A stretch of 32,000 bases of DNA from Pseudoalteromonas tetraodonis (GTDB lineage Bacteria; Pseudomonadota; Gammaproteobacteria; Enterobacterales; Alteromonadaceae), in the NCBI RefSeq assembly GCF_002310835.1, contig NZ_CP011041.1, forward strand, positions 2,130,001-2,162,000. The letters run 5' to 3'. The translations under genes were made by a program, and so were the position numbers. Positions within the stretch are counted from its first letter, which is position 1, and the number at the start of each line of letters is the position of its first letter. Below the pieces are notes generated by a model. It was not told the DNA's origin and did no database searches. It saw only the letters and a program-made list of their open reading frames with translations. Below, piece by piece: positions 1 through 32,000 of the stretch.

Positions 1-1
1 A

Positions 2-721
2 GATTATAAGCTGATGCTCGAACAGCCTAAAATATTTCTCTTAGGTGTCGCTTCTGTCGCTATTTACCCATTAGCATTCTATACCTCAATGCGCTTATCA
101 GGTGTTGCCATTGGTACTGTAGTATCTATAGCCACTGCACCTTTTTTTGCTGGAATCCTTGAACGTCTTATTAGCAAAAAGGACATTTCATTGCAATGGA
201 TGTTGAGCTTTGTCATTGGTGCTATAGGTATTGCTCTGTTAACTTTAGGTAAAGACCAGAGTAATAATAATGCTTACAGTATCAATCAACAGGGTTTGGG
301 GATTATTTTAGGTTGTATTGCTGGTTTAACTTATGCAGGTTATTCATGGGCGGCAAGGTGTTTAATTGAAAGTGGCGTTCACTCAACATCGTCCATGTCT
401 GGGCTATTCGGTTGTGCTGCACTATTGTTACTTCCTTCATTATGGTTTACGGGTGATAACTTATTTTCAAGTTCATCTAATGCTTTCGTATCTTTATATA
501 TGGCAATAATTCCAATGTTTTTAGGATATTTATTATTTGGTTTTGGCTTGAATTATATAGATGCAAGTAAAGCGACATTAATCACCTTAATTGAACCATT
601 AGTTGCAACTGTTTTAGCTATAGTCATTATTGGGGAAAAATTTAAAGTAATAGGTTGGGCAGGCGTAGCTTTAGTATCACTATGCCTATTGATGCAAACA
701 ATCAAACCTCAAAAAAACTAA
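2..721 (+). CDS. EamA/DMT-family permease, 5' end probably outside window
   Basis: Polytopic hydrophobic protein with EamA-like C-terminal repeat (LIEPLVATVLAIVIIGEKF). Frame is open to the window edge upstream of the first Met at 14. 235 aa is short for the family. Confidence 0.7.
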   Translation, partial: DYKLMLEQPKIFLLGVASVAIYPLAFYTSMRLSGVAIGTVVSIATAPFFAGILERLISKKDISLQWMLSFVIGAIGIALLTLGKDQSNNNAYSINQQGLGIILGCIAGLTYAGYSWAARCLIESGVHSTSSMSGLFGCAALLLLPSLWFTGDNLFSSSSNAFVSLYMAIIPMFLGYLLFGFGLNYIDASKATLITLIEPLVATVLAIVIIGEKFKVIGWAGVALVSLCLLMQTIKPQKN

Positions 722-841
722 GGTTAGCCGTCAAAACAATGTAGATATATAGCCCTAAATATGCTCCTGAATTTGCTAAGGCTTAATGTCAGCATATGGC
801 TAAAAGCAGTCCATAGGTTTTCCTTTTGCTATCTACCTTAA

Positions 842-1093
842 TTATCTTTTGGCTGGCCGACTATCGCGGTAGACACGCATATTTTTCGTGTATCTAACCG
901 TACCAAGCTTGCCATGGGTAAAGACGTGGTAGCGGTTGAGCAAAAGCTCGAAAAAGTGATCCCCAAAGAATTTAAAGTAGACGTGCACCACTGGCTCATT
1001 TTACATGGACGTTATACCTGTGTGGCGCGAAAGCCAAAGTGTGGCAGCTGTATTATTGAAGATTTATGTGAGTTTAAAGATAAGACTGAATAG
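842..1093 (+). pseudogene. nth: Endonuclease III (nth) C-terminal fragment, no N-terminal two-thirds
   Basis: Translates to LSFGWPTIAVDTHIFRVSNRTKLAMGKDVVAVEQKLEKVIPKEFKVDVHHWLILHGRYTCVARKPKCGSCIIEDLCEFKDKTE*. This is near-colinear with the E. coli Nth C-terminus, including the 4Fe-4S Cys cluster C-x6-C-x2-C-x5-C. In-frame TAA at 839-841 lies immediately upstream. The upstream neighbour is an unrelated permease. Confidence 0.8.
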
Positions 1094-1297
1094 CTCCCAC
1101 CTGTTAAGATACGAAAGCGTACCTTAGCTTTGGCTTACCCAGTGTCATGTTGCGACATCGCTGGCTTAAGTTGTGTCGATTTCCACCCAAAAAAGAACAG
1201 ATAGGTAGCAAACTGATCTTTTAAATAAATTAACCACAAGATGTGCTTAGTAACTGTCTTCAGTAAATTAATGTTACATCTATATTCTTGCAGGGGG

Positions 1298-1852
1298 TTA
1301 TGAAGCAACCCCACTCTTGAACGATAAAAAAGCTAAATGTGCTGCCTTACCTGAACTGTAATTATCTAGATGACTCATCTTGTAACCTGCGTACAATAAA
1401 CCTTCAAAAAAATAAAAACCCCAATCAACACAGAAGTGCTTACTTAATAACCCCTCATCTTTCGCAAGTTTTATCAATTCTCGTATCTCGTTATCTTGCT
1501 GTTGTATACGAACTTGAAGCTTTTCACTTTTCTGAAACATCTTCTCGAATTTTTGCAAAAAAGCGAATTCCTCGTATAACGGCAAAGTATTTTCGAATAC
1601 AAGCCTAATAGCATCCAATGAGTCTTTAGCTTTATTTTCAACGGACATATTTACTTCATCAAAGCGGTCTAAACAATATAACGCAATCTCTTCTTGAAGC
1701 GCTTCCTTATGCTTAAATTGGCGGTACACCGTTGCTCTACCAACTTCAGCCCTTTTAGCCACGTCAACTAGCGTTGAGTCCTCGTTTTGAATAAACAGTT
1801 TTAACCCCGATTGAATAATTTTTTTTCTCGAATTATTTGTTCTTGCATCCAT
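1298..1852 (-). CDS. TetR/AcrR-family transcriptional regulator
   Basis: 184 aa. N-terminal HTH TLVDVAKRAEVGRATVYRQFKHKEAL is typical of TetR_N. Divergent from a membrane protein gene. Confidence 0.85.
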   Translation of the reverse strand: MDARTNNSRKKIIQSGLKLFIQNEDSTLVDVAKRAEVGRATVYRQFKHKEALQEEIALYCLDRFDEVNMSVENKAKDSLDAIRLVFENTLPLYEEFAFLQKFEKMFQKSEKLQVRIQQQDNEIRELIKLAKDEGLLSKHFCVDWGFYFFEGLLYAGYKMSHLDNYSSGKAAHLAFLSFKSGVAS

Positions 1853-1856
1853 TTTA

Positions 1857-1909
1857 TGAGACAGTCTTGTATCATCTATTAAGTTCCATTATGATACAGC
1901 AATGTCTCA
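1857..1909. promoter_or_regulatory. Candidate TetR operator: imperfect 19-bp inverted repeat in the divergent intergenic region
   Basis: TGAGACAGTCTTGTATCAT (1857-1875) and ATGATACAGCAATGTCTCA (1891-1909) match as reverse complements at 16 of 19 positions, 15 nt apart. They lie between the tetR start (1852) and the membrane gene start (1942). Confidence 0.45.
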
Positions 1910-1941
1910 AAAGTTAAAAATGAATTCTGTGGAGCAAGAGA

Positions 1942-3015
1942 GTGAATAGACTAATCGGTATTGACTTTGCAAGAGCGTTAGCGCTCTTTGGTATGGTTAT
2001 TGTCAACTTTAAGTTAGCCATGAACGCCGATATTGGCACACCACAATTAATAGAGTTTGCGGCTCTATTCGAAGGTCGGGCTTCGGCTTTGTTTGTTATA
2101 TTAGCGGGTATAGGTATTGCGTTTTTAACTAAAAAATGTGTTACCAGTGAATCACTTGAACACATCAAGCAAGTAAGAACCTCTTTGATAAAAAGGTCTG
2201 TTTTACTACTTTTGATTGGCTTGGCTTTTACACCTATTTGGGAAGCCGACATCTTGAAATTCTATGCATTCTATTTTTTGATAGCTGCATTATTATTTAC
2301 TCTTAGCAGCAAGAAACTGCTCAGTGCATCTATCGGTTTTGTTTTTGCATTTCCATTAATGTGGCTATTCTTTGATTACGAAAAAGGATGGGATTGGCTT
2401 GAGCTTAGTTATTCTGGTTTTTGGACAAATGAAGGAGTGATTAGACACCTTTTCTTTAATGGTTATCACCCAGTTTTACCATGGTGTGGTTTCTTGTTAT
2501 TTGGCATATGGTTGGGTAAACAAGATTTATCCAATGCTAATGTAAGGAAGTCTTTGTTTACATGGTCTTTAAGTATTTTACTTATTGTAGAAGCAAGCTT
2601 CTATATGCTGAGAATGTGGGCAGGAGATGACCCGTCTATTGGCATGTCAAAAGATGAAATTGAGTTTTTGTTAACCACGTCAATAATACCGCCGTTGCCA
2701 CAATATATGTTTTCAGCTGCAAGCTCTGCCGTTCTTGTTTTGCTGGTTTCTCTAAAACTAGCAAGTGTATTTCCTACCAACCGGTTAATTGAGTGGCTAA
2801 GCAAAACTGGGCAGTTAACGTTAACTCTGTATGTAGCACATGTCATTATTGGCATGGGAATTCTTGAGGCAACTGGCTTACTCGTTAATCAAACCATAGA
2901 CTTGTCAATATTTTCCGCATTGGTCTTTTGCATAATTAGCATAATTTTCAGTGTGTTTTGGCTCAAGTATTTTAAACACGGGCCTTTAGAATGGATTTTT
3001 AAAAAATGCACTTAG
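1942..3015 (+). CDS. YeiB/DUF418-like polytopic membrane protein
   Basis: 357 aa with many TM segments. N-terminus RLIGIDFARALALFGMVIVNF and C-terminal GPLEWIFKK resemble the DUF1624/DUF418 (YeiB) family. GTG start is preceded by GGAG. Confidence 0.6.
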   Translation: MNRLIGIDFARALALFGMVIVNFKLAMNADIGTPQLIEFAALFEGRASALFVILAGIGIAFLTKKCVTSESLEHIKQVRTSLIKRSVLLLLIGLAFTPIWEADILKFYAFYFLIAALLFTLSSKKLLSASIGFVFAFPLMWLFFDYEKGWDWLELSYSGFWTNEGVIRHLFFNGYHPVLPWCGFLLFGIWLGKQDLSNANVRKSLFTWSLSILLIVEASFYMLRMWAGDDPSIGMSKDEIEFLLTTSIIPPLPQYMFSAASSAVLVLLVSLKLASVFPTNRLIEWLSKTGQLTLTLYVAHVIIGMGILEATGLLVNQTIDLSIFSALVFCIISIIFSVFWLKYFKHGPLEWIFKKCT

Positions 3016-3112
3016 TAGGCCAAAACATTGTTCTAAAAAACTAAAACTATTGAGACTATTAGCCGTTTAATTAGGGTAAATAATGCTATGTCGATAGTAA
3101 CAGTCAGGAAGT

Positions 3113-3275
3113 TAATAAAAGCATCCTATAGGTATTACCTTTTGCATCTACTTTTATTATCTTTCGGCTGGCCGACTCAAACCTTGATAAGTTTGCTATG
3201 GGTAAGAACGTTGTTGAAGTAGAAAAGAAGCTCGAAAAAGTAGTGCCTAAAGAGTTTAAAGATAAAGCAGAATAG
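3113..3275 (+). pseudogene. nth: Second, more decayed nth 3'-end remnant
   Basis: About 80 percent nucleotide identity to 798-1093 (AAAAGCATCCTATAGGTATTACCTTTTGCATCTACTTTTATTATCTTTCGGCTGGCCGACT vs AAAAGCAGTCCATAGGTTTTCCTTTTGCTATCTACCTTAATTATCTTTTGGCTGGCCGACT). It encodes KFAMGKNVVEVEKKLEKVVPKEFKDKAE*. There are two internal deletions relative to copy 1, one between the direct repeats TTTAAAG, and a frameshift. Confidence 0.7.
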
Positions 3276-3572
3276 ATCCGTAAATAAAAAACGTTCATTT
3301 AGCACGATTGTTAATACTAAACCTCAATTATCAGGCTTATAAGAATAAGCTCAATGATTAATTCGTATTCCAGTGTTACTTTTTTGTTTATTCAAAGTAG
3401 GTGTCTAACTTTGGCACCTTTCATTTTTCATACCTTGTAAATCAATTCAAATAAAATCTGTTTATTCGTGATTTGCCGTAATTATTGGAACATTTTCAAA
3501 GTATTAATTTCACAAGCGTCAATCCTTTAGTTATGCTGTTGAGCATTATGAAATTTTATTACGAGAATTCCT

Positions 3573-5483
3573 ATGCTACCAATACTTCGTATCTTGTTAA
3601 TTGAGCAAGATCCAGTCACCTTACAAGAGCTTTCAACGAATCTGTCGAAGACCATTGTCAATTTTGAGCGAGATGATATTCATATCGATATTATTGAGCG
3701 TCTTGAGCTAAAACAAGCGTTGGACATTGTAGAGGAAGATGGTGATATTCAGGCTGTAGTGCTTAGCTGGGATTTGCAAAATAAGGTTGGCGAACGCACT
3801 TATAGTCGCTTTATCGAGCAGTTAAAAGGGATCCGCCTTGAGCTGCCTGTTTATGTTATTGGCGATGATACGAAGGGGCTAGAAATCGTTAATGAGTCGG
3901 AGGAGATTGAGTCTTTCTTTTTTAAAGATGAGGTAATTTCTGATCCTGAAGCAATTTTAGGCTATATGATCAACGATTTCGATGACCGCTCAGAGACCCC
4001 ATTTTGGACTGCGTACCGCCGCTATGTTGGCGAAGCAAACGATTCTTGGCATACACCAGGTCACAGTGGCGGCTCGAGCTTTAGAAATTCTCCTTATATT
4101 AAAGATTTTTATCAGTTTTATGGTCGTAATGTGTTTGTGGGCGATCTGTCGGTTTCTGTTGATTCGTTAGGATCATTATCAGATAGCACTAATACCATTG
4201 GCCGTGCGCAAGAGTCAGCAGCGGCGACGTTTGAAGTCAAGCATACCTATTTCGTTACCAATGGGTCGTCTACCTCAAATAAAATCATCTTGCAGACATT
4301 GCTGCGTAAGGGCGATAAAGTGATCATCGACCGCAATTGTCATAAATCTGTGCACTATGGCATTTTGCAATCAGCGAGTTTACCTGTTTATTTGTCGAGT
4401 ATTTTAAATCCTAAATATGGCATTTTTGCGCCGCCGTCGTTGGCCGATATAAAACAAGCGATAGAACAAAATACCGATGCAAAATTACTGGTTCTTACCG
4501 GTTGTACTTACGATGGCCTACTGAGCGATCTGAAACAGGTGGTCGATTTTGCCCATCAACATGGTATTAAAGTATTTATTGACGAGGCATGGTTTGCTTA
4601 CTCGCTGTTTCATCCAAGCCTACGATACTATTCCGCCATTCATGCTGGCGCTGACTACGTCACTCATTCGGCGCATAAAGTGGTATCGGCGTTTTCTCAA
4701 GCATCTTATATTCATGTTAACGACCCTGATTTCGATGCTGATTTCTTTCGTGAGATTTACAGTATTTACGCCAGTACATCGCCAAAATATCAGCTTATCG
4801 CGTCGCTTGATGTGTGCCAAAAGCAATTAGAGATGGAAGGCTATAAGTTACTCAATGCTTTGTTGAACCATGTGGAAGAATTTAAACAACAGATGGCTTC
4901 ACTCAAACAAATTAAAGTACTAGGTAAGCAAGACTTTATGGAAATATTTCCGCACTTCAGTGGTGATAACATGGGTCACGATCCGCTAAAAATTCTCATC
5001 GACATAAGCGAATTACCTTATTCGTTAAAGGATATTCATAAATACCTGCTGGATGAAATTGGCCTAGAAATAGAAAAATACACCCACAGTACCATTTTGG
5101 TATTACTCACCCTTGGTGGCACGCGCTCAAAAATAATTCGTCTTTACAATGCGCTCAAAAAACTCGACAGCGGTAAAGTCAAGTTGTCAAAGTCGACGCG
5201 ACGATCTCGCTTGCCTGAGAATCTACCAGCCATAGACCTTGCGTGTATTCCAAGTGATGCTTTTTATGGCGAGCGCGAATCTGTGCCTATCGGTAAAAGT
5301 AACAACCGTATTTGTGCCGGTTTAGTTACCCCCTATCCGCCAGGTATTCCGCTTTTGGTGCCTGGCCAGCATATTACTGAGGAACATATAGAGTACCTTA
5401 AAGAGCTAGCAGGACAAGGTTTGACGATTCAAGGGAGTTTTGATGGTGAAATCTATGTTCTTAAGGGCAAAGTTAATAAGTAA
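3573..5483 (+). CDS. Fold-type I Orn/Lys/Arg decarboxylase (LdcC/SpeC/AdiA family) with N-terminal receiver-like wing domain
   Basis: 636 aa. The PLP-lysine motif VTHSAHKVVSAFSQASYIHV closely matches the E. coli LdcI motif THSTHKLLNALSQASYMHV. The N-terminal 130 aa are CheY-like (ILLIEQDP...VVLSWDL). Confidence 0.85.
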   Translation: MLPILRILLIEQDPVTLQELSTNLSKTIVNFERDDIHIDIIERLELKQALDIVEEDGDIQAVVLSWDLQNKVGERTYSRFIEQLKGIRLELPVYVIGDDTKGLEIVNESEEIESFFFKDEVISDPEAILGYMINDFDDRSETPFWTAYRRYVGEANDSWHTPGHSGGSSFRNSPYIKDFYQFYGRNVFVGDLSVSVDSLGSLSDSTNTIGRAQESAAATFEVKHTYFVTNGSSTSNKIILQTLLRKGDKVIIDRNCHKSVHYGILQSASLPVYLSSILNPKYGIFAPPSLADIKQAIEQNTDAKLLVLTGCTYDGLLSDLKQVVDFAHQHGIKVFIDEAWFAYSLFHPSLRYYSAIHAGADYVTHSAHKVVSAFSQASYIHVNDPDFDADFFREIYSIYASTSPKYQLIASLDVCQKQLEMEGYKLLNALLNHVEEFKQQMASLKQIKVLGKQDFMEIFPHFSGDNMGHDPLKILIDISELPYSLKDIHKYLLDEIGLEIEKYTHSTILVLLTLGGTRSKIIRLYNALKKLDSGKVKLSKSTRRSRLPENLPAIDLACIPSDAFYGERESVPIGKSNNRICAGLVTPYPPGIPLLVPGQHITEEHIEYLKELAGQGLTIQGSFDGEIYVLKGKVNK

Positions 5484-5517
5484 AGATATACTTTAATACA
5501 GTCGAACTCCTCATAAC

Positions 5518-5548
5518 TAAACAGCAATATCACATGATATTGCTGTTT
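5518..5548 (+). terminator. Hairpin downstream of the decarboxylase gene
   Basis: TAAACAGCAATATCACATGATATTGCTGTTTA forms a 13-bp stem. No clear U-tract follows. Confidence 0.4.
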
Positions 5549-5602
5549 AGTAGAGTAAAAAGCTGATCCTCACACTCCAAAAATAAATGAAGCCAGAATG
5601 CA

Positions 5603-6634
5603 ATGATACAATTGAAGAACAAAAAAGCGCTTACACTTCTGCGGATTGCAGCTCTCATTGTTACTCTTACTAGCATATACATTTTTGCCCCTTGGCAGTT
5701 TGCTTTATATTACTTTCACCCACTGCCCGCTAATGTTCAAGCACAAACACAAGAGGCTATTGAACAAGGAGTCGATGGCATTATTGTGTATATTCATAAA
5801 CAAGGACTGCAACCTGAATATTTTACAAATGGTTGGCATAATAGAGAGCACAAAATACCCGCTTACCCTAGTGCACTTTTTAAAATTGGCAGCATTCGAA
5901 AGTTATATGATGCAGCAGCTTTAACTAAACTTTCAGCCGCTGGACGTATTGATGTAGATAAAACACTGGCTGATTATCTTCCATCGTTAATTGGACGCAT
6001 TGAAAACGCAGATAAAATAACACTACGAATGATGGTAAAACACAAAAGTGGCATACCCAATTACACAGACACTGATAATTTCGATTGGTCAATCACCTAC
6101 CCTGACCCACTTGCATTAGTACTCGATAAACCCGCTGATTTTAGCCCTGATGCTGACTATGGCTATTCTAATACCAATTATTTGTTGCTGCGAAAAATTA
6201 TGTCTAACGTGCTGGGTTATGATCATAACCAATATATTAAAGATGAAATTTTAACGCCTCTGGGCCTAACGCATACGTTTTCATCTGTACATGAAATCAA
6301 TTTAGTAGATTTGATGAGTGGTTACTACGTAGGTTATGAGAATGATTTTAAAGCACTCGATCAAGGCTATGTGGCAACCGCACAAGATGTAGGCGACTTT
6401 ATTTTTGCTTTAAACAAAGGCACTTTTTTCGACGAACAAGAGCAAGCTTTGTATGCATCACTTTATAAGTATGAACACACAGGTTGGGTATTAGGGTATT
6501 CAAGCATTGCTCGTTATTATAAAGATATCGATACAGTCGTTGTGCAGTTTATAAATACTAATGGCGATGATACTGTGATGCTCACAGAAATAATTTATAA
6601 TCGGATTATTGATATTTTAACTGCGCAGCAATAG
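5603..6634 (+). CDS. Serine hydrolase of the beta-lactamase/PBP (class C-like) family, membrane-anchored or secreted
   Basis: 343 aa with an N-terminal hydrophobic anchor. Three family motifs are present in order: S-x-x-K (SIRK), Y-x-N (YSN) and H/K-T-G (HTG). Confidence 0.75.
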   Translation: MIQLKNKKALTLLRIAALIVTLTSIYIFAPWQFALYYFHPLPANVQAQTQEAIEQGVDGIIVYIHKQGLQPEYFTNGWHNREHKIPAYPSALFKIGSIRKLYDAAALTKLSAAGRIDVDKTLADYLPSLIGRIENADKITLRMMVKHKSGIPNYTDTDNFDWSITYPDPLALVLDKPADFSPDADYGYSNTNYLLLRKIMSNVLGYDHNQYIKDEILTPLGLTHTFSSVHEINLVDLMSGYYVGYENDFKALDQGYVATAQDVGDFIFALNKGTFFDEQEQALYASLYKYEHTGWVLGYSSIARYYKDIDTVVVQFINTNGDDTVMLTEIIYNRIIDILTAQQ

Positions 6635-6688
6635 TATTTAAAACTAGCTGCGTTATAAAAATTTATATGAATTTTAAAGAGGATTTAA

Positions 6689-7090
6689 ATGCGTTTACTA
6701 CACACCATGTTACGGGTTGCAGATCTAGATAAATCAATTGCGTTTTATACTCAAGTACTTGGTATGAAAGAGTTACGCCGTGCTGATAACGAAGAGTACC
6801 GCTATACCCTCGCCTTTGTAGGCTACGGTGATGAAACTGACACAACAGTGCTTGAACTGACCTATAACTGGGATACCGACAGCTATGATTTAGGCAATGC
6901 CTATGGTCATATCGCGATTGAGTTTGATGATATCTATAAAGCCTGTGCTGATATCAAGGCCGCTGGCGGTAACGTAAGCCGTGAACCAGGTCCAGTAAAG
7001 GGTGGCACAACAGAAATAGCGTTTGTAAAAGATCCAGATGGCTACTCAATTGAACTTATTCAGAAAAAAGAAAATATGAATAAATTTTAG
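6689..7090 (+). CDS. gloA: Lactoylglutathione lyase (glyoxalase I)
   Basis: 133 aa. [30 protein letters not shown]...[10 protein letters not shown]...[25 protein letters not shown] is colinear with E. coli GloA. SD AGAGGA lies upstream. Confidence 0.95.
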
Positions 7091-7156
7091 TAAATATATT
7101 TAATAGGTTTACTAAGCGGCTTTTTAATTATTTAAGCTTAACTCTGATACAATTTT

Positions 7157-7182
7157 AAAAAAGGTGCTATATGCACCTTTTT
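7157..7182. terminator. Bidirectional intrinsic terminator between convergent gloA and the traR-like gene
   Basis: AAAAAAGGTGC-TATAT-GCACCTTTTT. A GC-containing stem is flanked by an A-run and a T-run. Confidence 0.7.
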
Positions 7183-7447
7183 ATCGTAATTGACTATCTT
7201 TACTGCCACGCCGATTAAGCCCTTTAGAAAGTGCGCCTTTACCTTCTAGTTCAACTTGGCAGCTTACACAATACTTAACACCTGGTAACGCAAGTCTTCG
7301 TGCCTGTGGTATTGGTTCATCACATTCTTCACATAGCTCGGCACTGGCTCCAGAAACTAAGTTACTTCTAGCATATTGCACAGCATCATTAACGCTGGCG
7401 TCGATTTGATCTTGAATTGCACCATCGCGTGCCCATCCACTTGCCAT
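7181..7447 (-). CDS. DksA/TraR-family C4 zinc-finger protein
   Basis: 88 aa with CEECDEPIPQARRLALPGVKYCVSCQ (C-x2-C-x17-C-x2-C). Strong SD GGAGG lies 5 nt upstream of the ATG. Confidence 0.8.
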   Translation of the reverse strand: MASGWARDGAIQDQIDASVNDAVQYARSNLVSGASAELCEECDEPIPQARRLALPGVKYCVSCQVELEGKGALSKGLNRRGSKDSQLR

Positions 7448-7674
7448 ATAACCTCCTATTTATTTGGACGTTTATATGTAACCTAACATAGGTGAAGTTT
7501 ATTTAAGCTGAATATAAGAAAGGGAAAGATGCTAATAAAATTTAGGAGTTATTATATAAAATATTTAATTTTGAGATTTTAACTTCACTGAATAATTCTG
7601 AGGTAATAATAGAAATGCAGATAAATTGATTTTAGATATTTTTAGTAAAAGCTGTCTTACTAATAAATAGTAGG

Positions 7675-7745
7675 TGGCGTATCAAGAGATTTTCACTCTT
7701 TTTAAAGTTGCGGATAGAGAGTGCGCTGTCACACTGCTGTATATA
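7675..7745 (-). pseudogene. Decayed tRNA-Glu unit at the promoter-distal end of the Glu array
   Basis: TGGCGTATCAAGAGATTTTCAC aligns with the TGGCGTCCCCAAGGGGATTCGAAC 3' end of the Glu genes. It is preceded by a spacer-like AATAAATAGTAGG (compare TTTAAAATAGGTAAG). No cloverleaf is left. Confidence 0.35.
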
Positions 7746-7763
7746 TTACTTAAAGTAAGTAAG

Positions 7764-7839
7764 TGGCGTCCCCAAGGGGATTCGAACCCCTGTTACCGCC
7801 GTGAAAGGGCGGTGTCCTAGGCCTCTAGACGATGGGGAC
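7764..7839 (-). tRNA. tRNA-Glu(UUC) copy 1
   Basis: Reverse complement reads GTCCCCATCGTCTAGAGGCCTAGGACACCGCCCTTTCACGGCGGTAACAGGGGTTCGAATCCCCTTGGGGACGCCA. Cloverleaf with anticodon loop CUUUCAC and encoded CCA. Near-identical to E. coli tRNA-Glu. Confidence 0.97.
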
Positions 7840-7932
7840 ACAGAATATGTGTCACTAGGACAACTGAATGGTTTGACTCGTTTCAGGCGAGCTGCTCAAT
7901 AACACTGCACTTCCCTATTTAAAATAGGTAAG

Positions 7933-8008
7933 TGGCGTCCCCAAGGGGATTCGAACCCCTGTTACCGCCGTGAAAGGGCGGTGTCCTAGGCCTCTAGACG
8001 ATGGGGAC
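7933..8008 (-). tRNA. tRNA-Glu(UUC) copy 2
   Basis: Same 76-nt sequence as 7764..7839, offset 169 bp. Confidence 0.97.
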
Positions 8009-8101
8009 ACAGAATATGTGTCACTAGGACAACTGAATGGTTTGACTCGTTTCAGGCGAGCTGCTCAATAACACTGCACTTCCCTATTTAAAATAGGTAA
8101 G

Positions 8102-8177
8102 TGGCGTCCCCAAGGGGATTCGAACCCCTGTTACCGCCGTGAAAGGGCGGTGTCCTAGGCCTCTAGACGATGGGGAC
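8102..8177 (-). tRNA. tRNA-Glu(UUC) copy 3
   Basis: Same 76-nt sequence, 169-bp period. Confidence 0.97.
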
Positions 8178-8270
8178 ACAGAATATGTGTCACTAGGACA
8201 ACTGAATGGTTTGACTCGTTTCAGGCGAGCTGCTCAATAACACTTCACTTCCCTATTTAAAACAAGTAAG

Positions 8271-8346
8271 TGGCGTCCCCAAGGGGATTCGAACCCCTGT
8301 TACCGCCGTGAAAGGGCGGTGTCCTAGGCCTCTAGACGATGGGGAC
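8271..8346 (-). tRNA. tRNA-Glu(UUC) copy 4
   Basis: Same 76-nt sequence, 169-bp period. Confidence 0.97.
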
Positions 8347-8439
8347 ACAGAATATGTGTCACTAGGACAACTGAATGGTTTGACTCGTTTCAGGCGAGCT
8401 GCTCAATAACACTGCACTTCCCTATTTAAAATAGGTAAG

Positions 8440-8515
8440 TGGCGTCCCCAAGGGGATTCGAACCCCTGTTACCGCCGTGAAAGGGCGGTGTCCTAGGCCT
8501 CTAGACGATGGGGAC
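8440..8515 (-). tRNA. tRNA-Glu(UUC) copy 5
   Basis: Same 76-nt sequence, 169-bp period. Confidence 0.97.
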
Positions 8516-8695
8516 GCAGAAATTGATTTGCAAATCACTGATTTGCTATTTCTGCGTAAGATGAGCCGAGCCTGCGAGGCGAATGGCATTATCTTCTCAG
8601 AAACATTTTCTGTGTCACTAGGACAACTGAATGGTTTGACTCGTTTCAGGCGAGCTGCTCAATAACACTGCACTTCCCTATTTAAAATAGGTAAG

Positions 8696-8771
8696 TGGCG
8701 TCCCCAAGGGGATTCGAACCCCTGTTACCGCCGTGAAAGGGCGGTGTCCTAGGCCTCTAGACGATGGGGAC
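8696..8771 (-). tRNA. tRNA-Glu(UUC) copy 6
   Basis: Same 76-nt sequence. Separated from copy 5 by an enlarged 180-nt spacer. Confidence 0.97.
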
Positions 8772-8864
8772 ACAGAATATGTGTCACTAGGACAACTGAA
8801 TGGTTCGACTCGTTTCAGGCGAGCTGCTTAATAACACTGCACTTCCCTATTTAAAATAGGTAAG

Positions 8865-8940
8865 TGGCGTCCCCAAGGGGATTCGAACCCCTGTTACCGC
8901 CGTGAAAGGGCGGTGTCCTAGGCCTCTAGACGATGGGGAC
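8865..8940 (-). tRNA. tRNA-Glu(UUC) copy 7
   Basis: Same 76-nt sequence, 169-bp period. Confidence 0.97.
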
Positions 8941-9083
8941 ACAGAATATGTGTCACTAGGACAATCGATTAGTTTTACTCACATCCTGAGCTTTAAGGTA
9001 ATGGCGTATAGTACAAATAAAGACTCGAGCTTTATGTGTTACGCTATTTTCTCGGTAAAACCGCCTTTAACTAAAAAGTTAAG

Positions 9084-9159
9084 TGGCGTCCCCAAGGGGA
9101 TTCGAACCCCTGTTACCGCCGTGAAAGGGCGGTGTCCTAGGCCTCTAGACGATGGGGAC
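9084..9159 (-). tRNA. tRNA-Glu(UUC) copy 8
   Basis: Same 76-nt sequence. A unique 143-nt spacer separates it from copy 7. Confidence 0.97.
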
Positions 9160-9195
9160 ACAGAAAACTGTTACCCTAGGACAAACACTAAAAAT

Positions 9196-9271
9196 TGGTG
9201 GAGCTATGCGGGATCGAACCGCAGACCTCTTCGCTGCCAGCGAAGCGCTCTCCCAGCTGAGCTATAGCCCC
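9196..9271 (-). tRNA. tRNA-Ala(GGC)
   Basis: Reverse complement reads GGGGCTATAGCTCAGCTGGGAGAGCGCTTCGCTGGCAGCGAAGAGGTCTGCGGTTCGATCCCGCATAGCTCCACCA. G3:U70 Ala identity pair, anticodon GGC, encoded CCA. First gene of the leftward operon. Confidence 0.97.
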
Positions 9272-9327
9272 AACTTATTCAATACGCTCGGTGATAATCA
9301 CGTCGTGTATCGCTTAGTGCGGGGCGC

Positions 9328-9356
9328 ATTCTATGCACCCCCCAAAATAAAGTCAA
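9328..9356 (-). promoter_or_regulatory. Sigma70 promoter of the Ala-Glu tRNA operon
   Basis: The minus strand reads TTGACT-17 nt-TAGAAT followed by the GC-rich discriminator GCGCCCCGC. It lies about 55 nt upstream of tRNA-Ala and resembles the rrn P1-type TATAATGCGCCACC architecture. Confidence 0.7.
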
Positions 9357-9864
9357 CAGTTTTTTATGCGACATTATTTAAATGGTTTAAATTTCAACAA
9401 ACTGGCTATCATACGTGCTAAAAAACAGATTTTCATACTAATTTAGATGTCATGTTGCGCTTTACGTTGTTGTACTCGCCACATGTATACGACTAAGTAC
9501 CCTATTCAACCGATAATATGAGTTTGAATATGATTTAAAGGGTATACATTTATATGCAAATTAGCTTGGTGCTGTTTTACTACTAAAAAAGCGCTGTTCA
9601 TTCGCATGTTAAACTTTAAGTAACTTTTTATTATCCGCTAATTTGTATCACGCAATACAATTATTGAAAGTTAGCCTTTTATTACATAAATATTTTATTG
9701 TTTATCCGACCACTAATGACATCTATTTAGTCTACGCCGCCGACTTTAAATAAACATTAAGCTTAACAATTGTTCGTTTAATATTAGTTTGTTGATAAAG
9801 TGAACACCGTTCGCACTGTATTGTTTATAAAAGCTTCACTCAGCACATTTTTATCATTCAAGTG

Positions 9865-9892
9865 TTGACACATTTGCAACTCTATCTATAAT
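9865..9892 (+). promoter_or_regulatory. Sigma70 promoter of the tRNA-Val array
   Basis: Consensus TTGACA (9865-9870)-16 nt-TATAAT (9887-9892) followed by the discriminator AGCGCCCC. AT-rich UP-like sequence lies upstream. It is about 40 nt upstream of the first Val gene. Confidence 0.8.
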
Positions 9893-9934
9893 AGCGCCCC
9901 ACAACAACGCAGCAATGTGGTGTTGTTTAGATGC

Positions 9935-10010
9935 GGGTGATTAGCTCAGTTGGGAGAGCATCGCCCTTACAAGGCGAGGGTCACTGGTTCAAGTCCAGTA
10001 TCACCCACCA
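9935..10010 (+). tRNA. tRNA-Val(UAC), type A, acceptor fully paired
   Basis: GGGTGATTAGCTCAGTTGGGAGAGCATCGCCCTTACAAGGCGAGGGTCACTGGTTCAAGTCCAGTATCACCCACCA. Cloverleaf with anticodon loop CUUACAA and encoded CCA. Acceptor pairs GGGTGAT with ATCACCC. Confidence 0.97.
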
Positions 10011-10042
10011 CATTTTAATGTGTCGTATCTAAGATTCTATAT

Positions 10043-10127
10043 GGGCGTTAGCTCAGTTAGAAAAAAGAGAGCTCACCGTTATTTACAAGTAACGGCAAGG
10101 TTCACTGGTTAAAGTCCAGTACTACTA
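10043..10127 (+). pseudogene. tRNA-Val-like degenerate element P1
   Basis: GGGCGTTAGCTCAG... has an enlarged D-loop lacking GG, an extended anticodon stem CCGTTA/TAACGG around TTTACAAG, and T-loop TTAAAGT. There is no 3' acceptor strand, which is replaced by an AT hairpin. Confidence 0.6.
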
Positions 10128-10158
10128 AAATTTAATAGTAGCGTTTGAATTTATATGT

Positions 10159-10234
10159 GGGTGATTAGCTCAGTTGGGAGAGCATCGCCCTTACAAGGCG
10201 AGGGTCACTGGTTCAAGTCCAGTATCACCCACCA
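10159..10234 (+). tRNA. tRNA-Val(UAC), type A
   Basis: Identical to 9935..10010. Confidence 0.97.
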
Positions 10235-10286
10235 CATATAAAACCTATTGTTATATTAATAGTGATATGTATTAAAATTGTAATAT

Positions 10287-10374
10287 GGGTCGTTAGCTCA
10301 GTTACAAGAAATGAGAGCATCACCGCTATTTACAAGTAACGGCGAAGTTCACTGGTTAAAGTCCAGTACTATTT
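10287..10374 (+). pseudogene. tRNA-Val-like degenerate element P2
   Basis: GGGTCGTTAGCTCAGTTACAAGAAATGAGAGCATCACCGCTATTTACAAGTAACGGCGAAGTTCACTGGTTAAAGTCCAGT followed by the ACTATT..AATAGT hairpin. No strand complementary to GGGTCGT is present. Confidence 0.6.
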
Positions 10375-10404
10375 ATTTTAATAGTAGCGTTTTAATTTAT
10401 ATGT

Positions 10405-10480
10405 GGGTGATTAGCTCAGTTGGGAGAGCATCGCCCTTACAAGGCGAGGGTCACTGGTTCAAGTCCAGTATCACCCACCA
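10405..10480 (+). tRNA. tRNA-Val(UAC), type A
   Basis: Identical to 9935..10010, 246 bp after the previous Val gene. Confidence 0.97.
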
Positions 10481-10532
10481 CATATAAAATCTATTATTAT
10501 GTTAATAGTGATTTGTATTAAAATTGTAATAT

Positions 10533-10620
10533 GGGTCGTTAGCTCAGTTACAAGAAATGAGAGCATCACCGCTATTTACAAGTAACGGCGAAGTTCACTG
10601 GTTAAAGTCCAGTACTATTT
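10533..10620 (+). pseudogene. tRNA-Val-like degenerate element P3
   Basis: Identical to P2, 246 bp downstream. Confidence 0.6.
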
Positions 10621-10650
10621 ATTTTAATAGTAGCGTTTTAATTTATATGT

Positions 10651-10726
10651 GGGTGATTAGCTCAGTTGGGAGAGCATCGCCCTTACAAGGCGAGGGTCAC
10701 TGGTTCAAGTCCAGTACGACCCACCA
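10651..10726 (+). tRNA. tRNA-Val(UAC), hybrid: type A 5' strand with type B 3' strand
   Basis: Val body and anticodon are intact, but the acceptor is GGGTGAT vs ACGACCC. This gives G5:G68 and A6:C67 mismatches. CCA is encoded. Confidence 0.75.
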
Positions 10727-10761
10727 TTCTTTGAATGGTGCATATTACAAGATATCTAAAT

Positions 10762-10847
10762 GGGTGATTAGCTCAGTTAGATAAAGAGAGCATCACCGCT
10801 ATTTACAAGTAACGGCGAGGTTCACTGGTTGAAGTCCAGTACTATTT
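10762..10847 (+). pseudogene. tRNA-Val-like degenerate element P4
   Basis: Same architecture as P1-P3 but with a GGGTGAT 5' end. D-loop AGTTAGATAAAGA, T-loop TTGAAGT. The 3' acceptor is replaced by the ACTATT..AATAGT hairpin. Confidence 0.55.
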
Positions 10848-10875
10848 TTATAATAGTTTGTTTTGATTTATATGT

Positions 10876-10951
10876 GGGTGATTAGCTCAGTTGGGAGAGC
10901 ATCGCCCTTACAAGGCGAGGGTCACTGGTTCAAGTCCAGTATCACCCACCA
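10876..10951 (+). tRNA. tRNA-Val(UAC), type A
   Basis: Identical to 9935..10010. Confidence 0.97.
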
Positions 10952-11000
10952 CATATAAAACCTATTATTATGTTAATAGTCATGTGTAAATTTGTAATAT

Positions 11001-11076
11001 GGGTCGTTAGCTCAGTTGGGAGAGCATCGCCCTTACAAGGCGAGGGTCACTGGTTCAAGTCCAGTATCACCCACCA
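11001..11076 (+). tRNA. tRNA-Val(UAC), hybrid acceptor (B 5' strand / A 3' strand), unit 1 of 17
   Basis: GGGTCGTTAGCTCAGTTGGGAGAGCATCGCCCTTACAAGGCGAGGGTCACTGGTTCAAGTCCAGTATCACCCACCA. The body is identical to type A. The acceptor has a C5:C68 mismatch and a G6:U67 wobble. Confidence 0.85.
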
Positions 11077-11125
11077 CATATAAAACCTATTATTATGTTA
11101 ATAGTCATGTGTAAATTTGTAATAT

Positions 11126-11201
11126 GGGTCGTTAGCTCAGTTGGGAGAGCATCGCCCTTACAAGGCGAGGGTCACTGGTTCAAGTCCAGTATCACCCACC
11201 A
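11126..11201 (+). tRNA. tRNA-Val(UAC), hybrid acceptor, unit 2
   Basis: Identical to 11001..11076, 125-bp period. Confidence 0.85.
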
Positions 11202-11250
11202 CATATAAAACCTATTATTATGTTAATAGTCATGTGTAAATTTGTAATAT

Positions 11251-11326
11251 GGGTCGTTAGCTCAGTTGGGAGAGCATCGCCCTTACAAGGCGAGGGTCAC
11301 TGGTTCAAGTCCAGTATCACCCACCA
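11251..11326 (+). tRNA. tRNA-Val(UAC), hybrid acceptor, unit 3
   Basis: Identical to 11001..11076, 125-bp period. Confidence 0.85.
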
Positions 11327-11375
11327 CATATAAAACCTATTATTATGTTAATAGTCATGTGTAAATTTGTAATAT

Positions 11376-11451
11376 GGGTCGTTAGCTCAGTTGGGAGAGC
11401 ATCGCCCTTACAAGGCGAGGGTCACTGGTTCAAGTCCAGTATCACCCACCA
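11376..11451 (+). tRNA. tRNA-Val(UAC), hybrid acceptor, unit 4
   Basis: Identical to 11001..11076, 125-bp period. Confidence 0.85.
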
Positions 11452-11500
11452 CATATAAAACCTATTATTATGTTAATAGTCATGTGTAAATTTGTAATAT

Positions 11501-11576
11501 GGGTCGTTAGCTCAGTTGGGAGAGCATCGCCCTTACAAGGCGAGGGTCACTGGTTCAAGTCCAGTATCACCCACCA
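11501..11576 (+). tRNA. tRNA-Val(UAC), hybrid acceptor, unit 5
   Basis: Identical to 11001..11076, 125-bp period. Confidence 0.85.
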
Positions 11577-11625
11577 CATATAAAACCTATTATTATGTTA
11601 ATAGTCATGTGTAAATTTGTAATAT

Positions 11626-11701
11626 GGGTCGTTAGCTCAGTTGGGAGAGCATCGCCCTTACAAGGCGAGGGTCACTGGTTCAAGTCCAGTATCACCCACC
11701 A
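11626..11701 (+). tRNA. tRNA-Val(UAC), hybrid acceptor, unit 6
   Basis: Identical to 11001..11076, 125-bp period. Confidence 0.85.
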
Positions 11702-11750
11702 CATATAAAACCTATTATTATGTTAATAGTCATGTGTAAATTTGTAATAT

Positions 11751-11826
11751 GGGTCGTTAGCTCAGTTGGGAGAGCATCGCCCTTACAAGGCGAGGGTCAC
11801 TGGTTCAAGTCCAGTATCACCCACCA
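11751..11826 (+). tRNA. tRNA-Val(UAC), hybrid acceptor, unit 7
   Basis: Identical to 11001..11076, 125-bp period. Confidence 0.85.
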
Positions 11827-11875
11827 CATATAAAACCTATTATTATGTTAATAGTCATGTGTAAATTTGTAATAT

Positions 11876-11951
11876 GGGTCGTTAGCTCAGTTGGGAGAGC
11901 ATCGCCCTTACAAGGCGAGGGTCACTGGTTCAAGTCCAGTATCACCCACCA
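11876..11951 (+). tRNA. tRNA-Val(UAC), hybrid acceptor, unit 8
   Basis: Identical to 11001..11076, 125-bp period. Confidence 0.85.
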
Positions 11952-12000
11952 CATATAAAACCTATTATTATGTTAATAGTCATGTGTAAATTTGTAATAT

Positions 12001-12076
12001 GGGTCGTTAGCTCAGTTGGGAGAGCATCGCCCTTACAAGGCGAGGGTCACTGGTTCAAGTCCAGTATCACCCACCA
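12001..12076 (+). tRNA. tRNA-Val(UAC), hybrid acceptor, unit 9
   Basis: Identical to 11001..11076, 125-bp period. Confidence 0.85.
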
Positions 12077-12125
12077 CATATAAAACCTATTATTATGTTA
12101 ATAGTCATGTGTAAATTTGTAATAT

Positions 12126-12201
12126 GGGTCGTTAGCTCAGTTGGGAGAGCATCGCCCTTACAAGGCGAGGGTCACTGGTTCAAGTCCAGTATCACCCACC
12201 A
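12126..12201 (+). tRNA. tRNA-Val(UAC), hybrid acceptor, unit 10
   Basis: Identical to 11001..11076, 125-bp period. Confidence 0.85.
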
Positions 12202-12250
12202 CATATAAAACCTATTATTATGTTAATAGTCATGTGTAAATTTGTAATAT

Positions 12251-12326
12251 GGGTCGTTAGCTCAGTTGGGAGAGCATCGCCCTTACAAGGCGAGGGTCAC
12301 TGGTTCAAGTCCAGTATCACCCACCA
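12251..12326 (+). tRNA. tRNA-Val(UAC), hybrid acceptor, unit 11
   Basis: Identical to 11001..11076, 125-bp period. Confidence 0.85.
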
Positions 12327-12375
12327 CATATAAAACCTATTATTATGTTAATAGTCATGTGTAAATTTGTAATAT

Positions 12376-12451
12376 GGGTCGTTAGCTCAGTTGGGAGAGC
12401 ATCGCCCTTACAAGGCGAGGGTCACTGGTTCAAGTCCAGTATCACCCACCA
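12376..12451 (+). tRNA. tRNA-Val(UAC), hybrid acceptor, unit 12
   Basis: Identical to 11001..11076, 125-bp period. Confidence 0.85.
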
Positions 12452-12500
12452 CATATAAAACCTATTATTATGTTAATAGTCATGTGTAAATTTGTAATAT

Positions 12501-12576
12501 GGGTCGTTAGCTCAGTTGGGAGAGCATCGCCCTTACAAGGCGAGGGTCACTGGTTCAAGTCCAGTATCACCCACCA
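12501..12576 (+). tRNA. tRNA-Val(UAC), hybrid acceptor, unit 13
   Basis: Identical to 11001..11076, 125-bp period. Confidence 0.85.
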
Positions 12577-12625
12577 CATATAAAACCTATTATTATGTTA
12601 ATAGTCATGTGTAAATTTGTAATAT

Positions 12626-12701
12626 GGGTCGTTAGCTCAGTTGGGAGAGCATCGCCCTTACAAGGCGAGGGTCACTGGTTCAAGTCCAGTATCACCCACC
12701 A
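12626..12701 (+). tRNA. tRNA-Val(UAC), hybrid acceptor, unit 14
   Basis: Identical to 11001..11076, 125-bp period. Confidence 0.85.
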
Positions 12702-12750
12702 CATATAAAACCTATTATTATGTTAATAGTCATGTGTAAATTTGTAATAT

Positions 12751-12826
12751 GGGTCGTTAGCTCAGTTGGGAGAGCATCGCCCTTACAAGGCGAGGGTCAC
12801 TGGTTCAAGTCCAGTATCACCCACCA
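12751..12826 (+). tRNA. tRNA-Val(UAC), hybrid acceptor, unit 15
   Basis: Identical to 11001..11076, 125-bp period. Confidence 0.85.
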
Positions 12827-12875
12827 CATATAAAACCTATTATTATGTTAATAGTCATGTGTAAATTTGTAATAT

Positions 12876-12951
12876 GGGTCGTTAGCTCAGTTGGGAGAGC
12901 ATCGCCCTTACAAGGCGAGGGTCACTGGTTCAAGTCCAGTATCACCCACCA
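12876..12951 (+). tRNA. tRNA-Val(UAC), hybrid acceptor, unit 16
   Basis: Identical to 11001..11076, 125-bp period. Confidence 0.85.
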
Positions 12952-13000
12952 CATATAAAACCTATTATTATGTTAATAGTCATGTGTAAATTTGTAATAT

Positions 13001-13076
13001 GGGTCGTTAGCTCAGTTGGGAGAGCATCGCCCTTACAAGGCGAGGGTCACTGGTTCAAGTCCAGTATCACCCACCA
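13001..13076 (+). tRNA. tRNA-Val(UAC), hybrid acceptor, unit 17
   Basis: Identical to 11001..11076. The following spacer diverges (ATGCTAATAGTCATGTTTTAAAGTTG). Confidence 0.85.
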
Positions 13077-13126
13077 CATATAAAACCTATTATTATGCTA
13101 ATAGTCATGTTTTAAAGTTGTAATAT

Positions 13127-13202
13127 GGGTCGTTAGCTCAGTTGGGAGAGCATCGCCCTTACAAGGCGAGGGTCACTGGTTCAAGTCCAGTACGACCCAC
13201 CA
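13127..13202 (+). tRNA. tRNA-Val(UAC), type B, acceptor fully paired
   Basis: GGGTCGT...ACGACCCACCA. The body is identical to the other Val genes and the acceptor pairs perfectly. Last gene of the array, followed by the CACCATT-CTTTG-AATGGTG hairpin. Confidence 0.95.
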
Positions 13203-13237
13203 TTCTTTGAATGGTGCATATTACAAAAATCTAAATC

Positions 13238-13385
13238 CTCCAGTATCACCTTCCATTTTAATATTCATTATCCTCCACTCCTTTAGTTCACGTTCAGTAT
13301 TAATTGCCATTTAGAAATTCGTTATCAAGCAATTCTTCGGTTTCAAAAGATCAGTATTACCAATCACATGCTAAAAACCTATCTT
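13238..13385 (+). pseudogene. Three decayed tRNA-Val 3'-half remnants downstream of the array
   Basis: TCCAGTATCACCTTCCATTTTAAT (about 13238), GTTCACGTTCAGTATTAATTGCCATTT (about 13285) and TCAGTATTACCAATCACATGCTAAAAACCTAT (about 13351) align with GTTCAAGTCCAGTATCACCCACCACAT(A/T)TAAAACCTAT. Confidence 0.5.
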
Positions 13386-13443
13386 CCGAGTTTTATTATC
13401 TCCAAAATCATTTTGTTTAAACTTACTTTATTACGCGTGCTAT

Positions 13444-13466
13444 CCATTTACTTTAAATGGGTTTTT
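13444..13466 (+). terminator. Possible intrinsic terminator of the Val operon
   Basis: CCATTTA-CTT-TAAATGG followed by GTTTTT. The stem is AT-rich, so it is weak. Confidence 0.4.
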
Positions 13467-13607
13467 AGCTCTTTTAAGATAAAAATATAAACCTTTAGAA
13501 TTAATTTGCTTAATAAGCTCTCATCTTCGAAGCGAATCTTTAAATTACCTTGTAAGCGTCTAAACTGTTGATTATAGTCTGTGTTAAATTCAATTACGCT
13601 TAAGCCA

Positions 13608-15239
13608 ATGTCTAAAAATATTTTTAATGAAGCAAAAATACTGATTGTAGAGGAGCAGCCACTTGCTCAAAGCTACATGAAACAGTCGCTCGAAAAAATT
13701 GGCTTTGGACATATGCGTTTTGCAGATCATGCTCTAGCGGCAAAAGAACAATGCTTACATGAAGAATTTGACTTGGTAATTTGCTCTTTTAATCTAAGCA
13801 AACGCCAAGATGGCTACCAGCTTTATGAAGAATTACGCGCTAAAGCATTAATAAAACACTCTACTGGGTTTATTTTTACATCTGCGGAAACTAGCGGAGA
13901 GTTAGTTCACAGTGTGTTAGAACTTCAACCCGATGACTTTTTAGTAAAACCTTTCTCTGTACAAGAGCTAAGAGTGCGCATAGAGCGTATTCTCAAACGC
14001 AAAAGCGACTTAAAAGCTATATACACTTTAATTGATGATGATAACCAGTCTAAAGCATTAAAACAAATTAATGCTCAGCTTGATAAAAGTAATAAATACA
14101 GCCCTATTCTGCTTAGATTAAAAGGTAATATTTTACTGGCGCTAAAACAAAACCAAGAAGCGAAAGACTTTTTTAAATCAGTTTTGAATATTCAAAAGTT
14201 TGCATGGGCAAAAGTAGGATTGGTAGAAGCCTTAATTGCTAACAATGAGCATATTTTGGCTCAACGCATGCTTAAAACAATGCTTGAACGTAATGAAACT
14301 CGACTAGTTGCATTAGACTTATTAGGGCGTTTAGAAATAAAATTAAACCAGTTTGAGTTAGCTCAAGAGTTTTTAAGTCAAGCAGCCCATATTGCCCCGC
14401 GTAATATAGACCGTCAAAAGTCACTGAACAGCGTATCGCTCATTAATAGAGATTATGAAACCAGCTACTTAACTCAAAAGGATATTGCCACTTTTGCTAA
14501 GTACTCTATGCATGATAGCCCAGACATTTATTTAAATGCCGCTCGTGCTGGGATTGATTTTGCACTAACCACAGATCAAACTGACCAAATAAACAGAATT
14601 TCCCGTCAAACAAATAAATATATTAATGAGCTAAAAACACAATTCCCAACCAGTAATGCACAAACTCAAATCGATGTGCTCAATGCGCGCCTTTATTATT
14701 TAAAAGATGAACATAAAAAAGCGAAACAGTTGATTGAACAACTTGATGACAGCGATACTCAAATACGTTCAGTCGATGGTGCCCTAGATAAAGCAAAAGC
14801 ATTACATGAATTAGGTTTTCATCAGAAGGCGCAAGCGCTATTTAGCCAAATTATTGATCATTGCGAACGCCACCCAAGTAGGAGCGACGCGACGTACTTG
14901 CGTTATATACAGCAACAGCAAAGTGAAAGACGTGATATTAAAATGGGGCCGAAGGAACTTAACAATCATGCAGTTAAACAGTTTGAGCGTGGCCAGTTAA
15001 ATGTTGCTTTAGAGGCATTCAGCCAAGCCTTTAGGGTCATGCCACACAACCCAAGTATCGCACTTAACTTATTACAGTGTTTAGTGGATAAATCAAAAAA
15101 ACAGGGGGGCTCTTTCAATAGTCTATTGGCTCAAAAGTGCTTTAAACTATTAAAAAAATCACCCTTAGCAGAAGAGCAATCAGAGCGGTTCGATAAACTA
15201 CTTCAGATTGCTAAAGAAATGAAACTAGAGATTAGCTAG
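13608..15239 (+). CDS. Receiver-domain (atypical, Asp-less) plus TPR-repeat protein
   Basis: The ORF is open from GTG 13581. ATG 13608 (MSKNIF...) is an equally plausible start. The N-terminal 120 aa are CheY-like (ILIVEE...DLVICSFNLSKRQDG...FTSAE...LVKPF). The remainder is helical with TPR-like repeats. Confidence 0.8.
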   Translation: MSKNIFNEAKILIVEEQPLAQSYMKQSLEKIGFGHMRFADHALAAKEQCLHEEFDLVICSFNLSKRQDGYQLYEELRAKALIKHSTGFIFTSAETSGELVHSVLELQPDDFLVKPFSVQELRVRIERILKRKSDLKAIYTLIDDDNQSKALKQINAQLDKSNKYSPILLRLKGNILLALKQNQEAKDFFKSVLNIQKFAWAKVGLVEALIANNEHILAQRMLKTMLERNETRLVALDLLGRLEIKLNQFELAQEFLSQAAHIAPRNIDRQKSLNSVSLINRDYETSYLTQKDIATFAKYSMHDSPDIYLNAARAGIDFALTTDQTDQINRISRQTNKYINELKTQFPTSNAQTQIDVLNARLYYLKDEHKKAKQLIEQLDDSDTQIRSVDGALDKAKALHELGFHQKAQALFSQIIDHCERHPSRSDATYLRYIQQQQSERRDIKMGPKELNNHAVKQFERGQLNVALEAFSQAFRVMPHNPSIALNLLQCLVDKSKKQGGSFNSLLAQKCFKLLKKSPLAEEQSERFDKLLQIAKEMKLEIS

Positions 15240-15600
15240 GGCCTGTTGACATTTGCGGATTAAAATTTGTTCAAGCAAGGGACGATTTAATCGCGGCGTG
15301 AGGTTTGTAACCTAGTGGGCTCGATAACTGCTCCTGTGTTATTCTACTGGCTTACATCCATGTAAGAATAAGTAAAAGCCGAGCAAAGCTTCCGCGTCCT
15401 GCTCACGCCCCTTACCTACATCCATGTAGGCAACAAAGAGTTAATCGTCCCTTGGCAGAACCCTTTGGGCAGCGCCTGTTTGGAATTGATGCTCCGTTAT
15501 CGCCCATTTATGGGGAATAACCACACCACATAGGCTCTGCCTTGCCTAAATACCAAACAGACTGCTGCAAATTTAACCTTGAAAGGCCAACAGGCCCTAG
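15236..15600. mobile_element. MITE/ERIC-like 365-bp structured non-coding element with 13-bp perfect terminal inverted repeats
   Basis: CTAGGGCCTGTTG (15236-15248) is the exact reverse complement of CAACAGGCCCTAG (15588-15600). Nested internal inverted repeats are AAGGGACGATTTAA/TTAATCGTCCCTT and GGCGTGAG/CTCACGCC. There are two copies of the hairpin (C)TACATCCATGTA(G). No credible ORF. Confidence 0.6.
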
Positions 15601-16037
15601 AGCTTTTTCATTGCCAGTGCGTTTACACAGTAGCGCAAGCCGGAAGGAAGTGGGCCATCAGGGAAAATATGCCCTAAGTGCGCATCACACACATTACAAA
15701 CAACTTCAACTCGCTCCATGCCATGGCTGTTATCCATTACATACCCTATCGCATCAACCGTTGCAGGTTGTGTAAATGAAGGCCATCCTGTGCCACTATC
15801 AAACTTTTCATCCGCATCAAACAGTAGGTTGTCACAACACACACACACGTACTTTCCCGGTTCTAATAGTGTGCAACTAGTTGAACTATTTGGGCGCTCT
15901 GTGCCTTTTTTACGGGTCACGTAATATTGCTCTTCGTTTAACAGTTCACGCCATTGCTGATCTGTTTTAACTACTTTTTGAACCGGAGTCGGATTGCCAT
16001 GGTTGGCAAAATTAACAATATCATTCCATTTCAACAT
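15597..16037 (-). CDS. msrB: Peptide-methionine (R)-S-oxide reductase
   Basis: 146 aa. The GTERP motif, two CxxC pairs (CVCC, CNVC), GWPSF and RYCVNALAM (catalytic Cys) are typical of MsrB/SelR. Confidence 0.92.
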   Translation of the reverse strand: MLKWNDIVNFANHGNPTPVQKVVKTDQQWRELLNEEQYYVTRKKGTERPNSSTSCTLLEPGKYVCVCCDNLLFDADEKFDSGTGWPSFTQPATVDAIGYVMDNSHGMERVEVVCNVCDAHLGHIFPDGPLPSGLRYCVNALAMKKL

Positions 16038-16132
16038 AACAACCTCATTGCGTTATTAATTTGCTTCATACTAAGCCACAATCATGGGCTGACAGCCTAT
16101 CATTACGTCTGTGGCTAATACCACGATCAACG

Positions 16133-16573
16133 CTATTTAAACACTATACGGTGCTTCTCTGTTGCTGTAAGTATACGGCTTATATAAGCGTGTAATTGAG
16201 CTTGACTACCAGGAATACTCACGCTTAATTGCCTGTCATTATTACTATGCACTATTAGCTCATCGTCTTTTATCTCTATTGACTCAATATTGCTGATGAC
16301 TAACCAATGCGGGCCATTCTTTTTATCAAACAACCCGGTTAAACTAAAAACAAACAAATGCTGCGCATCACGCTGAATAAAGTTACGCAGCGGGTTACGC
16401 ATTTTAAATAACGGCGTTAACCGGTAACAGCACGAACAAAATACCACTATCCACAATAGCAATATCCCTTTAAACCAAATATGTTCGCCTAATGATAAAA
16501 AATAGCCAACGCAGATAAGAATCAGCCCTATAAAGGCCACTACTTGCGCTATTTTTTTATTAATAGTGTGCAT
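16133..16573 (-). CDS. Small membrane protein of unknown function (2 TM + soluble C-terminal domain)
   Basis: 146 aa with two N-terminal hydrophobic helices. Co-directional with and 6 bp from the preceding ORF. Confidence 0.55.
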   Translation of the reverse strand: MHTINKKIAQVVAFIGLILICVGYFLSLGEHIWFKGILLLWIVVFCSCCYRLTPLFKMRNPLRNFIQRDAQHLFVFSLTGLFDKKNGPHWLVISNIESIEIKDDELIVHSNNDRQLSVSIPGSQAQLHAYISRILTATEKHRIVFK

Positions 16574-16579
16574 AATCTC

Positions 16580-17076
16580 TTACTTTTTATCGGTTGCTTT
16601 TTCTGTCGGCTCGGGCCAATCACTAAAAAAAACACTTAAATAACGACTTTTTGCCAAATACCACAATACCCACAATACAATCACCATTTGTATGGCTAAA
16701 AACAGTGAAAAGCGATAATGGCTATGTGCCGCCTGGATACTTAACCACGACAAGTCTATTAGCGCGCAAGTAATAAGTGGCCAACGCATGTATCGCCAAA
16801 CACGCGCTAACCGTTTCGTAGCTTGATGCGAGTCTCTGGGTCTGCGTAAACAAAACAAAATAGTGGGTACAATTGCCACAGCACCAATCGCTATGGCAAT
16901 AAAAAAATCATTTTTTGATTTAAAAAACAATGACATTAGATCAAGTTCAGGACGACGGCTCAGCGCGGCAATCACCCAAATAAAATAGGCCCGCAGTAAC
17001 ACTAAAATACTCAAATGAAACGCTATTGGCGTACGATAGCTGCCATATTTATCCCAGTATTCAGGTCCATAACGGC

Positions 17077-17080
<4 letters not shown>
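16580..17080 (-). CDS. Polytopic membrane protein of unknown function
   Basis: 166 aa with about 4 TM segments. Its start overlaps the upstream ORF stop by 4 nt. Confidence 0.6.
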
Positions 17081-19491
<2,411 letters not shown>

Positions 19492-19514
19492 ACAAAATTT
19501 AACTTATGCGTATG

Positions 19515-20261
19515 TTACGCAGAAAATACGCGAACCTGTTCAACATATTGACGAATACGCTCTACCGTCATTACATTTCGCTCTGCATCTAAAATATCGG
19601 CACCAAATTCATCCGCTATTTTTTTAGCGGCGCTGTGCAGCATGTTAAACGCGGCTAAACCGTCGCCATCGCATGGCAGAGTCATAAATAAGCTCACCCC
19701 AGCGGTGCTAAATTGTTCCATATTATCAATATCGAACGTGCCTGGGTTATACATATTCACCAACCTAAATAACACCGGCCCTTGGCCTGCTGGGTCTAGG
19801 TGGCGATTAAAAAAGCCTTCTTCTGAATATTTAAAACCTAGCATGTTAACAGCAGGCAGTAATTTACTGCCTTGCATAGTGAGCCCTTCTGGCATTTGAA
19901 TATGCACAATGACAAAGTCTGCAACGTCTTTAGGGGCATCTTGTTGTGTGTCTGCGGCCTCTTCTGTTACCACTTCAAGGTCATCCTCGATAGGTGTATT
20001 TACTGGGCTTTCGTCTATCTGTGGTTCATCAGCGCTGAAGTTTAACTCACTCATTTGTGGCTCTTCTCGTTGCGCTAACGTTGGCTCTTGTGGCTCAGTA
20101 TGTACAGATGAAGGCTGCTGTTCTTGAACAGGCTCGACTCGCTCATTTGCAGGGAGTTCAGCATTCTCTTTTTTTCTTACTGACCACAAACCGTGTATTA
20201 ATAAGCCACCAATGACAAATACACTGATCACAATTAAAACCCATCTTAATTCTTCGGCCAT
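19515..20261 (-). CDS. zipA: Cell division protein ZipA
   Basis: The N-terminal TM anchor MAEELRWVLIVISVFVIGGLLIHGLWSVRKKE parallels E. coli ZipA. It has an acidic/P-Q-rich linker and a C-terminal FtsZ-binding domain. Conserved position upstream of ligA. Confidence 0.9.
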   Translation of the reverse strand: MAEELRWVLIVISVFVIGGLLIHGLWSVRKKENAELPANERVEPVQEQQPSSVHTEPQEPTLAQREEPQMSELNFSADEPQIDESPVNTPIEDDLEVVTEEAADTQQDAPKDVADFVIVHIQMPEGLTMQGSKLLPAVNMLGFKYSEEGFFNRHLDPAGQGPVLFRLVNMYNPGTFDIDNMEQFSTAGVSLFMTLPCDGDGLAAFNMLHSAAKKIADEFGADILDAERNVMTVERIRQYVEQVRVFSA

Positions 20262-20334
20262 CCCCTCACCTTTTATTATTAATATGCCTAACAGCCATCA
20301 TTTTACCTAAAATAACCAGCAAATGACTATAAAA

Positions 20335-23300
20335 TTATGCATGTGCAAGTTGCACCGCTTGTTCAATATCCACAGCAACCATGCGCGACACGCCGGGCTC
20401 TGCCATGGTTACACCCGTTAATCTACCCGCCATTTCCATTGCAATTTTATTATGACTAATATAAATAAACTGCACAGATTGTGACATTTCTTCAACCAAA
20501 CGGCAAAAACGAACCACATTGGCATCATCTAATGGAGCATCTACCTCGTCCAGCATACAGAATGGAGCTGGATTGAGCCTGAATATAGAAAACACCAATG
20601 ATAATGCGCTCAGCGCTTTTTCTCCACCACTTAACAAATGAATTGTCGAATTTTTTTTACCTGGTGGCCTTGCCATTATACTAACACCACTTTCGAGTAA
20701 ATCGTCACTGGTTAATTCTAAGTAAGCACTGCCGCCGCCAAACACTTTGGGGAAAAGCTGGCCAAAATCGTGATTTACCTGATCAAACGTAGACTTAAAG
20801 CGCGTTTTTGTTTCACGATCTATTTTATGAATAGCGCCTTCTAAAGCTGTTAATGCTTGGGTTAAATCGTCCAGCTGATTATTTAAATAATCACTTCTTT
20901 GCTTCGCTTGTTCAAACTCATCAATAGCTGCAAGGTTAACGGCTCCTAATTGCTCTAGCTGATTACTTACTCCAGCAAGTTGATTTTGCGCCGCATTTAA
21001 TGACAACTCTGCAGGAAGCTCTGCTAATACCTGTTTTAAATTTTGATTAAGCTCACTAAGTGGCTCTAGTACCGCTTGCGCTTTTATTAGTAAGCTTTGC
21101 TCTTCAATACTCAGCTTTTGATGCTGATCTTGCAATGCCACCAGCTCAGCTTGTGACGTTTTTAAACTCGCTTGTTTGTTTTGTAATTCTTGTTTTGCTT
21201 GAGCTAACTGCTGCTGAATATCCACAAGGGTTTGTTCGCCTTGTTGGTGCTGTACTAATAATTGCTCAATACTTAGTGCAAGCTCTTGCTCAGGAATAAG
21301 TAACGCTTCAATCTGCTCTATTATCTCTTGCGCATCCTCTTCGGCACTAGTAAACGCCTGTACAGCATGACTCAGTTTTGTTTGACTGAGCTGCCATTCA
21401 CTTCGTGCTTTTTGCTCATTAAGGTTTGCCTGATGCGCTAGTGTTTTATATTGTTCAGCATTATTCAAAGCTTGTTTGTAACGCTCATCACTATTTATTT
21501 GTGTGCTATCGGCTTGGCTAAGCTCTTTAGCTAAGGCCTGTAACTGCTGTGCAAGCTGTTCATTTTTATCGAGCTCTTCGCTCAATAATTCGCTTAACTG
21601 CTGTTGTTGCTCTAGCAGAGGCAGACGCTGTTGTTGTAATTTTGTTAGCTGCTGCAGATGCTGATCAGCTTGCGCTTTAAGCATATCGCCACGCGTTGTT
21701 GCTACAGCAAGTTGTTGTGCTAACTGGTGAATAGTGTCTTTGCGCTCATTTTGCTGAACAGTTAACAATGCAGCCTGCGTTTTATGTTCTTCAAGTGTGG
21801 AGTGTGCGTTCGTCAATGCCTGTTGTTGTTGCTCAAGTAAGGTTTCTTGCTGCTTGAGTTTTTTGTGCATTAATAATAAGGAATTTTCTGCATTTTTATC
21901 GCCACTTACATGCCAGTTTCGACCATGTAATGCCCCTTGCTTATCTATAACCGCAATATAACTATTGTCGTTAAGTGCGCTTATATCGCCGGCTTCATCA
22001 TAAGCAATATGATTTAATAACTCAGGATACACGCCTGAGGTAATAAACGCGGCAATACTGTGCTTAGCTGCAGACTGCGATGCAATTTCCCACGTGCTAT
22101 TTTCTGCTTTACCTTGTGATATATGAATATGCTCAAGTGATGACAGCGCCTGCTCGACTAAAAACTCATATCCCGACTGAACAGTTAACTGCTTAAATAA
22201 GGTTAAACTTTCATCGCTGCTTTTTTCAAGCCCAAGAGTAGTTTGTAGCCCCGCTATACCGGCTTTTAATTCATTTACTTGCTGAGATAAATGCTGCCAA
22301 TCTTGCTGTGCATCATCTAGCTGTTGCTGCTGAGCAGTTTGCGCAGTTTGGCCTTTACTGTGAGCCGTTTGCGCTTTCGCTAGCTGCTCAGTCAGGACTT
22401 GTCTGTGCTGTTGTTGCTGAGTTAATTGCTGCTCTATCTCACTGCGTTTTAACTCATCTATTTGCTCATCAAGCTGCGTTAGTTGTTGCTTAACATAACT
22501 GATTTTCTGTTCTGTATGTTTTACTGCGTTGGTATGCGCTAACTGCTGATTATGCAATTGTTGATAATCTTCTGTTAGTGATTGCCAGTGTGATGTGTCG
22601 GCATTTTTAATCTCCAGCAGCCGATTAACCTCATCGGTAAGCTCTATAACTTGCTCGCTACACATTAAGTGATGCTCAATAGCCTGTTGCAAGCTGTCGT
22701 CTAACTCTTGGCAGAGACTTTGTTGCTGTGTTTTGACTTCTTCACTTTGATTTTTTTGCTGCTCTAACTTGGCTAAGTTTTGTTTCAGTGACAGCGTTTG
22801 TTGTTTAATGCTAATTTGCTGCTGTTCACTGCGAGTCAATTCTGTATGTGTATGGTGCTGCTGTTGCTGTGCATCATTAAGTTTATCTTGCTGAACTTGT
22901 ACTTGAGCTTCAAGGCTTGCCAGAACATCATCATGGCCTGAATGCGCCGTTTTAAAAAAGCTGATTTGTTCATCCAGCTTTTTTATTTGCGCACTTTTAT
23001 CAACTTGTTGCTGATGCAACTTTTGCCATTTTAATACCGCTATTTGCCCCTTTAAGGTGCGCTCTTGAGTTTTAAATTCGCGGTATTTTTTAGCCTCAAC
23101 CGATTGTACTGCAAGTTTATCAAGCTGGTTTTGTAACTCTTGGCGAACATCGAGGAGTCGCTCTAGGTTTTCTCGGGTGCTTTTTATGCGTGTTTGTGTT
23201 TCACGGCGGCGCTCTTTGTATTTAGAGACCCCAGCGGCTTCTTCTAAGAAAACACGTAGCTCTTGCGGTTTGCTCTCAATTAAACGTGAGATCATCCCTT

Positions 23301-23736
23301 GTTCAATAATAGCGTAGCTTCGCGGCCCAAGCCCCGTGCCTAAAAATATATCAGTAATGTCACGTTTGCGGCATTTGCTTCCATTTAAAAAGTACAGCGA
23401 TTGGCCATCGCGAGTTACCAAACGCTTAATCGCCACTTGGTTACGATCAGCAAAGATATTGGGTAATTTACCTTGGGTATTATCAAATATGAGTTCAACA
23501 GAAGCTTGTGAGATGGGCTTGCGGTTAGTGGAGCCATTAAAAATAACATCTGTCATGGCATCGCCACGTAAATTTTTAGCTGAGCTTTCACCAAGCACCC
23601 ATCGCACCGCATCAATCACGTTCGATTTGCCACAGCCGTTAGGGCCGACAACACACGTCATTTGATCCGGAAATGGAATTTTAGTGGGCTCTACAAAGGA
23701 TTTAAAGCCCGCTAATTTTATAGTGCTTAAGCGCAT
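20335..23736 (-). CDS. smc: Chromosome segregation protein SMC
   Basis: 1133 aa. N-terminal Walker A GPNGCGKSN, long Q-rich coiled coils, C-terminal signature LSGGEK and Walker B CMLDEVDAPLD. Confidence 0.93.
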   Translation of the reverse strand: MRLSTIKLAGFKSFVEPTKIPFPDQMTCVVGPNGCGKSNVIDAVRWVLGESSAKNLRGDAMTDVIFNGSTNRKPISQASVELIFDNTQGKLPNIFADRNQVAIKRLVTRDGQSLYFLNGSKCRKRDITDIFLGTGLGPRSYAIIEQGMISRLIESKPQELRVFLEEAAGVSKYKERRRETQTRIKSTRENLERLLDVRQELQNQLDKLAVQSVEAKKYREFKTQERTLKGQIAVLKWQKLHQQQVDKSAQIKKLDEQISFFKTAHSGHDDVLASLEAQVQVQQDKLNDAQQQQHHTHTELTRSEQQQISIKQQTLSLKQNLAKLEQQKNQSEEVKTQQQSLCQELDDSLQQAIEHHLMCSEQVIELTDEVNRLLEIKNADTSHWQSLTEDYQQLHNQQLAHTNAVKHTEQKISYVKQQLTQLDEQIDELKRSEIEQQLTQQQQHRQVLTEQLAKAQTAHSKGQTAQTAQQQQLDDAQQDWQHLSQQVNELKAGIAGLQTTLGLEKSSDESLTLFKQLTVQSGYEFLVEQALSSLEHIHISQGKAENSTWEIASQSAAKHSIAAFITSGVYPELLNHIAYDEAGDISALNDNSYIAVIDKQGALHGRNWHVSGDKNAENSLLLMHKKLKQQETLLEQQQQALTNAHSTLEEHKTQAALLTVQQNERKDTIHQLAQQLAVATTRGDMLKAQADQHLQQLTKLQQQRLPLLEQQQQLSELLSEELDKNEQLAQQLQALAKELSQADSTQINSDERYKQALNNAEQYKTLAHQANLNEQKARSEWQLSQTKLSHAVQAFTSAEEDAQEIIEQIEALLIPEQELALSIEQLLVQHQQGEQTLVDIQQQLAQAKQELQNKQASLKTSQAELVALQDQHQKLSIEEQSLLIKAQAVLEPLSELNQNLKQVLAELPAELSLNAAQNQLAGVSNQLEQLGAVNLAAIDEFEQAKQRSDYLNNQLDDLTQALTALEGAIHKIDRETKTRFKSTFDQVNHDFGQLFPKVFGGGSAYLELTSDDLLESGVSIMARPPGKKNSTIHLLSGGEKALSALSLVFSIFRLNPAPFCMLDEVDAPLDDANVVRFCRLVEEMSQSVQFIYISHNKIAMEMAGRLTGVTMAEPGVSRMVAVDIEQAVQLAHA

Positions 23737-23804
23737 CTGTTTGTTTTACCAATTTTTATTATTTTTGTTAGTTGTTACAATTTAACCTATTTTTAGGCAA
23801 AAGG

Positions 23805-24536
23805 TTAAGCTTGGCGTTTAAAGTTATCTAAAATAATGCCCGTTGCCATTGCCACGTTAAGCGATTCAGCACCACCAAAGGCAGGGATGGTAATTTTATT
23901 TGTCACCAGCGCTGCGCACTGCTGACGTATACCATGTGACTCGCTGCCCATTAATAACACCCCTTTCCCAGTAAACTGGCAATGATGGACATTCTCGCCC
24001 TCTAAAAATGCACCATAAATAGGCACATCCAAAGATGTTAAATAGCCAGGTAAATCAACTTGGCTTACCGATACACGAACAAATGACCCCATAGTGGCGC
24101 TAATTGTTTTTGGGTTATACGGATCGGCACTGTCAGTGCTAGCAACAATGTGTTTTATACCGTACCAATCAGCCACGCGAATGATGGTACCTAAATTACC
24201 CGGATCAGACACTCCATCTAAGGCCAATATTAAGCTGCTTTCATCGGGTAATGTGGTACTTGGCATATCAACAATGGCAATCGCCGCATTATTAGTGACT
24301 AAAGTACTTACCTTTGTTAACTGTTCTTCATCAGCAACAATAAAATGCGTTTGAGGGTATGCGCTTTGGTTATTATCAATAAAGTTTTGCGTTGCAAACA
24401 CATCGGTTACTTTTAATGGGCTATTTAATAACTCCAGTACATTTTTTTCGCCTTGTACAAGGTATTGATTAAGTTGCTTGCGGTACTTCTTTTGGCCAAG
24501 CTGGCGAATTAGTTTAAGTTGGTTTTTTGAAATCAT
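23805..24536 (-). CDS. TrmH/SpoU-family RNA 2'-O-methyltransferase
   Basis: 243 aa. SpoU motifs are present: DGVSDPGNLGTIIRVADWYG, VLLMGSESHGI, IPAFGGAESLNVAMATGIIL. Confidence 0.85.
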   Translation of the reverse strand: MISKNQLKLIRQLGQKKYRKQLNQYLVQGEKNVLELLNSPLKVTDVFATQNFIDNNQSAYPQTHFIVADEEQLTKVSTLVTNNAAIAIVDMPSTTLPDESSLILALDGVSDPGNLGTIIRVADWYGIKHIVASTDSADPYNPKTISATMGSFVRVSVSQVDLPGYLTSLDVPIYGAFLEGENVHHCQFTGKGVLLMGSESHGIRQQCAALVTNKITIPAFGGAESLNVAMATGIILDNFKRQA

Positions 24537-24708
24537 GTCAGCCCCGTTAAATTATCTGCACAGTATACCAGAGGTGACTTAAAGTGCAGCCCCATAAACA
24601 GTAAAAGCAATAAAATTAGCCTACTTACAATAAGCTAGCTAATTATAAAGATTGTTTTTATTCTCTAAAAAGGGTAAATTTACAAAAAATTACAAGGACT
24701 TTTTTTAA

Positions 24709-25797
24709 ATGGAATCAATACACCCAACTTCATCTGAGTCAAATCAAACACCCCCTGCTATTTTTAGCGGTAAAGTACAATTTAGCGGCAAAAGCGGCGA
24801 ATTTTTTGGCATATGGAGTGTCAATATACTGCTAAGTATTATTACTTTAGGAATTTACTCTGCATGGGCAAAAGTACGCACCTACCGTTATTTTTACGGT
24901 CATACGCGTATCGACGGCCATAGCTTTGACTATCTAGCGACCCCGATACAAATTTTAAAAGGGCGCATTTTAGCGGTCATCGCATTTTTAATTTACACCT
25001 TACTTAGCAGCCTCGCACCGGCGATAGGCCTTTTATTTGCTATTGGCTTTTTATTTTTATTGCCGTGGATCATCAACCAAGGTCTGCGTTTTAATATGCG
25101 TATGACTCGCCATCGTAATGTGCGCTTTGCCTTTTCAGGTAATTACGGCGATGCATTTATTAACTTTGTTTTATTGCCTATTGCAAGTGTATTCACATTA
25201 CACCTATTGCTGCCGTATGTATTAAAGCGAATTGATCAATATATGCATGAAAACATCAGCTATGGAAATAAACCACTTACAGTAAATCTTCAGGGCGAAC
25301 GCTATTATATCGCAGCACTTATTACCCTAGGAGTTGCAATAGGTGGCTTAGTTATTTTTGGCTTCTTTGCTGGTGCAAGTGCCTTAACTATCGATAACTT
25401 AAACACACAAAACTTTAGCCTTTCGACAATTGTAGTGCCGCTATTAATTGCTGTGTTGTATGTTGCGTTTTTAACACTGGTAGGCGCTGTTTATCATTCG
25501 CTTATTCGAAATCATATTTTTAATAACAGTGAATTTTCAGAAGTCGCTACCTTTGATTCGAACTTAAAAGCCATTGACTATGCCATCTTACTATTTACCA
25601 ATGTATTGGCAATTATGTTTACCTTAGGACTTGCCTACCCTTGGGCTAAAATACGCAGAGCAAAGCTGTTAGCATCGGTTACTGAAGTCACTATTTATAG
25701 CGGTGCGCTTTCGTTGATTGATGTTGCACAAAATGAGCAGTCATCATTTGCTGAAGAAGCTGCTAATGTGTTTGATATTGATATTTCACTCACCTAA
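24709..25797 (+). CDS. YjgN/DUF898-like polytopic inner-membrane protein
   Basis: 362 aa. FSGKSGEFFGIWSVNILLSIITLGIYSAWAKVRTYRYFYGHT near the N-terminus and GLAYPWAKIRRAKL near the C-terminus form the duplicated motif I associate with DUF898. Confidence 0.65.
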   Translation: MESIHPTSSESNQTPPAIFSGKVQFSGKSGEFFGIWSVNILLSIITLGIYSAWAKVRTYRYFYGHTRIDGHSFDYLATPIQILKGRILAVIAFLIYTLLSSLAPAIGLLFAIGFLFLLPWIINQGLRFNMRMTRHRNVRFAFSGNYGDAFINFVLLPIASVFTLHLLLPYVLKRIDQYMHENISYGNKPLTVNLQGERYYIAALITLGVAIGGLVIFGFFAGASALTIDNLNTQNFSLSTIVVPLLIAVLYVAFLTLVGAVYHSLIRNHIFNNSEFSEVATFDSNLKAIDYAILLFTNVLAIMFTLGLAYPWAKIRRAKLLASVTEVTIYSGALSLIDVAQNEQSSFAEEAANVFDIDISLT

Positions 25798-26837
25798 TGA
25801 GTAATTATCCTATTTTTGGCTGTTATTATTACCCTAATAGCAGCCAATATATTAAAAGCTACGCACACCTTTCCCATGAGCAAATAACGCTTGTTGACTC
25901 TGAGAATACGACGTTACTTTCATCAACTTTAGACGATTGCCAACTTGATAGTCCGTTACCGGGCATGGCATCAGAGTTAAATTTTGCTGATGGTGGGCGA
26001 TTTGTTCCTCAAGATGTAGAATTTAGATGGCCATTCGCGCTTAAAAAGCATGGACTAAGTGAACGCTTAGAAAAAAATAAGATTCTTATTGTTGCATCCG
26101 TGCTGCTAATTCCCCTATTGCTTTGGTTAATTTTATACCGCTTAATACCATCAGTAGCCGTATATAGCGTTAACTTAGCACCTGCCTCGACAATTGAAAC
26201 GATGGGAGAGCAAACGCTCAGTGTGATAGAAAAAGTCGCATTAGAACCTTCTCAACTTTCTACTAATAAGCAATCAGAAATACAGCAACAATGGCGTTTA
26301 ATGCTTAACTCACTCAATTTAGACAGTGCAAAATTTAGACTCTCTTTTTATCAGTCAGATTATTTTTCAGCTAATGCGTTTGCTCTTCCTAATGGGCGGG
26401 TTGTTGTGACTGACGAACTTGTTGAGCTATTAAAGAATGAACCTGATGCCCTGCGTGCTATTTTACTTCATGAAATTGGTCATGTTCAGCACCATCACAG
26501 CATTCGCCTTGCAGCACAAGCTGCAGCGAGCACCGTTGTATTTGCAGTTATTTTTGGTGATTTAGAAGGGATATTAGAGGTCGTGCTTGGCTCTGGTTCA
26601 TCTTTTTTACAGCAAGCGTTTTCACGAGATATGGAACAAGAGGCCGATGAATATGCTATTAAAAATCTTTTAAAATTAGGATATTCTAACCACGACTTTG
26701 CTGATGCAATTGAAGCACTGGAAAATAATTTAAAAGCACAAGAGGCGACCCTTGATGATACTTGGTTAAAGTATTTATCAACGCACCCAAGCTCTCAAGA
26801 GCGAATAGAATATGCGAGGCAATATAAACCACTATGA
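25797..26837 (+). CDS. M48-family zinc metallopeptidase, membrane-anchored
   Basis: 346 aa. HEIGH zinc motif (LLHEIGHVQHHH) with a downstream EQEADEYA third ligand. One TM segment follows an approximately 90-aa N-terminal domain. The ATG overlaps the upstream TAA by 1 nt. Confidence 0.85.
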   Translation: MSNYPIFGCYYYPNSSQYIKSYAHLSHEQITLVDSENTTLLSSTLDDCQLDSPLPGMASELNFADGGRFVPQDVEFRWPFALKKHGLSERLEKNKILIVASVLLIPLLLWLILYRLIPSVAVYSVNLAPASTIETMGEQTLSVIEKVALEPSQLSTNKQSEIQQQWRLMLNSLNLDSAKFRLSFYQSDYFSANAFALPNGRVVVTDELVELLKNEPDALRAILLHEIGHVQHHHSIRLAAQAAASTVVFAVIFGDLEGILEVVLGSGSSFLQQAFSRDMEQEADEYAIKNLLKLGYSNHDFADAIEALENNLKAQEATLDDTWLKYLSTHPSSQERIEYARQYKPL

Positions 26838-27127
26838 CCCCTGAACTGAATTTATTGTTATTAGTCATCATTATGATAACGCTTGGCTACGGGTTTATTT
26901 ATCCGCGCTTTGCAGGCAGCAGCTTTAAAAAGGTATCGGTACAAGATTTATTTGCAACAGGCATTACGCTATTAATTGCATCTCGCCTTTATTACAACTC
27001 GGGCGTGCAATTTAGCTGGTTACTATTTGAAGTTAATTGGTTTTGGTTTACTTTTTTAACTTACGTAATAATCGAAATTCCGGTGTTTTTTATTTATGCT
27101 AAAAAGCACAACATGCAGTTTTCATAG
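26834..27127 (+). CDS. Small membrane protein of unknown function
   Basis: 97 aa with 3 TM segments. ATGA overlap with the M48 stop. Confidence 0.55.
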   Translation: MTPELNLLLLVIIMITLGYGFIYPRFAGSSFKKVSVQDLFATGITLLIASRLYYNSGVQFSWLLFEVNWFWFTFLTYVIIEIPVFFIYAKKHNMQFS

Positions 27128-27144
27128 TACTCTTATTTTTATAC

Positions 27145-27172
27145 AAAAAAAGCGCCAAATTGGCGCTTTTTT
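27145..27172. terminator. Bidirectional intrinsic terminator
   Basis: AAAAAA-AGCGCCA-AAT-TGGCGCT-TTTTT between the convergent operons. Confidence 0.8.
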
Positions 27173-27190
27173 GAGCTGCATTAAAACGCA

Positions 27191-28114
27191 CTAATATTTA
27201 TGCTTAAGTGCCCACAAATGCAATAATTCACTGGCAATCGTTGCTGCGGCAATGGCGGTGAGCTCACTTTGGTCATAAGAAGGCGATACTTCAACTACAT
27301 CCATACCCACCATATTAATGCCTTTGAGTGCACGTAAAATTTTCAGCACTTTATCAGAAGTTAAACCACCACATACTGGTGTACCTGTACCTGGCGCAAA
27401 GGCAGGGTCTAAACAATCTATATCAAAGGTTAAGTAAACCGGTAAATCGCCCACTCGCTCAATAATCTGCGCTGCAATATCATTCGCATGAAGATCATTG
27501 GCTTGCATGGCATCAATCACTGCAAACTCATGCTTGCTTTGATCAAAGTCGGTACGAATGCCGAGCTGAATACTGTGATTAACATCAATCAACCCTTCCA
27601 TTGGCGCATGATAAAACATAGTACCGTGATCAAAACGCGATCCATTGCTATAGGTATCGGTGTGCGCATCGAAATGCACTAACGCCATTTTGCCATGAAT
27701 TTTTGCATGTGCGCGCAATAGCGGTAACGTTACGAAATGATCGCCACCTAAGCCTAATAATGTTTTACCTTGGCGAAGTATTTGCTCTGCCGCCATTTCT
27801 AGCTGGGCAGTAAAATACTCAGGATCGCCTACCGGATAGGTAAAATCGCCAGCATCCGCTACTTTTAGCCGTTCAAACAAAGGAAACGTCCACGGATATT
27901 TAGTATCTTCCCATGCTAAATGCACCGACGCTCTGCGAATTGCATCTGGCCCCAAGCGGGCACCAGGGCGCCCAGAGGTGGCTAAATCAAACGGTAAACC
28001 TAGTACTACTACATCGGCGTCTATGGCGTTAATATTTTGTACCATAGGACGACGTAAAAACGTCATCCCATTTGAGTATAATGAGTGGTCAACATGACCA
28101 AACAAGCTAGACAT
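27191..28114 (-). CDS. speB: Agmatinase
   Basis: 307 aa. Ureohydrolase Mn-binding motifs [20 protein letters not shown] and [19 protein letters not shown]. Immediately downstream of speA. Confidence 0.93.
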
Positions 28115-28117
28115 TGC

Positions 28118-30031
28118 TTATAACTCTTCTAAATAAGTGTAGCCGTCAAGGCCGCTTTGCAATTCGTCGAGGACGCTTTGCTGTTCATCTACTGCAATTT
28201 TTGCGCTGACTAACTGCGCATAAGACTGCTGAAAACCTTCAACATCTAAATGTACATAACGCATCATGTCAGCAACAGTATCACCGAGGTTAATTTCTGT
28301 AATGCTGGCAACACCTTGCTCATCCATATTGACAATAGCACTGTGCGTATCACCAAATAAGTTATGCATATCGCCTAGAATCTCTTGATAGGCACCCACC
28401 AAGAAAAATCCCATTAAATACGGTTTATCGGCTGAGTATTCAGGTACTGGTAACGTACTTTCAATACCTTGGCCATCTACATAATGCTCTAAAGCGCCAT
28501 CTGAGTCACAAGTAATATCCAATAACACCGCGCGCTTTTGCGGTGCTTGCGTTAAACCACTTAATGGCAATACTGGAAACACTTGATCAATTCCCCACGC
28601 GTCTGGCAATGACTGGAACAATGAGAAATTTACAAAAAACTTGTCCGCTAAACGCGCATTTAGGTCATCTATAATCGGTCGATGAAAACGGTTTTTGTTA
28701 TCCATTAATTTATTGAGTTCATAACAAACGCGTAAGTTTATTTGCTCTGCCCATGCACGCTGGGTTAAATCTAATAATCCCATCGCAAACTGACTATGCG
28801 CTTCGGCTAAATCACCTTGACTATCGTGAAAAATTTCAATTAATGCACGGTCATCTATAAGCACATGTAATTGTTGCCATGACGTCCACATGTTTTTAAG
28901 TAGCTGCGGCGCTTCATCTGCTGGTGCTTCTATTTCTTCTGGTGTATACGTTTCGGTGCCAATTACATTGGAAATAAGCACTGCATGATGCGCCGTTAAT
29001 GCTCTTCCCGACTCTGAAATAATGGTAGGGAAAGGCTGCTCATACTGCTTACAAATATCACCGATGGTGTACACAATATTATTTGCGTATTCAGCTAAAC
29101 TGTAATTCATTGAGTTGTGTGATTGACTGCGCGTGCCGTCGTAATCAACTGCTAAACCGCCGCCTACATCAAGGCACTCTATGTGCGCACCCAACTTACG
29201 TAATTCACAATAAAAACGCGCAGCCTCGCTTACACCTAAGCGCACATCACGAATGTTGGCCATTTGCGAACCCAAGTGAAAATGCACCAGTTGGACTAAA
29301 TCTAGCTGATCTGTTTCTTTTAAACGGTTTACTACATACAGCACTTGAGAAGCAGATAAACCAAACTTAGATTTTTCTCCGCCACTTGCTTGCCACTTAC
29401 CTTTGCCTTGCGATGCTAAACGCACACGAATACCAATGCGTGGTTTTACATTTAATTCTTTAGCTTGGCTAAGTACCATATCCAGCTCAGACAGTTTCTC
29501 AAGTACGATATACACTTTATGGCCCAGCTTTTCGCCAATCAACGCTAAACGCACATATTCTTTATCTTTGTAGCCATTACACACAATCACCGCACTGGTT
29601 TTTTCAGCCAGCGCTAATACGGTTAATAACTCTGGCTTGCTGCCTGCTTCTAAACCAAGCTGTTTTTTTTCTACTTGTGCTTGGCTGGCAACAATTTCTT
29701 CAACTACTTCTCGTTGTTGGTTAACTTTAATTGGGTAAACTAATAAATAATCTTTTGGATAACCATAACTTTCTATAGCAGTATTAAATGCACCACATAA
29801 GCTATGCACGCGATGGTGTAAAATTTGTGGAAAGCGAACTAACGCAGGCAAACTTAAGCCTTTTTCTTCAAGTTGCTTAGCAATGTCTGTTAATGCAATG
29901 GTTTGCTGTGGGGCATCAGCCTTAGGCGCAACATACACATCACCTTGATCATTAATACCAAAAAAACCTTGGCTCCAATGACGAACGTTGTAGCTCGTAC
30001 GAGCTTGTTCAAGTGATGTTGTCTCTTTCAT
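28118..30031 (-). CDS. speA: Biosynthetic arginine decarboxylase
   Basis: 637 aa. [22 protein letters not shown]-terminus, PLP-lysine context YPIKVNQQ, and colinear with E. coli SpeA. Confidence 0.93.
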
Positions 30032-30174
30032 TTATCTTTCTCTTTTATTTATGAATGCCAAACCGGCTAGTTGCGCGCATTAAAAGAAAAATAGCGATTC
30101 ATGTCCAACAAGTATTTCTACTCGTAACGAGTGAGGATTAAAATTGATAAAGAAAAACAGTAAATAGCGTATTA

Positions 30175-30633
30175 TTAGCTGAGCGCAAGCTCCATAAATA
30201 GGCTGTTCGGGTTTTCTGTGTATTCACCAAAAGGGGCACATTGTACAAACCCTAAATTCTCGTAAAGATGGATTGATTGTCTTTGCTTTGGCCCTGTTTC
30301 TAGCTTTATGATTGGGATTTCTTCTTCGCCAGCATGGTGTAATAATATTTGCATAATACGGCGCGATAAGCCTTTTCCGCGATAACTAGGTTTGACATAT
30401 AAACGGCGTATCTCACCATAGGGCTGGGTATCAAACTGCATAACAATCGCCCCGCAAGCAATAATCCCCTCTTCATTTTTCAAGCCTATTGCATAGACAT
30501 TGGGTTGGCCCAATTGACTAACAGACAATGACTGTGCTGTCGCTACTGGATATAAAGAATTAATAAGTCTGTCGATATCAGAAAAAACATTAATCACATC
30601 GGGATCATCAGGGGTTAAATCTATTAACTGCAT
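30175..30633 (-). CDS. GNAT-family N-acetyltransferase
   Basis: 152 aa. Acetyl-CoA binding motif RLYVKPSYRGKGLSRRIM (R-x-x-G-x-G/A). Confidence 0.85.
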   Translation of the reverse strand: MQLIDLTPDDPDVINVFSDIDRLINSLYPVATAQSLSVSQLGQPNVYAIGLKNEEGIIACGAIVMQFDTQPYGEIRRLYVKPSYRGKGLSRRIMQILLHHAGEEEIPIIKLETGPKQRQSIHLYENLGFVQCAPFGEYTENPNSLFMELALS

Positions 30634-30771
30634 AGGTTATCTCTAATTTATTTTCTTATTTGTTAGCAAACTATAACGCATTGTAACAAATGAACAATAA
30701 CTATGTTTTATGTCATTACTTTTAAAAAATACCGACACAAAATTATTATTGCAAAATAAAAAACAATAGTT

Positions 30772-30802
30772 TGACCTAGATGTACTATGACGGGCGTATA
30801 AT
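30772..30802 (+). promoter_or_regulatory. Possible sigma70 promoter for the PAS sensor gene
   Basis: TTGACC (30772-30777)-19 nt-TATAAT (30797-30802). The spacer is longer than optimal. Confidence 0.35.
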
Positions 30803-30835
30803 GCAATCAATTAGAGTGTAAATTAGGAATAAATA

Positions 30836-32000
30836 ATGTGGTTTAGCCCAAAAAAAAGAAAACAGGCGTTTGCAAAACAGCTAGTTAGTACACACGAAGC
30901 AGCTGCGATTATCGTTAACAACGACAACACTGTTATTGCAGTGAATGACGAGTTTACATCGCTAAGTAAGACACTTAACCAAACTAATGACACTAATACA
31001 TTAACTTATTTAAATAAACGTTATAATCCAACAAGCAAAACCATTGCTTGTGGAAATAACTTGTTTTTAACCCAACACATTAGCCCGCTTACATTAAAAG
31101 AGCTTGATACATGCTCGCTCCATGTATTTAAGCCTGAGCCGATAAGAGTGTTAGATGAGCAAGCTTGGCAAACACTTCTGAGTTTAGGTGAAGATATCTA
31201 TGCAGTCTTCGATGATAACTCAAAGCTTGTTGCGAATAATTTAGATACGTCGAACAGTGCCGACGCTGCACTACTGCCCAAAGAAAACACTAAATTGCTA
31301 AACGTTTTACAAGATGCTTTAAATAGCGAACACGGTTCACTGTGTTTATCTGTAAAAGACAATATTTATTATAATGTTGCCCACACTACTTTTAACTTCA
31401 ATAATACCTTGTTGTCTGCATTTGTATTATCAAAACAATCACAAGTTGAAGACTATAAGCAATTTGAACTGTTATCTAAAGTGGTCAGCAATACCAGTAC
31501 TAGTGTACTTATTACCAATAAAGATGGCTTAGTAGAATATGTTAACCCTGGCTTTGAAGTACTTTCAGGTTATACACTTGCAGAAGTAAAAGGCAAAAAA
31601 CCAGGCAATTTCTTGCAGGGAGAACAAACAGACAAAGAAACCGTTAAGCGGATTTCAAAAAACCTTAAAAACAAACAACCATTTTATGAAGAAATACTAA
31701 ATTTTGATAAAAATGGTGTGCCATATTGGATTGTTCTGTCGGTAAACCCAACATTTGATGATAATGGCCAGCACACAGGGTTTGTGGGCGTCAGTTCAGA
31801 TATTCGCGAAATTAAACGCCAAGTACTTGAACAAATAAACCAAAAAGATGCAATAAGTAGCCACTCGGCTGTGATTGAGTTTAATGAAGATGGCCAGTTC
31901 CTATCTGCCAATGAGTATACCAAAAAGCAATTAAACATATCTGAGGGCTCAAACATAGCGAGTGTGTTTGGTAATTTAAGGGATCATTTAGACGCTTCAC
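30836..32000 (+). CDS. PAS-domain sensory protein, N-terminal part (continues past window end)
   Basis: My own translation is open from ATG 30836 (SD AGGA 7 nt upstream) to the window edge. It is absent from the ORF track because it has no stop. It contains a PAS/PAC block LITNKDGLVEYVNPGFEVLSGYTLAEVKGKKPGNFLQGEQTDKETVKRI...NFDKNGVPYWIVLSVNPTFDDNGQHTGFVGVSSDIREIK and the start of a second PAS (AVIEFNEDGQFLSANEY). The output domain is unknown. Confidence 0.65.
   Translation, partial: MWFSPKKRKQAFAKQLVSTHEAAAIIVNNDNTVIAVNDEFTSLSKTLNQTNDTNTLTYLNKRYNPTSKTIACGNNLFLTQHISPLTLKELDTCSLHVFKPEPIRVLDEQAWQTLLSLGEDIYAVFDDNSKLVANNLDTSNSADAALLPKENTKLLNVLQDALNSEHGSLCLSVKDNIYYNVAHTTFNFNNTLLSAFVLSKQSQVEDYKQFELLSKVVSNTSTSVLITNKDGLVEYVNPGFEVLSGYTLAEVKGKKPGNFLQGEQTDKETVKRISKNLKNKQPFYEEILNFDKNGVPYWIVLSVNPTFDDNGQHTGFVGVSSDIREIKRQVLEQINQKDAISSHSAVIEFNEDGQFLSANEYTKKQLNISEGSNIASVFGNLRDHLDAS

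Follow-up and report, generated by a model that had tools for sequence, protein, structure and literature searches.

A strain-specific array of seventeen acceptor-mismatched tRNA-Val genes in Pseudoalteromonas tetraodonis, a probable by-product of cassette reshuffling and tandem amplification

The window analysed here, a stretch of 32,000 nt from Pseudoalteromonas tetraodonis (assembly GCF_002310835.1, contig NZ_CP011041.1, positions 2,130,001 to 2,162,000 of the forward strand), contains 32 tRNA genes of three isotypes (Val, Glu and Ala) at 7764-13202 (5.5 kb), which makes this cluster a tRNA array unit under the definition of 20 or more tRNA genes with at least two per kb (Tran et al. 2016, PMC4758250). 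ARAGORN identified 23 of these genes as tRNA-Val(UAC), all on the + strand at 9935-13202 and thus packed into 3.3 kb. The 23 Val genes have a 58-nt interior in common (60 nt with the shared positions 7 and 66) and sort into four combinations of 5' and 3' acceptor strands, A, B, H and R, that are arranged 5' to 3' as A A A R A H×17 B. Types A and B differ solely at two base pairs of the acceptor stem, each change being compensated on the opposite strand, with A forming the pairs G5:C68 and A6:U67 and B the pairs C5:G68 and G6:C67. We refer to the DNA between successive interiors, running from the 3' acceptor strand of one gene through a spacer to the 5' acceptor strand of the following gene, as a cassette (X, Y and Z). 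The locus comprises the following features:

9865 to 9892, + strand: consensus sigma-70 promoter, TTGACA-16 nt-TATAAT, with 12/12 consensus matches, invariant in related strains.
9935 to 10010, 10159 to 10234 and 10405 to 10480, + strand: three type-A genes, GGGTGAT/ATCACCC, fully paired, alternating with degenerate tRNA-like remnants.
10043 to 10123, + strand: degenerate tRNA-Val-like remnant psi-1, not scored as a tRNA by Rfam.
10287 to near 10369, 10533 to near 10615 and 10762 to near 10842, + strand: further copies of the remnant.
10651 to 10726, + strand: type-R chimera, GGGTGAT/ACGACCC, at an a·Y deletion-type junction.
10722 to 10740, + strand: 8-bp hairpin CACCATTC-TTT-GAATGGTG, overlapping the CCA end; a second copy lies at 13198-13216.
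10876 to 10951, + strand: fully paired type-A gene where Y meets X, bordering the amplified tract on its left side.
10882 to 13097, + strand: perfect period-125 tract of 2216 nt (17.7 periods, no mismatch), holding cassette X 17 times.
11001 to 13076, + strand: 17 identical type-H chimeras (a count drawn from a single assembly), GGGTCGT/ATCACCC, with starts at 11001+125k, at sixteen X·X junctions and one X·Z junction.
13077 to 13126, + strand: sp2 (50 nt), the diverged final spacer, which belongs to cassette Z and is identical to the A6-B7 spacer of the related locus L029.
13127 to 13202, + strand: type-B gene, GGGTCGT/ACGACCC, fully paired, closing the operon and bordering the array on the right.

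A sequence-only reading of the stretch had described the 17 copies as hybrids of two fully paired parental types from the same locus, and our re-reading of the acceptor strands bears this out. All 17 H genes form G1:C72, G2:C71, G3:C70, U4:A69 and U7:A66 around a C5·C68 mismatch and a G6·U67 wobble, the parental types lie at the positions that had been given (A at 9935, 10159, 10405 and 10876, B at 13127) and a script confirmed that only five of the 23 Val genes have a fully Watson-Crick acceptor stem. The R gene at 10651, the 23rd Val gene, had been left undescribed. The claim of 17 identical 125-nt units stood in part: the genes themselves are identical in all 17 as judged by script, but only 16 of the 17 units match over the full 125 nt, the 17th ending in sp2, which differs from the other spacers by three substitutions and a 1-nt insertion. 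Cassette X consists of ATCACCC-ACCA, a 49-nt spacer and GGGTCGT, its copies are linked via the invariant 58-nt interior, and the repeated spacer (sp1) also precedes the first H gene in identical form. TRF reported a period of 125 nt with 18.6 copies and 99% matches. A perfect tandem array of 2.2 kb far exceeds what could have originated by chance.

The promoter at 9865-9892 is the only promoter-like site that we found on the + strand either upstream of the Val array or within it, suggesting that it serves as the single promoter of the whole operon and that all genes are co-transcribed. The remnants interspersed with the first Val genes retain the start of the 5' acceptor and D arm, a long TAC-containing hairpin and a T-arm-like hairpin, and they are without a 3' acceptor strand. 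In a permissive Rfam scan of 9900-11010 these units received no tRNA score even at E<=1, and the remaining matches were discarded as chance antisense matches to tRNA. Judged on their sequence, the psi units are tRNA pseudogenes.

Scored against Rfam RF00005, the A, B, H and R genes reached 72.1, 71.9, 64.1 and 60.6 bits, respectively, so that both chimeras, whose interiors are intact, pass the gathering score of 29, while instability is predicted for their acceptor stems. Neither has a regular 7-bp acceptor helix, H carrying C5·C68 and G6·U67 and R carrying G5·G68 and A6·C67. The acceptor duplex energies were -4.8 kcal/mol for H and -5.4 for R versus -9.8 for A and -11.2 for B (a loss of ~5-6 kcal/mol for H), and at 4-37 °C the H cloverleaf is 3-5 kcal/mol less stable than the predicted minimum, these values referring to a fixed cloverleaf and to the duplex, as unconstrained minimum free energy folds are of limited use for tRNAs (type A itself gives no cloverleaf at 37 °C). 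The predicted probability of acceptor-stem pairing was at most 0.1 for H and 0 for R compared to 0.5-0.98 for A and B, in secondary-structure predictions that leave out tertiary contacts and modifications. A register shift does not restore pairing in H: upon inspection, bulging C5 gives G6:C68 but also U7·U67, and it consumes U8. On the other hand, H has the valine identity elements A35, C36 and A73 along with the minor elements G20 and G45, the anticodon UAC and an encoded CCA, and is possibly a weakened yet usable tRNA-Val. The valine identity set, including the need of ValRS for a regular acceptor helix that had been stated in the sequence-only reading, is documented in a 2023 review (PMC9976931); the work on helix regularity described there covers G·U pairs at 3:70 and 4:69, and our literature search on ValRS turned up no data on mismatches at 5:68.

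The array sets this strain apart from its relatives. At the orthologous locus of ~13 other assemblies (95-100% flank identity), we found 2-7 Val genes in the order AAAABAB, AAAAAAB, AAAB, AAABAB or AAAAB, with neither an R gene nor an H array, and R at 10651 sits where these relatives have an A4-spacer-B5 module. The array is missing even from strains with 98.6-100% identical flanks, in support of the very recent amplification that had been proposed as one option. One relative, L029 (98.8% flank identity to the window), carries a·X·Y·Z·b', which gives the genes A B A B, all with paired stems; its X (67 nt) and its Z (68 nt) are identical to those of the window and Y differs at 3 of 167 positions. 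H genes also occur in three other Pseudoalteromonas lineages: a metagenome contig (L023) shows the product in its simplest form, A-H-B with two identical spacers of another sequence, in P. haloplanktis ATCC 14393 (L021), which is syntenic with the window, two H genes are accompanied by yet a third spacer type, and on a TARA contig (L022) there is a single H gene. H junctions thus arise repeatedly and independently across Pseudoalteromonas, a genus in which the tRNA-Val interiors are identical throughout. Several assemblies (L003, L011, L017/L039 and L031) break or show N gaps exactly at the array locus. One of them, the draft GCA_030159815.1 (L003/L032), has an 8.8-kb right flank that is 100% identical and a contig that begins inside the array; it reads remnant-tail-GGGTGAT...ATCACCC-sp2-B, i.e. 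an A gene, not H, precedes sp2. Either the array is absent from that clone or the contig end is a short-read chimera.

The arrangement a·Y·X^17·Z·b' rebuilds positions 10651-13202 of the window exactly (2552/2552 nt). We consider it probable (roughly 0.8) that H is a by-product of the amplification and not its target, and that the array arose recently by a known process. The identical 58-nt interiors would serve as portable recombination sites, with the intervening cassettes as the exchangeable segments. From an ancestor X·Y·Z such as survives in L029, where matching strands at all junctions give A B A B, the window strain would have arrived at Y·X^17·Z through interior-mediated recombination or replication slippage, the route being RecA-mediated unequal exchange or RecA-independent slippage. 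Given this order, every X·X junction and the X·Z junction puts a 5' strand of type B together with a 3' strand of type A and is therefore an H gene, 17 in all, and at the a·Y junction a 5' strand of type A meets a 3' strand of type B, yielding the reciprocal chimera R. Put differently, a tandem duplication with end points inside adjacent A and B genes would place an H gene at each junction, so that the acceptor-stem mismatch would follow automatically from the position of the repeat boundaries. Because the two acceptor strands lie in different exchangeable segments, reshuffling of compensated paralogues would yield mismatched genes. The earlier view of the hybrid as the most amplified allele thus needs amending: H is indeed the commonest type, but rather than a variant having formed and then been amplified, the duplication itself probably creates H at its junctions.

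Consistent with tandem amplification, the locus has head-to-tail repeats whose junction is chimeric for the bordering homologous segments (A-[H]17-B), a copy number that is polymorphic among close relatives, progenitor cassettes preserved in L029 and a reciprocal deletion-type junction (R at 10651). At the level of sequence, the structure of the array, its strain specificity and its exact rebuilding from a relative's cassettes are established. Set against the cassette model are the two or three exchanges that are needed at minimum, in addition to amplification, to get from X·Y·Z to Y·X^n·Z, the A gene ahead of sp2 in GCA_030159815.1 in spite of the identical right flank, and the support of the copy number by one assembly.

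Whether the chimeras serve translation bears on two other readings. That H and R are unused, either as dead junction products or as decoys or fragment sources directed against a tRNA-targeting toxin or phage nuclease, strikes us as somewhat unlikely: the low predicted pairing probabilities speak for it and decayed tRNA-Val remnants litter the locus, indicating that dead copies are tolerated, but structure predictions are blind to tertiary contacts and modifications. The decoy version lacks specific support. A PADLOC scan of 10 window ORFs found no known defence protein, and viral contigs scanned with all four acceptor variants gave no match and hence no phage link. The earlier suggestions that the variant escapes a tRNA-targeting nuclease or meets a high translational demand are likewise speculative. 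Conversely, H could work, if perhaps weakly, and 17 copies could have been selected to raise or restore the supply of tRNA-Val(UAC), possible triggers being a cut of intact copies from 7 to 5 by rearrangement, fast growth or cold growth. We regard such adaptive amplification as unlikely, even though H keeps the Val identity elements and encoded CCA, scores 64 bits as a tRNA and GUA, GUU and GUG together account for 90% of the window ORFs' 429 Val codons. Moreover, H is the last intact gene, with an undecayed interior, at the orthologous locus of both L021 and L022, where the neighbouring units have decayed; the response-regulator genes of these two species are only ~85% identical. Unselected tandem arrays usually vanish fast, which also counts for selection. 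Furthermore, high tRNA gene numbers have been tied to translation capacity in cold-adapted Pseudoalteromonas (PMC3820357). By contrast, the predicted weakening of the H acceptor duplex and cloverleaf argues against a selected role, no other strain of the species among the assemblies compared needs more than seven Val genes, and selection is unnecessary for the hybrid to form. It is quite doubtful that H is matured and valylated and that the array is a selected amplification of a weakened allele, offsetting lost intact copies or boosting supply; a non-translational role for H, for example as a decoy, would be a rarer version.

The remaining readings concern the array as such. An assembler or polishing step might have made the array or inflated its copy number from a short A-(H)-B locus, as could be suspected from 2.2 kb without any divergence, from the breaks and N gaps in other assemblies and from the missing H ahead of sp2 in the draft with the identical flank. 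We hold this to be improbable, as long reads easily span 2.2 kb and the coherent structure, with A and B borders, a distinct last spacer and an independent R junction upstream, is beyond what an assembler would invent. The exact copy number may be inflated in this way, but the H gene itself is unlikely to be an artefact because it is present in three independent, unrelated assemblies. Lastly, the identity of tRNA interiors across the genus, a sign of strong homogenisation or selection, might suggest an old array homogenised by gene conversion; this is highly improbable, given that the array is missing in strains with nearly or fully identical flanks and that the non-selected spacers are identical as well.

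Recent amplification with H as by-product has a precedent in E. coli tyrT-tyrV, where unequal recombination between adjacent near-identical tRNA genes causes copy-number variation among strains and hybrid genes at the junctions. As in tyrT-tyrV, neighbouring near-identical genes would supply the homology for duplication and deletion, but the partners here differ by a compensated acceptor change, which leads to mismatched hybrids, and 17 copies are reached. Arrays of the kind behind the definition given at the outset reportedly contain many isotypes and are often horizontally acquired, whereas the window locus has three isotypes, occupies a conserved chromosomal site and probably grew by local duplication. 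Long tandem tRNA runs in P. haloplanktis TAC125 and other psychrophiles have been read as cold translation capacity (PMC3820357); the window strain shares this genus background of many tandem tRNA genes but, unlike in that account, its stems are mismatched and chimeric and its run is strain-specific when compared to ~99% identical relatives. In Pseudomonas fluorescens SBW25, large-scale tandem duplications alter tRNA gene dosage (PMC7661048, PMC10954465), likewise a fast and reversible change in tRNA copy number by spontaneous duplication, except that those duplications are described as carrying intact genes and the unit here is 125 nt, with intragenic end points and a chimera in each copy.

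The locus is a clean, fully reconstructable case of tandem tRNA operon evolution. It illustrates how annotation-based counts overstate functional dosage (23 genes called, five with an intact stem), and short-read assemblies are seen to collapse or break at precisely this Val locus. If available, the strain also offers a natural test of an abundant acceptor-mismatched tRNA with respect to quality control, ValRS tolerance and dosage compensation, and should H be charged and selected, it would represent a natural hybrid-incompatible tRNA from compensated paralogues that is rescued by dosage.

Two reading frames of the locus merit brief mention. A spurious 37-aa ORF spanning sp1 and H, used as a query for other array-bearing assemblies, matched no database record, and for the response regulator downstream the 543-aa start matched database records whereas a 552-aa reading did not. 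The hairpin CACCATTC-TTT-GAATGGTG is found invariably behind a B-type 3' strand and is kept after every B gene in the relatives, and it may act as an end-of-operon or processing signal.

ARAGORN predicted 32 tRNA genes across the window, and 17 of the 23 that encode tRNA-Val(UAC) start at 11001+125k. TRF detected a tandem repeat with a period of 125 nt (18.6 copies, 99% matches), and the perfectly periodic tract spans 10882-13097. Direct comparison of the 23 Val genes revealed that their 58-nt interior (positions 8-65) is the same throughout and that they vary only at positions 5-6 and 67-68, where four combinations of 5' and 3' acceptor strands occur.

Predicted tRNA genes and the four tRNA-Val(UAC) types
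7764-9271, minus strand: eight tRNA-Glu(UUC) genes and one tRNA-Ala(GGC) gene (ARAGORN)
9935-13202, plus strand: 23 tRNA-Val(UAC) genes (ARAGORN)
9935, 10159, 10405 and 10876: type A, GGGTGAT/ATCACCC, stem fully paired
13127: type B, GGGTCGT/ACGACCC, stem fully paired
11001-13076: type H, 17 copies, GGGTCGT/ATCACCC, C5·C68 mismatch and G6·U67 wobble
10651: type R, GGGTGAT/ACGACCC, G5·G68 and A6·C67

This gene-by-gene comparison bears out the sequence-only reading of 17 mismatched units at 125-nt spacing alongside types A and B, with two refinements: the spacer that follows the 17th H gene (13077-13126) has three substitutions and an extra nucleotide relative to the other spacers, and that reading did not mention the reciprocal chimera R.

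We describe the array in terms of cassettes, each lying between two invariant interiors and thus beginning with a 3' acceptor strand and ending with the 5' acceptor strand of the next gene. In the related contig L029 (98.8% flank identity) the order is a·X·Y·Z·b'. Here X is ATCACCC-ACCA-sp1-GGGTCGT (67 nt), Y is ACGACCC-ACCA-trailer-remnant-GGGTGAT (167 nt) and Z is ATCACCC-ACCA-sp2-GGGTCGT (68 nt), sp1 and sp2 being the repeated and the divergent last spacer. In this order all junctions are matched and give A, B, A, B. L029 and the window have identical X and Z cassettes, and their Y cassettes differ at three positions. Concatenation of the window's own cassettes as a·Y·X^17·Z·b' rebuilds 10651-13202 exactly (2552/2552 nt), with a·Y giving R, Y·X giving A, sixteen X·X and one X·Z giving the seventeen H genes, and Z·b' giving B. 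Because the repeat boundaries fall inside two genes distinguished by a compensated double substitution, the mismatch is made anew at every repeat junction: it arises with each junction and was not already present in a gene that was then copied. Conversion of X·Y·Z to Y·X^n·Z would require either that the first module lost X and the second gained it, or that X·Y was duplicated and two deletions ensued, in either case followed by expansion. Two mechanisms are plausible: RecA-dependent unequal exchange, for which 60 nt of identity is available, and RecA-independent slippage, the repeats being 125 nt apart. Unequal exchange between tandem tRNA genes is a classical process, and it is probably this process, not a new mechanism, that formed the array.

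We retrieved the orthologous locus from about 20 contigs by exact matches to four flanking proteins and typed every Val gene. Among gap-free assemblies with 95-99.9% flank identity, the order is AAAABAB in CP076084, CP152390, CP162514, two JGI contigs and L029, AAAAAAB in CP087995 and L042, and AAAB in KK070023 and L028; the order is AAABAB in one N-gapped scaffold and AAAAB in another. Neither an R gene nor an H array was present in any of these loci, gap-free or N-gapped. Alignment revealed that the window is collinear with the AAAABAB strains up to and including the third A gene, that R occupies the place of A4-spacer-B5, and that A-H17-B occupies the place of A6-spacer-B7.

The existence of near-identical strains that have no array leads us to reject an old array made uniform by gene conversion. 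As regards copy number, an assembly artefact may be involved: several assemblies break or hold N gaps at the Val locus, and the draft GCA_030159815.1, whose right flank is 100% identical over 8.8 kb, has A instead of H before sp2, at a contig end. On the other hand, misassembly could hardly account for the coherent borders, the odd spacer kept at the end of the array or the separate R junction. The draft's contig (L003/L032; BSNE01000002.1, positions 1-300) starts within the Val array and reads remnant tail-A-sp2-B versus H-sp2-B in the window; the draft may come from a sister clone that has no H array, or short reads may have produced a chimeric contig end. Adaptive amplification of H and a decoy role for H are possible but unsupported; PADLOC identified no defence genes among the ten window ORFs scanned, and no viral copy of the tRNA-Val was found in the viral contigs scanned.

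Outside these strains, P. haloplanktis ATCC 14393 was the one species-representative genome among those scanned with the exact H sequence, which it carries twice at a distance of 113 nt and with an unrelated spacer, and H is also present in two metagenome contigs (L022 and L023). L023, with a flank 95-96% identical to the window, reads A-H-B with two mutually identical spacers that differ from those of the window; it is the one-step duplication product in another lineage, unless short reads collapsed a longer array. In P. haloplanktis and L022 the response-regulator genes are only ~85% identical, and H is the last intact gene, with decayed units after it. Thus, H junctions repeatedly arise, or persist, within the genus, which argues against sequencing error and indicates at least a tolerance of H genes. 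In P. haloplanktis (900-1450 of its contig) and L022 (240-880), which represent more distant Pseudoalteromonas lineages, H is succeeded by four or five tRNA-Val units in progressive decay; these retain the T arm, CCA and the 3' strand ATCACCC, have scrambled 5' halves, and form a visible birth-and-death series.

The Rfam tRNA model scored A, B, H and R at 72.1, 71.9, 64.1 and 60.6 bits, respectively (threshold 29). H keeps A35, C36, A73, G20 and G45, which are the valine identity elements given in a 2023 review (PMC9976931), and an encoded CCA. Valylation is impaired by G·U pairs at 3:70 or 4:69, and transplanting valine identity required a regular A-form acceptor helix (PMC9976931); our literature search found no data on a 5:68 mismatch. 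Nearest-neighbour energies of the acceptor duplex were -9.8 (A), -11.2 (B), -4.8 (H) and -5.4 (R) kcal/mol, those of the cloverleaf at 37 C were -28.2, -29.6, -22.1 and -21.6 kcal/mol, and the H cloverleaf lay 3-5 kcal/mol above the predicted minimum between 4 and 37 C. As such models ignore tertiary contacts and modifications, the energies point to a weakened H and do not show it to be inactive. We estimate that H would be a weakened tRNA with an uncertain share in translation; R is probably defective. Of the 429 Val codons counted in ORFs of the window, 90% are GUA, GUU or GUG, and most valine decoding probably falls to tRNA-Val(UAC).

Cold-adapted Pseudoalteromonas have tRNA-rich genomes with long runs of repeated tRNA genes (PMC3820357), and the locus lies in this same setting. 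In numerical terms it qualifies as a tRNA array unit (PMC4758250); what sets it apart is that it is nearly mono-isotype and arose locally. The array also differs from the large duplications by which Pseudomonas fluorescens adjusts its tRNA dosage (PMC7661048, PMC10954465), because its 125-nt unit ends inside genes. The tRNA-Val array is a tidy case, well explained apart from the function of H.

The locus is flanked on the left by genes for a PLP-dependent decarboxylase, a beta-lactamase-fold protein, glyoxalase I and a DksA/TraR-type zinc-finger protein, and on the right by those for a response regulator with TPR repeats, MsrB, LigA, ZipA and SMC. This synteny is the same in many assemblies (chromosomes of ~3.0-3.5 Mb) and the locus of P. 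haloplanktis ATCC 14393 is orthologous (response regulator and MsrB 76% identical in amino acids), on which basis the window probably belongs to a Pseudoalteromonas-type genome. In three related contigs (L019, L024 and L041), the DksA/TraR-like gene is separated from the Glu array by a 955-aa M16-family peptidase gene that is absent from the window and most relatives. The left flank (3301-7700) is 99.98% identical to contig L011 (1 mismatch in 4400 nt), whose right flank is just 98.7% identical, and the right flank (13251-20000) is 100% identical to contigs L003, L006 and L010; these different nearest relatives suggest that strains recombined with a break point at the tRNA arrays or close to them.

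The Val array is preceded by a perfect sigma-70 promoter (9865-9892), and no further promoter-like sites were found within the array on the plus strand; co-transcription of all 23 Val genes is the simplest reading. An 8-bp hairpin, CACCATTC-TTT-GAATGGTG, occurs at 10722-10740 and 13198-13216, begins within the CCA end of every gene with a B-type 3' strand and in relatives is invariably found after B; as it lacks a T tract, it is no textbook terminator. P. haloplanktis ATCC 14393 carries the variant caccatgcttagaatggtg.

Four degenerate tRNA-Val-like units (10043-10123, 10287-10369, 10533-10615 and 10762-10842) interleave with the upstream A genes in a repeating unit of ~225-246 nt. Each has a B- or A-type 5' acceptor and D-arm start followed by an enlarged D region; it also has two hairpins, a long one whose loop contains TAC and one that is T-arm-like. 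All four lack the 3' acceptor strand. Their appearance is that of decayed B-type genes, so the operon as a whole seems to be built from A-B dimers. The units are near-identical between strains and still recognisable in P. haloplanktis ATCC 14393. The complete genome CP152390 (L013/L025/L036) has none between B5 and A6 (spacing 111 versus 227 nt), another small deletion polymorphism in the Val operon.

The divergently oriented Glu array comprises eight identical tRNA-Glu(UUC) genes with a 169-nt period and two longer gaps, plus the tRNA-Ala(GGC) gene, and has its own promoter-like site (9356-9328). Gap-free relatives covering the whole array hold seven tRNA-Glu copies versus eight in the window, and other loci have lower or truncated counts, so this array is also variable in copy number.

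Follow-up and report, generated by a model that had tools for sequence, protein, structure and literature searches.

A copy of a structured MITE, probably linked to the IS5 family, between a response-regulator–TPR gene and msrB in Pseudoalteromonas tetraodonis

The window analysed here is a stretch of 32,000 nucleotides from Pseudoalteromonas tetraodonis (contig NZ_CP011041.1, positions 2,130,001 to 2,162,000), in which a response-regulator receiver gene with TPR repeats (RR-TPR) and msrB converge on a common spacer. The identities first given to these two genes hold by Pfam (Response_reg and TPR for the former, SelR/MsrB for the latter). The initial annotation, made from the sequence alone, described the spacer as a 365-bp unit (15236-15600) bounded by terminal inverted repeats (TIRs). 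The structure stands, including perfect 13-nt inverted repeats, CTAGGGCCTGTTG (15236-15248) and CAACAGGCCCTAG (15588-15600), which continue in the window into 32-nt arms showing 78% complementarity. However, the extent has to be refined to 363 bp (TAGGG...CCCTA, 15237-15599), and comparison across copies places C15236 and G15600 outside the element, as flanking target bases. The features of the locus are collected in Table 1.

Table 1. Features of the RR-TPR/msrB locus (positions in the window)
Feature	Position	Strand	Basis or remark
RR-TPR gene	13608..15239	+	Pfam; stop made of target TA and the element's first G
msrB (SelR domain)	15597..16037	-	Pfam; on the minus strand, last C of the element and target TA together give the TAG stop
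Complete MITE copy, 363-bp class (TA...TA inclusive), TAGGGCCTGTTG...CAACAGGCCCTA	15237..15599		Homology to copies at unrelated loci stops here
Left TA of target duplication	15237..15238		With the element's first G, gives the RR-TPR TAG stop
Right TA of target duplication	15598..15599		With the element's last C, gives CTA, the msrB stop (minus)
Left TIR, 5' strand of terminal stem	15237..15269		First ~22 nt common to IS5-family IS termini
Right TIR, 3' strand of terminal stem	15568..15599		Complementarity, family fold
Left hairpin arm, helices 2-5 of family model	15270..15460		Enlarged by M1 and M2; contains both nested long-range pairs
Module M1, 48 nt	15322..15369		363-bp class only (size-class alignment); ends in hairpin CTTACATCCATGTAAG
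Module M2, 47 nt	15383..15429		In 315- and 363-bp classes; GCAA repeat flanks (size-class alignment)
CCC-NNN-GGG mini-hairpin, junction of the two arms	15461..15469		Helix 6, 98% paired, loop variable
Right hairpin arm, helices 7-10	15470..15567		Blocks CTGCCTTG, AAATACC and CTGCTGCAAA, whose conservation is partly an ascertainment effect as they belonged to the search pattern
Block of 233 bp missing from the short allele in sister strains	15248..15480		Orthologous loci L001, L004, L005, L151

The internal features reported earlier are also present in the element, namely the nested long-range pairs AAGGGACGATTTAA/TTAATCGTCCCTT and GGCGTGAG/CTCACGCC and two near-identical hairpins, CTTACATCCATGTAAG (15351-15366) and CCTACATCCATGTAGG (15415-15430), the latter being carried together with CTCACGCC by module M2. 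The family alignment spans 273 columns. The family profile (nhmmer) matches the window at 15237-15321 and 15429-15599. As had been noted, the element has no credible ORF; the sole one listed (15542-15775, plus strand) enters msrB in antisense. In sister strains, the same copy would have been shortened by 233 bp through recombination of two 10-nt direct repeats. The block deleted from their short allele is located between the direct repeats AGGGCCTGTT (15238-15247) and AGCGCCTGTT (15471-15480), and the four loci with the short allele, of 131 bp, read TAGGGCCTGTT joined to TGGAATTG...CCCTA. This architecture was found in no other family member among the copies recovered.

The element is multicopy: full-length matches with 74-94% identity occur 8-21 times in each Pseudoalteromonas chromosome II record, and the copy number is probably in the tens per genome. 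At least 120 stretches belonging to the family were found in at least eight genera. Among the matches listed, 102 are complete copies, which come from Pseudoalteromonas, Vibrio, Colwellia, Thalassotalea, Catenovulum, Shewanella and Motilimonas. All of them end in TAGGG...CCCTA, and the flanks outside these ends are unrelated. Copies fall into nested size classes: a core of 268 bp, a form of 315 bp that has in addition the 47-nt M2, and a form of 363 bp that also has the 48-nt M1. The form seen in the window consists of the 268-bp core with two modules added at the apex. Copies from Catenovulum and Thalassotalea also have M2, and a profile search located the hairpin motif of this module inside family members in 29 of its 30 occurrences. 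No copy was found in phage and viral collections. The family is widespread in marine Alteromonadales and Vibrionales.

With copies of 268-363 bp, i.e., less than ~600 bp, and no credible ORF, the family has the size and the non-coding character of miniature elements, and a single copy of such a transposable element (a MITE) makes up the RR-TPR/msrB spacer. No individual description of this family was found in the searchable literature, whether from its terminal sequences or among MITEs of the host genera, Romine et al. 2008 on Shewanella MITEs lying outside this search.

The 102 complete copies also reveal the target site. TA is found on both sides of 80 of them, within a Y-TA-R consensus: the left outer base is a pyrimidine in 97 copies (C in 69, T in 28) and the right one a purine in 91 (G in 47, A in 44). 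CTAG, which is present at both ends of the element in the window, had been taken for a 4-bp target-site duplication made by an IS5-group transposase, and copies of the related insertion sequences (ISs) are also frequently located in CTAG. However, this claim is refuted by the comparison of copies. The outer bases of the two sides vary independently, and C...G outside the TA occurs in only 31 of the 102 copies, as expected from independent base frequencies. Identical flanking repeats of at least 3 nt are found in none of the 102 copies, so that the 4-bp YTAR duplication used to recognize the IS5 group is lacking in all of them. Furthermore, the left end is TTAG in the short-allele orthologues of the copy under study. 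A MITE whose transposase duplicates CTAG is thus extremely improbable; TA alone is duplicated.

Two independent filled/empty polymorphisms in one and the same dkgB/MFS spacer demonstrate the mobility of the family. Strain HL-AS1 has a copy at site A, where Bsw20308 and CuT4-3 have none; at site B, Bsw20308 alone of the three has a copy, inserted in the opposite orientation, HL-AS1 and CuT4-3 being empty there. The empty alleles of both sites have a single TA in a T-TA-A context. For the cstA sites of HL-AS2 and CuT4-3, the flanks are too diverged for a base-precise comparison of filled and empty alleles. The position between convergent genes and the long hairpin would also fit ordinary conserved intergenic DNA, for instance an immobile and locus-specific long bidirectional terminator hairpin. 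Besides these presence/absence polymorphisms, the occurrence of the element in at least eight genera, at over 100 loci unrelated to one another, and its absence from orthologous outgroup loci speak against such an explanation, and a search for a terminator-like T-tract found none. It has practically no chance of being correct.

At the RR-TPR/msrB locus, both stop codons overlap the ends of the MITE (TAG at 15237-15239 on the plus strand and CTA at 15597-15599, the msrB stop), as already proposed. The proposal that both were regenerated is upheld too: with G as its first base and C as its last, each adjoining a copy of the duplicated TA, the element restores a TAG on either strand when it inserts. 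Three outgroup species, Pseudoalteromonas sp. MM1, P. carrageenovora and P. xiamenensis, lack the element at this locus, the nearest empty orthologues showing ~80% protein identity and a 4-nt spacer between the genes. The empty site of sp. MM1 reads CCTAGAGCTTTTTCATTGCC, exactly as does the right flank of the insertion, TA-GAGCTTTTTCATTGCC, and retains the msrB stop context CTAGAGC. These sequence comparisons support an insertion into the TA of the msrB stop codon. The element would have entered this TA in its C-TA-G context, msrB keeping its stop after the insertion and RR-TPR now terminating at the left TA followed by G.

The left side of the insertion aligns to no empty allele among the outgroups. 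The C-terminus of RR-TPR (...KEMKLEIS*) is four residues shorter than in the element-free outgroups, so that an additional event of deletion or divergence must be assumed. The initial annotation predicted empty sites in which the two genes abut at a single CTAG. Empty sites do exist, but their genes are separated by the 4-nt spacer. The predicted empty allele with a shared CTAG (...GAGATTAGCTAGAGCTTTTTC...) is absent from the metagenome collection, in which filled alleles of the same lineage are present. One ancestral CTAG shared by both genes is a hypothetical state.

Among independent ends of the element, ~6% are the stop of a long ORF, versus 1.4% of all TAR trinucleotides. A special property of targeting stop codons was considered and set aside, as this excess is expected if insertions within genes are purged. 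Stops at both ends were seen only at the window locus among the copies examined.

The search for a full-length IS with the same TIR was successful. Four IS5-family ISs of 861-880 bp (L157 to L160), which surfaced in a control metagenome scan, have TAGGGYSTGTTG termini. Their ends are, for example, TAGGGCCTGTTGACGTTTC in Halomonas, TAGGGTCTGTTGCC in ISPa67 and TAGGGCGTGTTGATCTTTGTGG in Pseudoalteromonas HL-AS1. The last of these ISs is located in a MITE-bearing Pseudoalteromonas genome, and its terminus matches that of a Pseudoalteromonas MITE at 21 of 22 bases. Overall, the MITEs and the ISs share ~14-22 terminal bases, and the similarity is gone after ~24 nt. IS copies are flanked by TA in C-TA-G or C-TA-A. 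Their transposase (249-253 aa; WP_309169457.1-like) has the DUF4096 and DDE_Tnp_1 domains (Pfam, L157 and L158) and is annotated as IS5 family, which agrees, at the family level, with the IS5 affiliation first guessed. The ISs are labelled “ISPa67 family” and distant relatives of the transposase “IS427 family”; the IS427/IS1031-like grouping of the partner is read from these annotation labels together with size and domains. Loci bearing the MITE, ~1.08 Mb in total, yielded no IS copy, whether by strict and relaxed pairing of termini or by a search for repeated ORFs.

The shared termini and the shared target suggest that the MITE is mobilized by an IS5-family enzyme. A transposase of this family (IS427-like group) would bind the common termini and move the MITE in trans, by a cut-and-paste movement involving a 2-nt staggered cut at TA. 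Another candidate family, favoured first on the basis of TA and CTAG, was IS630/Tc1. This family inserts exclusively at TA, with duplication of TA (PMC2170065), and prefers TA within CTAG according to Tenzen & Ohtsubo 1991 as quoted in PMC2170065, so that the strict TA duplication and the C-TA-G preference of the MITE would both fit. However, no IS630-type element with the MITE termini was found among the sequences recovered, whereas the four IS5-family ISs share ~14-22 terminal bases and the TA/CTAG flanks with the MITE, and one of them is in a MITE-bearing Pseudoalteromonas genome. IS630 was dropped once these ISs appeared, and an IS630/Tc1 transposase as the mobilizing enzyme is now very unlikely. 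The spacer is very probably a 363-bp non-autonomous MITE, linked to the IS5 family and inserted at the msrB stop.

Besides its termini, the family shares an elaborate interior. The predicted folds of the element are very stable on both strands, with z-scores of -5.6 (plus) and -6.9 (minus) and none of 100 shuffles as stable; the sequence features go well beyond what chance would give. In the family alignment, 94.4% of the cells are paired, versus 35-45% with slid partners. Compensatory changes affect 49 of the 94 pairs, and none of 500 shuffles reaches the observed value on any measure. They are found in 11 of the 28 pairs of helix 1, in helices 3 (12/16) and 4 (6/8) of the left arm and in helices 7 (7/19), 9 (6/6) and 10 (3/4) of the right arm. 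Furthermore, the stem sequences are wholly different among copies from Vibrio, Catenovulum and Pseudoalteromonas while complementarity is kept. A fold made of a terminal stem and two long arms is therefore strongly supported. Selection on this fold is suggested by the covariation, which is measured among related copies and can be inflated by their shared ancestry.

This raises the question of what maintains the fold. The element could be first of all a non-coding RNA with a defined structure, or an RNA module acting in cis, that happens to be repeated and whose function, rather than transposition, explains its conservation; for example, it could stabilize 3' ends, serve as a target for an RNase or insulate convergent genes from each other. 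Such roles would agree with the stable folds and with the strong covariation that all long helices show in two bacterial orders. Convergent genes are modestly enriched around the copies (20 of 64 resolved contexts versus 110 of 581 gene pairs) and, as the genes are only 4 nt apart in the outgroups, both transcripts must enter the element at the locus studied here. According to the initial annotation, the two flanking mRNAs would have structured 3' UTRs complementary to each other.

However, several observations argue against a primary RNA function. As regards Rfam, nothing matches at the gathering threshold, and the sole match at E<=10 is a spurious one to Bacillaceae-1 (E = 6). G.U-type and C.A-type exceptions to pairing are balanced (104 versus 108) and mosaic between helices, neither strand being favoured, and copies are oriented at random with respect to the genes beside them (16 in the same direction, 20 in the opposite one); a strand-specific RNA was rejected on these two grounds. 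No promoter-like or terminator-like site was found in the element. Lastly, the TA duplication, the empty sites and the IS-type termini indicate an element that spreads as DNA. RNA function as the main reason for conservation is thus distinctly unlikely; being concerned with what maintains the fold, it is compatible with a MITE.

For the MITE itself, the fold may be needed for propagation or, alternatively, may make the insert harmless or even useful when both convergent transcripts enter it. That the internal fold is functionally required, either as folded single-stranded DNA recognized by the transposition machinery or as an RNA module protecting or insulating 3' ends of convergent or tandem genes, is a tentative idea and a rather unlikely one. 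If it were true, the optional hairpin modules of 47-48 nt would tune the function of the fold, and the host would keep the element for its RNA role.

For annotation purposes, the family is well defined by its invariable ends (TAGGG...CCCTA), its core of 268 bp and the two modules that may be added to it; it is absent from Rfam. It accounts for unannotated structured spacers and contig breaks in assemblies of Pseudoalteromonas, Vibrio and Colwellia, gives insertion markers at the strain level and flags genes whose stop codon or C-terminus comes from the element. The RR-TPR/msrB locus illustrates how an element that targets YTAR, starts with G and ends with C can sit harmlessly on TAA or TAG stops.

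Among known systems, the closest are MITEs related to the IS5 family. This family is the bacterial relative of the eukaryotic PIF/Harbinger transposons and of their Tourist MITEs, and the GGGCCTGTT-type terminus is presumably similar to Tourist/PIF termini. Like MITEs related to IS5-family ISs (IS427/IS1031-like; “ISPa67 family”), the element described here has TAGGGYSTGTTGA termini, identical to those of ISs of ~860-875 bp, TA flanks (CTAG/CTAA), no coding capacity, a small size and many copies. However, it has only its ~22-24 terminal nt in common with the IS, which means that it is not a simple derivative by internal deletion, and its interior folds into two conserved arms, with covariation and with optional modules of 47-48 nt. 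The IS5 family has also been grouped with Harbinger (PMC12730594). IS1031-type elements have been reported with 3-nt sites (PMC2516522), whereas TA alone is duplicated here.

MITEs derived from IS630/Tc1-mariner elements show the same strict TA duplication, but the termini of the family match IS5-family ISs, and no IS630-family IS with such ends was found among the sequences recovered. The Correia elements of Neisseria (CREE/NEMIS) have a TA duplication, TIRs, length variants due to internal deletions, a frequent position beside gene ends or overlapping them and a long hairpin in transcripts; no transposase is known for them. The family described here is unrelated to them in sequence and host range, is larger and branched and shares its termini with IS5-family ISs. 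REP/RAYT and IS200/IS605-type elements have neither TIRs nor target duplication, and their subterminal hairpins are recognized on single-stranded DNA; in contrast, the present family has perfect TIRs and a TA duplication.

ERIC (IRU) sequences, found in Enterobacteriaceae and Vibrionaceae, are non-coding, dispersed, intergenic and highly structured imperfect palindromes with size variants due to internal insertions, and they can be co-transcribed with their neighbours. The family resembles them, being non-coding, intergenic, highly structured and dispersed, with size variants that arise from internal insertions, but no blastn match was obtained in 5,426 E. coli genomes, all of which carry ERIC. 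Moreover, the core is 268 bp here versus ~127 bp for ERIC, the fold has three domains instead of a single hairpin, and a candidate transposase partner is identified. ERIC is itself listed as a MITE (PMC10969869). The view of the initial annotation that the spacer is a MITE or an ERIC-like repeat agrees with the many copies, the empty sites and the IS with matching termini. The element is a mobile, non-coding, TIR-bounded structured repeat and belongs to a known kind of element rather than to a new kind of system.

The non-coding element between the convergent genes of a response-regulator receiver-TPR protein (RR-TPR) and of msrB is a member of a dispersed, multicopy family of structured repeats that are bounded by terminal inverted repeats and show filled and empty sites, as the initial annotation supposed in calling it a MITE. 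The flanking genes encode a Response_reg plus TPR protein and a SelR-domain MsrB. The features which that annotation described in this copy (perfect 13-nt inverted repeats, stop codons overlapping both ends, two hairpins) were all recovered, together with the nested complementary pairs AAGGGACGATTTAA/TTAATCGTCCCTT and GGCGTGAG/CTCACGCC, and the inverted repeats lengthen into 32-nt arms with 78% complementarity. The copy folds far better than shuffled controls (z = -5.6 and -6.9 for the two strands), it has no Rfam match even at E = 10, and a family profile search found exactly one copy within the 32-kb window. Elsewhere in the window, very large tandem tRNA arrays extend over 7764-13202.

Features of the window, with positions and strands
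Feature	Position	Strand	Remark
8 tRNA-Glu(TTC) + 1 tRNA-Ala(GGC)	7764-9271	minus	
23 consecutive tRNA-Val(TAC) genes	9935-13202	plus	most at exact 125-bp period
RR-TPR stop codon	15237-15239	plus	TAG
Left inverted repeat	15236-15248		13 nt
Block missing from short allele	15248-15480		
Module M1 (optional, left arm)	15322-15369		
Hairpin CTTACATCCATGTAAG	15351-15366		
Module M2 (optional, left arm)	15383-15429		
Hairpin CCTACATCCATGTAGG	15415-15430		
Right inverted repeat	15588-15600		13 nt
msrB stop codon	15597-15599	minus	
Conserved 146-aa ORF	16133-16573	minus	no Pfam match

The further copies sought elsewhere were found by blastn against PLSDB, where the Pseudoalteromonas records are a chromosome II or a megaplasmid: each holds full-length copies in 8-21 places, with 74-94% identity. 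Matches in Vibrio and Catenovulum looked partial but are actually complete elements, whose ends and layout are unchanged and whose stem sequences differ. In five aligned copies, homology is sharply bounded by TAGGG at the left end and CCCTA at the right end, the flanks beyond being unrelated, and the repeat unit is 363 bp in the class of the window copy, not the 365-bp span first delimited. A conserved-motif scan of 185,579 species genomes gave at least 120 stretches, the matches listed belonging to Pseudoalteromonas, Vibrio, Colwellia, Thalassotalea, Catenovulum, Shewanella, Motilimonas and Litorilituus. The 102 complete copies extracted from the matches listed have discrete sizes: 266-269 bp (about 61 copies), 314-318 bp (20), 362-363 bp (7, the window's class) and, in Vibrio, about 282 bp (about 8). 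These classes are nested, a 268-bp core being extended to 315 bp by the 47-nt M2 and to 363 bp by the 48-nt M1. Both modules lie near the left-arm apex and end in the hairpin YTACATCCATGTAR, a motif nearly exclusive to the family (29 of 30 occurrences inside members).

Mobility is demonstrated directly by presence/absence between strains. Queries joining left flank, TA and right flank in silico uncovered, within the dkgB/MFS spacer, two independent sites that are filled in some and empty in others of three related strains. Site A is filled in HL-AS1 (363 bp) and empty in Bsw20308 and CuT4-3 (...actgtt-TA-aagttttacg); site B, about 110 bp away, is filled in Bsw20308 (266 bp, opposite orientation) and empty in HL-AS1 and CuT4-3 (...tttcaaggt-TA-acagaag). 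This spacer of ~260 bp has thus been struck twice, in two strains, by different size classes in opposite orientations (L013 2502-2864; L147).

The 102 copies from the matches listed also define the target. Of them, 69 have C and 28 have T just before the left TA, and 47 have G and 44 have A just after the right TA. Since these outer bases are independent (31 cTAg observed vs about 32 expected) and no flanking direct repeat exceeds TA in any of the 102, the insertion rule is a Y-TA-R target with duplication of TA alone. The reading of CTAG as a 4-bp duplication is therefore refuted, the CTAG...CTAG of the window being one case of this rule; the left side of its short-allele orthologues is TTAG. 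About 6% of independent ends fall on the stop codon of a long ORF, vs 1.4% of all TAR trinucleotides, an excess roughly expected for a YTAR-targeting element after purging of intragenic insertions. Among the copies checked, the window locus alone has stops at both ends. In locus L129 (6817-6905), a Colwellia-type copy is broken by unrelated DNA just after the internal apex ...GTAGCCTA; the apex CCTAG of the element, a YTAR site, may in its own right be a target for insertion.

At the window locus, close relatives with an identical MsrB protein are all filled, by the long form or by a short form (125-nt gap) that retains both termini and the right arm. The missing block is bordered by the direct repeats AGGGCCTGTT and AGCGCCTGTT. 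Because this architecture was found in no other family member, the short form is a derived, locus-specific deletion. The 131-bp remnant of sister strains (L001 6441-6567, also L004, L005 and L151; orthologues of 15237-15599) arose by the loss of 233 bp between two 10-nt direct repeats, of which one lies in the left terminus and the other is internal. Its junction base is polymorphic (TAGGGCC in L001 and L004 vs TAGCGCC in L005), which may mean that deletion happened twice or that a mutation followed it. The metagenome/Logan contigs L007-L010, which carry the same msrB, stop inside the element 42-92 nt beyond the msrB stop (locus 6481-6531), consistent with assembly breaks due to the repeat or to coexisting long and short alleles.

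In more distant Pseudoalteromonas the element is missing from this locus, the two genes being separated by 4 nt in sp. MM1 (...agtaaa TAA [AACC] CTA gagctttttcattgcc) and in P. carrageenovora (...aaa TAG [GATT] TTA tagcttttt) and by 26 nt in P. xiamenensis. As the right flank in the window is identical to the msrB-side flank of sp. MM1, C-TA-G stop context included, there is good support for insertion into the TA of the msrB stop. Where the element is present (window 15213-15239), RR-TPR ends in ...KEMKLEIS*; outgroups that lack it have ...KEMKLDIQNSSK* or ...QNPDK* (L139 3621-3647; L141 2173-2199). Since the outgroup proteins are 4 residues longer and the left-side DNA gave no alignment with the outgroups, an extra deletion or divergence event must have affected the RR-TPR side before, during or after insertion. 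The stop codon of this shortened gene is now partly supplied by the first base of the element. Outgroups without the element thus exist, but the predicted empty allele in which both genes share one CTAG (GAGATTAGYTAGAGCTTTTTCATTGC) had no match in the metagenome collection, though filled alleles of the same lineage occur there; such ancestral genes, as proposed, are plausible. The 146-aa ORF, located between msrB and a DUF2919 gene, is syntenic in all examined Pseudoalteromonas loci retaining msrB, P. xiamenensis excepted.

The family also shares a conserved fold. In an alignment of 61 copies of the 268-bp class, 38 of the 58 pairs predicted by RNAalifold have compensatory changes. A fuller model comprises 10 helices with 94 pairs. 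Its terminal stem, the "TIRs", accounts for 28 of these pairs; a left arm made of helices 2-5 and a right arm made of helices 7-10 are separated by a small CCC/GGG hairpin. Paired cells reach 94.4%, vs 35-45% with partners slid by 1-3 columns, both sides have changed at 49 of the 94 pairs, and none of 500 shuffles attained the observed value on any measure. On pairs predicted by both strands, exceptions are balanced (104 G.U-type, 108 C.A-type) and form a mosaic from helix to helix. Copies are randomly oriented with respect to the genes beside them (16 same, 20 opposite) and show a modest enrichment between convergent genes, and no promoter-like or terminator-like site was detected in or around the window copy. 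The balanced exceptions, the random orientation and the lack of such sites rule against a single-strand ncRNA gene, and the profile is that of a symmetric, structured mobile element. Its internal fold could persist because propagation needs it, because it is beneficial or neutral in transcripts, or in part through shared ancestry; a functional requirement for the two-arm fold seems unlikely.

No longer unit with the MITE termini and no repeated transposase-like ORF was found in about 1.08 Mb of MITE-bearing loci. By chance, two contigs from a control metagenome scan were found to carry TA directly followed by GGGCCTGTTGACGTTTGAG..., then an ORF starting MPRLLLTDEHWSKLKPIML..., and the genes that match this contig end carry the annotation IS5 family transposase. 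An 861-bp IS of a Halomonas plasmid, with TAGGGCCTGTTGACGTTTC at both ends, and ISPa67 of a Raoultella plasmid (terminus TAGGGTCTGTTGCC) both sit in C-TA-G. The 249-aa IS proteins have DUF4096 and DDE_Tnp_1 domains; tblastn found homologues in 1,328 plasmid records, one of them on an Alteromonas macleodii plasmid; the distant homologues are labelled IS427 family. A full-length homologue lies in the chromosome II record of Pseudoalteromonas sp. HL-AS1, which holds 12 MITE places. This IS has the termini TAGGGCGTGTTGATCTTTGTGG and TAGGGGCTGTTGATCTTTGTAG and the flanks C-TA...TA-A, and its terminus matches the Pseudoalteromonas MITE terminus TAGGGCGTGTTGACCTTTGTGG at 21 of 22 bases, IS/MITE similarity being confined to the first about 24 nt. 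A full-length IS with matching inverted repeats therefore exists and belongs to the IS5 family, as the initial annotation had guessed, although the 4-bp duplication attached to that guess is absent. The MITE carries the putative transposase-binding termini of the IS but is not its simple deletion derivative. IS630-family elements are restricted to TA targets, with CTAG preferred by IS630 itself (PMC2170065); these grounds would favour IS630 as mobiliser but are outweighed by the termini common with IS5-family ISs. Because of these termini, an IS5-family enzyme (IS427/IS1031-like) is the best candidate mobiliser.

On the Oceanisphaera plasmid pA (L156, about 1510-1545), a right-end-like ...CCTCAACAGGCCC is joined through a single TA to an IS5-family left end, GGGTCTGTTGAGG; these may be two insertions lying end to end, or two IS ends that have joined. 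The terminal repeat TGTTGATCTTT contains GATC, a Dam site, in about half of the MITE copies (e.g., L090 4879-5146) and in Pseudoalteromonas and Alteromonas ISs (e.g., L159), the remaining copies having GACC. The internal block GATCGCGGCG is likewise conserved in the family, and transposition might conceivably be under methylation control.

The searchable literature holds no individual description of this apparently undescribed family, and its terminal sequences are in no relevant paper; the kind of element is already known. A 2024 census says no more than that Alteromonadales are rich in MITEs, the median being 27 per genome (PMC11602168). In behaviour, the family resembles both ERIC and Correia elements, which are also structured, non-coding, TA-flanked, variable in length and frequent at gene ends. 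The ERIC likeness first proposed holds in this respect but not in sequence, which is unrelated (0 matches in 5,426 E. coli genomes). Judging from its termini, the family belongs among the MITEs of the IS5 family.
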